Origin: Bacteroidales bacterium OttesenSCG-928-B11
GTDB taxonomy: Bacteria; Bacteroidota; Bacteroidia; Bacteroidales; WCHB1-69
Assembly (NCBI GenBank): GCA_030267125.1
Contig: JAJDJJ010000003.1
Location: 309 to 64,308 of the forward strand
DNA length: 64,000 nucleotides
Reading direction: 5' to 3'
Shown here: piece after piece, positions 1 through 64,000 of the stretch
How positions within the stretch are numbered: the stretch's first letter is position 1
How the letters are laid out: each line of letters starts with the position of its first letter
Position numbers and translations under genes: made by a program
The notes under the pieces: generated by a model
What the model was told of the DNA's origin: nothing
Databases searched by the model: none
What the model saw: the letters and a program-made list of their open reading frames with translations, nothing else

Positions 1-153
1 CAACCAAGAGGCTGGCACTGAAATACCCTCCTTCAACTATTGCATTATTCGGTGTTATATTTAGCCCTTAGCCCTTCTCTGTCTGCAATATTTGCTAAGA
101 TCTATCAGAAATCCGTACTTTGTTAACCGCATATTTTAACCTGCGGAGCAAAA

Positions 154-360
154 TGTCCTGCAAGGACAGCGCACTATTAACCGTATTCTTCAGATTACGG
201 TTAATGATAGAACATCTCCCGTAAAGTCCCGCAGGGGACGATACTTATCTATATAGTTCTTCCCTCAAGTGTCGTTCCTGCGGGACTTGATAGGAGTGGT
301 GCCATCATTTCCTCCGTAGATTAAAATCTACGGTTAATAAAATGTCGTCCTTGCAGGACT
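154..360. repeat. REPIN/BIME-like nested palindromic element
   Basis: Outer inverted pair gtcctgcaaggac..tattaaccgta (154-185) / tacggttaata..gtccttgcaggac (329-360). Inner inverted pair aagtcccgcaggggacgatactt (224-246) / aagtgtcgttcctgcgggactt (267-288). Each unit is itself a small hairpin. Confidence 0.7.
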
Positions 361-430
361 TTTATAAGAAATATTTACCGGACAGCAATAATCGATTTTC
401 AAAGAAGTGTCTTATGTTGTAAAATGTGAA

Positions 431-467
431 AACAAAAAAAGTGTGGACTCGCCACACTTTTTTTGTT
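431..467. terminator. Intrinsic (bidirectional) terminator downstream of the lipoprotein gene
   Basis: aacaaaaaaagtgtgg-actcg-ccacactttttttgtt perfect hairpin with A/T tails, 20 bp past the stop of 487..1665. Confidence 0.85.
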
Positions 468-486
468 CTTTGAAAGTACAATTTTC

Positions 487-1665
487 TTAAAACGAATAGC
501 CTGTCCAGAAGAAAGCGCTAGTAGCACAACCACTATTACCGGCTTCTACTTTTACGTTTGGAAATGTATCTTCTCCAAATTTGTATTCGGCAGGATTACT
601 TGTCAATTGATTGGTGATACTGATTGTAGAAGTAGCATCTCCATTTCCCTTTTTATCAGTCATATCTATTATAGCACCTGCGCTTTTAACGCTTCCGGTA
701 CCTTTTACCAATGCATTAATGATATTGGCTTTCGCACCACGGCGAATTTTCAGAACATTGTTCATCTGTTGTGCAGGGTCGCTACTTGCTGCTAATTTCA
801 GATCAATCGTCATATTTTTAATAGTGAAGTTCGATTGATTTGAATGGTCGGGAAAATTTCCATCAAAGTTGCCGTCGGCTTCCACGCCGCTTGCATCCGA
901 TTCTGTGCTGGAATAACCTGCCGTCCAGATTCCGTAGCAATTTTCGAGCGTTCCATTCCAACCTTGTGTTACATCAAACATGTCGTCGTCAGAATTTACA
1001 ACCAACAGGTTTTTTACGTTTACGCTACCGCCGAAAAATTCAACTCCATCATCTGAACCGTGAGGAATGTAAATGTTTTCGATTACGGTTCCGCTACCAA
1101 CGCCGTTGAGTGTAAGTCCATTGTGCTCAACATCTGCACTTGAACGCGCTCCGGTATATTCAAGTATCAAGTAAGTGATTGAGCCGGAATTGTCAGCTGC
1201 ATTAGTTCCGCCATACGTGTAAGCAGAGTTAATTTCGGTGGAACCGGTTGTTCCGCCTGCGAGCGGTGCACGACCATTAATGATAAGTCCGCCCCAATCA
1301 CCTGCTTCCGGTTTGGCTGCATTTGAGGTCATTCTCACAGGTTTTTCAGCCGTTCCTTTGACATTGATTTTACCGCCTTGCAATACGAGAATGTAATTGC
1401 TAAACCCTTTTTTTGCTTTAATTGTCGTTCCGGCGGGAATGTTCAAAACGCCGCCCTCTTCCACAATTAGCGGACCATCCAATAGATACACAACCGAAGC
1501 ATCGAGGGTTTTGGCGTTTGTTATCGAACCCGATAAGCTATTCTCAGCTACAGGTCCATCCGGGTCATCTCCTTCTTTTCCTTCTTTCTCGCAAGAGGTT
1601 AGTACTACGGAAGCTGTCAATGCGACTGCTCCCAAAAATTGTAAGAAAAATTTGTTCTTTTTCAT
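487..1665 (-). CDS. Surface lipoprotein, probable beta-helix fold, partner of the TonB-dependent receptor
   Basis: Lipobox VLTSC, followed by motifs GDWGGLIING, NGLTLNGVGSGT and DDGVEFFGGSVN typical of Bacteroidetes beta-helix lipoproteins. Co-oriented directly downstream of the TBDR. Confidence 0.75.
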   Translation of the reverse strand: MKKNKFFLQFLGAVALTASVVLTSCEKEGKEGDDPDGPVAENSLSGSITNAKTLDASVVYLLDGPLIVEEGGVLNIPAGTTIKAKKGFSNYILVLQGGKINVKGTAEKPVRMTSNAAKPEAGDWGGLIINGRAPLAGGTTGSTEINSAYTYGGTNAADNSGSITYLILEYTGARSSADVEHNGLTLNGVGSGTVIENIYIPHGSDDGVEFFGGSVNVKNLLVVNSDDDMFDVTQGWNGTLENCYGIWTAGYSSTESDASGVEADGNFDGNFPDHSNQSNFTIKNMTIDLKLAASSDPAQQMNNVLKIRRGAKANIINALVKGTGSVKSAGAIIDMTDKKGNGDATSTISITNQLTSNPAEYKFGEDTFPNVKVEAGNSGCATSAFFWTGYSF

Positions 1666-1701
1666 CTCTTTAAAAATTTAATTGTGAATAAATGTATTTT
1701 G

Positions 1702-4482
1702 TTAAAATTTGTAACTTAATCCAAGACTAAAATCATGTCCTTTCTTAAATTCGTTGAGCGTGATTTTTTCGCCTGACGAACTCTCGCGTGTTAAGCGATA
1801 AGGCAGATTTAGCAGATTGGATGCTTTTATTTTTATAGCGAAATGTTTATTGAATGTATAGGATGCTACAAAATTGAGCGTTGGAACACTTTCCTCGATA
1901 ATGTCGTTAAATCCTCCCGCTCCAATAGTATGAATACGGGCACTGAAATAGTTGAACACAAGCGACAGTGCTAAGTTTTGCTCTTTCTTCGTGAAATTAT
2001 ATGATATATCGGCATTGACGAGGAACGGGGAAGCTCCTTCGAGAGCGCTGTTTCGGACTTCGGTATTGCGAATGTCAAGTTTGAGATTGGTATAAATATA
2101 GGATGCGCTCAATCCAACCGAAAGGCGGTTTGTTTGTTCCTGTTCGGCTTTGATACGGTTGAAAATATTTTTACGGAATTCCAACTCTACTCCGCCTACC
2201 GTTGCCTTATCGCTGATATTATTGTAGGTAAGCAAGCCGGCGGAGTTGCCTTCATCCACACGACCAATCGGGTTTTGGATATATTTGTAGAAACCGGTAA
2301 GCGAAAGCAACTCGCTTGGACTTATATAATAATCCCATTTCAAATCCACATTGTAATTGTCCGAAGGCTTCAGATTAGGATTTCCCTGACTTGCAAAGGA
2401 GATATTCACATACTGATAGGGGGAAATTTCCTTCGATTGTGGCAGTGTGTAGGTCTTGCTCGCGCCTAAACGAATGGAGTGTTTATCATTGATGTCGTAT
2501 TTCAAATTGAGGTTCGGCAAGAAATAATTTTTGTCATTTTCTACTGTCCCGGGTGCGACGTGCTGCACTTGATAATCAATATCCATATCCACAATATCCA
2601 TTCTCAAACCGATGCTTCCGCTAAGTTTTTTCAAAAACTGATAAGATGCTTCTGCAAATGCGGAGTGAATATATTTTGTTACATCATAAGTATTGGCATC
2701 GCCGGTTGTCATACGGAATTTATTATCTGTTAGATTTGCTTGGTTGTACAGGTCGTCTAATTTTACATCCTCTATATTGAAAAATCCGCTTACAGCACTA
2801 AAGTTATATTCGACTGCTTCGAAATTGGTATTGGAAAAACGACCGACATATCCTATTTTCAGATGATTGTTCTTGGAGCGATTGTTGAATTGGTACGTCA
2901 AGGCGGCTTTTACATTGATGTCATCTTCTGTCAGCGCAGAAAAAAATCGTTTTTGTCGATTGCTTCCGGTCAAGATATAAGAATCTCCATCCTGTTGAGA
3001 GAAATAGTTTTCGCGTCTGTCGGGTTCCAGCAAGCCGGTTATAAGGTTGTACGAAACACCCACATCTAATTTTAATTTCTTAGACAATCCCCAGTCCGAC
3101 AATAATTGATTTGTCAATAACATATTATCGTTGGTTTGTTGACGGCGCATAAAACCGATGTATTCGGGACTGTCCTGATGACGTTCGGAATTATAGCCCG
3201 AATATTCGCCCACATATTGGTGATTGGCATGAACAAGCATGAAATTATACTGTAAACTGTGCTTGCGATTCATGTCGTATCTCAAATTTGCAAGGATGAT
3301 TTGGTTGGTGTTTTGCGAATATTTATCGCCCGTTTGGTCTTGCCAAACAGTTCCTGCCGTGTTGGAATTGCGGATAGTCTCTTCTGTAAAAGAGTAATCG
3401 ATGTTGTGCGTTACCACCGCAAAAAAGGAAAGTGGGTTTTTATTTTTTCCCAGTTTAAACAACTTACCGCCAGAGATGCCAAAACTGTGATTCAAAGGTA
3501 GCGACACCGTTGAAGGGTCTAAGCTGTTGGGGAAATCAAATTGATTATTTTCAGGTTGTTTTCTGTTGGCAAATCCGAAATAATTGGAGCCGTCCTGACG
3601 GAGAAAACCGCTTGTTCCGATAGCTGCAGTATTTACGCCTGCCGATACATCAACTCCCAACGCATAATCGTCCTCTAATTCTTTAGATGAGATATTGATA
3701 ACGGCACCGCCCACATCGGAATAATCGCCGGCACTGAACACTTTACTTACGCTGATGTTTTTGATAATATCCGTTGTAAAAAAATCCAATGAAATATTTT
3801 TGTATTCCGGGTCTTCGGAGGGAATTGGAAACCCGTTGAGCAGCGTAATATTGTAGCGGTCGCCTAATCCGCGAACAAACACATTCTTCACGCCCTCCTG
3901 TCGAGATACGCCCGAAACTTGCGCCACCGCCGCCTGCGCATCGCCAATTCCTTTGCGTGAAAGTTCATTAGCACCAACGGATTGCGTAGCGACTAATGCT
4001 CTCTTTTGATCCATTATCAATGCGTTTTCACTTTCTCGATTGACCCGGGTCGTCACCACAACCGTTTTTAAAAGAACCTCATCAGATCTTAACGACAACG
4101 TAACCTCAGTCTCTTTTCCGGCCTCAACGATCACGCCCTCTTTTTTGAGAGGCAAATAACCAAGATAAGATGTAACTAATATATATGTACCGGCAGGAAC
4201 GTCATTAATAATGAAATTTCCACTTAAACTTGCGGCCGCACCAGTGGTAGTACCTTCAATCCTAACAACCGCGCCAATAAGAGGCGCAACGGTGTTGCTG
4301 TCAACAACAACTCCTTTTATCGTACCGGTTTGAGCAAAAATCACCGTACTCATAAAAGCAAAAATTAAGCACACAACTATCCGCAGTAAAAATGGATTGC
4401 GACTCTCCCCTTTAAAAATTTTCAACTTTAACACATTCATTTTCATTCTCTTTTTCCTTGCTTTTTCACTCTTAATAATCAT
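1702..4482 (-). CDS. TonB-dependent outer-membrane receptor with N-terminal carboxypeptidase-like domain (start uncertain, 4434-4482)
   Basis: GTIKGVVVD...PLIGAVV N-domain, plug motif VFVRGLGDRYN, GNPNLKPS, C-terminal LGLSYKF with terminal Phe. Confidence 0.9.
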   Translation of the reverse strand: MIIKSEKARKKRMKMNVLKLKIFKGESRNPFLLRIVVCLIFAFMSTVIFAQTGTIKGVVVDSNTVAPLIGAVVRIEGTTTGAAASLSGNFIINDVPAGTYILVTSYLGYLPLKKEGVIVEAGKETEVTLSLRSDEVLLKTVVVTTRVNRESENALIMDQKRALVATQSVGANELSRKGIGDAQAAVAQVSGVSRQEGVKNVFVRGLGDRYNITLLNGFPIPSEDPEYKNISLDFFTTDIIKNISVSKVFSAGDYSDVGGAVINISSKELEDDYALGVDVSAGVNTAAIGTSGFLRQDGSNYFGFANRKQPENNQFDFPNSLDPSTVSLPLNHSFGISGGKLFKLGKNKNPLSFFAVVTHNIDYSFTEETIRNSNTAGTVWQDQTGDKYSQNTNQIILANLRYDMNRKHSLQYNFMLVHANHQYVGEYSGYNSERHQDSPEYIGFMRRQQTNDNMLLTNQLLSDWGLSKKLKLDVGVSYNLITGLLEPDRRENYFSQQDGDSYILTGSNRQKRFFSALTEDDINVKAALTYQFNNRSKNNHLKIGYVGRFSNTNFEAVEYNFSAVSGFFNIEDVKLDDLYNQANLTDNKFRMTTGDANTYDVTKYIHSAFAEASYQFLKKLSGSIGLRMDIVDMDIDYQVQHVAPGTVENDKNYFLPNLNLKYDINDKHSIRLGASKTYTLPQSKEISPYQYVNISFASQGNPNLKPSDNYNVDLKWDYYISPSELLSLTGFYKYIQNPIGRVDEGNSAGLLTYNNISDKATVGGVELEFRKNIFNRIKAEQEQTNRLSVGLSASYIYTNLKLDIRNTEVRNSALEGASPFLVNADISYNFTKKEQNLALSLVFNYFSARIHTIGAGGFNDIIEESVPTLNFVASYTFNKHFAIKIKASNLLNLPYRLTRESSSGEKITLNEFKKGHDFSLGLSYKF

Positions 4483-4499
4483 TTCTATTTCTCATTTAT

Positions 4500-4567
4500 T
4501 TTCGCGGCAAAAGTAGAATGCGATAGTTACAATGTTTCGTAGGAATTGTTACGGTTTGGATAAGAAT
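4500..4567 (-). promoter_or_regulatory. Promoter of the TBDR operon with putative Pho-box-like direct repeats; near-identical copy upstream of pstS
   Basis: Minus-strand TACTTTTG -7 element (plus caaaagta 4508-4515). GTTAC at 4526 and 4548 (22-bp spacing). ~68 bp shared with 20004-20071. Confidence 0.7.
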
Positions 4568-4780
4568 GGAGGAGTTGAGAGTAATCTTTATACTTTGATA
4601 AGTTAACGTTGTTATTGGCAGACGAACAGAAAAATATGATTGACAAATATTGAGGGAGAGATACAGCTTGTTGATATGATTTATCTGAAAAAAGGATTTA
4701 TATGCCTGATATATTCATATTTTTATTATCTTTGCAATTGTGTTTAAAAGCACAATAATCAATGTTTTTAATCTTCAATT

Positions 4781-5098
4781 ATGGATATAGACGCAATTAT
4801 AAATATCTCTCCGGATTCTATCCTAAAAGGAATTGCCCTAAGGGTTAAAGAGAAAAGACTTGAGCAAAATCTTACACAAAAGGCATTCGCCAAACGTGCA
4901 GGCGTTGGGTATGATGCATATCGTACATTTGAGAATACCGGAGATATTACGCTTCGCAATCTTGTTTTGTGTGCCATCGCTTTAGATGATGCGGATGGTT
5001 TTACGGAATTGTTTACAAAAAAATCATATCAAAGCATAGATGAACTATTGAAAGCTCAAGAAGTTAAAAAAAGAAAGAGAGGCTCGCGCAATGAATGA
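4781..5098 (+). CDS. XRE-family HTH antitoxin (HipB-like)
   Basis: HTH_3-like LTQKAFAKRAGVGYDAYRTFENTG; overlaps the start of the HipA-like gene by 8 bp. Confidence 0.8.
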   Translation: MDIDAIINISPDSILKGIALRVKEKRLEQNLTQKAFAKRAGVGYDAYRTFENTGDITLRNLVLCAIALDDADGFTELFTKKSYQSIDELLKAQEVKKRKRGSRNE

Positions 5099-6176
5099 AG
5101 TGAAAGTGATAGAAGTTTTTATGAACGCTGCAAAAGTTGGGCGGATTGCAATGACACCCGATTCTCTTTCTGCTTTTGAGTACGATTCCGACTATTTATT
5201 ATCCGGTAATTCTATTTCTCCATTTTATCTTCCGCTTAAAAAGGAACTGTTTATTGCCAAACGTACTCCCTTTAATGGAAATTTTGGTGTGTTCGATGAT
5301 AGCCTTCCTGATGGTTGGGGGAATTTGATTCTCGATAGGTACCTTCAAAGCAAAGGGATTAATCCGCATAAGCTAACTATTCTTCAACGATTGGCATTAA
5401 TTGGCAATACCGGACGCGGAGCCTTGGAGTATCGACCGGATTATAGTAAATCTACTGCCGATGAAATTATTAATTTCGATAAATTGGCTAATGAAGCGGA
5501 AAAGATTCTCACTTCCGATTACGAAGGAGATTCTTTGGATACTTTGTACAAGTATGGAGGGTCTTCGGGTGGAGCAAGACCGAAAGTGTTTGTCAAAATT
5601 GACGGCAAGGAATGGCTTGTCAAGTTTAAAGCGGCAATGGATCCGCCAAATATCGGAGAAATAGAGTATAAGTACTCATTGCTTGCCAAAAAATGCGGTA
5701 TCAAGATGCCTGAAACCAAACTTTTTGAAGGAAAATATTTTGGAGTGGAGCGGTTCGATAGAACACCTGATAGTAAAATCCATACGGTAAGCGCTGCCGG
5801 ACTTTTGAATGCGGATTACCGTGTGCCAAGTTTGGATTATGGAGATTTATTGCAATTGTGTCATATCCTTACTAAAAATATGGAAGAAGTGTATTCACTT
5901 TTCCGCCAGATGGTTTTTAATATCGCCATCAGAAACCGCGATGACCATGCAAAGAATTTTGCATTTCAGTTAATTAATGGAGAATGGAAACTTTCTCCTG
6001 CTTACGACCTTTTGCCGAGCAGCGGATTTAACGGCTTCCACACCACAACGATCAACAACTCCGGCGAACCGACAACTGATGACATAATGGCTGTTGCTAC
6101 TAAAGTCGGACTGAATAGGCAGCGAACGATGGAAATAACACAAGAGGTAGAGGAGCTTGTAAAAGAAGACAAATAG
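5091..6176 (+). CDS. hipA: HipA-family Ser/Thr kinase toxin
   Basis: DSLPDGWG, SSGGARPK (P-loop), RFDR, NRDDHAKNF catalytic loop and LSPAYDL motifs. Confidence 0.9.
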   Translation: MNEVKVIEVFMNAAKVGRIAMTPDSLSAFEYDSDYLLSGNSISPFYLPLKKELFIAKRTPFNGNFGVFDDSLPDGWGNLILDRYLQSKGINPHKLTILQRLALIGNTGRGALEYRPDYSKSTADEIINFDKLANEAEKILTSDYEGDSLDTLYKYGGSSGGARPKVFVKIDGKEWLVKFKAAMDPPNIGEIEYKYSLLAKKCGIKMPETKLFEGKYFGVERFDRTPDSKIHTVSAAGLLNADYRVPSLDYGDLLQLCHILTKNMEEVYSLFRQMVFNIAIRNRDDHAKNFAFQLINGEWKLSPAYDLLPSSGFNGFHTTTINNSGEPTTDDIMAVATKVGLNRQRTMEITQEVEELVKEDK

Positions 6177-6411
6177 TGAAATTCAGCGATTTTGTGAGGA
6201 ATCTGAATTGCTGAAATGGGTATCTTTGTAGATAGGAAATTTGAAGTAGTAAATGTGTCAATTGGACACAATATGACAGATAAATGATAAATTTTGCGAG
6301 TACTCTAATGGGGATTTGAAAGATGTGAAACTTGTAGAAAATGACCAGATTCCTCTTGGAAAATGTTGAAAACTTTTTTGTAGTAAGCAATAACAATTAA
6401 AGAAAAAATAT

Positions 6412-6433
6412 TACTTTTGACAAAAAATGTCAA
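6412..6433 (+). promoter_or_regulatory. Promoter -7 box overlapped by a TTGACA-N5-TGTCAA palindrome (candidate controller-protein operator)
   Basis: tacttttg at 6412-6419 overlaps ttgacaaaaaatgtcaa at 6417-6433, just upstream of the XRE gene. Confidence 0.55.
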
Positions 6434-6458
6434 GTCAAATTATTCAAAACGAAAAAAT

Positions 6459-6773
6459 GTGAGTATTAATCAAACTATAGGCGAAATTCTCAGAGAGAAC
6501 AGAGAAAAGAAAGGGCTACTTCTTAGGCAAGTTGCAGCTCTTCTTGATATTGATACCGCTATACTGAGTAAAATAGAACGCGGAGAGAGAAAAGCGAATA
6601 AAGGACTAATAATCAAACTTGCTGAAATTTTAGGTTTAAATAAAGAAGAATTATTAATCCATTATCTGAGCGAGAAAATTGCTTATGAATTGGTAGATGA
6701 GGATGTTGCTTCGCAAACTTTGAAAGTTGCAGAAAAAAGAGTAGAATACCTAAAAGCTCATAAGTCACAATGA
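6459..6773 (+). CDS. XRE-family HTH regulator, controller (C-protein)-like, heading the R-M operon (GTG start at 6459 preferred over the track's 6417)
   Basis: IGEILRENREKKGLLLRQVAALLDIDTAILSKIERGER HTH; ATGA overlap with the downstream R-M gene. Confidence 0.8.
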   Translation: MSINQTIGEILRENREKKGLLLRQVAALLDIDTAILSKIERGERKANKGLIIKLAEILGLNKEELLIHYLSEKIAYELVDEDVASQTLKVAEKRVEYLKAHKSQ

Positions 6774-9745
6774 ACATAAAACAACTCATAGAAAAATATC
6801 AGTCGGACAGATATTATTATCTGACTAATAAATACAACGAAACACTACTTCGGAGCGATTTCCTTGACCCTTTTTTCGAGTTGTTAGGTTGGGATATAAA
6901 AAACAATGCAGGAAAACCGACCAACGAACGAGAAGTGATTTTGGAAGAAGCATTAAAGGCAAATGCTTCGGAACATTCTAAAAAACCGGATTATACATTC
7001 CGTTTGTTTTCTGAAAGGAAATTCTTTTTAGAAGCGAAGAAACCATCTGTTTCTATCGAATCAAATAATGATACGGCAAAACAAGTCCGAAGATATGGTT
7101 TTACCGCCAAATTGAAAATTTCTGTTTTGTCGAATTTTGAATATCTTATAATTTACGACACTTCGGTAAAAGTCGAAAAAGACGATACTTTTCAGAAAGC
7201 TATCATAAAAAAATATCATTATACCGAATATGAAAGCAAGTTTGAAGAAATCAAGAAATTGATAGGAAGAGATTCTGTTTATACAGGTTCTTTTGATTTA
7301 GAATGGAAAAATATTGAGGATAAAATTAATCACTATTCGGTTGATAATCTTTTTCTTACTCAAATAAATGAATGGAGAAAAGCGTTAGGAACAGAAATTC
7401 ATAAAAACGAAGCTGAAATTAACGAGCAACAACTGAACGATATCGTTCAGAGCTATTTGAATCGGATTTTATTTCTACGAGTGTGTGAAGATAGAAATTT
7501 AGAAGATTATCAAACGCTGTTGAAATTTGCCAATGAAAATGATTTCAAGGCTTTGATTCAAAAATTTCAAGAAGCAGATAAACGATATAATTCAGGGCTA
7601 TTCGACCAATTATTAAAAGAGAAAATCATTGAAAACGTAAGTTCTGTATTTTGGTCTATTATCAGGCAATTATATTATCCTGAAAGCCCTTATTCATTCA
7701 GCGTGTTCTCGTCTGATATATTGGGACGGATTTACGAAATTTTCCTTTCAGAAAGATTAGCTATCAAGAATGGAACAGTTGAGTTGATAAAGAAACCTGA
7801 AAATATAGACAGGGACATTGTAGCTACGCCAACTTTCATTATCACGGATATTTTAAGAAGTACTGTTTTGCCTAAATGCAAGGACAAAACCGATGAAGAA
7901 ATATTGCAGTTAAAATTTGCTGATATTGCGTGCGGTTCAGGAGCTTTTTTGTTGGAACTTTATCAATTACTGAATGATATCCTTGTAGATTATTATTTGA
8001 AAAACAATAAATCCAAACTTATACAAACCAATATTAACACTTACAAACTTTCATTTGAAACAAAACGAACGCTGTTATTGAATTGTGTTTTTGGTATTGA
8101 TAAAGATTTCAATGCGGTAGAAGCCACAAAATTCGGTTTGTTATTGAAATTATTGGAAGGTGAAGATATTAATACAATTAGTAATACAAAACCTGTTTTG
8201 CCCGACCTTTCCACAACTATCTTTTTCGGAAATAGCTTATTAAATCCTAAACAAGTAGCTAAGGAAAATCAAACAATTATCAATCCTTTTGATTTTTCAA
8301 AGTTGCGTTTTGATGTGATTGTTGGCAATCCTCCTTATATGAAATCAGAGGATATGAAAAATATCACACCCCTTGAATTACCACTCTATAAAGAATATTA
8401 CGAATCCGCTTACAAACAGTTTGACAAATACTTTTTGTTTTTAGAACAAGGTTTGAATCTCCTGACCGAAGACGGCGTTTTAGGATATATTGTGCCGAGT
8501 AAGTTTACAAAAGTTGGGGCAGGAAAAAATCTCCGAAAACTACTTACAGAAAATGAGTATATATATTCAATTGTATCTTTTGGGGCAAATCAAGTTTTTA
8601 ACGATAAAACTACTTATACTTGTTTGCTCATATTAAGTAAGAAACAACATGCCACTTTCCAGTATGCCGAAGTCAATAATTTAGAAAAATGGAAAGTCCG
8701 AGAACCTGAATCAATGAAGTTTTCCGAGAAAAAAACTTCCGATTTAACCGATGATGTTTGGATATTGGTTTCTCCCGAATTAACCAACGTTTACGATAAA
8801 ATAGTTACTCAAAGCATAAAGTTAGTAAATTTAGTTGGGGATGAAAATATTTTCAATGGCATACAAACCAGTGCGAACAATATTTATATTTTCACTCCAA
8901 CAAAGGAAGATGACAAGTATTATTATTGGGGCGACAACAATCAAATAGAGAAAAACTTTACGAAACCCTATTTTAAAACGTCTTCGGGCGATGATAATTT
9001 GTACACTTATCGCACCTTTAAACCCAATGCAAGAGTCATTTATCCATACAAAAAGGTCGGCGATAAAGTCGAATTAATATCCTTAATTACAATCGAAAAG
9101 AAATATCCACATGCTTATGCCTATCTTCAAAAGCATAAAAACAAATTGGATAATCCAAGCAGGGATACAAAACCCATTCCTCAAACAAAAAATGAATGGT
9201 ATAGATATGGAAGACACCAAAGTTTGGACAGTTGCGGATTGTCTTCAAAAATTATTGTTGGAGTTCTTTCTGTTGGCGATAAATATGCCGTTGATACTCA
9301 CGGAACATTGATTTCTTCGGGCGGAACAGCAGGTTATTGCGTGGTTGCAGTTCCCGAAAATTCAGACTACTCCATTTATTACATTCAAGCTATTCTAAAC
9401 TCAAAATATTTAGAATGGTTTAGTTCCTTATATGGCGAAGTTTTCAGAGGCGGCTATATTGCGAGAGGGACAAAGGTTTTAACGAATCTTCCCATTAAGG
9501 AAATAGATTTTTCAAATTTACAAGAAAAAGAGCTACACGATAAAATTGTGTCAATACAAAAAGAATTAATTGCAATCCACGATGAAATAGATGCAAATGC
9601 AGGAAATAAAAGAGTTCTAACACCACTGCAAGGACAATTTCAGCGAGAAAAAGCAGAATTAGATAATACATTAGCCCAATTGTACAATTTAGGCAACGAA
9701 GATTCATTAATCCCTTTAATCAAAGAATTGTATGAAGCTAATTAA
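6770..9745 (+). CDS. Type IIG (Eco57I/BpmI-like) bifunctional restriction endonuclease-N6A methyltransferase
   Basis: N-terminal nuclease KKPDY...FLEAKK, motif I DIACGSGAF, motif IV VGNPPY, C-terminal target-recognition region. The 991-aa size and the separate downstream MTase match the Eco57I architecture. Confidence 0.9.
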   Translation: MNIKQLIEKYQSDRYYYLTNKYNETLLRSDFLDPFFELLGWDIKNNAGKPTNEREVILEEALKANASEHSKKPDYTFRLFSERKFFLEAKKPSVSIESNNDTAKQVRRYGFTAKLKISVLSNFEYLIIYDTSVKVEKDDTFQKAIIKKYHYTEYESKFEEIKKLIGRDSVYTGSFDLEWKNIEDKINHYSVDNLFLTQINEWRKALGTEIHKNEAEINEQQLNDIVQSYLNRILFLRVCEDRNLEDYQTLLKFANENDFKALIQKFQEADKRYNSGLFDQLLKEKIIENVSSVFWSIIRQLYYPESPYSFSVFSSDILGRIYEIFLSERLAIKNGTVELIKKPENIDRDIVATPTFIITDILRSTVLPKCKDKTDEEILQLKFADIACGSGAFLLELYQLLNDILVDYYLKNNKSKLIQTNINTYKLSFETKRTLLLNCVFGIDKDFNAVEATKFGLLLKLLEGEDINTISNTKPVLPDLSTTIFFGNSLLNPKQVAKENQTIINPFDFSKLRFDVIVGNPPYMKSEDMKNITPLELPLYKEYYESAYKQFDKYFLFLEQGLNLLTEDGVLGYIVPSKFTKVGAGKNLRKLLTENEYIYSIVSFGANQVFNDKTTYTCLLILSKKQHATFQYAEVNNLEKWKVREPESMKFSEKKTSDLTDDVWILVSPELTNVYDKIVTQSIKLVNLVGDENIFNGIQTSANNIYIFTPTKEDDKYYYWGDNNQIEKNFTKPYFKTSSGDDNLYTYRTFKPNARVIYPYKKVGDKVELISLITIEKKYPHAYAYLQKHKNKLDNPSRDTKPIPQTKNEWYRYGRHQSLDSCGLSSKIIVGVLSVGDKYAVDTHGTLISSGGTAGYCVVAVPENSDYSIYYIQAILNSKYLEWFSSLYGEVFRGGYIARGTKVLTNLPIKEIDFSNLQEKELHDKIVSIQKELIAIHDEIDANAGNKRVLTPLQGQFQREKAELDNTLAQLYNLGNEDSLIPLIKELYEAN

Positions 9746-11339
9746 AAATGAATCTGCCGAAAAATTGCGAGGCGGTTTTTACACGCCTGAACCTATTGCC
9801 TCATTCATTCTGAAATGGGGAATTAATGGGAGTGTTGACTATGACATTTTAGAACCAAGTTGCGGCGATGGCGTTTTTTTAGAACAATTGCGAGAAAGTA
9901 ATCATAGATTTAATTCCGTTACCGCTATTGAATTTGATGAAATTGAAGCCGAAAAGGCAGAACGTGTAAACTTGAATAACAAAACAGTTATTAATACCGA
10001 TTTTCATTTATATTGCAACGAAACAATTCAGCGGTTTGACTTAATTGTTGGAAATCCGCCTTATATCCGCTATCAATATTTCGACAAAGACCAGCAAATA
10101 GAAGCAGATAAGATATTTAATCGGGCAAAATTAAAATATTCAAAACTTACTAATGCGTGGGTTTCTTTTGTTGTTGGTTCAAGTCTACTTCTCAAAGAAA
10201 AAGGGAAAATAGGATTTGTAATTCCTGCCGAACTGCTTCAGGTTTCTTATGCCCAACAACTACGTGAATTTTTAGGGCATTTTTACAACAAAATCAATAT
10301 TATCTCTTTTGAAAAATTGGTTTTTCCTGATATTCAACAGGAAGTTGTTCTTTTGCTTTGCGAGAAAAACGATAGCAATTCGCATTTAATTGAACACTTA
10401 GAACTAAGAAACGCTTCGGATTTAGCAAAATTAGATGTAAATAAGTTAAAAAGCCCAACCAAAAAGATTGATTTCAAATCTAAAAAATGGACGTATTATT
10501 TTTTGGAACAGGAAGAAATTGATTTTTTGGAGAAAATAGCTTCTGATAAAAACATATCGACTATTGGGAAATATGCTGACGTAGAAGTTGGAATTACGAC
10601 AGGAGCAAATAATTATTTTACGGTTCCATACTCAATAGTGCAATTTTATCAACTTGAAGAATTTGCTAAACCGATGGTTGGCAGAAGCGTTCAAGTTAAC
10701 AGCATTGTTTTTACTCAAAAAGATTGGCAGAAAAATGTACAAAGTGAAGCGAAAGCTAATTTATTGGTATTTCCTCCAAAAGAGCAACTGAATGGGCGCT
10801 TGGGAGTTAAAAGTTATTTGGAATATGGTGAATCTGTCGGGATAAACAAAGGTTACAAAACAGGTATTCGCGATGATTGGTTTGTGATTCCATCTATAAA
10901 ATTATCTGAAGCATTATTTATCCGTAGAAATAATTTGTTCCCTCGTTTGATTTTAAACGAAGCAGGAGCCTACACAACAGATACCATGCACAGAGTATTT
11001 ATAAAAGAGCAAACAAATAAGTATGCTTTTATTGCCAGTTTTTATAATTCCCTCTCTTTAGCATTTTCCGAAATTGTAGGAAGAAGCTATGGCGGCGGCG
11101 TCCTCGAATTGATGCCAAGCGAAGCAGAAAAAATCCTTCTTCCCTATTGTGCAGAAAATGAAGAATTGCTTTCTGTCATTGACGGAATGATGCGTAAAAA
11201 GAAAAACATTGATGAAATATTGAAAATCACTAACGATGAGATTCTGAAACATGGATACGGATTTTCGGATAAAGAGATAAAATTTGCGGATAGTATTTGG
11301 AAAAAGCTGTCAGCAAGAAGGTTGAATAGGAATAAATAG
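9732..11339 (+). CDS. Companion N6-adenine DNA methyltransferase (M.Eco57I-like)
   Basis: KLRGGFYTP, LEPSCGDG (motif I), VGNPPYIRYQ (motif IV), GRSYGGGVLELMPSE. Confidence 0.9.
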   Translation: MKLIKNESAEKLRGGFYTPEPIASFILKWGINGSVDYDILEPSCGDGVFLEQLRESNHRFNSVTAIEFDEIEAEKAERVNLNNKTVINTDFHLYCNETIQRFDLIVGNPPYIRYQYFDKDQQIEADKIFNRAKLKYSKLTNAWVSFVVGSSLLLKEKGKIGFVIPAELLQVSYAQQLREFLGHFYNKINIISFEKLVFPDIQQEVVLLLCEKNDSNSHLIEHLELRNASDLAKLDVNKLKSPTKKIDFKSKKWTYYFLEQEEIDFLEKIASDKNISTIGKYADVEVGITTGANNYFTVPYSIVQFYQLEEFAKPMVGRSVQVNSIVFTQKDWQKNVQSEAKANLLVFPPKEQLNGRLGVKSYLEYGESVGINKGYKTGIRDDWFVIPSIKLSEALFIRRNNLFPRLILNEAGAYTTDTMHRVFIKEQTNKYAFIASFYNSLSLAFSEIVGRSYGGGVLELMPSEAEKILLPYCAENEELLSVIDGMMRKKKNIDEILKITNDEILKHGYGFSDKEIKFADSIWKKLSARRLNRNK

Positions 11340-11349
11340 AAATAATAAT

Positions 11350-11586
11350 ATGATATCACGCGATCCATCAGAGTACATACGAGGTATTCAACAAATTTTA
11401 GTTTCGGACAAAAAGAAGATTGGTTTTCTTTTTGGAGCAGGGAGCTCTTTAGCTCGGAAAAATGAGAAATCACTTACCGTTCCTGCAATTGGTAAAATGA
11501 CAGCAGAAATTGTTGAAGATATCAGTAAAATGGTTTATGAGTTGTATGGATTGATGGAGGAGGAAATAAGAATAATAACAAGTTAA
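11350..11586 (+). pseudogene. Chimeric remnant: SIR2-family N-terminus fused to a type IIG R-M C-terminal tail
   Basis: IGFLFGAGSS is the SIR2 Rossmann start. The ORF ends after only 78 aa in MVYELYGLMEEEIRII, a typical C-terminal helix of TaqI/Eco57I-like enzymes. Confidence 0.65.
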
Positions 11587-11600
11587 AATCATAAAATATT

Positions 11601-13631
11601 ATGCAACAATCAATCAATATCCTAAATTATATTAAAAGCATAAAGATAAATCCCGACGAATATTTATTGCCGTTGCTTGAAGTTGTTGTAAATGCTATTC
11701 AAAGCATTGAAGACAAAACAGACAATGAAAAAGGACAAATATCAATAAAAGCAATTCGGTCTCCTCTACAAACAATAGAATTTGAAGATGAGCTTCCTTA
11801 TAATCCTATAATTGGTTTCGAAGTTTATGATAATGGTGTTGGTTTTATTCAAAGCAGATTTAGTGCTTTTGGAGATGCTTTTACTGATTTTAACGCAAAA
11901 AAAGGCTGTAAAGGTATTGGAAGATATACAGTTCTTGCTTGCTTTGGAAGTATGGAGGTAAATAGTACTTTTTTTGAAAATGGGAAATGGTATAATCGAG
12001 CATTTCGATTTGATAACGCAAAGGAAAATAATGGCAATATAAAGGAGACTGACACACAAATATTGAAAACAAAAATTAGTTTGAATAATTATAAAAAAGA
12101 GTTTATTAGTTATATTACCAAAAATAAAATAGAATTAATTGATATTGCAGAAAATATTATACAGCATTGCTTGTTGTATTTTATCGAAGATGCAATGCCT
12201 GCTATAAAATTATACGATGAGGGGACAAGTAAAAATCCGATTTTTTTAAATGATATTTATCGTAATGTGATAAAATTTGACAGAGAACCTGCACAATTAA
12301 AAATAGATAATATTGATTCGATTTTCAATTTAAATTATCTCAAAAACTATTCTAATAAAGCACATTCTTTTCATTTATGTGCAAATAAAAGAGAAGTCGG
12401 AAAAAAAACAAATATGTCAAATTTTATCCCTTCATTTGTACAGAGTTTAATTGATGAACAACAAAAGAAATATTATTTATCTATTTATGTAACAGGCGAC
12501 TTTCTTGATGAAAAAGCGAATAATCAAAGAAATGAATTTTCTGTTCCTTTAAAAAAGGAACAGAAAACTGATTTTGACGAAATTTGTCTTAGTGAACTTT
12601 TTGATAATCTGTCGGATAATGTAAGACAAACATATTCTAACTTTATAGAAACAGCAGATAAAGAAAAAAATGAAAGAATACGAAATTACATATTAAATGG
12701 AAAAACGCCTCGATTAGCATACAAACACTTGCTTAATGTGTCAAATATATTTGATGATATTTACGCAAACATATCAGATGAACGATTAGAAGCAGAATTA
12801 GCTAAAAAGGTTTTTCAATTAGAGCAAAAACGAACAAAGGCGTTTAATAAAGCATTTAATAAAAAGAAGTATGATAAAGAAGAATTTGGTAAGATTCTTA
12901 CAGAAGTTTTGCGAGAAGAAGCGGCTTTTTCGCAAGACAAATTAGCCGATTTAATGGTGCGTCGAAAATCTGTAATCAAACTTTTTAAACAATATTTGGA
13001 ATGGCGTAGTGAAGAAAATTATATGTTGGAAGAAGATTTACATAATATAATTTTCACAATGGGAGCAGAGACCGATACAATGCCAATAGACTATCATAAT
13101 TTGTGGCTGTTAGATGAGCGACTTACATTTTATCGCCGTACCAACTCGGATAAGCAATTACGAACAAACAAAGATTTTGATGTGAATAGTCAAAAAGAAC
13201 CTGACCTATTGATTTATGATTTCCCATGGGCTTATTCAGATAATCCGAACAATGTTAATTCATTAGTTCTTTTCGAGTTTAAACGACCTGGGAGAGATAT
13301 GAATACTACTAAGGATAAAAAATTAGATTCCCAAGTAGAGGGCTATTTTGAGAAATTAATGGAAAGTAAAGCAACAAATGAAAAAGGGCGAATTTTAAAT
13401 GTTCAAGACAATACGGCTAAATTTGGTTATGTTATTTGTGAATTACACAAAGAGTTAGAAGAATATAACATAAAGTATAATTATTTTAAGAAAACACCTT
13501 ATGGAACTTTATATAAAATAAACCCAGAATTAAATATGTATATTGAAGTTATGTCTTATCAAACAATGGTTGATTTTGCAGAAAAAAGACATGATGCATT
13601 TTTCCAGGCATTAGGCATTCATAATTTATGA
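11601..13631 (+). CDS. GHKL (HATPase/MORC-like) ATPase fused to a C-terminal PD-(D/E)XK nuclease-like domain, putative defence protein
   Basis: GHKL motifs LEVVVNAIQS, DNGVGF, KGIGR; C-terminal EEDLH...NLWLLDERL...EPDL...FEFKRPG. Confidence 0.75.
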   Translation: MQQSINILNYIKSIKINPDEYLLPLLEVVVNAIQSIEDKTDNEKGQISIKAIRSPLQTIEFEDELPYNPIIGFEVYDNGVGFIQSRFSAFGDAFTDFNAKKGCKGIGRYTVLACFGSMEVNSTFFENGKWYNRAFRFDNAKENNGNIKETDTQILKTKISLNNYKKEFISYITKNKIELIDIAENIIQHCLLYFIEDAMPAIKLYDEGTSKNPIFLNDIYRNVIKFDREPAQLKIDNIDSIFNLNYLKNYSNKAHSFHLCANKREVGKKTNMSNFIPSFVQSLIDEQQKKYYLSIYVTGDFLDEKANNQRNEFSVPLKKEQKTDFDEICLSELFDNLSDNVRQTYSNFIETADKEKNERIRNYILNGKTPRLAYKHLLNVSNIFDDIYANISDERLEAELAKKVFQLEQKRTKAFNKAFNKKKYDKEEFGKILTEVLREEAAFSQDKLADLMVRRKSVIKLFKQYLEWRSEENYMLEEDLHNIIFTMGAETDTMPIDYHNLWLLDERLTFYRRTNSDKQLRTNKDFDVNSQKEPDLLIYDFPWAYSDNPNNVNSLVLFEFKRPGRDMNTTKDKKLDSQVEGYFEKLMESKATNEKGRILNVQDNTAKFGYVICELHKELEEYNIKYNYFKKTPYGTLYKINPELNMYIEVMSYQTMVDFAEKRHDAFFQALGIHNL

Positions 13632-13726
13632 AAGCATTTACAGTAACTGTCAATATAACAGTGACATGATGAGAAAGGAAAATATTACACGGTGTGTTTT
13701 AAGGAAGAAAGTTAGAATCAAAAAAC

Positions 13727-14845
13727 ATGACAACCCATTTCGACGAATATATCCGCCAAGGCGAACCCTCGCAGAGGGAGAAAAGTCAAATTTGGCAAAT
13801 TGCGATTGGCCTACAGCAGGTTGATGGCTTAACGCCGTCTGCTTATCTCATTGAAACGGCGAAACAGAATATTGAAGGCGATATCACTATTGAAGAGGTA
13901 AAATATCGTATTGACAGCTATTATAAGCAACAGACAAATAGAAAAACTATCGATGACAATCGTACCGAAGAGGCTGATAAGGTTTCGGCAAACATTACCG
14001 AGATATTATCGGAAAAGACCTTTACGCTCAGCCTTACAGAACTTCTATCTATTCACAAACGTTTATTTGCCGGCGTTGAAAATATTCAGGTAAAAGTGGG
14101 CAAAATTCGTGATTACAATATCACTAAAAACGAATGGGTGCTGAACGGGAAAACCGTTTTTTATGCCTCTTATGATACGATAAATGCAACTCTCAATTAC
14201 GATTTTTCGCAAGAAAAAAAGTTTGATTATAAGGGACTTTCAAAAAGAGAAATAATAGAACATATTGCAAATTTTATTTCGGGATTATGGCAAATTCATG
14301 CTTTTGGAGAGGGGAACACACGTACAATAGCTGTTTTCAGCATTAAATACCTGCGCACATTTGGCTTTGAAATCGAAAACGATATGTTTGCAAGGCATTC
14401 GTGGTATTTTCGAAACGCTCTTGTTCGTGCAAACTACAATGACTACGAACATAATATTTATGCCACTTCAGAATATTTAATGCTATTCTTTGGCAATCTG
14501 TTGCTTGGAGAAAATAACGAATTAAAGAACAGATATTTGCGGATTGACTTAAACGCTAAAATTACAACTGAACCGAAGGAACAAAATCTCATAAATACAG
14601 GTGGTCAGAAAGAATTGTTGGGTGGTCAGAAAAAGTGGTCAGAAAAAGTGGTCAGATTACTTGAACTTATTGCTGAAAAACCAACCATTACCCGGAAAGA
14701 GCTTTCGGAAGCATTGCAAATCAACCCTTCTGCTGTGCAAAAACATATAGAAAAATTAAAAGAACAAAAAATTATTTCTCGTGTCGGATCGGATAAAAAA
14801 GGAAGTTGGGTAATCACATCAAAAGAAAATAGAGACAATGAATAG
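13727..14845 (+). CDS. Fic-domain protein with N-terminal VbhA-like inhibitory region and C-terminal HTH
   Basis: AIGLQQVDGL (inhibitory-helix-like), Fic motif HAFGEGNTRT, C-terminal winged HTH PTITRKELSEALQINPSAVQKHIEKLK...RVGSDKKGSW. Confidence 0.85.
   Translation: MTTHFDEYIRQGEPSQREKSQIWQIAIGLQQVDGLTPSAYLIETAKQNIEGDITIEEVKYRIDSYYKQQTNRKTIDDNRTEEADKVSANITEILSEKTFTLSLTELLSIHKRLFAGVENIQVKVGKIRDYNITKNEWVLNGKTVFYASYDTINATLNYDFSQEKKFDYKGLSKREIIEHIANFISGLWQIHAFGEGNTRTIAVFSIKYLRTFGFEIENDMFARHSWYFRNALVRANYNDYEHNIYATSEYLMLFFGNLLLGENNELKNRYLRIDLNAKITTEPKEQNLINTGGQKELLGGQKKWSEKVVRLLELIAEKPTITRKELSEALQINPSAVQKHIEKLKEQKIISRVGSDKKGSWVITSKENRDNE
14601..14656 (+). repeat. Tandem GTGGTCAGA(AAAA) repeats in the Fic-HTH linker
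   Basis: Copies start at 14601, 14622, 14635 and 14648 (periods 21, 13, 13 bp). Confidence 0.85.
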
Positions 14846-15536
14846 TAATAGAAAAATAACAATCATCGCTTTTGACGCAGACGACACTTTATGGGTGAAC
14901 GAACCCTATTTTCAGGAAGCTGAAAAACAGTTTTGTATTTTGCTTGAGAATTATCATTCGCCGCAAATTGTTTCGCAAGAACTTTTTAAAACCGAAATGA
15001 AGAATCTGCATTCTTACGGATTTGGAATTAAAGGCTTTATACTGTGCATGATTGAAACCGCAAACAGAGTTTCCAACAAAACGGTATCATCGGATATCAT
15101 CGATAAAATCATTGAAATCGGTCACGAATTATTACAGAAGCCGATTGAACTTCTCCACGGCGTTCAAGAAACATTGGACGCTTTAAACGGAAATTATAAA
15201 TTAGTAGTTGCCACAAAAGGCGATTTATTAGACCAAGAGAGAAAACTTAAAAAATCGGGATTGGAGCATTATTTCCACCACATTGAAATTATGAGCGACA
15301 AGAAAGTCAGCGATTACCAAAAGTTGCTTAAACATTTGGACTGCCAACCCGAAAACTTTTTAATGTTGGGCAATTCGATTAAGTCGGATATCGTACCTGT
15401 CTTGGAGTTAGGAGCTTACAGTGCCCACATTCCTTATCATGTAACGTGGACGCACGAACAACAAGAAGATGAACTTAAACACGAGAAATTTATTCAATTA
15501 CAATCAATTGATGAGATATTGAGTTATTTGAGATAG
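14838..15536 (+). CDS. HAD-superfamily hydrolase
   Basis: FDADDTLW motif I, VATKGD, MLGNSIKSDI motif IV. Confidence 0.9.
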   Translation: MNSNRKITIIAFDADDTLWVNEPYFQEAEKQFCILLENYHSPQIVSQELFKTEMKNLHSYGFGIKGFILCMIETANRVSNKTVSSDIIDKIIEIGHELLQKPIELLHGVQETLDALNGNYKLVVATKGDLLDQERKLKKSGLEHYFHHIEIMSDKKVSDYQKLLKHLDCQPENFLMLGNSIKSDIVPVLELGAYSAHIPYHVTWTHEQQEDELKHEKFIQLQSIDEILSYLR

Positions 15537-15597
15537 AAATATGATAATACGAAGTGTAAAAAAGGAAGATTTAGAATCACTAAAAGCGGTTGTCAGC

Positions 15598-16071
15598 ATG
15601 AAATTAAAAAAAGCAGCTCTATTTTTGTCAATTTTAATTGTAATCCAAAGCTGTGGTATTACATATAAAAGTTCAGAATTATTTCAAGACAAAGAATCAG
15701 AAGAATTATTTAAACAAGCTCAATCTTATCAAAATAAAGGGCAACTTGACTCCGCTTTAGTGTACTTTGATAAAGCCGATAGCTTGGCGCCAAATACCGC
15801 ACTAATTTTACATGAAAGAGGTCTATTAAAAAGTAATATTGGCAAATATGATGACGCTCTTTGTGACATAAACAAATCCATAGAATTGACGACAGACCAA
15901 CGACACAAGGAGATTCGAATATCAAATAGAGCACTGATACACATGGAGATGGGTAATATGACCGAAGCATGTGACGATTGGAGAAACTCAGGAAAATGGG
16001 GAAAAACAATAAACACATATTCATTTACTCGAGGTGCTGTTTGGCTTGGAGAGAAACAATATAAAAAGTAG
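15598..16071 (+). CDS. TPR-repeat lipoprotein (ATG at 15598; the in-frame 15541-15597 extension looks like an unrelated fragment)
   Basis: Signal/lipobox MKLKKAALFLSILIVIQSC, TPR-like helices, ACDDW C-terminal motif. Confidence 0.65.
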   Translation: MKLKKAALFLSILIVIQSCGITYKSSELFQDKESEELFKQAQSYQNKGQLDSALVYFDKADSLAPNTALILHERGLLKSNIGKYDDALCDINKSIELTTDQRHKEIRISNRALIHMEMGNMTEACDDWRNSGKWGKTINTYSFTRGAVWLGEKQYKK

Positions 16072-16108
16072 ATTTATCATATAACATAAAGCATTTAAGA
16101 AACGAAAA

Positions 16109-16984
16109 ATGAACAATATACTGATAACTGGAGCCACAGGAAATATAGGATTTGAAGTAATCCGATTTTTAACAAAAATTGATTCCCCGAATAAGATTAT
16201 AGTCGGAGTCCGAAATATTGAGAAAGCAAAAAAGAGTTTTACGAAATTTCCCGATTTAGATTATACACACTTTGATTTTGAAGACTTTAACACGTTTGAT
16301 AATGCTCTAAACGAGATAGATACCTTGTTTTTATTGCGACCACCACATATATCAGATGTTGATTCATTTTTCAAGCCCTTGATTTTAAAAATCAAAGAAA
16401 AAAACATAAAACAAGTGGTTTTTCTATCGGTTCAGGGAGCAGAGAAAAGCAAAGTGATTCCGCATCATAAAATCGAACAATTAATAATAGAAAATGGATT
16501 GGATTTCATTTTCCTTCGACCAAGTTATTTCATGCAAAATCTGACCACAACTCTGATTGGAGATATTAAAACGAAGCGTGAGATCATTTTACCCGCCGGG
16601 AAAGCAAAATTTAACTGGATTGATATAGAAAATATTGGAGAAGTTGCCGCAATTCTACTTGACAATTTCGGAGATTATAAAAACAATGCCTTCGAAATTA
16701 CCGGATTGGAGAACGAAAGTTTTGAGAAAGTTACGGAGTTGATTAATAATACGATCGACAATCCGATTACATATCGGAATGTTAATCCATTTCATTTTTT
16801 TAGGATTAAAAAGCGAGAAGGAGTGGAAAAAGGGATGATTTTCGTAATGATTTTCCTTCACATTCTACCTCGATTTCAAAAAGAACCGATGATTTCGGAT
16901 TTTTATGAACGATTAACGGGCAAAAAACCGACTGATTTAAAAACATTTATAGAGAGGGAGAAGAAACAATTTGAAAGACAATAA
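16109..16984 (+). CDS. NmrA-family NAD(P)-binding oxidoreductase
   Basis: ILITGATGNIG Rossmann motif, LRPSYFMQN. Confidence 0.9.
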   Translation: MNNILITGATGNIGFEVIRFLTKIDSPNKIIVGVRNIEKAKKSFTKFPDLDYTHFDFEDFNTFDNALNEIDTLFLLRPPHISDVDSFFKPLILKIKEKNIKQVVFLSVQGAEKSKVIPHHKIEQLIIENGLDFIFLRPSYFMQNLTTTLIGDIKTKREIILPAGKAKFNWIDIENIGEVAAILLDNFGDYKNNAFEITGLENESFEKVTELINNTIDNPITYRNVNPFHFFRIKKREGVEKGMIFVMIFLHILPRFQKEPMISDFYERLTGKKPTDLKTFIEREKKQFERQ

Positions 16985-17060
16985 AATTCAATATAGATAA
17001 AAACAATATCAAACATGTTCATGGTTGTTCCCAATTTTGTGACCCATGTATTGTATATTT

Positions 17061-17240
17061 TCAACTCTCCACTCTTCTTTTAGAAAGAACTTCCGCAGTC
17101 ACACTTATTATCATTGTGATAAGAAACAAAATACAACCCAGCAAAAACAACGATTGATAATGTGCTCTGCCGGCAGGAGCTTCGCCCAATTCTGCGGCAA
17201 TAGTCGCCGGAATAGTTCGCACGGGTTGGAAAAGGGAATG
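17061..17240 (-). pseudogene. Diverged duplicate of the last 60 codons of pstC
   Basis: Translates HSLFQPVRTIPATIAAELGEAPAGRAHYQSLFLLGCILFLITMIISVTAEVLSKRRVES*; direct repeat of 17742-17921. Confidence 0.9.
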
Positions 17241-17395
17241 TTGGATTATTTGTCAAAAATTTCCAACTGTTATTAAATGACGAATAAATTGGGGAAATAA
17301 ACCAATGAGTCCTATTTCGGAAACTATTTTGTTACAATAAATTCATCTTTTCCCATTGATATTATCCCCCCGTTGGGAATGGAGCGTTAGGTGCT

Positions 17396-17551
17396 AATCC
17401 CGTAGGGATTTAAGCTTGGTAGAAAACATGACACAGCAATGATTTGCATACCGTAGGTATGCCACCTTTTCGAAGATTTTGTTGCATACCTACGGCATGC
17501 GGTGCTCGGTTGTCGAATGGTTTTCTACCAAGCTTTCATGCCTACGGCATG
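17396..17551. repeat. REPIN-like nested palindromic element with CCGTAGG/CCTACGG hairpins
   Basis: Outer atcccgtagggat-ttaagcttggtagaaaa / ttttctaccaagctt-tcatgcctacggcatg; inner gcataccgtaggtatgc / gcatacctacggcatgc. Confidence 0.75.
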
Positions 17552-17741
17552 TCTTCTATCAAACTTTCGACACACCTCTTTTACGGAATATTTATTTGAC
17601 GAGCATTCGTTTTTTATATCGAACTCGGGTTAATAATAAAAAAAACTACAAGATATTTCCTGTAGTTTTCATTTACACATTCTTTCGGACAGTGTCAAAC
17701 GACATGCAACTTTATTTGCAAAAGCAAAATAAATACCATTT

Positions 17742-19055
17742 TTAACTCTCAACTCTTCTTTTAGAAAGAATCTCCGCCGTCACGCTTATTATCATTGTGA
17801 TAAGAAACAAAATACAACCGAGTAGAAATAAGGATTGATAATGTGCTCCGCCGGCAGGAGCTTCGCCCAATTCTGCGGCAATAGTCGCCGGAATAGTTCG
17901 CACGGGTTGGAAAAGCGAATGGGGAATGACAGCAGCGTTTCCCGTAACCATCAATACCGCCATTGTCTCGCCGATTGCTCGTCCGATTCCCAACACCACA
18001 GCTGTAGAAATTCCCGAAGCGGCGTATGGAATAACCACTTTATAGACCGTTTGCCATTTGGTGGCAGCGAGGGCTAAACTTGCTTCACGCATACTCCGCG
18101 GCGTATTTCGCATCGAATCTTCCGCAACGGTAATAATGGTCGGCAATGCCATAATCGCTAAAATCAGACTTCCGGCAAAGGCGGTTTCCCCAACAGGGAT
18201 ATCGAAAATCTTTTGGATCAGAGGAACAATAACGACCAATCCGAAAAATCCGTAAACTACCGAAGGAATCCCTGCCAAAAGTTCAATCGTAGGTTTCATG
18301 ATTTTCCGAATGCGTTCACTCGCCAATTCCGAAAGATAAATTGCGACACCCAAACCTAAAGGAAGTGCTATCAATATAGCGAAAATACTGACCAACAACG
18401 TTCCTGCGATAAGCGGCAATATGCCGAATTGAGCCGAAGGAGTTGAGGTGGGCAACCACTCTTTTCCTCCAAAGAAATCGGATATGCTAATATTTTCCGA
18501 AGGCAAAATCTTTACATTCGGATTTTCCGTTGGAAGATATTCTTCGGGGATATATGCAATAATTCCTTGATTTTGAGTAATAACTTCTCCTAATTTTTCA
18601 GGAAGTAATTCGTAATTTTCTCCGAATTCCTCTTCATCATAAAGTGAAAAGATATCTTCAAAATGAAACAGCTCTATTAGAAATGGAGAATTGAGAGTGG
18701 AGAATTGAGAATTATCTTCTTCATTCTCCATTCTCAATTCTCCATTCTCAACTTTCCATTGAGTGATTTCCCCGTCAAAAATTTCTTTGATTTGAAAGGA
18801 AGTTAACTGTTCAATATTATTAGAGGCATTGACACAAAGCGCATACCCTTTTTCAACAGCCGGACTTTTAAATAATCCAAATCCTTCTTTGAACAGAAAA
18901 ATGACAATTAATAAAATCGCAAGGCTTGTAATGCCGCCACTGAGAGTAAGTGCTATTCTGGCTAAACGCTCTGTTAATTGAGAATGGAAAATTGAGAATG
19001 GAGAATGCTTGTTGCTCTTCTTTTTGTGATTATAATTTTTCGAACTTAATTTCAT
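17742..19055 (-). CDS. pstC: Phosphate ABC transporter permease PstC with periplasmic insert
   Basis: ELLAGIPSVVYGFFG, EAA-loop REASLALAATKWQT, GRAIGETMAV, TIAAELGEA. Confidence 0.95.
   Translation of the reverse strand: MKLSSKNYNHKKKSNKHSPFSIFHSQLTERLARIALTLSGGITSLAILLIVIFLFKEGFGLFKSPAVEKGYALCVNASNNIEQLTSFQIKEIFDGEITQWKVENGELRMENEEDNSQFSTLNSPFLIELFHFEDIFSLYDEEEFGENYELLPEKLGEVITQNQGIIAYIPEEYLPTENPNVKILPSENISISDFFGGKEWLPTSTPSAQFGILPLIAGTLLVSIFAILIALPLGLGVAIYLSELASERIRKIMKPTIELLAGIPSVVYGFFGLVVIVPLIQKIFDIPVGETAFAGSLILAIMALPTIITVAEDSMRNTPRSMREASLALAATKWQTVYKVVIPYAASGISTAVVLGIGRAIGETMAVLMVTGNAAVIPHSLFQPVRTIPATIAAELGEAPAGGAHYQSLFLLGCILFLITMIISVTAEILSKRRVES
18682..18760. repeat. Inverted heptamer (AATTGAG/AATGGAG) repeat palindrome inside the pstC coding sequence
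   Basis: aatggag-aattgag-agtggag-aattgag ... attctcc-attctca-attctcc-attctca; encodes WKVENGELRMENEEDNSQFSTLNSPF. Confidence 0.85.
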
Positions 19056-19128
19056 GCTCTAACTACTTTACATATTAAAACTGTTCTCTCCATTTTCAAC
19101 TCTCAATTCTCAATTCTCAATCCTCAAC
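18976..19128. repeat. Second pair of inverted heptamer arrays bracketing the pstC start codon
   Basis: aattgag-aatggaa-aattgag-aatggag (18976-19006) and ctccatt-ttcaact-ctcaatt-ctcaatt-ctcaatc (19087-19128). Confidence 0.8.
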
Positions 19129-19955
19129 TACTTTCCAATGAATCCTATCTCTGAAACGATCTTCTGTCCTTCGGCAGAAAGAACAAAGTCGATAAATGCC
19201 TTTACTTTAGCCTCGGATTTTGTATCATAATAATAGTATAATGGTCTGACAATGGGATAAGTTTCGTTTTTTGCATTAGCGATAGACGGTTGTACAAATG
19301 TTTTTCCACCATCATACGAAACATGAATGGCTTTTACGCTTTTATTCAAATAGGCCAATCCCACATAACCAATAGCTCCTTTGGTTTGACTGATAGACTG
19401 CACAATGGCTCCGGTCGCAGGCATGCTCATGATGCCGGGCATATAGTTTTTCTTGTTCAAAACGCTTTCTTTGAAAAACTCATACGTACCTGAAGATGTC
19501 TCGCGAGAATAAGGAACAATCGCCATATCAGCACCTCCGACTTCTTTCCAGTTTTTGATTTTCCCGGTAAAAATGCCCTCTAATTGTTCACGGGTAAGAT
19601 TGGTTACTTTGTTGGTTGGGTGCACAATTACAGCTAAGGCATCATAAGCTACAGTTACTTCTTTTACTGTTTTGCCTTTTTCTTGTAATTTCTTTTTCTC
19701 ATCGAATTTTATTTTACGGGAAAGTTGCGCCAAATCGGTAGTTCCTTCCATTAAGGCGGAGATTCCGACGCCGCTTCCGCCACCTGTTACGGTTACGGTT
19801 TTTGAAGGATTCTTTTTCATAAATGCTTCGGCTTCTTTTTGAGAAAGAGGCAACATCGTATCCGAACCCTTGATTTTTTGCGCCTGTATTTCAAATACTG
19901 AAGCTGCTAAAATCATTACAGCTAAAATGGTTGCTTTTAAAATTTGTGTTCTCAT
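19128..19955 (-). CDS. pstS: Phosphate ABC transporter substrate-binding protein PstS
   Basis: KGSDTM, GGGSGVGI, YSRETSSGT, GAIGYVG, YPIVRPLY. Confidence 0.95.
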   Translation of the reverse strand: MRTQILKATILAVMILAASVFEIQAQKIKGSDTMLPLSQKEAEAFMKKNPSKTVTVTGGGSGVGISALMEGTTDLAQLSRKIKFDEKKKLQEKGKTVKEVTVAYDALAVIVHPTNKVTNLTREQLEGIFTGKIKNWKEVGGADMAIVPYSRETSSGTYEFFKESVLNKKNYMPGIMSMPATGAIVQSISQTKGAIGYVGLAYLNKSVKAIHVSYDGGKTFVQPSIANAKNETYPIVRPLYYYYDTKSEAKVKAFIDFVLSAEGQKIVSEIGFIGK

Positions 19956-20003
19956 TTTTCTTTAATTTTCTTGTTAATTCTTATTGTGATATTGATCATC
20001 ATT

Positions 20004-20071
20004 TTTCACGGCAAAAGTAGAATGCGATAGTTACAATATGGCATAGGAATTGTTACCGTTTGGTTAAGAAT
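20004..20071 (-). promoter_or_regulatory. pstS promoter with putative Pho-box-like repeats, near-identical to the TBDR promoter
   Basis: cggcaaaagtagaatgcgatagttacaat...taggaattgttac.gtttgg.taagaat shared with 4500-4567; TACTTTTG -7 on the minus strand. Confidence 0.75.
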
Positions 20072-20087
20072 AATTTCTCTGTGAAAT

Positions 20088-20504
20088 TTATATTGTGTAA
20101 TCTAAGTATAAATCCCATTCAAATCCTTCGCCCGGATCCGGCAATCCGATGGGGAGCCTCCGGAAAGGTTTGCCCTTGGATACAACACCAAGCAAGCTGT
20201 CGTTTCCAATGAAACCTCCCCATTTCACCAAAGGCAGGAAAGTGGTGTTCTCTTCCCAAATCAGAGGCATGTGGCGGGAACTCACCCAGTATCGATCGGC
20301 GTCATCCAATGTTTCCTCGTTACTCCTGAATTTTAACGGCGCACCGTGCAATGAAATGGTATCAAGAATTTTTTGCTGTCTGTTAACAACCAACATTGTG
20401 GCATCGTAACAACCACGCATGTATGTGGCATTAAAACAGAGTAAAATGGGAATAACCGGGGATACAAATATTGCAATTAAGACAAGTGCATTCAGGTGGG
20501 ACAA
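20088..20504 (-). CDS. Hypothetical protein (possibly a gene fragment)
   Basis: Only sizeable ORF filling the gap between the pstS promoter and the divergent MORN gene; no recognisable motif; non-ATG start. Confidence 0.3.
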   Translation of the reverse strand: MSHLNALVLIAIFVSPVIPILLCFNATYMRGCYDATMLVVNRQQKILDTISLHGAPLKFRSNEETLDDADRYWVSSRHMPLIWEENTTFLPLVKWGGFIGNDSLLGVVSKGKPFRRLPIGLPDPGEGFEWDLYLDYTI

Positions 20505-20603
20505 ATCAAAAACTTTCCAGGAGTTTTTGATCTACCCTATTCTCATGAGCATATCAATTAATCTTTAATCATTATCTTTGCAGCCGCTAAAAAAACTCTC
20601 TTT

Positions 20604-22106
20604 ATGTTCAGAAGGTTGTATTGGATCATTATCATCGCTCTGTTTGCCGGTCGTTTGGCGGCACAAGAGCCGGTAGATTCAAGCCATTACAAAATCTTCT
20701 ATTATCCAAACGGACAAAAATCCAGCGAGGGTCTTCTTATTGATGGGAAACCGGATGGATATTGGAAATCCTACAGCCCGGAAGGCATTTTGCTTTCGGA
20801 AGGAAACCGTAAAAATTTCGAACTGGACAGTACGTGGAAGTTTTATTCAAAAAAAGGGGATATCACACTCATCATCAACTATAAAGCAGGTATAAAAAAC
20901 GGGGAACGAATTGAGTTTCTGCCTGACGAATTTACTGTTGAATATTGGAAAGAAGACACGCTACTTTCACCCGTCATCACCTATTATCCTGATTCATCGA
21001 TCAAAAGGATTACACCTTATAGTGAAGGGAGATTACACGGCATTGAAAAAGAGTACAACCGAGACAGCGTCATCGTTGCCGTAACCACCTATTACCGCGG
21101 CGTTTTGATTCGCAAGGAATTTATCAACAGAACCGATAATTTCGGTTATAAACAAGGAAATTGGAAATATTTTCGGGAGAATGGGAATCTTTGTTTAGAG
21201 GGCAGTTATCGAAACGATAAAAAACATGGGTTTTTCAAATATTATGATGAAAACGGGGAGTTTGAAAGGATTGAAAAATATGAAAACGACGAGTTGATTG
21301 CCGATGCGGAAGAGACAAAGGTTTTGGATCGCAAGGTCAATTATCACGCCAATGGCCGGCCTAAAATCATAGCCACCTATTATAATGATGTGCCCGATGG
21401 CATCCGGCGGGAGTTCGATACCGCGGGAAATGTAATCCAAGGTTATGTATTTAGCAACGGTGTGCTTCGTTTTGAGGGCGTTACGGATATGAATGGCAAA
21501 AGGCAAGGCGACTGGAAAGAATACTACCCCACCGGTGAACTTCGCTGGAGTGGGAAATACCGCAACTCGCTGCCAATCGGAGAGTGGAAATTCCATTTCC
21601 AAGATCAAACCATAGAGGTAGTTGGAAGATACAATAACAAAGGCGAGAAAATCGGGGAATGGATATGGCACTATTCAGACGGATCGGTACTACGCATTGA
21701 AAATTACGAAGTTGGAGAAATGGAAGGGCCTTTTACGGAATATGACGAAGAGGGACGAGTTATTGCCAAAGGGGAATACCTCGGCAATGAGAAGGAAGGC
21801 GAATGGCTTTACCTGCACGGCACTGTAACCGAAAAAGGACGTTATTACGACGGGCAACGCGAGGACATTTGGAAAACATGGTTCCAAGACGGCACATTAG
21901 CTTCGGAAATCTATTATGACGCAGATGTGCCTTCCGGAAAGTTCACCTACTATTGGGAAAATGGAAAAATTAGAATGACAGGAAAATACGAAGGCGGCGA
22001 ACCGGCGGGGATTTGGTATAAATATGATGAACAAGGAAACTTGATTCTCTCCGTCGTTTATCGTAATGGGAAAGAATATCAATGGAATAGCTACGTAATA
22101 GATTAA
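20604..22106 (+). CDS. Secreted MORN-variant (YwqK-like) repeat protein
   Basis: Signal peptide and many GxWxxYyxnG repeats (DGYWKSY, QGNWKYF, QGDWKEYYPTG). Confidence 0.85.
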   Translation: MFRRLYWIIIIALFAGRLAAQEPVDSSHYKIFYYPNGQKSSEGLLIDGKPDGYWKSYSPEGILLSEGNRKNFELDSTWKFYSKKGDITLIINYKAGIKNGERIEFLPDEFTVEYWKEDTLLSPVITYYPDSSIKRITPYSEGRLHGIEKEYNRDSVIVAVTTYYRGVLIRKEFINRTDNFGYKQGNWKYFRENGNLCLEGSYRNDKKHGFFKYYDENGEFERIEKYENDELIADAEETKVLDRKVNYHANGRPKIIATYYNDVPDGIRREFDTAGNVIQGYVFSNGVLRFEGVTDMNGKRQGDWKEYYPTGELRWSGKYRNSLPIGEWKFHFQDQTIEVVGRYNNKGEKIGEWIWHYSDGSVLRIENYEVGEMEGPFTEYDEEGRVIAKGEYLGNEKEGEWLYLHGTVTEKGRYYDGQREDIWKTWFQDGTLASEIYYDADVPSGKFTYYWENGKIRMTGKYEGGEPAGIWYKYDEQGNLILSVVYRNGKEYQWNSYVID

Positions 22107-22131
22107 AAAAACAGATTTTAAATAACAAATA

Positions 22132-23709
22132 ATGGATATTAAGAAATTAACTTTTCTACTCATAACAACCCTATTTTTAACCTCCACTTTTGCGCAGAAC
22201 AATTTACCGGCACCCATACCGCCGGACTCGATTCATCGCCCTTCCGATGCGGACATCTATGAAAACATGTTGATCCGCAACTTGGATAATATGATGGAAG
22301 AGTGGTATGTGCAACGCGAAGTTACCAATGCACAGAGTGTATTGTGCAAATTGAAAGACGACACCACCTCCGTGGCCAACAACGATTCACTCTATGCCGT
22401 CCGATTGCGTAGCATATCAACCGTTATCCCACTGGCTTACAACGACAAAGTAAAACGCTGGATTGAGCTTTACTCCGAAAAGAGGAAGCGTTCCTCCTCT
22501 GCGATGCTGGGTCTGGCGCAATACTATTTCCCATGGATGAAAGAGATTTTCGACAAATATAATGTTCCTGAAGAGTTAATTTACATGACGATTATCGAAT
22601 CGGCATTGAACCCAAACGCAGTTTCGAAGGCCGGTGCTACCGGCATCTGGCAGTTCATGTACACCACGGGAAAGATGTACGGTTTGGAAGTAAATACTTT
22701 CGTGGATGACCGGCGTGATCCTTACAAAGCCACGGATGCCGCTGCCCGCCACCTTCGCGATCTCTACAACATCTTCAACGATTGGGGGTTGGCTATCGCC
22801 GCTTACAATTGCGGCCCTGCCAACGTACGCAAGGCGATCACCCGCGCAGGAGGTGGGAAACACGACTTTTGGTCGCTATCACGCTTCCTACCTAAGGAAA
22901 CGCAAAACTACTTTCCCGCCTACATCGGCGCCTTCTATCTAATGGAATACCACAACCTGCACGGCATCAAACCTGCTAACATCTCTATCCCCTCCACAGT
23001 GGACACGGTGATGGTTGCCAAAGAGCTGCATTTGGAACAACTCTCCACCACGCTGGAACTCAACTACGACGAAGTAAAACTGTTAAACCCCCAATACAAA
23101 CGATTAGTGGTACCGGCATTCGCCGAACCTTACCCACTCCGATTAAAAGTCCCCGATATGATCCGTTACATGGAGCTGAAAGATTCTGTGCACGCATACA
23201 ACTACGAGGTCTATTTTTCTCCTTTGAAAGTATACGAAAATCAGTTCACCGGTAAAGAAGACCCTTCGTTGAAGACCGGCAAAATTTACCACACCGTAAA
23301 AAAGGGTGAGACACTATCGCGAATCGCCAACGATCATCATCTTTCGGTTTATGAACTGAAAAAAATGAATAAGCTGACCAGCAACACTATCAAAATCGGA
23401 CAACGGTTATTGGTTGGTTACAAAGTAATCGAGGAGAAGAAACCCGAAGATAAACCGATGACGGTAGCGGCTGAAAATGAAGCAACATTAGCCGGTATTA
23501 CAGCCGATTCGACCACACTTGCTGCTCCATGCGACACCCTGCTCACCAAAATCGAACCCCAAACCACTTACACCGTACAAAAAGGCGACACATTCTACAG
23601 TATTTCCAAAAAAGTGGGTGTCAGCCCGCAAAGATTAGCCGAATACAACGAGATTACCAATATGAACCAATTGTCAATTGGACAGAAGTTAAAAATCCCC
23701 TTAGATTAG
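22132..23709 (+). CDS. mltD: Membrane-bound lytic murein transglycosylase D with two LysM domains
   Basis: IIESALNPNAVSKAGATGIWQFM SLT motif, AAYNCG, LPKETQNY, LysM repeats HTVKKGETL and YTVQKGDTF. Confidence 0.9.
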   Translation: MDIKKLTFLLITTLFLTSTFAQNNLPAPIPPDSIHRPSDADIYENMLIRNLDNMMEEWYVQREVTNAQSVLCKLKDDTTSVANNDSLYAVRLRSISTVIPLAYNDKVKRWIELYSEKRKRSSSAMLGLAQYYFPWMKEIFDKYNVPEELIYMTIIESALNPNAVSKAGATGIWQFMYTTGKMYGLEVNTFVDDRRDPYKATDAAARHLRDLYNIFNDWGLAIAAYNCGPANVRKAITRAGGGKHDFWSLSRFLPKETQNYFPAYIGAFYLMEYHNLHGIKPANISIPSTVDTVMVAKELHLEQLSTTLELNYDEVKLLNPQYKRLVVPAFAEPYPLRLKVPDMIRYMELKDSVHAYNYEVYFSPLKVYENQFTGKEDPSLKTGKIYHTVKKGETLSRIANDHHLSVYELKKMNKLTSNTIKIGQRLLVGYKVIEEKKPEDKPMTVAAENEATLAGITADSTTLAAPCDTLLTKIEPQTTYTVQKGDTFYSISKKVGVSPQRLAEYNEITNMNQLSIGQKLKIPLD

Positions 23710-23712
23710 TTT

Positions 23713-24870
23713 ATGTTATTTAGAGATGTGATGGTTGACGAAAACATCAAAAAGCAATTAATCAACCAAGTAAAGAGCAATAGAATCAGTCATGCACAAC
23801 TTTTCCTCTCACAACCGGGGGGAGAAGGTTTTGCGCTGGCAGTGGCATACGCGCAATACCTGTCTTGCAGCGACAAGCAAGAGCACGACTCCTGCGGCGT
23901 TTGTCCATCCTGCCAAAAGTATATCAAATTAGCCCACCCCGACTTGCATCTCTATTTTCCAAATGCCATCACGAAGGATGTAAAAAAAGATCCTGATTCC
24001 AGGCAATTTACGAAAGAGTTCATCCAGTTCGTGCAAAACAACAATTACCATATCAACCTGGATGATTGGTTATCGCATTTGGATGCGGAGAATAAACAGG
24101 CATCGATCAACATCCGCGATTGTGTCAACATCATCGAAGAGAACGGAAATCGATCATACGAAGGTGGATATAAGGTGTTCATCCTTTGGATGGTGGAACG
24201 ACTTTTCCACTCCGCCGCTCCTAAATTGCTAAAAACGCTGGAGGAACCAGAGAGGAACACGCTTTTTGTCCTCATTTCCGAAAATCCGGACAAGATCCTA
24301 ACGACTATACAGTCCCGCGCACAACTCATCAAACTACCCAAACTCTCGGAAGAGATGATTGCGCAACAGTTAATGCAAGAGTATTCCATCAGTCATGAAG
24401 TGGCACGCGATATTGCCGTGCTCAGCGACGGGAATTATCATTTAGCCCTATCGCTTTTCCAAGATCAAGGTGAAATGGGCAAACTGCAGGATTACTGCGC
24501 AAAATTGCTGGACAGTCTCAACTCCTTTGTCACTACCGCTAACAAAACGCATATCGATTTCATCGGCGTCAATAATGTCTTCCAAGAAATTGTCGGTGGC
24601 GGTCGTGAAAACCAGAAACAGTTCATCGGATATCTCCTATCGCTTTTCCGCAAGATGTTACTCCACAACACCCACAACAACCCCGTCTTGAAGCTGACCG
24701 AAAAAGAGAAAGCGCTGCTTGCCAGTTACGCCAATCTCATCACGCTACGCAACATCACTCCGATCGTCAAAGAGTGTAACGAGGCGATCTATCACATCGA
24801 GCGCAATGGCAATTCGAACATTATCTTCAATGATTTGTATTTGAAGTTAGCTGAAATTATGAAATCTTAA
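23713..24870 (+). CDS. holB: DNA polymerase III delta-prime subunit
   Basis: SHAQLF, DSCGVCPSC Zn cluster, HPDLH, KLLKTLEEP, TIQSR. Confidence 0.9.
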   Translation: MLFRDVMVDENIKKQLINQVKSNRISHAQLFLSQPGGEGFALAVAYAQYLSCSDKQEHDSCGVCPSCQKYIKLAHPDLHLYFPNAITKDVKKDPDSRQFTKEFIQFVQNNNYHINLDDWLSHLDAENKQASINIRDCVNIIEENGNRSYEGGYKVFILWMVERLFHSAAPKLLKTLEEPERNTLFVLISENPDKILTTIQSRAQLIKLPKLSEEMIAQQLMQEYSISHEVARDIAVLSDGNYHLALSLFQDQGEMGKLQDYCAKLLDSLNSFVTTANKTHIDFIGVNNVFQEIVGGGRENQKQFIGYLLSLFRKMLLHNTHNNPVLKLTEKEKALLASYANLITLRNITPIVKECNEAIYHIERNGNSNIIFNDLYLKLAEIMKS

Positions 24871-24882
24871 AAACTTATAATT

Positions 24883-25449
24883 ATGAAAAGAAAAACACTT
24901 TTATCTATTTTAATTGCTTTTATCGTACTTACGACTTTTTCCTCCTGCAAGGAGGAAGTGCCCCCCATGCTTGGGTATTGGAAGTGCACGGGTATCGGCG
25001 CTAATGTATTGGGAACAAGCACATCAACCATTGGCGAAGACATGCTAAAATACTTCAGTATCAGTTATGCCGGCGTGGGCACTTCAGGCGTTTACGCCCG
25101 TGTTGGCGCTGACGATCTGAACGCTGTTGCTTCGCTGGCAACCTCAACAGGCATTTCCGCTTGGAAAGAGTTCTTGACCACCGGCAAATACACTTATGAT
25201 GCCACAGCCGGAACCATTACCCACACCTCGAAAGGTGAAAGTAAAACTTACAAATACTCCATTTCCAACAACGGCAAGACGTTAAAATTGGTTGAAGCAA
25301 ATGATAACGTCGGCTCCTCTTCCGCCTTAAATAGCGCGTTAGACATTCTGAACAACTTGCTTGGCACCGATGCCAACACTACTGTAGGGGTGGAATATAC
25401 GTATGAAAAACTGAGCGGTGAAGATGCCTTCAACGCATTGAAACTATAG
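24883..25449 (+). CDS. Hypothetical lipoprotein (lipocalin-like)
   Basis: Lipobox FSSC followed by LGYWK, as in Bacteroidetes lipocalin-like proteins. Confidence 0.6.
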   Translation: MKRKTLLSILIAFIVLTTFSSCKEEVPPMLGYWKCTGIGANVLGTSTSTIGEDMLKYFSISYAGVGTSGVYARVGADDLNAVASLATSTGISAWKEFLTTGKYTYDATAGTITHTSKGESKTYKYSISNNGKTLKLVEANDNVGSSSALNSALDILNNLLGTDANTTVGVEYTYEKLSGEDAFNALKL

Positions 25450-25469
25450 GGCATTTCGTTTCGCAACTA

Positions 25470-26642
25470 CTAACCCTTTATCACCGCTATCGGGCTCAGC
25501 TCGGTTCTTATCTTCACTAAATCCTGTTGCAATTCCATCACTTTGGAGATCTCTTTGTATGCCGATGCCGCCTCCTCCAAATCTGATTTTCCACGGATGG
25601 AGTGGATGATGCCCCGCTCGTCAAGTTTGCGTTTCTCCTCCTCCAAATCTAACTCCCTGACAGCTTTCGCGCGGCTCATCGTCCGGCCGGCGCCATGCGA
25701 GCACGACATAAAGCTCTCGGGATTCCCCAGTCCTTCCACGATGTAGGATTTCGTTCCTTGTGATCCGGGAATAATGCCGATCTCCCCTGTAAAAGCAGAA
25801 GTTGCCCCTTTGCGATGCACAATAACCTTCTCTCCAAAATGCTCCTCCCACGCCGCATAGTTGTGCGCGATATTAATCATCGGTTCATACTCCACGCCCA
25901 ATATTTCATGACCCACAACTTCCTGGATACGCTCCATCATCAACTGGCGGTTAGAAAAAGCGAACGAAACACAGTACAGCATCTCTTGATAATACTGCTT
26001 TGCCGCCTCCGTATTAAAGGGCAGAAAGGCCAGATCCCATTTCGGATCGACGGCGGAATACCAAGAGGCATTCAGATTTTTGGCAACGTTATTATAGTGC
26101 TCCGCCACTTTCAATCCGATATTGCGACTTCCGGAGTGGATCATAATCCAAAGCATACCCGTTTCATCTTTCTGAAGTTCTATAAAATGATTCCCGCCTC
26201 CAAGCGTGCCGATCTGCTTCAAAGCAGAGTTGTATTGATTTCTCACTATAAAAAGTTTATCAATATCGAAATCTTGCGGCATCCTGCTTTCATTCTGCTT
26301 TTCTTTATGATGATTGAATCCCAGCGGAACGCGATCTCTCACGCCTTTCATGATCTTCTTTATGATTTCGGGAGAAAGAGTTTTCACTGAAACATTGGTC
26401 TTCACTGCGCACATTCCACAGCCAATATCCACACCCACGGCATTGGGTATAATTACGCCCTGGGTTGCCAAAACGCCACCGATAGGCATGCCGTAACCCT
26501 GATGTGTATCGGGCATCAGGCAAACATGCTTAAACGCAAAGGGCAGATTTGCCAAGTTCTTAGCTTGTTTGATAGAGCCCTCTTCGGCATCGTCCAACCA
26601 CATCTTAATGGGGATTCGTTCAGTTGATATTACTTGTTGCAT
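25470..26642 (-). CDS. rtcB: RtcB RNA ligase
   Basis: MPDTHQGYG, VGVDIGCG, GTLGGGNHFIE, HSGSR, HNY, HRKGA, SCSHGAGR, AYK. Confidence 0.95.
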   Translation of the reverse strand: MQQVISTERIPIKMWLDDAEEGSIKQAKNLANLPFAFKHVCLMPDTHQGYGMPIGGVLATQGVIIPNAVGVDIGCGMCAVKTNVSVKTLSPEIIKKIMKGVRDRVPLGFNHHKEKQNESRMPQDFDIDKLFIVRNQYNSALKQIGTLGGGNHFIELQKDETGMLWIMIHSGSRNIGLKVAEHYNNVAKNLNASWYSAVDPKWDLAFLPFNTEAAKQYYQEMLYCVSFAFSNRQLMMERIQEVVGHEILGVEYEPMINIAHNYAAWEEHFGEKVIVHRKGATSAFTGEIGIIPGSQGTKSYIVEGLGNPESFMSCSHGAGRTMSRAKAVRELDLEEEKRKLDERGIIHSIRGKSDLEEAASAYKEISKVMELQQDLVKIRTELSPIAVIKG

Positions 26643-26758
26643 GATGATATATTATACGGCAAATCCTATTTTTCTTTGCTCTTGATTTTTGTACAGAAAC
26701 TCACAATAAAATGCTATTGTTTCACATCGTCTGGCAGATTTTCCCCACATTATTATAT

Positions 26759-26845
26759 TTATTTTTCTAACAACCAATCTATTACATTTATCTTTTGTAT
26801 TCCTTTATAACTTGTTTCAGGTTCAACATCGGTAGTGAGTAGAAT
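26759..26845 (-). pseudogene. C-terminal remnant of an AAA/DUF4143-type ATPase gene
   Basis: Minus strand reads ILLTTDVEPETSYKGIQKINVIDWLLEK*, similar to the end of 48630..49856 (FLLTTESFPQSRDGIIHRNVFEWLLEK*). Confidence 0.6.
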
Positions 26846-27076
26846 TCGACGATTAAAATACAAATGTCATCCAAAACCTGTGATTCCGTACAAGTTTTGG
26901 CTAAAAATATTTTTGACTTTCGACCTTTTAATTTCAAGCTGGATTGTCCACAAACTTGCCACAACGGTTTCATACATGCAAAAATACACACTTTCTACGT
27001 CAATGAGAATACAGATAGTCAGTATTTCCCAAAAAAACATTTTTATTTCAGGATGAGAATATTTCTTTGCAAGTAG

Positions 27077-27110
27077 TGCTGTGGTTTGGCATATCCTTAT
27101 TTTAGTTTTG
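27077..27110 (+). promoter_or_regulatory. Putative WYL operator plus -7 promoter of the TM2 gene
   Basis: TGCT-gtggttt-GGCA, 11 bp, TAGTTTTG. Confidence 0.65.
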
Positions 27111-27164
27111 CCGCTGAAAAGACACATAAGCAAAACAAGGAGATGTTGCGCCTTTTTATTTCTG

Positions 27165-27210
27165 AGCAACCGGAAGTGCCGAAAGCCGTAAATGTAGGCA
27201 GTGGAAAATC
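27165..27210 (+). ncRNA. Candidate structured cis-regulatory leader RNA (possibly DUF805-like motif)
   Basis: ccggaag-UGCC-GAAAG...UGUA-GGCA-gugg stem with GAA/GUA internal-loop signature in a ~105-nt 5' UTR. The family resemblance is from memory and unverified. Confidence 0.35.
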
Positions 27211-27217
27211 AATAATT

Positions 27218-27562
27218 ATGGAAAAAGGTAAAGTTGAAATGTTTATGATCTCTAATGGCAATAAATTTCCGACAGAAAATTTAAAGTCGATTAAAGAATC
27301 TTTAGAAAAAATGAGTGATGATAACGGCGTATTCTTGCACTCCCTATCTTTAAGCTCTCCCACAACCGCATTGGTGTTAGGGATTTTATTTGGAGCTGAC
27401 AGGATCTATCTTGGACAGATCGGACTTGGGTTATTCAAAATTGCAACCATGTTTTTCTTGGTGGGTTTACTGTGGTGGTTTATTGACTTGTTCTCCATTT
27501 TAAGGCGGGCAAAAGAACATAATTTTGAGAAATTTAGTAAAATCACCGCTTATAGTCGTTAG
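27218..27562 (+). CDS. TM2-domain membrane protein (ATG at 27218)
   Basis: PTTALVLGILFGADRIYLGQIGLGLFK...WWFIDLF TM2 signature. Confidence 0.85.
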   Translation: MEKGKVEMFMISNGNKFPTENLKSIKESLEKMSDDNGVFLHSLSLSSPTTALVLGILFGADRIYLGQIGLGLFKIATMFFLVGLLWWFIDLFSILRRAKEHNFEKFSKITAYSR

Positions 27563-27733
27563 CTGTTTTTTGACAGATAGCATAGTAAAAGGCCTGTAAA
27601 TATTTTTTTGTGAACTATTTTAACTAATCAAATCTAATATTATATTTGCATGGAAAATTTAGGAAGAAATATCGCAAAAGATATTGCATGACTAAACGAT
27701 TGCAACGATTTACTCACACTAAAAAATAACAAT

Positions 27734-28687
27734 ATGAAAAAAATAGAGAATCTATCAAGCATAATAGGGAAAATTCCAAAAGAGGGAGATATAAAAATAA
27801 ATCCATTAGACACTTCTTATGGGAAACATGAAAATACGCATTCTGACCTGATTGTCAAGTTCTTAAAAGCTGACATAGCATTGGCGCAATCATTTTTTAA
27901 AATAGTGCTAAAGCAGGAATGGCCTAATGCAGAATTAAAAGTATCAAGAGAAAAAGGACGAATTGATATTTTAATTGAGTATGGGAAGAACGAATCTATT
28001 ATCATAGAAAATAAGATTAATGCATCTGATCAACCAAAACAGTTGCAAAATTATCATGAATACACTTTAAATCATAAAGGTACAAAACCACGTATTTTCT
28101 ACCTAACTCCTTATGGCACTAATCCAAGTGAAGATTCAAAAGGCGATTTGGAGGTGAAATGCATCAGCTATGAAAATGATATCCTTTCGTGGTTAGAAGA
28201 ATTCAAGACAGAGGATCAGGCTCTAAAACATGCTATCCAATTTTATATAGAATTAATTCGTAAAACAATAAACAGAAATAAATATATGACAGACATTTTA
28301 AAGAAAATTTTCACCGGAGAAAATAACCATGCGAAAGAAGCTATTAATTTGTACTTAGCCATGAATGGCAAGAATTTCTTAGATATTCCGGAAATAAAAG
28401 AGAAATTTGAAAACCTGATATATATCTGCGTTTCAAACAATCATGAACCAGAAGACTGGGCAGATACGAAAGATAACTGCAGAGAATTAAGTGATCTTGA
28501 TAATAACATTGATTTTTATATTACAGGGTCATCGATATATGCAGAAAAAAACAATAGTGTGCGTTTGGGAGAAGAGATCCGATGCAATGATCTTGGCGAT
28601 GAAAATCTCTGCTATTTATTAGCAGGTGAGACAGAAGATATCCAGAGATGGGTTGATCATATTTACAAAGAAGCAGAGGCAGAATAG
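27734..28687 (+). CDS. PD-(D/E)XK nuclease family protein (PDDEXK_4-like)
   Basis: HENTHSD, RE..RIDILI...IIIENKINASDQPKQLQNY, FYLTPYG, ISYENDI. Confidence 0.85.
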   Translation: MKKIENLSSIIGKIPKEGDIKINPLDTSYGKHENTHSDLIVKFLKADIALAQSFFKIVLKQEWPNAELKVSREKGRIDILIEYGKNESIIIENKINASDQPKQLQNYHEYTLNHKGTKPRIFYLTPYGTNPSEDSKGDLEVKCISYENDILSWLEEFKTEDQALKHAIQFYIELIRKTINRNKYMTDILKKIFTGENNHAKEAINLYLAMNGKNFLDIPEIKEKFENLIYICVSNNHEPEDWADTKDNCRELSDLDNNIDFYITGSSIYAEKNNSVRLGEEIRCNDLGDENLCYLLAGETEDIQRWVDHIYKEAEAE

Positions 28688-28711
28688 ATCTTTTTTCAGA
28701 TAAGAAAAATG

Positions 28712-28745
28712 AAAAAGGGTTGCGAGTTACACTTGCGACCCTTTT
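28712..28745 (+). terminator. Intrinsic terminator after the PD-(D/E)XK gene
   Basis: aaaagggttgcgagt-tac-acttgcgaccctttt hairpin followed by a T-rich tail. Confidence 0.8.
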
Positions 28746-28764
28746 GCTTTTTAAAGCTGACCTA

Positions 28765-28798
28765 TGCCCTATTTTGGCAGAGATGATCTCTATTTTTG
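28765..28798 (+). promoter_or_regulatory. Putative WYL operator plus -7 promoter of the orphan 264-aa gene
   Basis: TGCC-ctatttt-GGCA, 11 bp, TATTTTTG. Confidence 0.75.
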
Positions 28799-28831
28799 CA
28801 CCAATAAATGTAATTTAAAAAAACTCAAAAA

Positions 28832-29626
28832 ATGCCCTCTTCTTTTAAAAAAGCACAACAATTGTTAGAAAGAATAATGCCGGATAGATCGTGGCGTTAT
28901 CACAATCCTGAACTTTCAGAATTTTCGAAAAGGATAGATAAATGTTCCATTTCAGAATTGGAAAATTTAGCCATACAAATTAGCGAATATAAATCAGACA
29001 GATATTACAAGGGGCTATTGTCTGACCTCGTTTTGAGAAGAAGACGCTGGTTGTTAAACAGAGAGTTTGAAGGCAATGAAATCAATACGAAACACTTCAT
29101 GAGGGTTCTTTCTCTTTTTAAAAAACGGGAAAACCTGCTGCGGAAAAAAGCCGATGAGTTATATGCCGAACTCTGGAAAAAATGGGGAAACGGGAAAAAT
29201 GAAAATTTCAGCGACTTCTATATTGAGATTTCATTATCACCACATTACAACTGGGAAAGATCTATTCTCAATTTAAAAAATGATGAAACGACGTACAATT
29301 ATGGGAAGATAGCCGAAATATTAGATGATGTTAATTCCACGGAATCAATATTCTCAAACCGCATTGATTTTGACAGGCAAAAGTTTCATGAAAATCCATT
29401 TACCGATTCTGAAAGAAAATCTATACAGTGCCTTTTATTTTTTGAAGAACCAAGACTTGAAGAACAGCTGTATGCATTTAGAGATGTTCCCGTCACTTGG
29501 GGTTTTCATTGTTTAGTAGATCATACGCATTACGCTGTGCAAGATATTATTCGCATAAATGATATTTGGGGCGAAGTAAGGGTTGGATACCAGGATATAT
29601 TTGACCAAAAAGGGAGGCATTTTTGA
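28832..29626 (+). CDS. Hypothetical protein, no recognised family
   Basis: 264-aa ORF with its own -7 promoter and A-rich translation start; no motif recognised. Confidence 0.7.
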   Translation: MPSSFKKAQQLLERIMPDRSWRYHNPELSEFSKRIDKCSISELENLAIQISEYKSDRYYKGLLSDLVLRRRRWLLNREFEGNEINTKHFMRVLSLFKKRENLLRKKADELYAELWKKWGNGKNENFSDFYIEISLSPHYNWERSILNLKNDETTYNYGKIAEILDDVNSTESIFSNRIDFDRQKFHENPFTDSERKSIQCLLFFEEPRLEEQLYAFRDVPVTWGFHCLVDHTHYAVQDIIRINDIWGEVRVGYQDIFDQKGRHF

Positions 29627-29676
29627 CTATTTCAAATCTTTGCAAAGGTTTTTCCTCATGTAATCAACAAACCCCA

Positions 29677-29710
29677 TGCCGCATTTTGGCATAACTATTC
29701 CGTATATTTG
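29677..29710 (+). promoter_or_regulatory. Putative autoregulatory WYL operator plus -7 promoter
   Basis: TGCC-gcatttt-GGCA, 11 bp, TATATTTG, 22 bp before the WYL ATG. Confidence 0.75.
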
Positions 29711-29732
29711 CGCAATCATTTAAAAAAATAGT

Positions 29733-30638
29733 ATGGCTAAAGATCTTTTTAATCGCTACATCTGGTTGGTGGACACGATTTACCGAGCTAAGAGAATTAC
29801 TTTCGAGGAGATTAATGAGCGTTGGCTCCGCAATGAAATGAGTGAGGGGATTGATCTTCCCTTGCGCACTTTTCACAATCATCGAAAAGCAATTGAGGAG
29901 ATATTCGATATTCTGATAGAGTGTGATAAGCAGGATTCTTATCGCTATTATATTGAAAATGCAGATGATATGGAGAAAGGCAATGTTCGGAATTGGCTGC
30001 TCAATACGTTTGCGGTCAATAATCTCATCAATGAAAGTCACAAATTGAAATCGCGCATTTTATTCGAGGAGATTCCTTCCGGACGAGAGTATCTCACGCC
30101 CATTATCGAAGCGATGCGAGACAACCTGACTCTTGAAATCTCTTACAAAAGCTATTGGAGAGAGGAGGCTTATACTTTTAATATTGAACCGTATTGCGTG
30201 AAAATTTTCAAACAACGGTGGTATTTGCTGGGAAAATCAACCTCCCATGACGAATTGCGGACTTATGGTTTAGACCGGATTCAACATTTGCAGATTTTAG
30301 ATATTCCTTTTAAATATCCCAAAGATTTCAACCCTAAAGATTATTATCACCATGCTTTCGGAATCATTACCGATCAGAATATTCAACCTGCTTTTATTAC
30401 CGTCAAAGTAAATAAGGGGCAGGTTAACTATCTCAAAGGTTTGCCGTTGCATCATTCTCAAGAGGAGATTGAAGTAGCGGAGGATCATTCGTTATTCCGG
30501 TACTATGTTGCACCGACTTTTGATTTCCTGCAAGCGATTTTAGCTTATGGTGAAAATATGGAAGTCATTTCACCCGCTTTTTTCAGAAGCGAGGCAAGAG
30601 AAATCGCAAAACAGCAGTATCAACACTACAAGAAATAG
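29733..30638 (+). CDS. WYL-domain transcriptional regulator (wHTH-WYL-WCX)
   Basis: RYIWLVDTI wHTH, EPYCVKIFKQRWYLLG, YGLDRI, PLHHSQ, EVISPAFFR. Confidence 0.92.
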   Translation: MAKDLFNRYIWLVDTIYRAKRITFEEINERWLRNEMSEGIDLPLRTFHNHRKAIEEIFDILIECDKQDSYRYYIENADDMEKGNVRNWLLNTFAVNNLINESHKLKSRILFEEIPSGREYLTPIIEAMRDNLTLEISYKSYWREEAYTFNIEPYCVKIFKQRWYLLGKSTSHDELRTYGLDRIQHLQILDIPFKYPKDFNPKDYYHHAFGIITDQNIQPAFITVKVNKGQVNYLKGLPLHHSQEEIEVAEDHSLFRYYVAPTFDFLQAILAYGENMEVISPAFFRSEAREIAKQQYQHYKK

Positions 30639-30651
30639 CACGGTATCAGCA

Positions 30652-31467
30652 CTATAAAAACAGCTCCGGCTCACTTCTTCCCGTGTAGCGCTGTTCCAGC
30701 TCAAGTTTGTGGTAAAGAAAGTTCGGGTCGTCGAAATATTTTGCTCCGACCGGACACTTTTTAATACAGGCGCAACACTTCATGCATGGATCGGTAATTT
30801 TTTCTACATGATCATGGTTTATAGCTCCGAGCGGACATGATTCGGCACAGATTTTACAGTCGAGACAAAGTGAGCGATCGGTATGGGGTTTAACTTTTCG
30901 AATGTCGATAGGATTTCCCGCGCGATCTCGGGGTTGGTAATAAGGGCGCAGGGGAAGTTGACCGTTTATGCTTACCGGTTCTGTCAAGTCAGCGCCGGAG
31001 ATTATCTTCCCCGCAACCTGATCTGCAAAATCACGGGCAATTGCCATATCTTTCTCGTCGGGTCGTCCTTGGGCCAAAATATTAGAGAAAGAGTGTTCAC
31101 CAACAAACGCTGCCGCTGCGATTGTCCGGAATCCGTTACGCGACATTATCTCTCGCAGTTCCATAAGAGCATCGTCGTAAGCGCGGTTGCCGAACAGGAC
31201 TACCGGTATGGCCAATGCCCCGTTGCCTTGGATAGTGTCGAGGTAATTCAACAGCAGGTTCGGCAACCTGCCGGCTATTACCGGCATCCCGAAGACTGCA
31301 ATATGGTTTGTGGTAAACGTTTTCAGACTTTCCCGAGCCGCTTTGGGCGTAAAATTAAATGTATCGACAGGGATGCGCAATGTTTCACCAATCCGATGCG
31401 CGATAGCCGTGACCACCTTCTCCGTGGTTCCGGTCGGACTGAAATAGATGGCGCAAACATGGCTCAT
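30652..31467 (-). CDS. EFR1-family flavodoxin-fold/4Fe-4S ferredoxin
   Basis: IYFSPTGTT flavodoxin loop, GNRAYDDAL, CLDCKICAESCP and CMKCCACIKKCP. Confidence 0.88.
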   Translation of the reverse strand: MSHVCAIYFSPTGTTEKVVTAIAHRIGETLRIPVDTFNFTPKAARESLKTFTTNHIAVFGMPVIAGRLPNLLLNYLDTIQGNGALAIPVVLFGNRAYDDALMELREIMSRNGFRTIAAAAFVGEHSFSNILAQGRPDEKDMAIARDFADQVAGKIISGADLTEPVSINGQLPLRPYYQPRDRAGNPIDIRKVKPHTDRSLCLDCKICAESCPLGAINHDHVEKITDPCMKCCACIKKCPVGAKYFDDPNFLYHKLELEQRYTGRSEPELFL

Positions 31468-31480
31468 TCCCCTACCCCTT

Positions 31481-31855
31481 TTAATTGTGATTGCATTCGT
31501 GACTGTCACCGTGCGCGCGACATAGTTCGCCGGAATCTTTTATTTGCCCTACGACATACAAGGTTAATAATACGTCTATATCGCCTGTGCAGCCTCTATA
31601 AACTGTTATGCCATGATGGGTAAGCACGTTGAAAGCTCCGTCGCCCATATTTCCGGCAAGCATAACGCTTACCCCTTTTTGTTGTAGCACCGAAGCAATA
31701 TTGCTTTTGCATCCGCAACCCTGTGGCGACGGCAAAGATTCTTTGTTTATGATATTGCCTGATGCATCAATGGTGTAAATCGTATAACTCTCGCAATGTC
31801 CGAAATGGCTGTCAACCATGTTGCCCTTTGTGGGGATCGCAATTTTCTTTTCCAT
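31481..31855 (-). CDS. NifB/NifX-family (dinitrogenase FeMo-cofactor-like) protein
   Basis: KIAIPT...VDSHFGHC, GNMGDGA. Confidence 0.85.
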   Translation of the reverse strand: MEKKIAIPTKGNMVDSHFGHCESYTIYTIDASGNIINKESLPSPQGCGCKSNIASVLQQKGVSVMLAGNMGDGAFNVLTHHGITVYRGCTGDIDVLLTLYVVGQIKDSGELCRAHGDSHECNHN

Positions 31856-32214
31856 TTTTCTTCTTTAATGATTTGATAATGACACAAATGATATCCAACG
31901 AAAAACGTTCTTGTAGTTTCTTTTTCCGTTGGTTTATCTTCATATAGATTTGGCGTGCAAAATTACATACAATAATTTAGAATAGGAGCCAAATTCATGC
32001 CCGATTTCTCTCCGATCAGTTTCGTTGGCACTAATTTATCCTTTAATCATGTAGTTACTATCTTTTGTTACTACTTGCTCTTCTATGCTGTGGAATAATA
32101 TTTGCAGTCACCGCCATCAATACGTTGATTATTTCATGGGTAAAAAAGGGCGATCATCTTCCATGCAAATTTCAAATGTTATTTGTATTTTTGCATGGAC
32201 AAATAGTGCGTGAT

Positions 32215-33375
32215 ATGTATATACATCGATATCTTGAACCGAGCGTTTTGAAAACGTTGCAAAATTTTCCGGTCACGGCGGTGACAGGTCCTCGTCAATG
32301 TGGAAAGTCAACATTAGTGAAGCATCTTCTGGAAGCGTATCCGGAAAATGTTTATTTAGATTTGGAACGGCCGTCAGATTTGCGGAAATTAGAAGATGCG
32401 GAATGGTTTTTGACATCACAAAAAGGAAAGCTGATTTGCATTGATGAGATTCAACGTCAACCGGAACTGTTCCCGTTAATCAGAAGTTTGGTTGATGAAT
32501 GGAACCGACCGGGATGCTTTTTGATTTTGGGTTCCGCTTCGCGGGATTTGCTCAAACAGAGTTCCGAATCTTTGGCCGGAAGAATTTCCTATAAAAGGTT
32601 AACGCCGTTTCTTTGGGAAGAGTTGGAGAGCGATTATCCTATCGAAAAATATTTTTCCGCAGGTGCATTCCCCCGTAGTTTATTGGCTGCGGATAACGAA
32701 GTCTCTTTTGAATGGCGCGAAAATTTTATTCCCACATTTTTGGAAAGGGACTTGTTGCAATGGGCAGGTTTCACGCCGATTACCATGCGACGTTTATGGC
32801 AAATGCTGGCTCATGTTAACGGGCAAACGGTCAATTATTCCACATTGGCTAAATCATTGGGTATTACTTCCACTACGGTGAAAAGTTATATCGACTTATT
32901 AGCAGGAACTTACATGATTGAAATTGTGCCACCGTATCTTTCCAATTTGGGTAAAAGATTGGTGAAATCGCCTAAAGTATATATTTCCGATTCGGGAATT
33001 ACGGCGGCCTTGCTGGGCTTGCGAAGTTTTGAAGAGTTGTCGGGACATCCGGCATTTGGAGCAATATGGGAGCAAATCGTGTTGTCAAACCTGAAAGGAA
33101 TATTCCCCGATGCCGAGTTTTTCTATTACCGGACAACGAACGGTGCGGAGATCGATTTTGTTATGAAAATCCACAACACCATCTTTGCTATTGAGTGCAA
33201 AGCGTCCTACTCTCCCACATTATCCAAAGGGAATTATCTCGCCATCGAGGACATCGCTCCCAAACATACGTTCATCGTAACTCCCTCTCTTAGAAGCTGG
33301 TCAATGAAAGAAGGAATTGACGTGGTGTCGTTGCGGGGTGATGAGAATGTGGGATGGGATATGATAAGGCTATAA
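32215..33375 (+). CDS. AAA+ ATPase with DUF4143 C-terminal domain
   Basis: Walker A GPRQCGKS, Walker B IDEIQ, ESLAGR, KSPKVY.SDSG, EIDFV...IECK. Confidence 0.88.
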   Translation: MYIHRYLEPSVLKTLQNFPVTAVTGPRQCGKSTLVKHLLEAYPENVYLDLERPSDLRKLEDAEWFLTSQKGKLICIDEIQRQPELFPLIRSLVDEWNRPGCFLILGSASRDLLKQSSESLAGRISYKRLTPFLWEELESDYPIEKYFSAGAFPRSLLAADNEVSFEWRENFIPTFLERDLLQWAGFTPITMRRLWQMLAHVNGQTVNYSTLAKSLGITSTTVKSYIDLLAGTYMIEIVPPYLSNLGKRLVKSPKVYISDSGITAALLGLRSFEELSGHPAFGAIWEQIVLSNLKGIFPDAEFFYYRTTNGAEIDFVMKIHNTIFAIECKASYSPTLSKGNYLAIEDIAPKHTFIVTPSLRSWSMKEGIDVVSLRGDENVGWDMIRL

Positions 33376-33495
33376 ATTCAGAACTCCTGACTTCTACCAA
33401 TTTTTGAAAAACGCAAATGTGCGACATTTTTATTTAGAATAATCCCACGCTAAGAAGCTGATTTTCAAGGTGGAGGTCAGGAGTTCTGAATCTAT
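33372..33495. mobile_element. Small MITE-like element with 27-bp terminal inverted repeats
   Basis: ataaattcagaactcctgacttctacc (33372-33398) vs ggtggaggtcaggagttctgaatctat (33469-33495), 3 mismatches; non-coding interior. Confidence 0.5.
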
Positions 33496-33561
33496 GGCAT
33501 TTTTTGCAACCCTGCCGTGTCTTAGAGATTGGCAGGGTGGGCAGGAAATCGCTTTAAGCTA

Positions 33562-35994
33562 TCAGATGAATAGATTCACATTCGCATTGTCCGCCCGCTC
33601 CATGTAGGAGGCCACGCCACCAATGGTGATGCCATCCAACATCTCTTCCTTTTTCACACCCATGACATCCATCGACATTTGGCAAGCGATAAACTCAACT
33701 CCTTGTTCAATAGCTTGTTCGCGTAAAGATTCTAACGAGTCAACACCCTTCTGTTTCATGATATGACGCATCATCCGACTGCCGATGCCAAACATGTTCA
33801 TCTTCGACAGCTTTAGTTTCAACGAACTTGACGGCAACATCATGCCAAACATTTTGCCGAATATGTCTTTCTGAACTTTGGGCTTTCTGACTTTTTTGAT
33901 CACGTTAAGTCCCCAGAAAGTGAAGAAAATAGATACTTTTTCTCCTGTTGCGGCAGCTCCGTTGGCAAGCACGAAAGTGGCTAAGGCTTTATCCAGGTCA
34001 TCGCTGAACATGATGAAGGTCTTTCCATGACCACCTGATGGGTTTGCTGCCTGTTCCTTTTTGGGAGCGCCTTTTTCAATAACGACCGTATATTTCCCTT
34101 TCTCGTTTGTGTTTGAAATCATTTTATTTCCTGTCGTATTGCACCAAGCTTGCGCATCGCGAGAAAATCCGGCATCGGTGGCCACAATTTCCAACTGTTC
34201 GCCTTGGCCAATGCTGTCGATAGATTGTTTGAGCCGCAAAATGGGACCGGGGCACTGCAACCCGCAGGCATCCACTTTGAGCGTCTTTGTCGCTGTATTT
34301 TTGTTTTGTTCTATCATCGGATCGTTGTTTATTGGATTATTGTAAATAGGTGCGGTTGCCGCCCAGTAGGTTTTGTATCCGCCTAATACGTTTTTCACAT
34401 TGGGATAACCGGACGCCAGCAATATCTTGGTTGCCAGATAGCCCCGTAGTCCTATCGCGCAATAGATGTAAATGCTCTTCTCTTTCGGAATTTCATCCAT
34501 TCTTTTGCGTAGTTCATCTAATGGTATGTTTATCGCGTTGGAAGTATGCTCCGTCGAAAATTCATCTTTGGTGCGCACATCCAGCACTACTATTTCATCC
34601 GGATCTGCATTGTTCAATTCGCGCCATGTGGCGTAGGGCATTGCTCCGCTAAGGATATTGGCGGCCACATAGCCGGCGATGGCAATCGGATCTTTTGCCG
34701 ATGAAAACGGGGGAGCGTAGGTATGTTCCACTTTCATCAAATCGTAAATCGTTCCGCCGTTTTTGATCAACAGCGCTATTTGATCGATGCGTTTATCCAC
34801 ACCGTCATAGCCCACACATTGAGCACCGTAGAGTTTGCCATTGACGGGATCGAAAACAAGTTTCAGACTCAAAGGCAGGGCGTCCGGGTAATAGCCGGCA
34901 TGCGAATTGGAGTGCGTCCATGAGTTGAGATGCGGAATGCCCATCTGTTTCAAACGCTTGGCGGCAAGACCGGTAGAGGCTACGGTTAGATCGAAAACTT
35001 TGGCTATGCTGGTGCCGATAGCGCCTTCGTACTTCTCCTTGTTGCCGAATGTGATATTGTTGGCGGCAATCCATCCTTGGCGGTTTGCCGGATTGGCGAG
35101 ATAATTCAACCACGGTTTACCTGTTAATGGGTGTGGAAACTCAATCGCGTCGCCAACCGCATAGATATCTTTTTCGGATGTCTCTAAATATTCGTCCACC
35201 CAGATACCGCCGGTTTCGCCAATCTTCAATCCCGCTTTCTGCGCCAGCTCAACTTCGGGACGTACTCCGATAGAGAGGATGACCATATCGGCGCTGAGTG
35301 CCTTTCCACATTGAAGCTGAACGCTGATTTGTTCGCCGTTTTTAGAAAATCGCTCAACCGCTTGTTCCAAATAAAGTGAAACCCCTTTTTGCAAAATATG
35401 TTGATGAACGTGCGCCGCCATTGAATAATCGATAGGCGCCATGACATGACTGCCCATTTCGACAATCGAAACATGAGCGCCCGTGTGATGCAGGTTTTCT
35501 GCCATTTCCAATCCGATGAATCCGGCTCCGATCACCACGGCATTTTTAATTTCCTTGCTATCTATATAGTTTTTTATTCTGTCGGTGTCGTTTACATTGC
35601 GAAGCACGAAAATCCCGTCAAGCTCAACTCCTTCCATGCTTGGGCGAACCGGTTTCGCTCCGGGCGAAAGCAATAGTTTGTCGTATGACTCAGAATATTC
35701 CGTTCCGTCTGATTTGCGGATTTTCACAATTTTGGTTTGCGGGTTTATCTCCATCGCTTCATTTTCAACCCGAACATCAACATTAAACCTCGATCCAAAC
35801 GATTGTGGGGTTTGCAAGAATAACTTCTCGCGCTCCTCGATCACTCCGCCTATGTAGTAGGGCAATCCGCAATTAGCATACGAAATATATTCTCCTTTTT
35901 CTAACAGGATAATTTCTGCAGACTCATCGTTTCTCCGTATCCGGGCAGCGGCGGTTGCTCCACCGGCAACTCCCCCTATAATTATGTATTTCAT
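33562..35994 (-). CDS. CoA-disulfide reductase / rhodanese / TusA / DsrE-like multidomain fusion
   Basis: GGVAGGA, SYANCGLPY, rhodanese YCAIGLRG, TusA DACGLQCPGP, DsrE-like FFTFWGL and ACQMSMDVMG. Confidence 0.92.
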   Translation of the reverse strand: MKYIIIGGVAGGATAAARIRRNDESAEIILLEKGEYISYANCGLPYYIGGVIEEREKLFLQTPQSFGSRFNVDVRVENEAMEINPQTKIVKIRKSDGTEYSESYDKLLLSPGAKPVRPSMEGVELDGIFVLRNVNDTDRIKNYIDSKEIKNAVVIGAGFIGLEMAENLHHTGAHVSIVEMGSHVMAPIDYSMAAHVHQHILQKGVSLYLEQAVERFSKNGEQISVQLQCGKALSADMVILSIGVRPEVELAQKAGLKIGETGGIWVDEYLETSEKDIYAVGDAIEFPHPLTGKPWLNYLANPANRQGWIAANNITFGNKEKYEGAIGTSIAKVFDLTVASTGLAAKRLKQMGIPHLNSWTHSNSHAGYYPDALPLSLKLVFDPVNGKLYGAQCVGYDGVDKRIDQIALLIKNGGTIYDLMKVEHTYAPPFSSAKDPIAIAGYVAANILSGAMPYATWRELNNADPDEIVVLDVRTKDEFSTEHTSNAINIPLDELRKRMDEIPKEKSIYIYCAIGLRGYLATKILLASGYPNVKNVLGGYKTYWAATAPIYNNPINNDPMIEQNKNTATKTLKVDACGLQCPGPILRLKQSIDSIGQGEQLEIVATDAGFSRDAQAWCNTTGNKMISNTNEKGKYTVVIEKGAPKKEQAANPSGGHGKTFIMFSDDLDKALATFVLANGAAATGEKVSIFFTFWGLNVIKKVRKPKVQKDIFGKMFGMMLPSSSLKLKLSKMNMFGIGSRMMRHIMKQKGVDSLESLREQAIEQGVEFIACQMSMDVMGVKKEEMLDGITIGGVASYMERADNANVNLFI

Positions 35995-36004
35995 AGTTGC
36001 TTGT

Positions 36005-36382
36005 TTAAATTTCCTTTATTTTTGAAAGCAATTCAATGATCTCTTCTGAATCGCATTTGATCGACGCAATACACTTTTTGCCCTTGGGCGTCAGATCAAA
36101 TAGCATTTGCCGTTTATCTTCTTTGCCGATAATGCGCTCGACCAACTCTTTTTTCTCTGCCGATAGAATTACTTTGGATGCGTTGGATAAGGTTAGCCCC
36201 AACAACTCCGCAATTCTCCCGGAGGTGCATTTCCCTAATGTAGATAACGAACACAAGAGCATCCCTTCGTTCAGCCCAACGCCGAATTTTTTTTGAAGAT
36301 TGTCTTCAAAATTGTTAATCATACGATAGATGTCTCTCACGCGGCAAAGCGGTTCGGATTTTCGTTTTTCATCTATATTCAT
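36005..36382 (-). CDS. MarR-family transcriptional regulator
   Basis: wHTH TSGRIAELLGLTLSNASKVI, EDKRQMLFDLTPKG. Confidence 0.85.
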   Translation of the reverse strand: MNIDEKRKSEPLCRVRDIYRMINNFEDNLQKKFGVGLNEGMLLCSLSTLGKCTSGRIAELLGLTLSNASKVILSAEKKELVERIIGKEDKRQMLFDLTPKGKKCIASIKCDSEEIIELLSKIKEI

Positions 36383-36395
36383 ATCGTTATACTCC

Positions 36396-36758
36396 CTATT
36401 TATTCAAAAGTAACTCGTCGATCGCTTGCTTTAATTGATTTTTAGGTATTGCACCTTGGGCCATGTGCGGAGATCCTTCCATCGGGATAAATAGAAGGGT
36501 AGGGATGGACTGTATTCCGAAAGCGGCGGAGAGTTCCTGTTCTACTTCTGTATTAATTTTATAGATATAGATATCGTTGCTGTATTCAGCGGCTAACTCT
36601 TCCAATACGGGGGCAATCATTTTGCACGGGCCGCACCAATCGGCATAAAAATCAATGAGGGCAGGTTTGTCGCCCAAGTAGTTCCATTCGGTTGGATTTT
36701 CTTCATAATTGGTGATTTTCGTAAGAAAATCGTTTTTGGTAAGTTGAATCGTTTTCAT
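36396..36758 (-). CDS. trxA: Thioredoxin
   Basis: IDFYADWCGPCKMIAP, IQSIPT. Confidence 0.93.
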   Translation of the reverse strand: MKTIQLTKNDFLTKITNYEENPTEWNYLGDKPALIDFYADWCGPCKMIAPVLEELAAEYSNDIYIYKINTEVEQELSAAFGIQSIPTLLFIPMEGSPHMAQGAIPKNQLKQAIDELLLNK

Positions 36759-36779
36759 ATTATTATTTTTTTGAGGGTG

Positions 36780-36825
36780 CAAAGATACAAATTATTTTCC
36801 AATGGAACAAATATCTATTGGAAAA
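36780..36825 (-). promoter_or_regulatory. trxA-marR-cdr operon promoter with palindromic operator
   Basis: Minus-strand TATCTTTG (plus 36780-36787) next to TTTTCCAAT-N13-ATTGGAAAA (36795-36825). Confidence 0.55.
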
Positions 36826-36929
36826 TTATAAATGCAGGGAATCGAGAATTGAAAAATTGGAACGGGTTATCGGAAACGGTAGCCCGTTTTTTTTGGAACT
36901 ACTCACTTCTATTGCAAGAAAGACTAAAC

Positions 36930-37024
36930 ACACGAGGGCGCTAAGGTTTTCGCAAAGGAAACAAAGATTTAAAAATCATTTTTCTTTGCGAAACTCTGCG
37001 TTAAACTTTGCGAAACTTGCGGTT
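36930..37024. repeat. Imperfect palindromic repeat built from TTCGCAAAG/CTTTGCGAA units
   Basis: ttttcgcaaag followed by ctttgcgaaact twice plus degenerate copies; intergenic. Confidence 0.5.
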
Positions 37025-37135
37025 AGAAAAATATATCGCTGAATTTAAAATACTTAGAAAGAGAATGCGAATAGGATTAACAGCAAAACTGTTATTCTGG
37101 AGTAGGGGGTGAGTAGTTTATGCCTTTTCTAAAAA

Positions 37136-37171
37136 AAAATCCTCCCAAAGCGTTGACTTCGGGAGGATTTT
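37136..37171 (-). terminator. Intrinsic terminator of hcp
   Basis: aaaatcctccc...gggaggatttt stem with an A-run on the plus strand (U-tail on minus). Confidence 0.8.
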
Positions 37172-37192
37172 CTACGATACGATCTATATGGA

Positions 37193-38830
37193 TTATGATA
37201 AGAACATCTTCATATCTTCATCCACTGTCGTAATTCCACCAATTCCGAAATTGTCGATTAATACTTTAGCCACATTTGGCGAAAGGAATCCCGGCAAGGT
37301 CGGCCCTAAATGGATGTTTTTCACGCCTAAAGAGAGTAGAGCCAAAAGAACGATTACCGCTTTTTGCTCGTACCAAGCAATGTTGTACGCGATTGGCAAT
37401 TCATTGATATCATTCAACTCAAACACCTCTTTCAGTTTCAGGGCAATCAGCGCCAATGAGTAGCTGTCGTTACATTGTCCGGCATCCAAAACGCGAGGGA
37501 TCCCGCCAATATCGCCCAACGGCAATTTGTTGTAACGATATTTCGCGCATCCGGCGGTGAGGATAACGGTATCTTTCGGAAGTTTTTCGGCAAATTCAGT
37601 GTAGTAGCTTCTGCTTTTCATACGTCCGTCGCAACCGGCCATCACAAAGAATTTACGGATCGCACCTGATTTCACAGCATCAACCACTTTGTCTGCCAAG
37701 GCAAACACTTGCTCATGAGCAAAACCGCCAACTATTTCTCCGCTTTCGATTTCCGTCGGGGCTTGGCATCTTTTAGCATGCTCAATCAGCTTAGAGAAAT
37801 CTTTCGCTTTCCCATCTTTCCGGTCTTCGATGTGTGGAAAACCGCTGAATCCCGCCGCTCCGGTTGTATAAACACGGTCGGAGTATGTTGAAGTGGAACG
37901 GGGCGGAACAATACAGTTTGTGGTGAACAAGATCGGGCCATTGAAAGATTCGAACTCCTCGTTCTGTTTCCACCAAGCGCTTCCGTAGTTGCCCGCGAAG
38001 TGGCTGTATTTCTTGAATGCCGGATAGTAATGAGCCGGAAGCATCTCGCTGTGCGTATAAACATCCACGCCAGTGCCTTCAGTTTGCTCCAGCAGATCTT
38101 GCATATCGCGGAGATCGTGTCCTGAAATCAAGATCGCCGGATTATTGCGCACGCCGATGTTCACCTTTGTAATCTCCGGATTGCCATACGTTGAAGTATT
38201 GGCTTTATCGAGCAACGCCATCGTCTTCACGCCGTATTCACCACATTTAAGAACCAGCGCCGTTAGTTCATCGGCAGAAAGATCTTGCGTGGTCGCAACC
38301 AACGCTTCTTGTATAAAAGTATGGATGCTCTCGTCATCAAAGCCCAAATTCACAGCATGTTCGGCGTAAGCGGCCATCCCTTTCAATCCGTAAGTGAGCA
38401 ATTCGCGCAACGAACGAACATCTTCATTTTCGGTTCTGAGAACGCCCACGGTAGCGGCTTTCGCTTCCATCTCTTCTACAGATTTACCGTTCCAGGTCAT
38501 GCAATCGCAATCCGCTTTCACATCGCCCACCGTTGCAGCAAGTTTATCACGCAACGCAATCGCTTCCTGAATGCGGGTCACAAAACGCTCTTTGTCGAAA
38601 TTGGCATTGGTGATGGTCATAAAGAGCGACTCCATCACGAAATGGTTGATCTCTTCAGACACCGTCATCCCTTTTTTGCGCATCTCTATCGCGTAACGAG
38701 AAATACCTCTTGAAAGGAATAGCAATAGATCTTGCAGATTAGCCACATCAGAAGTTTTACCACAAACTCCTTTTACTGTACAGCCTTTGTTCATAGCTGT
38801 TTCTTGACATTGAAAACAAAACATGTTCAT
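37193..38830 (-). CDS. hcp: Hybrid cluster protein (hydroxylamine/NO reductase)
   Basis: MFCFQCQET...[39 protein letters not shown]. Confidence 0.97.
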
Positions 38831-38883
38831 AATTGTAATTTTTTATGGTTAATAATAACTGTTTCTTTTTAATTTTTTTTTGC

Positions 38884-39207
38884 TTATCTACCGGGGCGTG
38901 GAGCTTTCACAACCAATATCCGGGCTTGTTGTTCCGAATTATTCGCCAGACAATGCATTGTGCCTTTAGGGCTTTCAACGATCGTGTCTTTACCAACCGT
39001 TATTGTTTTTTCTCCGATGCTGACATCTGGCGTGCCTTCTAATATGTAGAAAAACACATCCACCGGAGTTGTGTGAGGTTTTAGAGATTGCCCTGCTTGA
39101 AGCGTCATGTGTACGGCTTGTGCAGAATCCGTATCATAAATTCTGCGAGCATCCACATTGTGCATGTTTTCTAAAGGCTCGACTTGTTTTACTTCTCTTA
39201 TTTTCAT
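38884..39207 (-). CDS. Cupin-domain protein
   Basis: PHTTPVDVFFYILEG...ESPKGTMHCLAN cupin motifs. Confidence 0.85.
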   Translation of the reverse strand: MKIREVKQVEPLENMHNVDARRIYDTDSAQAVHMTLQAGQSLKPHTTPVDVFFYILEGTPDVSIGEKTITVGKDTIVESPKGTMHCLANNSEQQARILVVKAPRPGR

Positions 39208-39341
39208 ACGTTTATATTTTTTTATTTTAAGGTCGTATGTCGCTCGCATGAGGAAAAACAATCATCAACTTGGGTGATTTTTGCATCATGCTCGGTTCAC
39301 ACGTTTATGTTGTTATTAATCCTAACTAACTTTTACTTAAT

Positions 39342-39379
39342 TTCGTAATTCGTAATTGATAATTCGTAATTGATAATTG
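39342..39379. repeat. Heptamer tandem repeat (TAATTCG/TAATTGA)
   Basis: ttcgtaa-ttcgtaa-ttgataa-ttcgtaa-ttgataa immediately after the stop of the 4Fe-4S gene. Confidence 0.75.
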
Positions 39380-39380
39380 C

Positions 39381-40229
39381 TTATATCCACTTCTCTTCTA
39401 TAACATTTCCTTCTATCCCGATGATCACTTTTTTAATCGGTATTTTGCGTGAAGCTTGTTCGGCAGCCATTTTCACCAATTGTAGCAATCCTCCGCAACA
39501 GGGCACTTCCATCATAACGACAGTCAACGTGTTAATGTTCGCCTCATCTATCATGGCGGTGATTTTCTCCACGTAACTCTCTTTGCCACTGTCTAATTTA
39601 GGACAAGCGATAGCCAATGTGTGATTCTTGATAAATCGATCGTGGAAATTCCCGTACGAAAAAGCGGTGCAATCAGCGGCGATGACCACGTCGGCACGAT
39701 CAAAATAACCGGACTGCGGATTCAGCAAATGCAGTTGCACCGGCCAGTGTCTCAGCTGTGAAGGCACATCGTTTGTTATACTTGTTGAATTTTTAGGGGC
39801 AAAGGCTCTCGCTCCGCTTCCCGGGCAGGCGTGTGGCTGTTGAAACCCACCGCAGCCCTCTTCTCTCTTTTCCATATTCATATCTATCTCTATATTATGT
39901 TCTTTTAAATATTGCAAACCTTGTTTTAGAAGTTCCGTTTCGCCATGATCTTTCAAATGATTCAGGTGAGCCAGTATAGTTTTTTCACCTTTGGGCGCCA
40001 TTCTTTCCATCACGGCAATCTCGTCATAAGGCTCAGCCTCACGCTCTTCAAGTTCTATCGCGCCTACGGGGCAATCGCCGATACAAGCACCCAACCCATC
40101 GCAATAGAGTTCGCTAATCATTCTGGCTTTCCCGTCAATGAGCTGCAATGCACCTTCGTGGCAACCGCTGACACACAGCCCGCAGCCATTACATTTTTCC
40201 TCGTCTATTTTTATGATTGTCCTTTTCAT
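39381..40229 (-). CDS. 4Fe-4S ferredoxin-domain protein commonly linked to hcp
   Basis: CNGCGLCVSGC, CDGLGACIGDCP, WPVQL, ACPKLD, MEVPCCGG. Confidence 0.88.
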   Translation of the reverse strand: MKRTIIKIDEEKCNGCGLCVSGCHEGALQLIDGKARMISELYCDGLGACIGDCPVGAIELEEREAEPYDEIAVMERMAPKGEKTILAHLNHLKDHGETELLKQGLQYLKEHNIEIDMNMEKREEGCGGFQQPHACPGSGARAFAPKNSTSITNDVPSQLRHWPVQLHLLNPQSGYFDRADVVIAADCTAFSYGNFHDRFIKNHTLAIACPKLDSGKESYVEKITAMIDEANINTLTVVMMEVPCCGGLLQLVKMAAEQASRKIPIKKVIIGIEGNVIEEKWI

Positions 40230-40294
40230 TACTCTTTTATTTTTCTGTTTCGATTAATTTTCGGCAAAAATATAGCGATAAAAAGAGACAAAGC

Positions 40295-40308
40295 GTAACA
40301 TTTGTTAC
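40295..40308. promoter_or_regulatory. HcpR-type (Crp/Fnr) binding palindrome between divergent promoters
   Basis: GTAAC-ATTT-GTTAC between a minus-strand -7 box (40265-40272) and a plus-strand TATCTTTG (40319-40326); resembles the GTAAC-N4-GTTAC HcpR-type box. Confidence 0.7.
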
Positions 40309-40355
40309 AGACAGCGTTTATCTTTGCATTTTTTACAGATAATGACTTTATTCGT

Positions 40356-40616
40356 ATGCAACAATCACATATAGAGAGAGAAAAAAAGACTATAGCCTTG
40401 ATGATTCGCCTCTATTGTCGAAAAAAAGAGAAGAACAGCGAGTTGTGTTCGTTGTGCAGGGAGTTGATTGAATACGCTCATCAGCGACTTGATCATTGTC
40501 CATTCGGCGAGGCAAAAACGAGCTGTAAAAATTGTGCCATACACTGTTATGTTCCAATAGAACAAAAGAGAATTCGCCAAGTTATGCGCTATGGACAAGC
40601 GGGGGACAGAGCGTGA
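40356..40616 (+). pseudogene. ygbA: YgbA (nitrous oxide-stimulated promoter) family gene, 3'-truncated
   Basis: IEREKKTIALMIRLYC...CPFGEAKTSCKNCAIHCY...VMRY, then diverges and lacks the usual GPRM..HP tail. Confidence 0.7.
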
Positions 40617-40678
40617 GTAATTGGTAGCGGACTAAAATTTTAAAAAAACGCTATCTTTGCATATTATAAAAACCTAAT

Positions 40679-42154
40679 ATGATGTTCGAACAAACTTTTA
40701 AAAATATTGACGATATACTTCACAAAGATGCGGGTTGCGGTAGTGAATTGGATTATGTGGAGCAAACCTCTTGGATTTTGTTTCTCAAATACTTAGACGA
40801 TTTGGAGAAAGACCGAGCCACAGCCGCCGAACTCACGGGAAAGACCTATACGCCTATTATCGACAAGGATTATCAATGGACTGTTTGGGCAATGCCAAAA
40901 GGCAAGGATGGAAAACTCGACCACCACAAAGCGCTCACGGGAGATGATCTTACCGATTTTGTGAACAACAAACTCTTTCCGTATCTCAAAAAGTTTAAAC
41001 AGAACGCCGAAAGCGCCGACACTATTGAATACAAAATCGGAGAGATTTTCAGCGAACTAAAAAATCGCATACAAAGTGGCTACAATTTGCGTGAAGTGAT
41101 TAACCGCATTGACGAGTTGCGTTTCCGTACCCATGCTGAAAAGCACGAAATGAGTCATTTGTACGAGGACAAAATCAAAAACATGGGAAACGCGGGACGA
41201 AACGGCGGCGAATATTACACACCTCGTCCACTTATCACTACGATTGTAAAAGTGGTCGCCCCTGAAATCGGCGATAAAATTTATGATGGAGCAGTTGGTA
41301 GCGCGGGATTCCTTTGCGAAGCGTTTTCTTATCTAAAAAACCGCCCTTCGGCAGGCTCAAGTAGCGGTTTATCTACAAAAGAAACCGAGATATTGCAAAA
41401 ACGCTCTTTTTATGGCAAAGAGAAAAAATCCTTGGCATACATCATCGGCATTATGAATATGATTTTTCATGGCGTGGAAGCTCCAAACATTATTCATACC
41501 AACACGCTAGCCGAAAACCTTGCTGATATACAAGAAAAAGACCGCTACGATGTGGTACTTGCCAATCCGCCTTTTGGTGGAAAGGAACGTGCCGAAGTGC
41601 AACAAAACTTCCCGATAAAAACAGGCGAAACCGCTTCGCTCTTTTTGCAACACTTCATGAAAATTCTGAAAGCAGGCGGAAAAGCAGGTGTAGTAATTAA
41701 AAACACCTTTTTGAGTAATACAGACAATGCCACCGTTGCCATACGCAAAACCTTGTTGGAAAGCTGTAATCTGCACACCGTATTGGATTTACCCGGCGGA
41801 ACGTTTACAGGCGCCGGAGTGAAAACGGTCGTTTTGTTTTTTGAAAAAGGAAAACCCACCCAAAATGTTTGGTTTTATCAATTAAACCTCGACCGAAATT
41901 TGGGCAAAACAAATCCGCTGAACGAAAACGACCTTGCGGAATTTATTGAACTTCAAAAGACTTTTGCAGAAACTGAAAACTCTTGGACGGTTAATGTCAA
42001 AGATATTGACCAAAGCACGTTTGATTTGAGCGTAAAAAACCCCAATAAGAAAGAAGTTGTTCAACTTCGCTCACCACTCGAGATATTGGAAGAAATAAAA
42101 GCATTGGACGAAGAAAGTACGGAAATTCTATTGTCAATAAAAGAGTTGCTATGA
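40679..42154 (+). CDS. hsdM: Type I R-M methyltransferase subunit (EcoAI-like)
   Basis: GEYYTPRP, YDGAVGSAGF, LANPPFGG. Confidence 0.95.
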   Translation: MMFEQTFKNIDDILHKDAGCGSELDYVEQTSWILFLKYLDDLEKDRATAAELTGKTYTPIIDKDYQWTVWAMPKGKDGKLDHHKALTGDDLTDFVNNKLFPYLKKFKQNAESADTIEYKIGEIFSELKNRIQSGYNLREVINRIDELRFRTHAEKHEMSHLYEDKIKNMGNAGRNGGEYYTPRPLITTIVKVVAPEIGDKIYDGAVGSAGFLCEAFSYLKNRPSAGSSSGLSTKETEILQKRSFYGKEKKSLAYIIGIMNMIFHGVEAPNIIHTNTLAENLADIQEKDRYDVVLANPPFGGKERAEVQQNFPIKTGETASLFLQHFMKILKAGGKAGVVIKNTFLSNTDNATVAIRKTLLESCNLHTVLDLPGGTFTGAGVKTVVLFFEKGKPTQNVWFYQLNLDRNLGKTNPLNENDLAEFIELQKTFAETENSWTVNVKDIDQSTFDLSVKNPNKKEVVQLRSPLEILEEIKALDEESTEILLSIKELL

Positions 42155-43026
42155 AAAACGAAATAATACTATACAGCCCTAATGAGCTTAGCAAACATAT
42201 TGAAGTACGACTTGATGAAGATAAAGAAACGCTTTGGCTAACTCAAGAACAAATCGCCCAACTTTTCGAAAGAGATAGAAGCGTAATAACCAAACATTTG
42301 AAAAATATTTTCAAAGAAGAGGAGTTGGACGAAAAAGTGGTTAGTGCATTTTTTGCACTAACCACTCAACACGGAGCCATTAAAGGAAAAACACAGACAA
42401 TGAAAGTGAAATTTTATAATCTTGACGCTATTTTGTCAGTCGGCTACCGTGTTAATTCCAAACAAGGCACACAGTTTAGAATATGGGCAAACAAAATCCT
42501 GAAAGACTATTTATTAAAAGGTTATGCCATAAATAACCGAATGAACCGCATTGAGGACAATGTGTCGGCTCTTTCGGAAAAAGTAAACGAGATTGACCTG
42601 CAAATAAACACACATCTAATTCCCACACAAGGCGTATTTTTCGATGGGCAAGTGTTTGACGCTTACGAATTGGCTTCTAAAATCATTCGCTCAGCCAAGC
42701 AAAGCATAATTTTGATAGATAATTACATAGACGAAACCACATTGATGCATTTATCAAAGAAGAAAAAAGGCGTAAGCGTGTTGTTGCTTACAAAAAACAT
42801 AAGCAAACAACTGACCTTGGATATTGAAAAAGCCAGCGAACAATACGGTAATTTCACAGCAAAACCGTTTACCCACAGCCACGACCGTTTTCTAATTCTC
42901 GACCAAAAAGAAATCTATCATCTTGGAGCTTCGCTCAAAGATTTAGGCAGAAAATGGTTTGCTTTCTCTAAAATGGATAAACATTCGGTAAGCGGTATTA
43001 TTAACTCAATTTCTGAAATGCTATGA
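42151..43026 (+). CDS. RhuM/virulence-protein-like DNA-binding domain fused to a PLD-like C-terminal domain
   Basis: TLWLTQEQIAQLF, YNLDAILSVGYRVNS.QGTQFRIWA; C-terminal IDNY...HDRFLILD..YHLGASLKDLG. Confidence 0.8.
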   Translation: MKNEIILYSPNELSKHIEVRLDEDKETLWLTQEQIAQLFERDRSVITKHLKNIFKEEELDEKVVSAFFALTTQHGAIKGKTQTMKVKFYNLDAILSVGYRVNSKQGTQFRIWANKILKDYLLKGYAINNRMNRIEDNVSALSEKVNEIDLQINTHLIPTQGVFFDGQVFDAYELASKIIRSAKQSIILIDNYIDETTLMHLSKKKKGVSVLLLTKNISKQLTLDIEKASEQYGNFTAKPFTHSHDRFLILDQKEIYHLGASLKDLGRKWFAFSKMDKHSVSGIINSISEML

Positions 43027-44258
43027 TGAAGTGGAAGAGAAAGAAATTAAATGAGTTTTGCGAGTTCAGTAATGGACTTTGGACAGGGAAGAAACCTCCT
43101 TTTCAAACTGTTGGAGTAATAAGAAATACAAATTTCACAAAAGATTGTCTTCTTGATGATAGTGATATCGTTTATTTAGAAGTTGAACAATCTCAATTTC
43201 AAAAAAGGAAATTGCAATACGGTGATATAATTCTTGAAAAGTCAGGTGGTGGACCAAAACAACCTGTTGGAAGAGTTGTGATTTTTGATAAGACTGATGG
43301 TGATTTTTCATTTAGCAACTTTACTTCTGTAATTAGGATTAAGAATAAAGATGAAGTTGATTTCAACTTTCTACACAGATGTCTATTCTTGGAATACATT
43401 TCAGGTGCTACTGAAAAAATGCAAAGTCATTCGACAGGCATCCGAAATTTGAAATTTGATGAGTATAAAGAAATAGAAATCCCACTTCCCCCTCTCCCCG
43501 AACAACAACGCATTGTTTCCATATTAGATAAAGCCTTTTCGGCTATTGAGCGAAGTCGAAATAATGCCGAACAAAACCTTAAAAATGCAAAAGAATTGTT
43601 TGAGAGTTATTTGCAGGGGATATTTGAGAATGGGAATTGGGAAACGAAAAAGCTAAATGAAATAACTGAAGTAAAAGATGGCACACACGATAGTCCAAAA
43701 TATATTAAAGAAGGAATTCCTTTTGTCACTCAAAAGAATATCAAACCTGATGGATTTTCATTTGGTGATACAAAATTCATCACAGAAACAGACCACGAAA
43801 AGTTTTACAAGCGTTCAAATGTGACTTATGGTGATATTCTAATTTCAATGATTGGAGCAAATAGGGGAATGGCTGCAATAGTAGATGATAAAAGAGTTTT
43901 CAGTATCAAGAATGTTGGCTTGATCAAGTCAAGTGATAACATTAATATGAATTACCTACTTTATTATTTGAAATCTTCAGTAGCAATGAAATATGTTTTG
44001 TATATGTCAAATGGTGGAGCACAAGAATTTGTTGGATTGACAGCGTTGAGAAGTTTTCCAATTCCCCTTCCTCCACTTAAAGAACAACAAACCATCGTCC
44101 ACCAATTAGATGCCTTGCGAGCTGAAACACAAAAACTGGAAACGGTGTATCAAAAGAAAATAGCAGATTTGGAGGAACTGAAAAAAAGTATCTTGCAGAA
44201 GGCGTTCAATGGGGAGCTTGTCGAACCTACAGGGGAGTTAAAAATAGAAAAAAAATAA
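43023..44258 (+). CDS. hsdS: Type I R-M specificity subunit
   Basis: Two TRDs each followed by a conserved IPLPPL.EQQ.IV helix; ends LKKSILQKAFNGEL. Confidence 0.95.
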   Translation: MMKWKRKKLNEFCEFSNGLWTGKKPPFQTVGVIRNTNFTKDCLLDDSDIVYLEVEQSQFQKRKLQYGDIILEKSGGGPKQPVGRVVIFDKTDGDFSFSNFTSVIRIKNKDEVDFNFLHRCLFLEYISGATEKMQSHSTGIRNLKFDEYKEIEIPLPPLPEQQRIVSILDKAFSAIERSRNNAEQNLKNAKELFESYLQGIFENGNWETKKLNEITEVKDGTHDSPKYIKEGIPFVTQKNIKPDGFSFGDTKFITETDHEKFYKRSNVTYGDILISMIGANRGMAAIVDDKRVFSIKNVGLIKSSDNINMNYLLYYLKSSVAMKYVLYMSNGGAQEFVGLTALRSFPIPLPPLKEQQTIVHQLDALRAETQKLETVYQKKIADLEELKKSILQKAFNGELVEPTGELKIEKK

Positions 44259-44262
44259 TTGT

Positions 44263-46098
44263 ATGAAAGTAAAATTAAGTCAAGCCGTTAAAATGTTTTT
44301 TAGCAGCTCATCACTTGAGATGGTTTACTTAGAAGCTATTGCAAACGCATTAGATGCAAATGCAACGGAGATTGAAATCAAAATATCAATGAAGGCATTT
44401 AATCAATCTGAAACTCTTCAAATCGAAATTTCTGATAATGGCGAAGGTTTAACAGATGAGCGTTACAAGAAATTTTCAAAATTATTCGATGTTGAAGAAA
44501 GCACACACAAAGGCTTAGGGCGATTAGTTTATTTATGCTATTTCGAAGATGTAAAGGTTGTTAGCTATTTTGAAAAAACAAAAAAAAGAACTTTTAACTT
44601 CTCTGATGATTTTGAAGAAGAAAAATTCAAAATAGACAAGGTTGAAGAAAAGGAGTCCGGAACATGTTTTAAAATGACAAACTATACTCTTCAAAAAATT
44701 GCTAAGAATGATTACATCCATCCGAGAAAAATTAAGCAACGGATTTTGGAAGAATTTTATTCAAGACTTTTCCATCTAAAAAAACAAGGATGTTCGCTTA
44801 ATATTAAAATAGAATCAATTATTGATGGTAAAAAAATGGTGTCAACGATTGATAGTACAGATATTCCTGAATTTACCGATGTGGAATTAAGCAGCTCTAT
44901 TAACCTCATTGATAAATTTATTTTGTATTATTCAATAAAAGAAGTTGACCCACAAGATTCATCTTTGATTGCTGCAATTTCTGTTGATAATAGGACTGTT
45001 AAGGTGGATTTAATTTCAAATGAAAATATGTTGCCTGGCTATGAAATGGTATTTCTGCTCTATTCAGATTTTTTCGTTGGTAAAATTGATGCAGCAAGGC
45101 AAAATTTGACTATTTCTCCACAGGAGTTGAAAGATGTTCAAACCATATTTAGGAAAGAAGTCATTTCTATAATTGAAGCTAAAATACCAAGAATTAAAAA
45201 GAGGAACAGTGATGTTAAGGCAGGGCTTATTTCAAAATTCCCTCATTTAAGCAGTTATTTTGACACGAATAATATTGGATATATTCCACGAAACGAGATT
45301 TTGAAAAAAGCACAAAATGAATTTTTCCAAGAGCAAAAAGAAATTTTAGATGCAACATCCTTAAATGATGAGCAATTTGAAAAATCAGTAGAATTATCAT
45401 CAAGAGCATTGACGGAATATATTTTGTTCCGACAATTAACTGTTGAAAAATTAAAAAAATCAACAGACTCTGAGAGTGAAGCTGAGATACATAAATTATT
45501 TGCTTTAATGCGTAAAGATGGTAGATTTGAAAAGAAAAATTGCATTGATGACATTTATAAAAATAGCGCTTGGCTACTTGATGACAAATACATGACTTAT
45601 GAAACCATACTCAGTGACAGAGAAATGGGTGAACTAATAAAAGAAATAACGGATGATGAAGGTGTTGAAGATGATAATAGACCAGATATGGCTTTGATAT
45701 TTTCTAATAATCCTGAAAACAAAAAACCTTTCGATGTTGTAATTGTAGAGTTTAAAAAAAGAGGGATTTCATTAGAAGAAAACATGAAAGTTGTAACTCA
45801 ACTTGAAAAACGTGCGCGAAAATTAATGAAACATTACAATAATCAAATTCAAAGAATTTGGTTTTATGGAATTATAGAGTTTAATGAAGAAGTAGAGATG
45901 CAATTAGCAGGAGAATACACTGAATTATATTCTTCTGGGAAAATGTATTATAGAGAAACGAATATAGCGATATCACTTAATCCGAAAATAACATTGCCGA
46001 TCGGAGTTTTTATATGGGATTTAGATGCTGTAATAAGTGATGCTGATGCTCGCAATTCGACATTCTTGAATTTAGTGAAAAGTAAGTTTATTCAGTAA
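44263..46098 (+). CDS. GHKL ATPase fused to a PD-(D/E)XK nuclease-like domain, embedded between hsdS and hsdR
   Basis: LEAIANALDA, SDNGEG, KGLGR; C-terminal EAEIH...AWLLDDKY...RPDM...VEFKKRG...QL. Confidence 0.78.
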   Translation: MKVKLSQAVKMFFSSSSLEMVYLEAIANALDANATEIEIKISMKAFNQSETLQIEISDNGEGLTDERYKKFSKLFDVEESTHKGLGRLVYLCYFEDVKVVSYFEKTKKRTFNFSDDFEEEKFKIDKVEEKESGTCFKMTNYTLQKIAKNDYIHPRKIKQRILEEFYSRLFHLKKQGCSLNIKIESIIDGKKMVSTIDSTDIPEFTDVELSSSINLIDKFILYYSIKEVDPQDSSLIAAISVDNRTVKVDLISNENMLPGYEMVFLLYSDFFVGKIDAARQNLTISPQELKDVQTIFRKEVISIIEAKIPRIKKRNSDVKAGLISKFPHLSSYFDTNNIGYIPRNEILKKAQNEFFQEQKEILDATSLNDEQFEKSVELSSRALTEYILFRQLTVEKLKKSTDSESEAEIHKLFALMRKDGRFEKKNCIDDIYKNSAWLLDDKYMTYETILSDREMGELIKEITDDEGVEDDNRPDMALIFSNNPENKKPFDVVIVEFKKRGISLEENMKVVTQLEKRARKLMKHYNNQIQRIWFYGIIEFNEEVEMQLAGEYTELYSSGKMYYRETNIAISLNPKITLPIGVFIWDLDAVISDADARNSTFLNLVKSKFIQ

Positions 46099-46100
46099 AT

Positions 46101-48464
46101 ATGAACGAAGCAGAAACCAGAGCGGAATTAATCGACCCCAAGCTAAAGGCTTGCGGTTGGGGTGTTGTTGAAGGCTCTAAAGTTCTTCGAGAACATGCTA
46201 TTACTGCGGGAAAAATTCAAACAGGCGGTGGTAGGGGAAAAAGAGAAATCGCCGATTATGTGTTGGTTTACAAAGGAATTAAATTGGCTGTGATTGAAGC
46301 CAAAAGTGATGAATTGGAAGTTGGCGAAGGTGTAATGCAAGCCAAAAAGTATGCGGAAAAATTAAAATTAGAAACCACATACAGCGCCAACGGAAAAGAA
46401 ATTTACCAAATCTGCCTAAAAACAGGCGAAGAAAGTTTGGTAAGCGATTTTCTAACTCCCGAACAACTTTGGGATAAAACTTTTCCTGAGCTTATCGAAG
46501 GAAATGCTTCGGACATTGAGCGTAGTCGAAATACCGAACTATGGCGAGAAAAATTTGCATCAGTACCATTTGAAGACAAAAGCGGAACATGGCAACTTCG
46601 GTATTATCAGGAAATTGCGGTGCAAAAAACAGTCGAAGCAATTGCACAAAACAAAGAACGTATTTTGCTTACCCTTGCCACAGGAACGGGAAAAACGGCA
46701 ATCGCTTTTCAAATCGCTTGGAAACTGTTTCAAACCCGCTGGAATTTAAAACGAGACGGCAGCCGCCGTCCAAGAGTTTTATTTTTAGCAGACCGTAATA
46801 TTTTGGCAGACCAAGCCTACAACTCATTTTCGGCATTTCCCGAAGATGCTTTGGTACGGATTAAGCCAAACGAAATAAAGAAAAACGGAAAAGTTCCGAC
46901 TAACGGAAGTATTTTCTTTACTATTTTTCAGACCTTTATGTCGGGCATCGACAGAGAAGGAAATCCTTCGCCTTACTTTGGCGAATATCCTGCCAATTAT
47001 TTTGATTTTATCATCATCGACGAATGCCACCGAGGTGGAGCCAATGACGAAAGCAATTGGCGGGGAATTTTGGATTACTTTTCTCCCGCAGTGCAATTGG
47101 GTTTGACCGCTACACCAAAACGAAAAGATAATGTGGATACGTATCGCTATTTTGGCGAACCGGTTTACATTTATTCGCTCAAAGAAGGTATCAACGATGG
47201 TTTTTTAACGCCATTCAAAGTAAAACGCATCAAAACAACTTTGGACGATTACCGCTACACTTCGGACGATACCGTTGTAGAAGGCGAAATCGAAGAAGGC
47301 AAACTCTATGAAGAGAAAGACTTTAACCGCACCATTGAAATCGTAGAACGAGAAACCAAGCGGGTGAACATATACTTGGAAGAAGCCAATCAAAAAGAAA
47401 AGGCTATCGTTTTCTGTGCCAATCAAGGTCATGCGGCATTGATTCGAGATTTAATCAATCAAAATGCAAAAAGTAAAGACCCTTTTTACTGTGTTCGCGT
47501 AACCGCCAACGATGGCGAAGAAGGCGAACGATTGTTGAGAGAATTTCAGGATAACGAAAAAATAATTCCTACCATTCTCACAACTTCACAAAAGCTTTCT
47601 ACGGGTGTTGATGCACGGAATATTCGCAATATTGTGTTGCTTCGTCCAGTCAATTCGATGATTGAGTTTAAACAAATAGTCGGGCGTGGAACCCGTTTGT
47701 TTGATGGGAAAGAGTTTTTTACCATTTACGATTTTGTTGATGCGTACAAACATTTTTCCGATCCCGAATGGGACGGAGAACCTTTGGAAAGTGAGCCGAC
47801 AGATGTTGTAACCGAACCGAGAGTACCATACGAGCCAAATGAGCCAAAAGAACCGACTAAAATAGAACGCAAACAGAAAATCAAAATCAAATTGCGAAAT
47901 GGAAAAGAAAGAGAAATACAATCAATGATTTCAACTTCTTTTTGGAGTGCAGAAGGCAAGCCTATTTCAGCAGAAGAATTTTTAAATAATCTGTTTGGCG
48001 AGTTACCTAAACTTTTCAAAGATGAAGAAGAATTGCGGAAACTGTGGAGTAATCCCATTACCCGAAAGGTTTTGTTAGAGAATTTGGAATCGGCAGGTTT
48101 CCCGAAAGACGATTTACTGACTTTGCAAAAGTTGGTAGATATGGAAAAGAGCGACTTATATGATGTGTTGGAATACGTTTTCAATGGCGACTACATCGCA
48201 ATGACAAGAGAAGCCAGAGCCAAAGCAGCCGAAGCAACAATCTTTGCCTTACTCAACGACCAACAAAAAGAGTTTATCTCTTTCGTTTTGAGCAAATACA
48301 TTGAAACAGGTGTGGACGAGCTCGACCAAGACAAGTTGCCGATTTTGCTCACAAACAAATATCAATCCTTGGAAGACGCAAAAGAAATTTTAGGCGATGT
48401 GGCAAACATCAGCAAGTTGTTTGTAGAATTTCAAGAGCACCTTTATTTAAAAAGAATAGCATGA
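46101..48464 (+). CDS. hsdR: Type I R-M restriction subunit (EcoAI/EcoEI-like)
   Basis: NEAETRAELID, ADYVL..IEAK nuclease, LRYYQ, ATGTGKT, DECH, TATP, QIVGRGTR. Confidence 0.95.
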   Translation: MNEAETRAELIDPKLKACGWGVVEGSKVLREHAITAGKIQTGGGRGKREIADYVLVYKGIKLAVIEAKSDELEVGEGVMQAKKYAEKLKLETTYSANGKEIYQICLKTGEESLVSDFLTPEQLWDKTFPELIEGNASDIERSRNTELWREKFASVPFEDKSGTWQLRYYQEIAVQKTVEAIAQNKERILLTLATGTGKTAIAFQIAWKLFQTRWNLKRDGSRRPRVLFLADRNILADQAYNSFSAFPEDALVRIKPNEIKKNGKVPTNGSIFFTIFQTFMSGIDREGNPSPYFGEYPANYFDFIIIDECHRGGANDESNWRGILDYFSPAVQLGLTATPKRKDNVDTYRYFGEPVYIYSLKEGINDGFLTPFKVKRIKTTLDDYRYTSDDTVVEGEIEEGKLYEEKDFNRTIEIVERETKRVNIYLEEANQKEKAIVFCANQGHAALIRDLINQNAKSKDPFYCVRVTANDGEEGERLLREFQDNEKIIPTILTTSQKLSTGVDARNIRNIVLLRPVNSMIEFKQIVGRGTRLFDGKEFFTIYDFVDAYKHFSDPEWDGEPLESEPTDVVTEPRVPYEPNEPKEPTKIERKQKIKIKLRNGKEREIQSMISTSFWSAEGKPISAEEFLNNLFGELPKLFKDEEELRKLWSNPITRKVLLENLESAGFPKDDLLTLQKLVDMEKSDLYDVLEYVFNGDYIAMTREARAKAAEATIFALLNDQQKEFISFVLSKYIETGVDELDQDKLPILLTNKYQSLEDAKEILGDVANISKLFVEFQEHLYLKRIA

Positions 48465-48629
48465 TATAAATATAGAATTAAATATTGTAATCAAACCGAA
48501 CTTTTCGGCCGAGCGTTATATGTCACTCTAAAGAAAGCTATGGAATAATGTCTCTGTCGGAAACAGAAATTCAAATTATCAAAACTTGCGGAAAATGGAA
48601 GTTTTGATAATTTATAATATCTTTGCACG

Positions 48630-49856
48630 ATGAAGAATTTGATAGAAAGAACAGAATATCTTGATAAACTATGGTCATACAAGGATAAAGACATTATCAA
48701 AGTTGTAACTGGTTTACGCCGTTCGGGTAAATCTACGTTGTTAGAATTGTTCAGGAATCATTTATTGAAAAATAACGTAATGCCTGAACAAATACAGCTA
48801 TATAATTTCGAATTGCCTGAAAATTTTCTGAACAAAACATGGGAAACGCTTTATTTTGAAATAAAATCGAAGTTGCAGACAGATAAATCAAATTACATTT
48901 TTCTCGATGAAATTCAGAATATTGCCAATTTTGAAAAATTAGTTGATGGACTTTATGCAACCGAAAATACAGATGTCTATATCACAGGTTCCAATGCCAA
49001 TTTACTATCAAGTGAATTAGCTACTTTATTGAGTGGTAGATATATAGAAGTTTCTATTTTACCTTTTTCTTTCGCCGAATATTTGGAAGCCAGAAGCATT
49101 GATATAAGCAATAAATACTTGAATTACGAAGCATTATTTTATGATTATGTAAACGAAACTTCGTTGCCGAAAGGCGTTGATTTGAGGGAAGAAGGTTTTG
49201 ATAAAATTTACGAATACCTTGAAGCTTTGTATACTACAATTATCGAAAAAGATATAACGCAACGATATAAAATCAACGATAAGCGAGCATTTGGAAATGT
49301 CGCTAAATTTTTGGCAGGCAATATCGGCAATCAAGTATCGCCGAGTAGCATTTCAAAAGCATTAAAAGCGGATAATCAAAATATTCACCATGCCACTGTA
49401 GAAAAATTTATTGGGTATTTAGTCGAAAGTTTTGTCTTTTATTGCGTCAATCGTTTCGATGTGAAAGGGAAAAAACAACTGGCTACACAGGAGAAATATT
49501 ACTTGGTGGATTTGGGTTTACTAAACATATTGCTTGGCAGAGAAAAAACAGCAGACAGAGGGCATATTCTTGAGAATATTGTATATCTTGAACTGCTAAG
49601 ACGAGGTTGCAAAATCTGGACAGGTGCGCTTCGTAACAGTGAGATTGATTTTGTTGTTAAAAATCGAATAGGAGAAATCGAATATTACCAAGTTTCGTGG
49701 GAAATTTCAAGCACAGAAACTGAAGAACGTGAATTTAGTCCATTGAAAAAAGTGAAAGACAATTATCCTAAATTTCTACTTACGACTGAATCATTTCCTC
49801 AAAGTAGAGATGGAATAATTCACAGAAATGTATTTGAATGGTTATTAGAGAAATAG
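48630..49856 (+). CDS. AAA+ ATPase with DUF4143 domain
   Basis: GLRRSGKS, LDEIQ, TGSNA, LSGRY, KYYLVDLG, EIDFV. Confidence 0.88.
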   Translation: MKNLIERTEYLDKLWSYKDKDIIKVVTGLRRSGKSTLLELFRNHLLKNNVMPEQIQLYNFELPENFLNKTWETLYFEIKSKLQTDKSNYIFLDEIQNIANFEKLVDGLYATENTDVYITGSNANLLSSELATLLSGRYIEVSILPFSFAEYLEARSIDISNKYLNYEALFYDYVNETSLPKGVDLREEGFDKIYEYLEALYTTIIEKDITQRYKINDKRAFGNVAKFLAGNIGNQVSPSSISKALKADNQNIHHATVEKFIGYLVESFVFYCVNRFDVKGKKQLATQEKYYLVDLGLLNILLGREKTADRGHILENIVYLELLRRGCKIWTGALRNSEIDFVVKNRIGEIEYYQVSWEISSTETEEREFSPLKKVKDNYPKFLLTTESFPQSRDGIIHRNVFEWLLEK

Positions 49857-49886
49857 AATCCAAACAAAATAATATGTAAACAGAAG

Positions 49887-50549
49887 ATGAACACTGACTT
49901 ACTATTTTTCTGCACCATGTGCCGCGAGAAACCGCTCGAAGAGATTGCCAACCTGAAATGTACGATCAATCATAAAATCAAAACGTACAAAAAAGGAGAA
50001 TACATTGCTTGTCAGGGAGATCACATTTCGCACCTCTATATGCTCTCTAAGGGCAAGGTGAAAACAGAGATCATTTCCGAATCCGGATTTACAATTTCGG
50101 TGGAAGAGATTGAAGCGCCTTATCCGTTGGCGGCCGCATTTCTCTTTTCTGACAACAGTTGCTTCCCGGTGGATGTAATCGCTTTAGAAGATTGCGAAAT
50201 AATCCTGATCAGCAAAGCAGCTATCGAAACCCAAATCGCGAAGTGCTCCGGATTTTTGAAAGGTTTTATGGCTTACATCTCTAATAGCGTGCAATCTCTG
50301 TCGGAAAGGCTGAAGATATTTTCGCAAAAAGGGATCAAAGCCAAAATCGCATACTACATTTTGCGACACGACAAAAAAGGGTCTTTCGAATTGGGAAGAA
50401 GCATTGTTTCGTTGGCCGAATATTTTGGAGTAGAACGCCCGTCGCTGTCAAGAGCTATTTCTGAGATGGTGAAAGATGGAGTTATTGAATACGAAAATGG
50501 CAAAGGGAAGATTTTGAAATATAATGATCTGAATGAGTTATTAGGATGA
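49887..50549 (+). CDS. Crp/Fnr-family regulator (HcpR-like)
   Basis: cNMP-like domain YKKGEYIACQGD...PVDVIALEDC; HTH LAEYFGVERPSLSR typical of HcpR. Confidence 0.85.
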   Translation: MNTDLLFFCTMCREKPLEEIANLKCTINHKIKTYKKGEYIACQGDHISHLYMLSKGKVKTEIISESGFTISVEEIEAPYPLAAAFLFSDNSCFPVDVIALEDCEIILISKAAIETQIAKCSGFLKGFMAYISNSVQSLSERLKIFSQKGIKAKIAYYILRHDKKGSFELGRSIVSLAEYFGVERPSLSRAISEMVKDGVIEYENGKGKILKYNDLNELLG

Positions 50550-51442
50550 CGAATCCATTATTTCAAGGATATCTATTTTACAATGAACACATTAAAACAT
50601 TGAGAAAAAACAACACTATACAGGAGATACTGGCAAAAGACCATTTTATTGAAATCTTTCGTCTCGAAGATATTGACGAAACCGTTTTCAATAATTATCA
50701 GCGATACGATTTTTACCAGCTTATTTGGTTTACGAAAATAAGCGGAAACGACCGTTATTTTCTTGACTTCAACGAGCATTTAATTTACAACAATCAAATT
50801 GTCCTGGTTTTCCCCGGACAAATAGACAAACTGGATATTGAAGGGAATGAAGGGTTTCTTTTTGCTATCCACCCCGATAATTTTTTCCGGATTAATCAAC
50901 GTATGAATTCCGCTTATTTGAACGGATATTTTTCTAACATATTCATTTCACCCGATGCGGAGACGACCGAGTTATTGGAAGTATTTAAAGATCTACTGCT
51001 ACAGGAGTCTAACTCGCTCAACCGGATTCTTTTGAAAGAGATTTACATAGAAGCATTCTTATTCCACATTGTCGATTTTTTCAAAAAAACAGACGCTTAC
51101 AAAAACCAAGTTGATTTTCAGATTCCCCAACTCATGAAATTGATCGACGCCAATTTTATACATCATCGCGAAACGGATTTCTATGCTCAGCAGATGAATA
51201 TCAGCTGTAAGAAACTGAATATCATTTCTGTAAAAGGAACTGGAAAAACCGTAAAACAACATCTGCAAGAACGTCTTGTATTGGAAACAAAAAAAGAGAT
51301 CCGTCTGAAGGAGAAAAATTTAAAAGAGATCTCTTTTGCTCTCGGGTTTGAAGACCCTGCCTATTTCACTCGTTTTTTTAAAAAACAAACCGGAATAACC
51401 CCTGTTGAATTTCGAGAAAACGAGGAGAATAAGTTCAAGTAA
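50546..51442 (+). CDS. AraC-family transcriptional regulator
   Basis: C-terminal LKEISFALGFEDPAYFTRFFKKQTGITP. Confidence 0.92.
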   Translation: MTNPLFQGYLFYNEHIKTLRKNNTIQEILAKDHFIEIFRLEDIDETVFNNYQRYDFYQLIWFTKISGNDRYFLDFNEHLIYNNQIVLVFPGQIDKLDIEGNEGFLFAIHPDNFFRINQRMNSAYLNGYFSNIFISPDAETTELLEVFKDLLLQESNSLNRILLKEIYIEAFLFHIVDFFKKTDAYKNQVDFQIPQLMKLIDANFIHHRETDFYAQQMNISCKKLNIISVKGTGKTVKQHLQERLVLETKKEIRLKEKNLKEISFALGFEDPAYFTRFFKKQTGITPVEFRENEENKFK

Positions 51443-51514
51443 AAGGAGCAAAACTGCAAGGTTGCTCCACCAGATTCTTCCTACTTTTGCCGCTTGCAAA
51501 AAAACAACTGAAAC

Positions 51515-52723
51515 ATGAAAGAATTTGGCTTGACTCAGTGGGTGATTATTAGTATTCTTTCTCTTTTAACCGCTCTCGAACCTTTAAGCATAGACCTTTA
51601 TTTACCCGGATTCATTCTGATTTCGGAATCGTTCTCCACACCTATTTCTTCGGTACAAATTTCGCTGTCCGCTTTTTTACTGGGATTTGCGCTCGGGCAG
51701 TTATTTTGGGGTCCTCTTGCCGATCGTTTCGGACGTAAAAAACCCATATTGGCATCTTTGGCCATTTTTATAGTTGCCTCAATTGCATGCATTTATGCTC
51801 ATTCTATCGAACAATTTTGGGTATTTCGCTTCATCCAAGCTATCGGCGGATGCGGCGGAGTAGTTATCTCGAGAGCCGTTGTCACCGATTATTTTGAAAG
51901 CTCGAAAACGTTAAAAATATTTTCACTATTAGCTTTGATCATGGGTGTTGCTCCGATTATCGCTCCTACTATTGGCAACACTGTCATCAATGCCTTCAGC
52001 TGGGAAGGAGCATTTTTCGCCATGCTTTTTTTAGGAGTATTACTATTTTTCCTCACCTTGTTTTTTCTTCCCGAAACACATAGAAACAGCTATCCGAAAA
52101 CAGAAAAGAATGTATTTAAAGGATATTTTGAAATACTAAAAATCCGGAAATTCTTAATTTACTCTATTTTAGGCGGTATCGCTAACGGCGCATTGATGAT
52201 ATACGTTGGCAACGGCCCCTTTCTCATCATGGAAAAAGGAGGTTTTTCAAACAACATGTTCAGCCTTATTTTCGGAACAAATGCGCTGGGATTGATGATT
52301 GCTTCTTCCATTACACCGACATTGCAAAGACAAATTCCAACAGAAAAATTAGTGAAATATGCGTTAACATTTATGTTTGGGGCAAGCATCATATTATTAG
52401 GCGCAATGCTTGCAAACACACACATCCACATTATTTTAGCCATTCTATTTTTATATGTTTTCCCTATCGGGATACTGCTCCCCACCACAACCGAACTTGC
52501 CATCACACCTTTTATCGAGAACAGCGGAACCGCTTCCGCACTTTACGGATCTATCCAATTGTCCGTTGCTTTTATCTGTTCGATGGTCTCCAACTACATG
52601 AGTAACGGCACACTCATCATGGTTGGAACAGCATTTGTCCTTTGCAGCACAATAGGTTTTGCATTAATTTTCACTCGAATAAATTTACCCGAAAAGAGCA
52701 AAATAATGGAAAATCCGATGTAA
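51515..52723 (+). CDS. Bcr/CflA-family MFS drug-efflux transporter
   Basis: SIDLYLPG, GPLADRFGRK, RFIQAIGG, APIIAPTIG, LPET. Confidence 0.92.
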   Translation: MKEFGLTQWVIISILSLLTALEPLSIDLYLPGFILISESFSTPISSVQISLSAFLLGFALGQLFWGPLADRFGRKKPILASLAIFIVASIACIYAHSIEQFWVFRFIQAIGGCGGVVISRAVVTDYFESSKTLKIFSLLALIMGVAPIIAPTIGNTVINAFSWEGAFFAMLFLGVLLFFLTLFFLPETHRNSYPKTEKNVFKGYFEILKIRKFLIYSILGGIANGALMIYVGNGPFLIMEKGGFSNNMFSLIFGTNALGLMIASSITPTLQRQIPTEKLVKYALTFMFGASIILLGAMLANTHIHIILAILFLYVFPIGILLPTTTELAITPFIENSGTASALYGSIQLSVAFICSMVSNYMSNGTLIMVGTAFVLCSTIGFALIFTRINLPEKSKIMENPM

Positions 52724-52801
52724 TTTCACATGGAAAATGAAAAAGCAAATCACATCAAGACAAATGCTGTTTGCATGTTTACTTTAAGAATTTAAGATAC
52801 A

Positions 52802-53497
52802 CTAAAAAAGAAATCCCAAATTAAAATAATATTGACCTCTTCTTAGGGTTGCAAAATCTCTATAAGGGCCTTGAAATTTATTGATTAAGCCCCAATCATA
52901 TCCGGTTTTAATGATGAATTTCTCAAAAAGCACTGTCCCGACACCCAAACCCAATTGCAAGTCAAAGCGGTTGTAGCGCATCTGACCAATCTCATCAAGC
53001 ATCCATTCAAGGCCGCCACTTGAAGAGATCTTTCCGGTGTAGTAATCTATCTCGACACTTCCTTTATCCAGAAGCCCTACGGATGAATATTCCGCTTTAC
53101 TTTTAAACGACAATCCGATGTCAAATCTTGGACCGGCAAAAGCAAATAATTTAAAATTATCATTAAATCCATACTCATAACTCACATTAAGGGGAATACT
53201 TAAATAATGACTAATCATCTCACTTTTTATCGTTTCTCCCCAAAACGACTCTTTCTCTTGCTTCATCATAAAACTGTAAACCAATCCTGCCTGCACAGAA
53301 ATACCGAAATCAATATCGTATTTATAATTCCCGCCAATATTGAATCCGTGCAAATTATTCAACTCATTTCCATAATCACTTTTCATATTGTGGGGAGAAA
53401 ACAGATACCCTGCTTCTACTCCTATACCCATTTGCGAATAGCTTTTACTACAAAACAGCAACAAAGACAGTGCCAATAAAAGTGTAATTTTTTTCAT
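52802..53497 (-). CDS. Outer-membrane beta-barrel (porin-family) protein
   Basis: Signal peptide, amphipathic strands (YLSIPLNVSY, FAFAGPRFDIGL), terminal FNLGFLF. Confidence 0.8.
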   Translation of the reverse strand: MKKITLLLALSLLLFCSKSYSQMGIGVEAGYLFSPHNMKSDYGNELNNLHGFNIGGNYKYDIDFGISVQAGLVYSFMMKQEKESFWGETIKSEMISHYLSIPLNVSYEYGFNDNFKLFAFAGPRFDIGLSFKSKAEYSSVGLLDKGSVEIDYYTGKISSSGGLEWMLDEIGQMRYNRFDLQLGLGVGTVLFEKFIIKTGYDWGLINKFQGPYRDFATLRRGQYYFNLGFLF

Positions 53498-53653
53498 AAT
53501 TCTGTATTTTAATTGATTTTTATAAAAAACAAAAATAGGAAAAAATGGTTCACAATCCATATTTTCCTATTATTAATTAGCAGTTTGAAAACCTCCGATT
53601 AAAAATCAACAGTCAACTTGCATTTCACGCACAACACCTGCATCTCCAACTAT

Positions 53654-56080
53654 CTATTTCATAACCGTATAACCTACGGCCTCTTTCATTGTTTCGAAAT
53701 AATGAAAGCTCAATCCATCCACAAAATTTTCTTTAATATCATCGATATCCTTCTTATTTTCAGTTGAGAGGACGATATCGTATATGCCAGCGCGTTTGGC
53801 GGCTAAGATCTTCTCTTTAATACCACCGACGGGCAACAATTTTCCGCGAAGTGTAATTTCGCCGGTCATTGCGATATTTCCACGCACTTTCTTCTGTGTA
53901 AAAGACGACACTAATGAGGTCAGTATGGTAATTCCCGCCGACGGGCCATCTTTCGGAGTTGCGCCTTCGGGAACATGAACATGCACTTTTGTAGTTTCAA
54001 AAATATCGGGATTGATACTGTAATCCTTTGCGTGCGATTTGATATATTCATAGGCGATTGTAGCGGATTCTTTCATCACATCACCGAGATTTCCGGTCAG
54101 TGTCAGTCCTCCTTTTCCCATGCTAGTAACTGATTCCACGAAGAGGATTTCTCCTCCTACGGGAGTCCAAGCCAAACCGGTGGCCACACCTGGCACATCG
54201 TTATCGATTGAACGTTCTTTTTGGAAGATCGGTGCGCCTAATATCACTTTCAGATCTCCCAGTGTCACCTCCGTTTCTAACACACCGTCTTGCACATATT
54301 TGGCTGCGCGGCTACGGATAATCTTCGCAATAGTCCGATCCAGTGTCCGCACGCCCGATTCCCGCGTATAATCCGACACAATATGCTCAATCACCTCATC
54401 TGAAAAAACGATACCTTTTTTTTCCATGCCATGTTCACGGAGTTGCTTAGGCACCAAATGCTTTTGGGCTATTTGGATTTTTTCTTCCAACAAATACCCC
54501 GGAATATCAATAATTTCCATACGATCACGGAGTGCGGGATGGATTGAGGAAAGGTCATTGGCTGTGGCAATGAAAAGCACTTTCGAGAGATCGTAAGGTA
54601 ATTCCAAATAGTTATCGTGGAATGCGGAGTTCTGTTCGGGATCCAGCACTTCGAGCAGTGCAGCCGAAGGATCTCCTTGCACGTTCATCCCTAAAACTTT
54701 ATCAATCTCATCAAGGACAAAGACCGGATTTGACGTTTTTGCTTTGCGCATGTTTTGAATAATCCTGCCGGCCATAGCCCCGATATAGGTTTTGCGATGC
54801 CCGCGAATCTCTGACTCATCGCGTAATCCACCAAGGGAAACGCGGATATACTTGCGATCCAACGCTGCTGCGATCGATTTCCCTAACGAAGTTTTACCCA
54901 CTCCAGGAGGGCCGGCCAAGCAAAGTATTGGCGATTTCATGTCACCTTTCAGCTTTAAAATCGCCAAATGTTCAATGATACGTTCTTTCACTTTCTCCAA
55001 GCCAAAGTGATCTTGATCCAGCACTTTGCGGGCGCGTTTCAAGTCGAAATTATCTTTACTGTATTCATTCCAAGGCAAATCCACCATTAATTCCAGATAG
55101 TTCAGCTGAACCGAGAAGTCGGGAGCCATAGGGTTTGTCCGTTCTAATTTTTGCAATTCATTTTCAAATGTCTCGCGAATATCCTTGCTCCATTTTTTCT
55201 TTTTAGCTTTCTCTTGCAGGTCTTCTATTGCCTTATCAGCCGGCGATCCTCCCAGTTCCTGCTGTATAGTCTTCATCTGTTCATTCAGAAAATACTCGCG
55301 CTGCTGTTTATCCATTTCTTGCTTGGACTTATGCTGGATCATATTTTTCAGTTCCAATAGCTGTAAGTCTTTATTTAGCAGGCGCAGGATCATTTTCGCT
55401 CGCAATTCAATATCTTGTGTTTCCAAGATCTCTTGCTTTTCGTTTACACTTGCGGAAAGATTCGATGCCAGATAATTCAACAAAAAGACCGGCGAGTCCA
55501 TGTTTTTCAGGGCAAAACTCGTTTCATTTGGAATATTAGGCGACATTTTGATCATGGCAATCGCTGTATCGCGGATAGAGCCGATCAGCGCTTTAAAGTT
55601 TTCCGTCTCCGTAAGAGCAGTGTCGAAGTCGTTGGTTGGATACTCCCTGACTAACGCTTTAAAATAAGGTTCAAGTTGTGTCAGTTCTTCGATAGCGAAA
55701 CGTTTAACACCTTGCACAATAATAGTCACGCTACCATCAGGCATCGACACATGCCGGATGATGCGCGCCAATGTTCCCACAGGATAAAGATCTTCGATGG
55801 TTGGTTCTTCCACCTCTCCTTCGCGCTGCGTTGCCACACCGATCGGATGATTGCTACGCGCATAATCCTGAACCAATTTGATAGAACGATTCCGTCCCAC
55901 AGTGATCGGGATTACCATCCCTGGAAAGAGAACAGTATTGCGTAAGGGCAGAATCGGTATTGAATCCGGAAGTAGTTCATCTTTCAGGGCGTCTTCATCC
56001 TCTTTAGAAAAAAGCGGGATGATATTGGCGTCGTTATTCATAAAATCGTTGATGAGAAATTTATCGTCTATAGTATCCAT
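53654..56080 (-). CDS. lon: ATP-dependent Lon protease
   Basis: PILPLRNTVLFPG, GPPGVGKTS, LDEIDK, PKDGPSAG, PVGGIKEK. Confidence 0.98.
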   Translation of the reverse strand: MDTIDDKFLINDFMNNDANIIPLFSKEDEDALKDELLPDSIPILPLRNTVLFPGMVIPITVGRNRSIKLVQDYARSNHPIGVATQREGEVEEPTIEDLYPVGTLARIIRHVSMPDGSVTIIVQGVKRFAIEELTQLEPYFKALVREYPTNDFDTALTETENFKALIGSIRDTAIAMIKMSPNIPNETSFALKNMDSPVFLLNYLASNLSASVNEKQEILETQDIELRAKMILRLLNKDLQLLELKNMIQHKSKQEMDKQQREYFLNEQMKTIQQELGGSPADKAIEDLQEKAKKKKWSKDIRETFENELQKLERTNPMAPDFSVQLNYLELMVDLPWNEYSKDNFDLKRARKVLDQDHFGLEKVKERIIEHLAILKLKGDMKSPILCLAGPPGVGKTSLGKSIAAALDRKYIRVSLGGLRDESEIRGHRKTYIGAMAGRIIQNMRKAKTSNPVFVLDEIDKVLGMNVQGDPSAALLEVLDPEQNSAFHDNYLELPYDLSKVLFIATANDLSSIHPALRDRMEIIDIPGYLLEEKIQIAQKHLVPKQLREHGMEKKGIVFSDEVIEHIVSDYTRESGVRTLDRTIAKIIRSRAAKYVQDGVLETEVTLGDLKVILGAPIFQKERSIDNDVPGVATGLAWTPVGGEILFVESVTSMGKGGLTLTGNLGDVMKESATIAYEYIKSHAKDYSINPDIFETTKVHVHVPEGATPKDGPSAGITILTSLVSSFTQKKVRGNIAMTGEITLRGKLLPVGGIKEKILAAKRAGIYDIVLSTENKKDIDDIKENFVDGLSFHYFETMKEAVGYTVMK

Positions 56081-56170
56081 AATTATTTTTCTATTCGTTT
56101 GTTAACAAGTTTCATTGGAACGAGTTCAACGCCTTGTTATTTTTTTCATTCATCCATTAATGCAAACAAA

Positions 56171-56200
56171 TTGAGGCTTCTTTTTTCAAAAAAGCCTCAA
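56171..56200 (-). terminator. Hairpin terminator after rpmE2
   Basis: ttgaggctt...aagcctcaa inverted repeat 25 bp downstream of the stop. Confidence 0.65.
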
Positions 56201-56225
56201 CAGTATTTTTAAAGTGACTAAATAA

Positions 56226-56495
56226 TTAGTTCTCCTTCTTATTATCAAAATGTCTTGCATATTTGCTGCGGAACTTATCCACGCGACCAGCCGTATCTAC
56301 CAGTTTCATTTTTCCTGTGAAGAACGGATGCGACGTATTTGAAATTTCCAATTTGATGAGTGGATATTCTTTCCCATCTTCCCAGGTGATGGTGTCTTTT
56401 GTATTCACTGTTGATTTTGTCAAAAACGCAACTTCGTTAGACATGTCTTTGAAAACCACTGTTCTATACTCTTTAGGATGGATGTCTTTTTTCAT
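56226..56495 (-). CDS. rpmE2: 50S ribosomal protein L31 type B (Zn-free)
   Basis: [32 protein letters not shown]; no Cys. Confidence 0.95.
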
Positions 56496-56579
56496 TTCTA
56501 TCTACTTTAAATTTTCGGACTGCAAAAATACATTTTTTTCCTTATGAAACAACGGGGTTAAGAAAATAATTTCCCATCC

Positions 56580-57503
56580 TTATTCATACTCCTCCATAAC
56601 CGTATAAATCGGTCTTTTTTTCACTTCATCGAACAGGAAGCCTATATATTCTCCGATTATTCCTATCACCAACAAATTGACGCTAAACATGGCGCTGATC
56701 AAAATAACAATGGTGGTATAACCCGACACCGGGGTATCTACAATCCACATGATTAACGAGTAGACGATCACAATGAGACTAAAAAGACCAAATAACGCAC
56801 TGCTCCACAAGGCAATTTTCAACGGCGCTTTCGACAATGCGGAGACCGCTGAGAACGACAATACGATCAGTTTGAACAAAGAATACTTGCTCTCGCCGGC
56901 GATACGCTTAGGTGCGTCAAATTGAATCTGCGTTTTTTTGAAACCCATGATTTGGATAAATCCGCGTAAAAAACGGGTGCGTTCGCGATAATCTGTTTTC
57001 AAAACAGCGGCAATTCGTTTGGAGATCATGAAGAAGTCGGAGGCATTCGGTTCTAATTTTTCGTGAATAATCCTGTTGGTCATCCAATAAAAAAACGAGG
57101 AAGTCCATCGTTTCAAAAAACCGGCATCCGCCCTGCTATTCCTCACCATATTGACAATATCAAACCCTTCCGATCTTTTGCACAGCATCTCAGCTATATA
57201 ATGTGGAGGGTGCTGCAAATCAGCATCCATACAAACCACAGACTCTCCCCTACTCTTATCGATCCCCGCAATCATCGCCGCTTCATGCCCGAAGTTTTTT
57301 GAAAAATCGACAATAATCACTCGGGCATCTTGCTCCAAAAAACTTTTCAAAATAGACAAACTACCATCTCTGCTGCCATCATTTACAAAAATAATTTCGG
57401 CAGTCACAGGCAGTTTCGCAAGCTCATCCGACAAAACGGCATAGAATGACGGCAACGATTCTTCTTCGTTATATACTGATACTACAACAGATAGGTCAAT
57501 CAT
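56580..57503 (-). CDS. GT2 polyprenol-phosphate glycosyltransferase (GtrB/ArnC-like)
   Basis: VSVYNEE, VNDGSRDGS, NFGHEAA, MDADLQHPP, two C-terminal TM helices, KKRPIY. Confidence 0.9.
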   Translation of the reverse strand: MIDLSVVVSVYNEEESLPSFYAVLSDELAKLPVTAEIIFVNDGSRDGSLSILKSFLEQDARVIIVDFSKNFGHEAAMIAGIDKSRGESVVCMDADLQHPPHYIAEMLCKRSEGFDIVNMVRNSRADAGFLKRWTSSFFYWMTNRIIHEKLEPNASDFFMISKRIAAVLKTDYRERTRFLRGFIQIMGFKKTQIQFDAPKRIAGESKYSLFKLIVLSFSAVSALSKAPLKIALWSSALFGLFSLIVIVYSLIMWIVDTPVSGYTTIVILISAMFSVNLLVIGIIGEYIGFLFDEVKKRPIYTVMEEYE

Positions 57504-57602
57504 CGGCACTATTTTTTTAGGGAAAACAAAAATACATTTTTTAGCAGACAATAAACCCCATCCACTTCTTCTTTTCGCTTATTTTTGTTTTCAAAAACAA
57601 CA

Positions 57603-58586
57603 ATGCGATTTCGACGATTTTTTCATTCCTTACTTTTAATTATCGCTGCCGCTTCTTGCGCTCAAAACGACCTTCACAAAATCAATGGCAATGGATTGGG
57701 CACTTATTACCAAATCACCTATATCGGCAAAGATGCGCCGGATTTAAAACCTCAAATCGACTCATTATTACAATATTACTCGCAACAATTCTCTATTTTC
57801 GACACTACTTCCATCGTACACCATCTCAATATCAACAAGACCAATGAAGTCCCTGATGAATTTATCAATTTAATAGAAAAATCATTAGAAATCAGCCTGA
57901 AAACCGGTGGCGCTTTCGACATAACGATTGCCCCATTAGTCTCCTACTGGGGTTTTGCCCAAGAGGAGTTTACCTCCATCGACAGCGCACATATCGACAG
58001 TTTGAGATCTTTTATCGGTTATCAGAATATTATAGTCAGCAACAACGTATTGCTTAAAACGGACGATCGTATCAAACTAAATTTCAATGCAATTGCAAAA
58101 GGATACATTGTGGATAGAGTAACGGATTTTTTACTTGCGCAAGGATTTAACAATTTTATCGTGGATATTGGCGGGGAGATGTTTTGCATGGGCGACAAGA
58201 ATGGCAAACCGTGGCAAGTCGGTATTCAACGCCCCACGAGTGACCGCAATGGGAATTTCGATTCCGCACACATTTTACCGCTTACTAGCAAAGCAATCGC
58301 TACCAGTGGCAACTATCGAAATTACAAAGAGTTGAATGGCGAACGCTACACCCACATCATCAATCCCAAAACAGGATTCCCCGAGAGGAGTTCACTTCTG
58401 AGTGTTTCTGTCATCGCCAACGATTGTGCCACTGCCGATGCCTTAGCCACTGCTTTCATGGTGATGGGGCTGGAAGAATCTACACGGTTCTTAGAAGCAA
58501 ACCCGGAGTATGAAGCGCTATTCATTTCTATTGAAGAAGAAGGCTTTAAGATTTCCGGATTTGGCTCCTCTTTTCCATCGCTTTAG
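57603..58586 (+). CDS. apbE: FAD:protein FMN transferase (lipoprotein)
   Basis: GAFDITI, NAIAKGY.VD, VDIGGE, ATSGNY, HIINPKTG, ADALATA. Confidence 0.93.
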   Translation: MRFRRFFHSLLLIIAAASCAQNDLHKINGNGLGTYYQITYIGKDAPDLKPQIDSLLQYYSQQFSIFDTTSIVHHLNINKTNEVPDEFINLIEKSLEISLKTGGAFDITIAPLVSYWGFAQEEFTSIDSAHIDSLRSFIGYQNIIVSNNVLLKTDDRIKLNFNAIAKGYIVDRVTDFLLAQGFNNFIVDIGGEMFCMGDKNGKPWQVGIQRPTSDRNGNFDSAHILPLTSKAIATSGNYRNYKELNGERYTHIINPKTGFPERSSLLSVSVIANDCATADALATAFMVMGLEESTRFLEANPEYEALFISIEEEGFKISGFGSSFPSL

Positions 58587-58607
58587 TAAATTTTTGATTT
58601 CCAGTTT

Positions 58608-61600
58608 TTAATTCTTGACGAATTTCTTCACTGCCGCCCCCTGTCCACCGGTAAGTTTGATAAAATAGACACCGGCATTATACTGGGAGATGTTGACGCT
58701 GAAATCTAACTCGCCAATCGCCTCCGCATGAACCACCTGACCTATGATATTCACGATTTCCATTTTCTCAAACGGGAAATCCAACTTCACATTCAGTATG
58801 TTTTCCGCCGGATTCGGATAAATCAACACTCGGCTTTCCAACTGATAATCATCAGCAAGACTTGTCTCTACAAATTCAACATGGATCGCGTGGTTAGCCT
58901 GCACGTTCCGGAATGTATAGTTATTATTTTCATACTCATCCGGATCTGCTATCACATTGTCAACCATAACCTGACTGATTTTACAACTTGCATCCGGAGA
59001 TAATGTGAAAGTCTGGTTTTGTCCTTCGCTCACAACCACCGTATCCGCAGGCTGAATTGTTCCGTTTGGACCTGAAGTAGCTATAATGATATATGTATTT
59101 CGAGCGGTTGTGAAGCTTCCGGTTGCATAACCACTTTCCCTATCATTACTACAAATAGTTTTAACGCGCACATCATAATTTGTGCCCGGAGTAAGATTGT
59201 CAAGTGTGTGGGATGTTTCCGTGAGCGAAAGTTCCAAATAAGTACTTTCCTCGTTTTTCTTGTATTCCAAAACACTTGAGACAGCATTTCCGGGAAGCGC
59301 CCAAGTTATATCTGCAGTAGTTGTTCGTATATCCGTAATTGACAAATCAGCAGGAGCATCACAACCAATATATTCGGTCGTAAACGAGACACCCTTGGAG
59401 TAATCACTGGTATCGGCAACTCCACAATAGGCTCTCATATAAAATGTATAAGATACACCGGCATCTAAATCTGTCAACATAAAAGGATTGGTATTTGCAA
59501 CGATTTGCGAAGCGGAACCATCGCCCGGAATAAATTCCTCGTCACTATATTCAATAATCCAATGCAGGGGCCTTCCGGCATCTTCCCAGGAAATATAAAC
59601 GGAGTTGCTTGTAATAGTGTCGGTGCTAATATTTTTCGGCGCAGAACAGTCCGGAATTGTGGAAAGTTCAACATCATCTAAGAAAAACATATAAGTTGAA
59701 TTATGCTTAATGGCAATATACCTTCCCGCACCGGTATAGTTATTAAAATATACCGTATGTTCTTCAAAAGTCAAGTATGAGCGCGGAGTTACGGTTTGAA
59801 CCGATTCAAAAGTGGAGATGTCCCTCGGGTTGGTCATCACACCCACTTCAATAGACGCTATAGGTGCGTTGAATCTGGCTTGGAAGGTGAGCATCAGATC
59901 CGAAACATTAATCGTTTCACCATCTATGCCGGGCAAAACAGCCAGGTTATACGTCGTGGCGGAAGAGCTGAAATAGAGCGAATTAGGAGCTGAAGTATTA
60001 TGTGTGTACGAAGGATGCGGCAGATATTCCGTTTGGGATTGATTGTCAGATCGTTGCCAACATTCAGGAAAATAATCAGAACCGGTTATCAGACTATCGA
60101 AACCTTGAACGTACGGTAAGTCATCGAGAGTCAACGGGTCGCAGGATGCAGTGAAATAATGGGACATTGACCAGTCACCGACAATACCGTCATTACAGTC
60201 AGCACGGACATATAACAAGTAGTCCGTATTGGGTTGCAGATCTGAAATAGTTACAAAAGTGTCGGTAACAGAGACCGGAGCTGCCAAGTTGGGATCTTCA
60301 TTAGGTGCAACAACACATACATCATAGCCGTAGACTCCGGTTATTGAATCCCATGCTACTGTCACGCTATTTTCATATACAGCTGTAATCCGAATATGTG
60401 GCGGGCGGGGACAATCCGGCGCCTCATCTATTTTCAAATCATCAACATAGATGGCATTGCTCTCCGATCCGTACATAATTCTTCCATCCACCATAATGGC
60501 AATATAGCGTCCCATGCCTCCATACAGTGAAAGTGGGACGGAAAAGAAAGACCAAGTATTCCGTGTCTGAATAGGAAGAAGTTCCACGCGGGTATAAGTT
60601 GAAATATCTTCCGGATCGGTCATTACACCCACTTCAATTTTTCTATCTATATGGGCTGTATAAACAGAGAAGGATATTTCCAATTCTTTGATATTAATTG
60701 ATGCGTCTATTTTAGGAAGAACGCTGGCCGAATAGCCCGTGCTTCTCGGATTAAAGAAAAGAGAGGCTGTTCCACTAAGATGGGCTGTATTATTCACATA
60801 CGGATAGTTTGTTCCGGAAGACAATCCGGTCCAACAACCTGGATGAACCGTTGATCCTGAACCGTACCTATCGAATCCTTCCGTAAACGGAATGGATTTT
60901 ATATCACTGCAAGGTGTTGTAAAGGTTGCGATTGTAACTTCACTGGTATCATTACCCGAACAAGTCACATAGCCTCTTAGCGTATACGTTGTGCTGAAAT
61001 CCAAATTAGTTAGTGTAAAGAAATCGCCAACAGGATTCTCCAATTGTTTCCACACGACATCGCCAGCCGCTTGGTACTCAAAATGCCTGTTTTCTTGAAC
61101 TTGCGACGACACATAAAAAATATCGGCTGATTCGGCGGTAATATTATTCGCAATAATATTAGGTTGCATACAGTTAACGACATCGCATCCCAAATAGAAA
61201 ATCATGTTTGGGCGCTCATTATAAGTATACCCGGCAGGGGGAGAAGTAATGCTGTATGCAGTACTGCCCGCATCAAAAATGGACATATCTGAAGTGGTTT
61301 TGTGTGCTCTGAAATAGTAATTGTAATTTGATTGGCTTGCCCCCGATTTATCATTAAAACAGATGACCAAATTATCTTGCCCGTTATAAATAAATGGCGT
61401 GTTGAAATTGAAAATGTCTAAAGAAGATGTCCCGTTAAGCGGACCGGAATAGACCAGTTGAAGATTGGTAGCAGCAACCCAATCCGTTGAATTTGAAAAA
61501 TTTGATTTTGTGGTATGCCCCATATAAATATCCACATTATTCTTCGTCGTCATAGGCAGAGAATAACCGTAATTCAAAGCGACCCCGGTAATTGTTGTGC

Positions 61601-64000
61601 CACCTGAAAATTCACTACTAAGAAAAATGGTCTGGGATATGGAATAGTTTTCATACGTAGTTACCGGAAGTTCAAGATTTTCTTTCGTTCCGGTATTCAT
61701 TGACACGTCGCCACCGGTAATACATTCCAGGCTAAACTCTTCCGCATAAGCATAAGCACTAGAATCGCCATCGCAATCGGTTTGTACCCGCACTTGATAA
61801 GTACCCATATCACTTAATCCGGAAATAACACAGCGGGGTTCCGTTGCAAGGACCGTATTCCATGTGTCTTCATGATCCGCTTTAAACTGTACTATGTATT
61901 GTATGGGGGAATCTCCCAGTGTGCTAGGCGTCCATTTTACCAAAGCTGAACCATATTGAATATCAGAAACGACAACATCTCTAGCCGGGAAACAACTAAT
62001 ATCGTTAGATTCTATAACCACATTATCAATGTAAAATTCATTGTTTTCATTTGTGCCGTTCACTCTAAAAACAAGGTGTCTTCCATCCGAATCGTAATCC
62101 AAAAAAGAAATGATGCTTTCTTTCCATGCATTAATTCCTTCCGGTATTATGGTCGCATACGTTTCATACGTTGAAATATCATTCGGATCTTTCATAAACC
62201 CAATTTCCAAGGAATGCTCCGCATGAGTACAGTAATAATCAAACACCAAGCGCATGGAAGCAATGTCTTCCAAAATAGTTATTTGCGGAGCAACAGCTAT
62301 ATTATATTGTCCCGTTTCCGCATAAAGATACAATGAATTTAATCCGCTATTCGCGTACATGGATGAGAGATGCGGATAGGTGGCGAACGATGAATTTCTA
62401 GTCCAACAATTAGGCAATACACCGGCTCCACTCTCCTCTCTATCAAATGATTCACTATATGGAATGGAAACAAAATCACCACACGAGGTACGGTAGGTCA
62501 CTTCGCGCCATTCACTCTCCGTTGTGTCAGCACCCGCGCACAAGGCTTTTATGCGGAAAGTGTAAATTGCATTGCTACTTAAACCGGCAACTGTATAAGT
62601 GGTATCATCTATCGCCGTTTCCGTATTCCACTGCGTTTCACCCTCCGCCTTATATTGCAATTCGAACAGACTTTCGGTTCTGCCTGGTATCCAACTCACT
62701 TTAACACCTTCTTCCGTATCGGAAGCTATACAAATATTAGCCGGCGCACAATCGGTTGTAGCCGAACAATCCGCATAGAATACAATATTGGGACGCAAGG
62801 CTGCTCTGGTAGAGTGCGCTATAGAAGGAATGGTTACAGAAGGGGGATTATTGAAACTTGGCGGCACAGCAGTGCTATAGTAGTGGAGTGTTTGATTGGC
62901 AGAAGCGGCATGGACTTTAAAAGCAAAATTGCCGGCTCCGGCTGTTCCCGAACTATCCAAGAAACAGACAACCAGATTATTCGTTCCATTATATTGGAAG
63001 GCCGTATCAAACATAAAAGTATTTACTCCGGCCGTGCATTTCAGGTTGCCGGAGTAGACCAACTTGATTTGAGGTTCGGCATACCAAGTCGTATCGTCGG
63101 AAAATGTACTTTCTGTCACATGTCCCAAATATATTTTCACATTGTTTTTCCCATTTGTATTCCCAACACCTAACTCCAAGTCAATACCTCGGATTGTGGT
63201 TGCTCCTCCCATTTCACTTTGCAGGAAGATACTTTGTGACGAGGAGTAATTACGTCCCGGATAGATCGGAATATACGGATTGGTTGTAGTTCCCGTATTA
63301 AAGAAGACATCTCCGCCTTCCGTGCAGATGGTGGTAAAAGAAGTATGTGCCGTATCCGTGGTCGTTTCATCCAAACATGCGCGATAAACCTTCACATCAT
63401 ACGTTGTCCTCTCCGTTAATCCGGAAAAGATATAGTTCCTGTTTTCGGTGATGGTATAATTCCAGTTTCCGGTACCTTCTTCCGAAATTCCGACATGAAA
63501 TAAAGAAGAAGAAGTTGCATCCGGCACATCCCAATTCGCAATAGCTGAATTTCCGGCAACTTGGTTTACCGTCAAATTGATTGGATCCAGACAAATAAGC
63601 GAGGGTCTTATCAGAACATTGTCAATAAACATCTCATTAGCGACATCTTTCCCTTTCACCCTGAAAGCGATCATGCGCGCATTTCCGTCATATTCCGAGA
63701 AAGGAATGTTGAAACGTTCCCATTTGCCCACTTCTGCCGGTGTAACCGTTGCTAAGGTTACAAACGATGACGTATCCAAATGATCAAGCATAACGCCAAT
63801 TTCAACGGTGTAATTTATGGCAGATTTGAAAGCGTCAAAAGATATGAACAGATCTTGAATTGATTCCGAAGAAGTAACAGCACTTGATGCCACAATACAA
63901 CAGCCCCCTTTATCGGCATAAAGTTGCAATGAGTTCGAGGAAGATGCCGAATGGGTAGAAGAAATCACAGGATACGATGTGTTACTTGAGAAATAGTTCC
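58608..64000 (-). CDS. Giant T9SS-secreted surface protein with FN3 and cleaved-adhesin-like repeats (5' end beyond the window)
   Basis: Frame stays open to the window edge. FN3 motifs (L...T.Y...V...C), repeated PY.E.FD...P.CW modules, C-terminal CTD LIYPNPA...AGVYFIKL...KKFVK. Confidence 0.88.
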   Translation of the reverse strand, partial: NYFSSNTSYPVISSTHSASSSNSLQLYADKGGCCIVASSAVTSSESIQDLFISFDAFKSAINYTVEIGVMLDHLDTSSFVTLATVTPAEVGKWERFNIPFSEYDGNARMIAFRVKGKDVANEMFIDNVLIRPSLICLDPINLTVNQVAGNSAIANWDVPDATSSSLFHVGISEEGTGNWNYTITENRNYIFSGLTERTTYDVKVYRACLDETTTDTAHTSFTTICTEGGDVFFNTGTTTNPYIPIYPGRNYSSSQSIFLQSEMGGATTIRGIDLELGVGNTNGKNNVKIYLGHVTESTFSDDTTWYAEPQIKLVYSGNLKCTAGVNTFMFDTAFQYNGTNNLVVCFLDSSGTAGAGNFAFKVHAASANQTLHYYSTAVPPSFNNPPSVTIPSIAHSTRAALRPNIVFYADCSATTDCAPANICIASDTEEGVKVSWIPGRTESLFELQYKAEGETQWNTETAIDDTTYTVAGLSSNAIYTFRIKALCAGADTTESEWREVTYRTSCGDFVSIPYSESFDREESGAGVLPNCWTRNSSFATYPHLSSMYANSGLNSLYLYAETGQYNIAVAPQITILEDIASMRLVFDYYCTHAEHSLEIGFMKDPNDISTYETYATIIPEGINAWKESIISFLDYDSDGRHLVFRVNGTNENNEFYIDNVVIESNDISCFPARDVVVSDIQYGSALVKWTPSTLGDSPIQYIVQFKADHEDTWNTVLATEPRCVISGLSDMGTYQVRVQTDCDGDSSAYAYAEEFSLECITGGDVSMNTGTKENLELPVTTYENYSISQTIFLSSEFSGGTTITGVALNYGYSLPMTTKNNVDIYMGHTTKSNFSNSTDWVAATNLQLVYSGPLNGTSSLDIFNFNTPFIYNGQDNLVICFNDKSGASQSNYNYYFRAHKTTSDMSIFDAGSTAYSITSPPAGYTYNERPNMIFYLGCDVVNCMQPNIIANNITAESADIFYVSSQVQENRHFEYQAAGDVVWKQLENPVGDFFTLTNLDFSTTYTLRGYVTCSGNDTSEVTIATFTTPCSDIKSIPFTEGFDRYGSGSTVHPGCWTGLSSGTNYPYVNNTAHLSGTASLFFNPRSTGYSASVLPKIDASINIKELEISFSVYTAHIDRKIEVGVMTDPEDISTYTRVELLPIQTRNTWSFFSVPLSLYGGMGRYIAIMVDGRIMYGSESNAIYVDDLKIDEAPDCPRPPHIRITAVYENSVTVAWDSITGVYGYDVCVVAPNEDPNLAAPVSVTDTFVTISDLQPNTDYLLYVRADCNDGIVGDWSMSHYFTASCDPLTLDDLPYVQGFDSLITGSDYFPECWQRSDNQSQTEYLPHPSYTHNTSAPNSLYFSSSATTYNLAVLPGIDGETINVSDLMLTFQARFNAPIASIEVGVMTNPRDISTFESVQTVTPRSYLTFEEHTVYFNNYTGAGRYIAIKHNSTYMFFLDDVELSTIPDCSAPKNISTDTITSNSVYISWEDAGRPLHWIIEYSDEEFIPGDGSASQIVANTNPFMLTDLDAGVSYTFYMRAYCGVADTSDYSKGVSFTTEYIGCDAPADLSITDIRTTTADITWALPGNAVSSVLEYKKNEESTYLELSLTETSHTLDNLTPGTNYDVRVKTICSNDRESGYATGSFTTARNTYIIIATSGPNGTIQPADTVVVSEGQNQTFTLSPDASCKISQVMVDNVIADPDEYENNNYTFRNVQANHAIHVEFVETSLADDYQLESRVLIYPNPAENILNVKLDFPFEKMEIVNIIGQVVHAEAIGELDFSVNISQYNAGVYFIKLTGGQGAAVKKFVKN

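Follow-up and report, generated by a model that had tools for sequence, protein, structure and literature searches.

A palindromic element at constant distance from the −7 box of three promoters beside a WYL regulator gene in a Bacteroidales genome

Three promoters lying within 2.6 kb of one another in the genome of Bacteroidales bacterium OttesenSCG-928-B11 share a 15-bp palindromic element placed exactly 11 bp upstream of a −7 box, one of them preceding the gene for a WYL-WCX regulator, and the same design recurs beside homologous WYL genes and before unrelated cargo genes in other Bacteroidales. We put at about even the chance that a ligand-gated WYL activator replaces the −33 contact at the three promoters. 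Bacteroidales are dominant gut and rumen bacteria, in which the control of stress and anti-phage genes is poorly charted and promoters are unlike the textbook type; a survey of the literature on WYL regulators in Bacteroides and Bacteroidota, with subscription journals outside its coverage, found no description of such sites. If this reading is true, a regulon could be read from sequence in hundreds of species by looking for a short motif at constant spacing from the −7 box, which would lead to effector genes not yet characterised, among them the 264-residue family and TM2 proteins described below, and the activation mode of DriD and PafBC would extend to a different sigma factor. Promoter-plus-regulator cassettes of this kind could furthermore serve as compact inducible switches for Bacteroides engineering.

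Three promoters and their shared element

The features discussed here lie in the window, the whole 64,000-nucleotide stretch of DNA that was analysed:

27077..27091, plus strand: site 1, TGCT-N7-GGCA, an imperfect palindrome 5' of the TM2 gene
27103..27110, plus strand: −7 box TAGTTTTG of the TM2 promoter, 11 nt beyond site 1
27218..27562, plus strand: TM2-domain membrane protein, 114 aa from ATG 27218 (translation; Pfam TM2, E 4.5e-09)
27734..28687, plus strand: PD-(D/E)XK nuclease-like protein (PDDEXK_4, Pfam E 7.8e-20; PADLOC PDC-S26, E 2e-40)
28713..28745, plus strand: intrinsic-terminator-like hairpin, a 15-pair stem followed by a T run, at the end of the TM2-nuclease unit
28765..28779, plus strand: site 2, TGCC-N7-GGCA, 5' of the 264-aa gene
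28791..28798, plus strand: −7 box TATTTTTG of the 264-aa gene promoter
28832..29626, plus strand: protein of 264 aa, one of a small uncharacterised family (unmatched in Pfam, NCBIfam and PADLOC)
29677..29691, plus strand: site 3, TGCC-N7-GGCA, 5' of the WYL gene itself
29703..29710, plus strand: −7 box TATATTTG of the WYL gene promoter
29733..30638, plus strand: WYL-WCX regulator, 301 aa (Pfam WYL, E 5.8e-16; WCX, E 2.3e-07)

An earlier note on this DNA had described the three sites, and each was confirmed on the plus strand 5' of the gene it was said to precede, as TGCTGTGGTTTGGCA-N11-TAGTTTTG (27077-27110), TGCCCTATTTTGGCA-N11-TATTTTTG (28765-28798) and TGCCGCATTTTGGCA-N11-TATATTTG (29677-29710). 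The half-sites occupy positions 1-4 and 12-15 of the 15-bp element, around a T-rich centre. The two most alike of the three promoters are 72% identical over 39 nt and their likeness is restricted to the motif, so that the three cannot be simple duplications. The region is AT-rich and abounds in short T-rich motifs, which could give three AT-rich promoters a chance likeness, but we hold the probability of this to be negligible, in agreement with the note: allowing up to two mismatches, the full pattern has three matches in the window against 0.04 expected, with three or more in none of 100 shuffles, and other genomes conserve the same design. In the whole assembly (2,617,199 bases in 168 contigs, 75.7% complete), the exact pattern TGCY-N7-GGCA-N11-TAnnTTTG occurs three times, always inside the same 2.6 kb beside a WYL-domain gene and never at unrelated promoters, against a backdrop of 2849 TAnnTTTG boxes and 155 strand-matches to the bare palindrome. 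Tolerating one mismatch in the half-sites and spacers of N10-12 adds a single site to the assembly (C1:26640, N12), and the bare palindromes at 14481 and 18052 of the window have no −7 box behind them.

The −33 element, TTTG, normally stands some 19-21 nt from the −7 box; the TTTG within our sites lies 14 nt ahead of the box, and the distal half-site occupies the place expected of the −33 TTTG. All three −7 boxes (TAGTTTTG, TATTTTTG and TATATTTG) match perfectly the TAnnTTTG consensus of the Bacteroides primary sigma factor (PMC7366714). The −33 element is, however, weak across Bacteroidota (PMC7366714), and our census of 507 crude promoters of this genome found TTTG without a clear peak at any offset, so that a promoter lacking the −33 element cannot tell an activator from a repressor. 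A scan for sigma-70-type promoters, uninformative for this phylum, returned 18 sites against 16.4 expected.

The same layout at other Bacteroidales loci

In line with the proposed link to WYL proteins, a palindrome in the same register precedes the −7 box of 24 of 30 WYL homologues from the same bacterial family (35-49% identical) and of many more WYL genes in Bacteroidales, while the site 5' of the WYL gene is absent in the other 6 and in many of 80 wider loci. These counts and those that follow overstate independence, many of the loci being mutually close relatives. At 109 loci, 40 of the 73 boxes lying within 120 nt 5' of WYL genes show complementarity in this register at 4 or more of the 6 arm positions, compared with 78 of 751 other boxes put to the same test. 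Across 111 Bacteroidales loci (604,595 bases), the pattern [ACG]TGC-N9-GC[AG][CT] is found at 387 strand-sites. A TAnnTTTG box follows 59 of these after 11 nt and another 6 after 12 nt; distances of 1-10 and 13-16 nt do not occur, and sites co-occur with WYL genes in 55 of the 111 loci. Furthermore, 31 of the N11 sites head non-WYL genes, the cargo behind N11 sites comprising TM2 proteins, AAA ATPases, HAD_SAK_2, Metallophos, FGE-sulfatase and DUF6140 proteins and unknowns; a single inherited promoter cannot explain a spacing that stays constant before unrelated gene families.

The closest WYL homologue found (60% identity) is encoded at a locus, L112, whose TM2 gene is headed by a near-identical site (TGCT-N7-GGCA, N11) and which adjoins an EcoRI-like methylase and a GmrSD-like nuclease. 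Distant loci that combine a WYL gene with a homologue of the 264-aa gene (L033, L032, L120, L123 and L126) carry CGAC/CGTC-N7-GnCG/GTCG/GACG at N10-11; the half-sites shift with the WYL subfamily and the spacing is constant. Half-site centres are 11 bp apart in the dyad sites, as would suit a bound dimer, and dyad symmetry reaches 23 bp in many loci; in the proximal half TTTGGCA is conserved, the inner positions of the distal half are not, and some related divergent regions contain three sites in a row.

The adjacent WYL protein is very probably the one that binds the sites, and the reading of the island as a WYL regulon is supported by the position of the assembly's sole WYL-domain gene next to them, by the near-identical site of the L112 TM2 gene and by homologues of the 264-aa gene that adjoin WYL genes in other organisms, with co-varying sites. 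Two outcomes that the note had named as refuting, absence of the motif 5' of WYL orthologues and equal frequency at unrelated promoters, did not come about. It is improbable that the element belongs to another factor, as the upstream element of an alternative sigma factor or the target of a different DNA-binding protein, or that it marks a regulator-less cassette spread by recombination. The asymmetric proximal half could indeed be a promoter element, and the presumed DNA-binding domain of the WYL protein matches no Pfam HTH family; against this stand the co-occurrence of sites with WYL genes and their enrichment 5' of them, the change of half-sites along with the WYL subfamily at constant spacing, the extended dyad symmetry, the −7 box of the primary sigma factor, and an island that holds no other regulator gene.

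The WYL protein and its likely mode of action

The WYL domain of the regulator (PF13280, residues 119-188) scores 58.7 bits against a cut-off of 21.8, and its WCX extension (PF25583, residues 222-294) 31.5 bits against 23.9. The N-terminal domain is presumably a winged helix-turn-helix. In four members, residues 1-110 matched none of the HTH families of Pfam up to E 10; among 'Atlas' look-alikes of residues 1-105, which we treat as leads only, are a cluster with the automatic name 'helix-turn-helix transcriptional regulator' and another with HTH_11 in 19% of its members. A family profile built from 21 members matched PafBC best (E 1.6e-16) and DriD at E 4.9e-16 to 2.5e-15, in both cases across the WYL-WCX region, whereas the likeness to CapW (E 0.012-0.71) and BrxR (E 0.051-0.45) is marginal and covers the WYL core only; the matches to PafBC and DriD demonstrate common domains, not orthology.

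DriD of Caulobacter crescentus is a homodimeric, ssDNA-triggered wHTH-WYL-WCX activator and has both WYL and WCX domains in common with our regulator (profile E about 5e-16). Its target protein DidA is a small membrane protein, as is the TM2 protein of the window. According to PMC10853764, didA encodes a cell-division inhibitor binding the divisome component FtsN, and the 15-bp DriD site has conserved positions 1-4 and 12-15 around an AT-rich centre, the layout also seen here; the CGTC-N7-GACG of L123 is the very core spelt by DriD positions C1, G2, T3, C4 and G12-G15 as numbered in that paper. DriD sites overlap with the −35 position and keep an unvarying distance from the −10 element in promoters without a −35 (PMC13004042), much as the present sites precede a −10-type element by N11 at three of three promoters. 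The two systems differ in phylum, primary sigma factor and promoter type (here a −7 TAnnTTTG), in their half-sites (here TGCC/GGCA), in the site carried by the regulator's own promoter, as DriD leaves driD unregulated, and in scale, a local three-promoter island here as opposed to a genome-wide damage response; the N-terminal domain here has no sequence match, and activation and ssDNA sensing would follow by analogy only.

PafBC of mycobacteria, a WYL activator that works via sigma adaptation, likewise uses hybrid promoters, which lack a −35 and pair a canonical −10 with an upstream element specific to the regulator and fixed in position (PMC8635444). It differs in being a heterodimer or a fused double protein of 664 aa, in controlling about 150 genes, and in an element that is no palindrome, so that the earlier generalisation that WYL regulators bind palindromic operators does not extend to PafBC. 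SiwR of Mycobacterium smegmatis, another WYL activator, binds a palindrome between −35 and −10 (PMC10693628); its homodimeric state, imperfect palindrome at neighbouring genes and local regulon resemble the present case, but it is actinobacterial, with a 19-bp palindrome and DinB-like target genes.

In the activator reading, the 15-bp element would be the site for a dimer of the adjacent WYL-WCX protein and would stand in place of the −33 promoter element, always 11 bp before the −7 box, in hybrid promoters whose −7 box would be read by the primary sigma factor. Loading of the WYL/WCX pocket with a ligand derived from nucleic acid, proposed to be ssDNA by analogy, would render the regulator active, and the loaded protein would supply the upstream contact and recruit RNA polymerase, as DriD and PafBC do. 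The promoters would then drive the TM2 membrane protein, probably along with the PD-(D/E)XK nuclease, as well as the 264-aa protein and the regulator, whose own site would provide positive feedback. This reading is favoured because the profile lies nearer DriD and PafBC and because the sites combine a DriD-like layout with a fixed position; given binding, activation by the WYL protein seems to us somewhat better supported than repression.

The main rival, to which we assign an appreciable though lesser likelihood, holds that the WYL protein works at the same site as a ligand-released repressor, in the manner of BrxR and CapW: bound over the −33 region, it would bar RNA polymerase from all three promoters, with negative feedback at its own, until damage- or phage-derived ssDNA frees them. 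CapW and BrxR, of wHTH-WYL-WCX architecture, repress CBASS, BREX and further defence systems, and have in common with our regulator palindromic sites, defence-type neighbours in islands and, if its N-terminal domain is as presumed, the domain order; CapW senses ssDNA (PMC11662680). Every point tying the site to the WYL protein holds equally for a repressor, a site over the −33 region equally suits one that blocks sigma region 4, and perfect-consensus −7 boxes would be expected of promoters that are strong once freed. The setting also fits, with a low-GC island that has the defence candidate PDC-S26 inside it and the candidate PDC-S01 adjoining, and with the methylase and nuclease beside L112, as WYL repressors typically adjoin defence systems (PMC9122601, PMC9122588 and PMC11662680). 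Three-site arrays in related divergent regions are common for repressors, and the activator reading is further weakened by the homologues and wider loci that have no site 5' of the WYL gene and by the restriction of HTH hints to Atlas look-alikes. Against repression, the profile is many orders of magnitude nearer DriD and PafBC than CapW and BrxR; CapW binds over the −10 (PMC9122588), whereas at each of the present promoters the site ends 11 bp short of the −7 box and never overlaps it; and simple occlusion needs no such base-pair-exact distance at unrelated genes.

A bolder extension of the activator reading, which we regard as unlikely, would make this a Bacteroidales-wide plug-in promoter system in which a DriD-like WYL family replaces the −33 contact of the unusual primary sigma factor of this phylum and the cargo is freely swapped. 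Any gene behind the 15-bp site, N11 and −7 box would become inducible by a nucleic-acid damage signal, with TM2 proteins, AAA ATPases of about 560 aa, HAD_SAK_2 RNA-repair phosphatases, nucleases and orphans as interchangeable cargo; the TM2 protein of the window would be a DidA-like damage-induced membrane effector, for example a brake on division or growth, and the 264-aa protein a new nucleic-acid-associated effector.

Genes of the island

A model of the 264-aa protein built on 5 sequences was poor (pLDDT 62), whereas one built on 35 was good, with pLDDT 85.9 and pTM 0.86. In Foldseek comparisons with the PDB, neither model had a match with E of 0.001 or below, and the best VIA-align score (Z 7.4) covered the N-terminal helices only and falls inside the tool's stated helical noise range. 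A HindIII-like fold was rejected, its probability having dropped from 0.82 with the poor model to 0.20 with the good one. The protein thus has a confident model in which no known fold can be recognised; its domain also occurs in fusions with DnaB-type helicase, radical SAM and WYL modules.

The TM2 reading frame is open over 27086..27562, with ATG 27218 as the likely start and a second in-frame ATG at 27143; PADLOC matched neither its product nor the 264-aa protein, and PDC-S26, which the nuclease matches, is a candidate defence family, so that the module may or may not be a defence system. The nuclease gene, which the earlier note had placed between the outputs as an insertion, does lie there, but it need not be merely inserted: it lacks a palindrome site, and the stretch separating it from the TM2 gene (27562 to 27734) showed nothing terminator-like, so that it may be co-transcribed from the TM2 promoter, the sole strong terminator-like site being the hairpin that follows the nuclease gene.

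RtcB was considered as a fourth target and rejected, as its upstream region (26643-26800, minus strand), read by eye and against the palindrome list, has no site or box. No Rfam family matched over 24000-34000, and the flanking Fe-S gene has a match, a distant one, in one of six congeners, so that no empty site was seen within the genus. A search for RNA returned short contigs only, from two metatranscriptome runs (shares 0.09-0.10) and one DNA run (0.27), which contain parts of the nuclease gene, the 3' end of the WYL gene and the TM2 promoter of a relative.

Promoter-embedded dyads in a low-GC island

The three 15-bp TGCY-N7-GGCA palindromes that the earlier note had placed before the TM2, 264-aa and WYL genes, each 11 nt upstream (N11) of a TAnnTTTG -7 box of the Bacteroidota primary sigma factor, are found exactly as described (27077, 28765 and 29677, plus strand), and the three promoters resemble each other within the motif only. 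When the window is searched with the 34-nt pattern at up to two mismatches, only these three sites are recovered against an expectation of 0.04, and none of 100 shuffles yields three or more matches. The motif also holds up genome-wide: in the 2.62-Mb assembly (G000; 168 contigs, 75.7% complete), where 2849 TAnnTTTG boxes are present, the exact pattern has three matches, all in the island, and relaxing the scan to one mismatch and N10-12 adds one site elsewhere, at N12. This sole near-match (contig C1:26640, plus strand) reads TGCC-N7-GGAA, N12, then TATATTTG. Two other TGCY-N7-GGCA palindromes of the window (14481-14495 and 18052-18066) lie inside coding regions, of a Fic/HTH gene and an ABC permease gene respectively, have no -7 box behind them and are probably due to chance.

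The island spans about 4 kb with a GC content of 0.30-0.39, versus 0.42-0.50 in the flanking DNA of the window, and its last gene is the only WYL-domain gene of the assembly.

Genes of the island and its borders
25470..26642, minus strand: RtcB RNA ligase gene, island border
27086..27562 (ORF; likely start 27218), plus strand: TM2-domain protein, first island gene
27734..28687, plus strand: PD-(D/E)XK nuclease-like protein (Pfam PDDEXK_4; PADLOC candidate PDC-S26, E 2e-40)
28832..29626, plus strand: 264-aa protein without family match
29733..30638, plus strand: WYL-WCX protein of 301 aa, last island gene
30652..31855, minus strand: Fe-S / FeMo-cofactor-type genes, island border on the other side

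If the TM2 gene starts at 27218, it is preceded by a leader of about 100 nt (27111-27217) in which Rfam detects nothing; an in-frame ATG at 27143, if used as the start, would add 25 residues to the protein. The AT-rich gap of 430 nt that precedes the TM2 promoter contains a cysteine- and histidine-rich 70-aa ORF (26864-27076, plus strand), which stops one base short of the first site. The RtcB gene has a GC content like that of the core genome and an upstream region without a site; related WYL loci appear to have genes for HAD_SAK_2 phosphatases ('RNA repair') under their control, and proteins that fuse WYL to HAD_SAK_2 form a Bacteroidota cluster in the Atlas. Just outside the island lies a DUF4143/AAA_14 ATPase gene (32065-33375, plus strand; PADLOC candidate PDC-S01, E 1.2e-85) with no WYL-type site before it.

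The same register before WYL homologues and unrelated genes

Homologues of the WYL protein (E <=1e-20) occur in 96 of 150 other sampled genomes of its family, at identities of at most 49%, and in only one of six genomes of its own genus. The predicted recurrence of the motif upstream of WYL homologues is borne out in 24 of the best 30 family loci, the window's own among them, where a same-register dyad precedes a -7 box; the dyad is mostly TGTGCC-N7-TTCACA and sometimes ATGCC-N7-GGCAT, the spacing is N12 in one locus (L003), and no such dyad is present upstream of the WYL gene in the remaining six (L002, L004, L009, L012, L013 and L022). Many of 80 further loci from named genomes (Odoribacter, Alistipes, Bacteroides, Phocaeicola, Parabacteroides, Prevotella, Muribaculaceae, Paludibacteraceae and others; up to 61% identity to the window's WYL protein) repeat the design, often with a dyad lengthened to about 23 bp, and many others of them have no upstream box. 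In a sequence-blind test across 109 loci, -7 boxes were scored for at least four of six complementary arm positions in this register: among the boxes no more than 120 nt ahead of a WYL gene, 40 of 73 passed, versus 78 of 751 other boxes.

A census of the distance from [ACG]TGC-N9-GC[AG][CT] to the next TAnnTTTG box covered 604,595 bases from 111 loci and returned 387 strand-sites, with 59 at 11 nt and six at 12 nt before the box and none at 1-10 or 13-16 nt. Eight cases at 0 nt represent the flank of the dyad itself reading as a box, and 14 cases at 42-45 nt an additional site farther upstream in divergent regions. Between the two promoter-embedded sites of six divergent WYL / AAA ATPase regions (L016, L017, L018, L021, L024 and L027) lies a third dyad, GTGCATAAAAT[TC]GGCA, 42-44 nt from either -7 box, which brings each intergenic region to three sites.

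A direct count gives 67 N11/N12 sites, with at least one in 55 of the 111 loci, although these are not independent events, as many loci are closely related to one another. The N11 sites precede WYL genes in 25 cases, other genes in 31 and no called ORF in five; the corresponding numbers for N12 are four, two and zero. The stronger argument comes from the variety of cargo families, since the non-WYL genes headed by sites are mutually unrelated: they encode a TM2 protein (L112), AAA ATPases of about 560 aa (L014-type loci, L052, L060 and L113), HAD_SAK_2 (L072 and L075), Metallophos (L038), FGE-sulfatase (L005) and DUF6140 proteins, together with several products without a family. Inheritance of promoters along with their genes cannot account for base-exact spacing before unrelated genes.

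Comparative genomics supports the earlier reading of the cluster as a putative WYL regulon. In Alphaproteobacteria and Actinobacteria, WYL regulators are well established, together with their dyads and the placement of these at a fixed position, and a full-text literature search for Bacteroides and Bacteroidota found no description of such WYL sites; as judged from sequence, the three promoters represent a Bacteroidales version of the promoter-embedded WYL sites known from DriD and PafBC, and the wider importance of the finding would lie in embedded-site promoters as a phylum-level design. In Bacteroides uniformis, the gene downstream of a WYL gene seems to be harmful under a transposon promoter, according to a preprint (10.1101/2025.10.10.681549).

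Candidate outputs of the putative regulon

The proposed role of the TM2 gene as an output finds a parallel in L112, the locus of the closest WYL homologue found (60% identity), where TGCT-N7-GGCA at N11 heads a six-gene operon comprising TM2, a SpoU-type methylase, three unknown genes and, last, WYL (575-3891 and 4428-6729 with neighbours). The likeness between the two TM2 proteins is weak (33% over 64 residues), and the L112 operon is followed by genes for an EcoRI-like methylase and a GmrSD-like (GmrSD/HNH) nuclease.

The 264-aa protein is rare, being present in two of 150 other genomes of the host's family, with four matches in a word-indexed search of 5.8 billion proteins and 64, including 22 at E <=1e-10, when 1.84 billion representatives were scanned in full with HMMER. 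Its predicted model is confident (pLDDT 85.9), and the structure libraries returned no convincing match to it. In the homologous locus L033, a 300-aa WYL-WCX gene is followed by the 264-aa homologue, and both promoters carry CGAC-N7-G(A/G)CG, at N10 and N11; L032 encodes a fusion of the domain with BspA-type leucine-rich repeats, preceded by CGAC-N7-GACG-N11-box. Among 19 metagenome loci of 264-aa homologues, four have an adjacent WYL gene (L118, L119, L130 and L133), L130 not being independent of L033, as their WYL genes are 100% identical. In four of the 19 (L120, L123, L126 and L130) the homologue is preceded by a 4-N7-4-N11-box site, and in L133 by a degenerate one; the rest are mostly short contigs or have the gene inside an operon. 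Further fusion partners of the domain, besides leucine-rich repeats, are a DnaB-type helicase C-terminal domain, a radical SAM domain and a WYL fragment (P0009, P0030, P0069, P0006 and P0007 for the full set).

The nuclease gene, which lacks a site of its own, may constitute a fourth output by read-through from the TM2 promoter, since the terminator scan finds no terminator-like site in the TM2-to-nuclease gap and a strong one (28713-28745) directly after the gene. It could also have its own promoter via TATATTTG at about 27642.

Possible activation or repression by the WYL protein

A separation of 11 bp between the centres of the half-sites would suit a dimer bound along a single face of the DNA, and, taking the -7 box as about -11 to -4, we infer that the site covers roughly -37 to -23. 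A profile of 21 WYL family members matches the activators PafBC (E 1.6e-16) and DriD (E about 5e-16), and the repressors CapW and BrxR marginally (E 0.012-0.7). The specificity of DriD sites resides in positions 1-4 and 12-15, on either side of an AT-rich middle (PMC10853764), and these sites occupy the -35 position, constantly spaced from the -10, in promoters devoid of a -35 (PMC13004042). PafBC promoters also lack a -35 and have, besides the -10, an element at -26 that is specific to the regulator (PMC8635444), and CapW sits over the -10 (PMC9122588).

A serious rival is that the WYL protein represses from the -33 region: the island setting, the defence-candidate neighbours and the three-site arrays of related loci all fit a repressor, and one argument for activation is lost because the -33 element is generally weak in this phylum. 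We favour a ligand-gated activator, since the promoter layout agrees with the activator pattern on every testable point. Such a putative activator would provide the primary sigma factor of Bacteroidota with its upstream contact and feed back positively on its own gene; DriD, in contrast, is not autoregulated, whereas here the WYL gene's own promoter carries a site.

Follow-up and report, generated by a model that had tools for sequence, protein, structure and literature searches.

Does a gene lodged between hsdS and hsdR of a type I restriction-modification (R-M) operon act alone, or together with the restriction enzyme? The window, i.e., the whole stretch of 64,000 nucleotides that was analysed, offers a natural case of this question. 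The protein in the slot, hereafter P0001, has a diverged relative elsewhere in the window, P0002, and an earlier note on this DNA had proposed that both belong to a family of GHKL-gated nucleases guarding or backing up R-M systems. The features that were identified are collected in Table 1.

An extra gene within a type I operon

The ORF of P0001 starts 4 nt after the end of hsdS and terminates 2 nt before the start of hsdR, as the earlier note had read and the ORF coordinates confirmed. Because the two spacers are this short, co-transcription of the gene with hsdS and hsdR is suggested, and it is probably translationally coupled to its operon neighbours. A scan of positions 40100-50000, made with a sigma-70 consensus that is ill-suited to Bacteroidota, placed no promoter-like or terminator-like site between hsdS, the P0001 ORF and hsdR, while over the region as a whole it gave 32 promoter-like sites (29.9 expected) and 15 terminator-like ones (7.0 expected). 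The hsd operon also holds a second non-R-M cargo, the RhuM-family gene, which overlaps hsdM by 4 nt and hsdS by another 4 nt.

Table 1. Features of the type I operon, of the P0001 protein and of the P0002 locus (positions in the window).
Feature	Position	Strand	Evidence
Eco57I-like type IIG restriction-methylase	6770-9745	+	Pfam Eco57I 7.9e-37, TaqI_C, HSDR_N-like
M.Eco57I-like methylase	9732-11339	+	Pfam M_Eco57I_C 7.9e-39
P0002, 676 aa, paralogue-like relative of P0001 with the same three-part architecture	11601..13631	+	hhalign
hsdM	40679..42154	+	Pfam N6_Mtase 2.7e-61 and HsdM_N
RhuM-family gene	42151..43026	+	Pfam Virulence_RhuM 3e-21
hsdS	43023..44258	+	Pfam Methylase_S 2.9e-39, two stretches
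GHKL ATPase / Shedu-like nuclease gene, P0001, 611 aa	44263..46098	+	ORF list, translation; Pfam, full-length model
P0001 GHKL ATP-binding domain, ~residues 1-150	44263..44712	+	Pfam residues 17-130; E24, N28, D58xGxG62, G84xG86
P0001 beta-rich middle (transducer / S5-like) domain, ~residues 151-283	44713..45111	+	Model strands 180-268; Foldseek
P0001 helical linker, ~residues 284-400	45112..45462	+	Model helices 286-398; no family assigned
P0001 PD-(D/E)XK nuclease domain, Shedu type, ~residues 401-611	45463..46095	+	Domain model, VIA-align, hhalign
hsdR	46101..48464	+	Pfam ResIII 7.3e-39, EcoEI_R_C 1.3e-23, HSDR_N

Domain architecture and kinship to Shedu

The N-terminal part of P0001 matches Pfam HATPase_c_3 (E-value = 1.3e-8), a domain that was also found in 65 of 70 relatives, and all nucleotide-binding motifs of the GHKL domain are intact. 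The motif series that the earlier note had reported is present both in P0001 (E24..N28, D58-N-G-x-G62, K83-G-x-G-R87, E406..H410, W437-LLD440, S451-D, P474-D475, E496-F-K498, Q513) and in P0002 (E27..N31, D77-N-G-x-G81, K104-G-x-G-R108, E477..H481, W502-LLD505, S516-D, P534-D535, E559-F-K561), and is invariant or nearly so among the relatives. Specifically, E24, N28, D58, G60, G62, G84, E406, W437, D440, S451, D475, E496 and K498 do not vary across the 70 diverse relatives, whose alignment spans 19-56% identity, and Q513 is invariant in the 43-row alignment of the P0001 family. Since residues of both the GHKL and the nuclease part are invariant over such distances, both activities appear to be under selection.

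Foldseek matched the full-length P0001 model (pLDDT 78.9) with PMS1, MutL, Hsp90, SMCHD1 and GyrB at E-values of 1e-10 to 1e-9. The alignments to the N+M modules of MutL, PMS1, MLH1, GyrB, SMCHD1 and Hsp90 cover 337-436 columns, which means that the match extends past the ATP-binding domain into the middle domain; the latter, whose boundary is a reading of the model's secondary structure, is predicted to be MutL/Hsp90-like. Sequence searches of the PDB with P0001, the P0001-family alignment and the diverse alignment returned the ATP-binding motifs of MutL, PMS2 and kinases and no nuclease, and the only PHROGs match was a family of unknown function (phrog_6203, 1.2e-15) to the N-terminal part.

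In the whole-protein Foldseek list GHKL modules filled the ranks and masked the nuclease; hence the nuclease domain (residues 370-611) was modelled separately (pLDDT 94.5). It carries motifs I (E406, with H410), II (D475), III (E496/K498) and IV (Q513). When the model was compared with 48,161 chains by VIA-align, 8ti9_E ranked first (Z 10.1, rmsd 3.5, 160 aligned), followed by 8ti8_A (Z 9.7) and 8ps4_A (Z 9.0); the top three structural matches of the predicted domain are all solved Shedu nucleases, with a small margin over other PD-(D/E)XK folds (10.1 vs. 8.8 for the next match, R.BspD6I). Foldseek of the same model gave no PDB match at E ≤ 0.001, the weak ones being 8ps5 (E-value = 0.069) and 8ti9_C (E-value = 0.089). 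A predicted complex of two copies of the domain (370-611), run without controls, scored 0.22 against a mark of 0.42, which speaks neither for nor against oligomerisation.

Pfam PF14082 (SduA_C) did not match P0001 or P0002 at E ≤ 1 and was found in none of the 70 relatives at E ≤ 0.01, nor did any PADLOC model match either protein at E ≤ 1. By the DUF4263 / SduA_C (PF14082) criterion, P0001 and P0002 are not Shedu, and their relationship to it rests on profile-profile and structure comparison. The connection runs through two 587-aa Bacteroidota proteins in which HATPase_c_3 and SduA_C both score above the Pfam cut-off (the GHKL-SduA_C family), one member of which is named [quoted passage not shown] at NCBI. 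By hhalign the P0001 family aligned with this family over 450 columns (94.6%, E-value = 6.5e-8), and the motifs E..H, W, S, RPD and ExK of the two fell into register. Taken separately, the N-terminal parts gave 94.2% (E-value = 1.2e-7, 217 columns, 17-259) and the nuclease parts, with the diverse profile, 97.2% (E-value = 3.4e-11), while the narrow P0001-family nuclease profile alone was weak (25%). Concerning P0002, the nuclease part of its family gave 94.7% (E-value = 6.1e-8) and the full-length family 68%. BLASTP between P0001 and one of the Bacteroidota GHKL-SduA_C proteins was not significant (E-value = 0.39), and the two are connected by profiles only.

Similarity to canonical (non-GHKL) Shedu, represented by a profile of 29 ORFs from Bacteroidota, is marginal. 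The hhalign comparison gave 7.8% over full-length columns and was repeated on the nuclease columns alone, where the diverse nuclease profile reached 60% (E-value = 8.6e-5, 93 columns) and the P0002-family nuclease likewise 60% (E-value = 8.8e-5, 174 columns); GHKL-SduA_C and canonical Shedu, compared as a positive control, gave 97.4%. Pfam SduA_C and PADLOC v2 evidently miss part of the Shedu-type GHKL nuclease class, which defence-system censuses consequently undercount.

Relatives and their linkage to R-M genes

A gap of 261 nt separates P0002 from the M.Eco57I-like gene upstream of it, and about 30 kb lie between P0002 and P0001. No Pfam family was detected in P0002, although its family aligns to the GHKL motifs. 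The P0001 and P0002 families aligned by hhalign at 98.8% (E-value = 6.8e-17, 546 columns, 22-605 against 34-684), and their nuclease parts alone at 96.3% (E-value = 2e-9); BLASTP connected the two proteins directly in both the C-terminal (E-value = 7e-6) and the N-terminal parts (E-value = 4e-5). The homology is full-length and reaches beyond the GHKL domain, and P0001 and P0002 share a GHKL ATPase, a middle domain of the MutL/Hsp90 type and a C-terminal PD-(D/E)XK nuclease, which bears out the earlier reading of the two as one family. Their identity in the diverse alignment is 20%, in line with the strong divergence that had been noted, and, since the closest relatives of each (80-85% identity) are found in other taxa, two separate acquisitions are plausible. 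The further suggestion that the two copies act together found no support: among 400 other Bacteroidota genomes sampled, the P0001 family occurred in one and the P0002 family in eight, without overlap.

With the P0001-family profile (E ≤ 0.001), 1,341 cluster representatives were retrieved, and 193 relatives of P0002 were present among the candidates scored. The P0001 family is rare and patchy, spans several phyla and is found among mobile and defence genes. Database names given to members of these two sizeable families, such as "sensor histidine kinase" and "ATP-binding protein", can be corrected by the present analysis.

Within four genes of the relatives, hsd-like genes were present at 18 of 52 loci, a lower bound as many contigs are short, and the remaining 34 have heterogeneous neighbours (AAA_21 at four, IS200 and integrase at three each, EcoRI methylase, Eco57I and HNH at two each, and housekeeping genes). 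R-M systems of several types adjoin relatives of P0001 and P0002, and the arrangements at hsd-linked loci vary (S-G-R, M-G-S, R-x-G, G-R-x-M-S). The linkage of these relatives to R-M genes is recurrent, not obligatory. As to the R-M association put forward earlier, the recurrence stands, while P0002 turned out to be adjacent to its system and not embedded in it.

Seen from the side of the restriction enzyme, the gene was absent from all 29 loci with an hsdR homologue (55-83% identity to hsdR; 0/29); at three of them hsdS abuts hsdR, and in other related hsdR loci the slot holds an IS200 transposase, PIN, PDDEXK_3 or UvrD-like helicase gene. The P0001 gene is optional cargo of the hsdS-hsdR slot, and closely related operons in which the slot is empty or differently filled are available for comparison.

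Proposed function and known systems

P0001 belongs, as a divergent representative, to an already described class of stand-alone anti-phage nucleases, which frequently travel as cargo of R-M operons. It is likely to fall within paraMORC3 / GHKL-type Shedu (Type 1D) and to cut DNA as a single polypeptide under ATP gating, and an autonomous ATP-gated DNA nuclease is its most likely function. Defence, a DNA substrate and ATP gating are what we infer for the family from analogy. As in MutL, MORC and VcSduA, ATP binding would cause the GHKL domains to dimerise and to clamp around DNA, and the closed clamp would license the nuclease domains to cleave invading DNA. P0001 may then form an autonomous second line of defence, complementing the R-M system without being part of it, a reading drawn from the loci without hsd-like genes (34/52) together with the hsdR-homologue loci without the gene (0/29).

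A closer bond with the enzyme would have its model in PrrC, which, as the earlier note had said and a review describes in its account of EcoprrI (PMC12707154), is encoded inside a type I locus, in the same slot as P0001, and guards it. On this model P0001 would stay latent on HsdR/M/S and be freed when a phage anti-restriction protein (like Ocr, ArdA or Stp) puts the R-M complex out of action; it would then cut DNA, perhaps in an abortive infection. Co-expression with the hsd genes is implied by the spacers of 4 and 2 nt, and the clade around P0001 is tied to hsd genes in 8 of 9 rows and moves with them across families, the GHKL and HsdR identities running in parallel in the closest relatives (81/82% in L002, 80/83% in L045). 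However, 34 of the 52 relatives have no hsd-like neighbours within four genes, whereas PrrC is reportedly embedded near-exclusively (Payne et al., preprint); the hsd label requires at least four changes on the relatives' tree (eight by parsimony), gene arrangements differ, and the HsdR partners share 48-83% identity and include a different type of ~1000 aa. Moreover VcSduA, another protein of this class, acts on its own in E. coli and is described as protective at every multiplicity of infection tested, from which its authors infer direct phage restriction with host viability preserved (PMC12137116). We hold the guardian model to be improbable, and an obligate guard role runs against both the hsd-less relatives and VcSduA. 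The 8/9 linkage within the P0001 clade would nevertheless fit a protein that depends functionally on the R-M enzyme, and the nuclease of this clade might be wired to it, either as a guardian against anti-restriction or by using HsdMS methylation to discriminate self from non-self. We rate this, too, as unlikely; if it were true, then, with P0002 beside its Eco57I-like system, GHKL-Shedu would be a general "R-M back-up" module.

The operon position and coupling of the gene could also fit a built-in accessory subunit of the enzyme, active in ATP-driven DNA looping or processing, site linking or degradation of translocated DNA, as was proposed for paraMORCs by Iyer et al. (PMC2292703). HsdR, though, already has a nuclease and a motor of its own (HSDR_N, ResIII), the enzyme evidently does without P0001 at the 29 related loci, three of them with hsdS directly abutting hsdR, and unrelated cargo fills the slot elsewhere; such a subunit role is highly improbable. 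Least credible is a gene without a part in defence, encoding a sensor histidine kinase or else a DNA-repair factor akin to MutL, an idea fed by the database names and by weak NCBIfam matches to histidine kinases and MutL that cover ATP-binding motifs only. Both identities were tried and rejected. The best scores fall far below the cut-offs, with MutL (TIGR00585) at 25.2 bits against 180 and confined to residues 24-67, AtoS at 24.8 against 646, and kinases at 13-25 bits against 135-1123; the ATP-binding domain is N-terminal (17-130) with no HisKA upstream, and Pfam detected no HisKA, response-regulator or MutL_C domain at E ≤ 1. By Foldseek the fold resembles the N-terminal modules of MutL, Hsp90 and GyrB and not kinases, the C-terminal part is of the restriction-nuclease type, and a rare, patchy family amid mobile and defence genes is unlike a housekeeping repair gene.

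With the autonomous nuclease as the preferred reading, the discovery itself is modest, as the architecture, the defence role and the habit of residing in R-M loci are already published. The earlier note had seen here its strongest candidate for an undescribed defence system, but at class level the system is already catalogued: the paraMORC3 architecture was published in 2008 (Iyer, Abhiman and Aravind, PMC2292703), Gu et al. (preprint, 2023) catalogued Type 1D Shedu, which has a GHKL domain at its N-terminus, and defence by VcSduA is in print. A paper on the P0001 and P0002 subfamilies was not found in the literature searched; they may already be entered in Table S3 of Gu et al. and among the candidates of Payne et al.

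The paraMORC3 proteins resemble P0001 in combining a GHKL domain, an S5-type middle domain and a C-terminal restriction-endonuclease fold with E-D-ExK, and, according to the sections on them in the 2008 paper, they are sporadic, prevalent in Proteobacteria and Bacteroidetes, and accompanied by R-M genes and mobile elements (PMC2292703). At the sequence level we infer membership of P0001 in paraMORC3 via the GHKL-SduA_C family. The DNA looping within R-M that was proposed in 2008 differs from the autonomous nuclease favoured by later work. VcSduA (V. cholerae WASA lineage, Type 1D), compared here by its published description, is likewise one polypeptide in which a clamp-like middle domain lies between an N-terminal GHKL ATPase and a C-terminal PD-(D/E)XK nuclease, and a stand-alone gene of defence islands. 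It shields E. coli from T1-like phages, and E27A and K557A abolish protection (Adams et al., 2025, PMC12137116); this GHKL motif I glutamate and the ExK lysine of the nuclease are conserved in P0001 as E24 and K498, so that defence by VcSduA required residues of both the ATPase and the nuclease. Its nuclease, in contrast, is recognised as DUF4263/SduA_C, unlike those of the P0001 and P0002 families (0/70), and it is described as a VSP-II gene and not as part of a type I operon.

Canonical Shedu (B. cereus SduA, 8ti8/8ti9; E. coli SduA, 8ps4/8ps5) shares with the P0001 model the nuclease fold (Z 9.0-10.1), the succession of motifs I-IV (E, D, ExK and Q; Gu et al.), and a frequent embedding in R-M or BREX loci, in which 602 and 87 of 5,499 Shedu genes, respectively, were located (Gu et al., preprint). 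Its N-terminal domain acts as a regulator, whereas P0001 has a GHKL clamp instead, and its tetramer/octamer mechanism of activation is not known to hold for P0001; profile similarity of P0001 to it is marginal. PrrC of EcoprrI is also encoded within a type I R-M locus and carries its nuclease domain behind an NTPase domain, but it is a tRNA-Lys anticodon nuclease, as the review puts it (PMC12707154), whereas P0001 pairs a GHKL ATPase with a DNA-type PD-(D/E)XK domain; in addition PrrC hardly ever occurs outside such loci (Payne et al., preprint), unlike most relatives of P0001 (18/52 with hsd-like genes nearby). Membership in PrrC was rejected for P0001, as no PrrC family matched it in Pfam or PADLOC. 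Finally, TgvAB, a type IV system in the type I operon of V. cholerae VPI-2, differs as a two-gene, GmrSD-like, modification-dependent system unrelated in sequence to P0001, while being, like it, an independent defence module spliced into an operon; it is reported to be active without HsdR and to complement the R-M system (PMC11411939).

Genes of the two loci

The 611 aa ORF (P0001) is part of a compact operon on the + strand, which runs hsdM, a RhuM-family gene, hsdS, the ORF itself and hsdR. The identities of all three Hsd subunits and of RhuM are backed by Pfam, and the spacing claimed for the ORF in an earlier note was borne out (4 nt after hsdS, 2 nt before hsdR). The RhuM-family gene, overlapping hsdM and hsdS by 4 nt each, also lies within the operon, so that two cargo genes are established there and not one; RhuM-like ORFs were met in six of the 52 P0001-related loci. 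Directly 3' of hsdR, after a gap of 165 nt, comes an AAA_14/DUF4143 ATPase gene, which may form one defence island with the type I operon.

The diverged relative P0002 (676 aa) is located 261 nt downstream of the Eco57I-like type IIG enzyme and M.Eco57I-like methylase genes. Just upstream of these R-M genes lie a toxin-antitoxin pair, made up of an HTH gene and a HipA-like kinase, and another HTH gene, and P0002 is followed by a winged-helix Fic/DOC protein; thus, the 4.8-14.8 kb region of the window looks like a defence/TA island.

Window positions of the genes at both loci
Feature	Position	Strand	Basis
HTH gene and HipA-like kinase	4781-6176		
Second HTH gene	6417-6773		
Eco57I-like type IIG enzyme	6770-9745	+	Pfam
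M.Eco57I-like methylase	9732-11339	+	Pfam
P0002	11601-13631		
Fic/DOC protein	13727-14845		
hsdM	40679-42154	+	Pfam
RhuM-family gene	42151-43026	+	Pfam
hsdS	43023-44258	+	Pfam
P0001	44263-46098	+	ORF
hsdR	46101-48464	+	Pfam
AAA_14/DUF4143 ATPase gene	48630-49856		

Domain composition and affinity to Shedu

The motif series reported earlier was found in the translations of P0001 and P0002 alike. BLASTP between them matched the C-terminal thirds (E-value = 7e-6) and the N-terminal parts (E-value = 4e-5), and comparison of the P0001-family profile (A2, 43 rows) with the P0002-family profile (A3, 39 rows) gave 98.8% (E-value = 6.8e-17) over 546 columns (22-605 vs 34-684). The two proteins are therefore homologous end to end, beyond the GHKL domain, and the earlier observation is confirmed.

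Pfam detected the ATP-binding domain alone in P0001 (HATPase_c_3, 1.3e-8, residues 17-130) and no family in P0002; PADLOC matched neither, and NCBIfam gave nothing above threshold, its sub-threshold matches being confined to ATP-binding motifs of kinases and MutL. The AlphaFold model of full-length P0001 (pLDDT 78.9) resembles the N-terminal two-domain modules of PMS1, MutL, MLH1, GyrB, SMCHD1 and Hsp90 (E-values 1e-10 to 1e-9, 337-436 columns), so the N-terminal region is predicted to be a GHKL domain with a transducer-type middle domain. The nuclease domain (residues 370-611), modelled separately with a 105-row alignment (A4), reached a pLDDT of 94.5. Foldseek of this model gave no PDB match at E ≤ 0.001, with Shedu entries among the weak rows. 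Against 48,161 chains, the three best VIA-align matches were Shedu structures: 8ti9_E, the nuclease domain of B. cereus Shedu (Z 10.1, rmsd 3.5, 160 residues aligned), 8ti8_A, likewise from B. cereus Shedu (Z 9.7), and 8ps4_A, E. coli SduA (Z 9.0). Further PD-(D/E)XK nucleases came next (R.BspD6I 8.8, N.BspD6I 8.2, McrC 7.5, FokI 7.1). Both catalytic centres are conserved: E24, N28, D58, G60, G62 and G84 of the ATPase and E406, W437, D440, S451, D475, E496 and K498 of the nuclease are invariant in 70 relatives (19-56% identity). The invariant nuclease residues match motifs that Gu et al. described in B. cereus Shedu, namely I (E), II (D) and III (ExK), and Q513 would be motif IV.

The Shedu link was tested by sequence with a PF14082 (SduA_C) search of 400 Bacteroidota genomes, 33 of which had matches. 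Among these were two 587 aa ORFs bearing HATPase_c_3 (~1e-28) and SduA_C, the latter slightly over the cut-off of 27 bits (32.5 and 28.3). A BLASTP comparison between P0001 and one of this pair was not significant (E-value = 0.39), and Pfam SduA_C matched none of the 70 P0001-related members. Profiles were compared with the family of the 587 aa ORFs (A6, 39 rows) and with canonical Shedu (A8, 29 ORFs).

Profile comparisons with the GHKL-SduA_C family (A6) and canonical Shedu (A8)
Comparison	Region	Probability	E-value	Columns
P0001 family vs A6 (nuclease motifs in register)	full length	94.6%	6.5e-8	450
P0002 family vs A6	full length	68%	4.8e-5	460
Diverse P0001 superfamily vs A6	nuclease	97.2%	3.4e-11	163
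P0002 family vs A6	nuclease	94.7%	6.1e-8	148
Narrow P0001 family vs A6	nuclease	25%	7.5e-4	101
Diverse P0001 superfamily vs A8	nuclease	60%	8.6e-5	93
P0002 family vs A8	nuclease	60%	8.8e-5	174
A6 vs A8 (positive control)		97.4%	1e-11	149

We read P0001 and P0002 as divergent subfamilies of the GHKL-type Shedu/paraMORC3 class, too remote for current family models. ParaMORC3 combines GHKL, S5 and a C-terminal restriction-fold nuclease with E-D-ExK motifs, is prevalent in Proteobacteria and Bacteroidetes and is associated with R-M genes (Iyer et al., 2008; PMC2292703). Type 1D Shedu includes proteins whose N-terminal domain is of GHKL type and is linked to a middle domain, and 602 of 5,499 Shedu genes lie within R-M loci (Gu et al., preprint). 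VcSduA (GHKL and DUF4263), whose domain organisation has been equated with paraMORC3, guards E. coli against T1-like phages, a protection lost with E27A and K557A (Adams et al., 2025; PMC12137116). The class has been published, as have its role in defence and its embedding in R-M loci, and the proposal of an undescribed defence system does not stand. The points of novelty are small: two divergent subfamilies overlooked by Pfam SduA_C and PADLOC, and the presence of both in one genome, each beside a different R-M type.

Neighbourhoods of the two families and of hsdR

A scan of species-representative genomes led to 52 P0001-family loci (57-84% identity), mostly in Bacteroidota, the rest being labelled Ignavibacteriota, Acidobacteriota, Fibrobacterota, Pseudomonadota and Chloroflexota; the family is rare (1/400 other Bacteroidota genomes). 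Neighbour ORFs were called by a longest-ORF rule, and the 329 within four genes on each side were clustered. Hsd-like genes occurred in this range at no fewer than 18 of the 52 loci, the many short contigs making this count a minimum. Gene order around the P0001-family gene (G) varies between hsd-linked loci: S-G-R (L002, L007, L009, L045), S-G with IS200 or other ORFs before R (L001, L005, L047), M-G-S (L006), R-x-G (L011, L044), G-R-x-M-S (L040) and G-S..R (L048). A family scan of 140 neighbours within two genes, excluding hsd and RhuM clusters as well as L043 and L044 (near-duplicate neighbourhoods of L025 and L011), revealed a mixture of AAA_21 (4), IS200 transposase (3), integrase (3), SMC_N (3), EcoRI methylase (2), Eco57I (2), HNH (2) and housekeeping genes, e.g., RNA polymerase.

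The tree was built from 43 rows, all of full length, and ten loci that were partial, split or duplicates were omitted (L003, L014, L042, L043, L044, L046, L048, L049, L050, L052). On this tree the hsd label changes 8 times, at least 4 of the changes being forced by well-supported branches, and it is clustered (as low in 4/500 shuffles). The clade of P0001 comprises 9 rows from several families, 8 of them hsd-linked.

Two family members are in two frames, at L044:8001-9835 (tblastn pieces 8001-9197 and 9194-9835) and L049:8450-9827 (8450-9256 and 9249-9827), and may be frameshifted, decaying copies or assembly errors. Dysgonomonas sp. 216 has two copies (L025, L043) on separate scaffolds, each flanked to the left and to the right by the same four gene clusters, suggesting that a block of ~8 genes is duplicated or mobile.

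On the R-M side, HsdR homologues were present in 62 of 400 other genomes, and none of the 29 best hsdR loci (55-83% identity) had P0001-like DNA within 1.5 kb. The slot was empty, hsdS abutting hsdR, in three of them (L113, L127, L129). Ten ORFs upstream of hsdR from other hsdR loci included IS200-type Y1 transposases (3; L106-L108), PIN (1, plus a weak second; L109), and one each of PDDEXK_3 (L133), UvrD-like helicase (L111), DUF3037 (L134), Lcl_C (L114) and a 338 aa ORF without family match (L128:3885-4898). In this type I family, the slot between hsdS and hsdR is thus a variable cargo site, and the P0001-type gene, optional and mobile, is one of many occupants.

The P0002 family was present in 8 of 400 other Bacteroidota genomes. 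Among five metagenome loci of close relatives (L135-L139), an Eco57I/TaqI_C methylase lies 30 nt upstream of the family gene at L135. At L136 the gene adjoins a 1,921 aa N6_Mtase-helicase fusion (L136:2813-8575, - strand), a large R-M-like enzyme with an N6_Mtase/Eco57I methylase region near the N-terminus and a helicase C-terminal domain. At L137 and L138, none of the ORFs tested was an R-M gene. At L139 an hsdM/S/R set lies two genes downstream of the family gene, and its HsdM and HsdR share 79% and 75% identity with those of the window, so the same type I lineage can be accompanied by either GHKL-nuclease subfamily; the P0002-family copy here (L139:385-2429) is broken near residue 477 into 486 and 191 aa ORFs. 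Seven distant relatives in the P0002 group and a P0001-family locus (L104), scanned together, had mostly unrelated neighbours, the exceptions being Mrr_cat (2), N6_N4_Mtase (1), nSTAND3 and RteC.

Putative mechanism and known systems

By analogy with MutL, MORC and VcSduA, the GHKL domains of P0001 would dimerise in an ATP-dependent manner and close a clamp on DNA, and clamp closure would license the Shedu-type nuclease. Invading DNA would then be restricted directly, by an activity that does not depend on the type I enzyme and complements it. For the hsd-linked clade, a PrrC-like guard of the R-M enzyme is possible; the position of the gene, and nothing beyond it, points that way. However, PrrC is described as almost exclusively embedded in R-M loci (Payne et al., preprint), unlike the P0001 family. 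Direct restriction beside the type I enzyme has a counterpart in TgvAB, which is embedded in a V. cholerae type I operon and is likewise reported to be independent of, and complementary to, R-M (PMC11411939).
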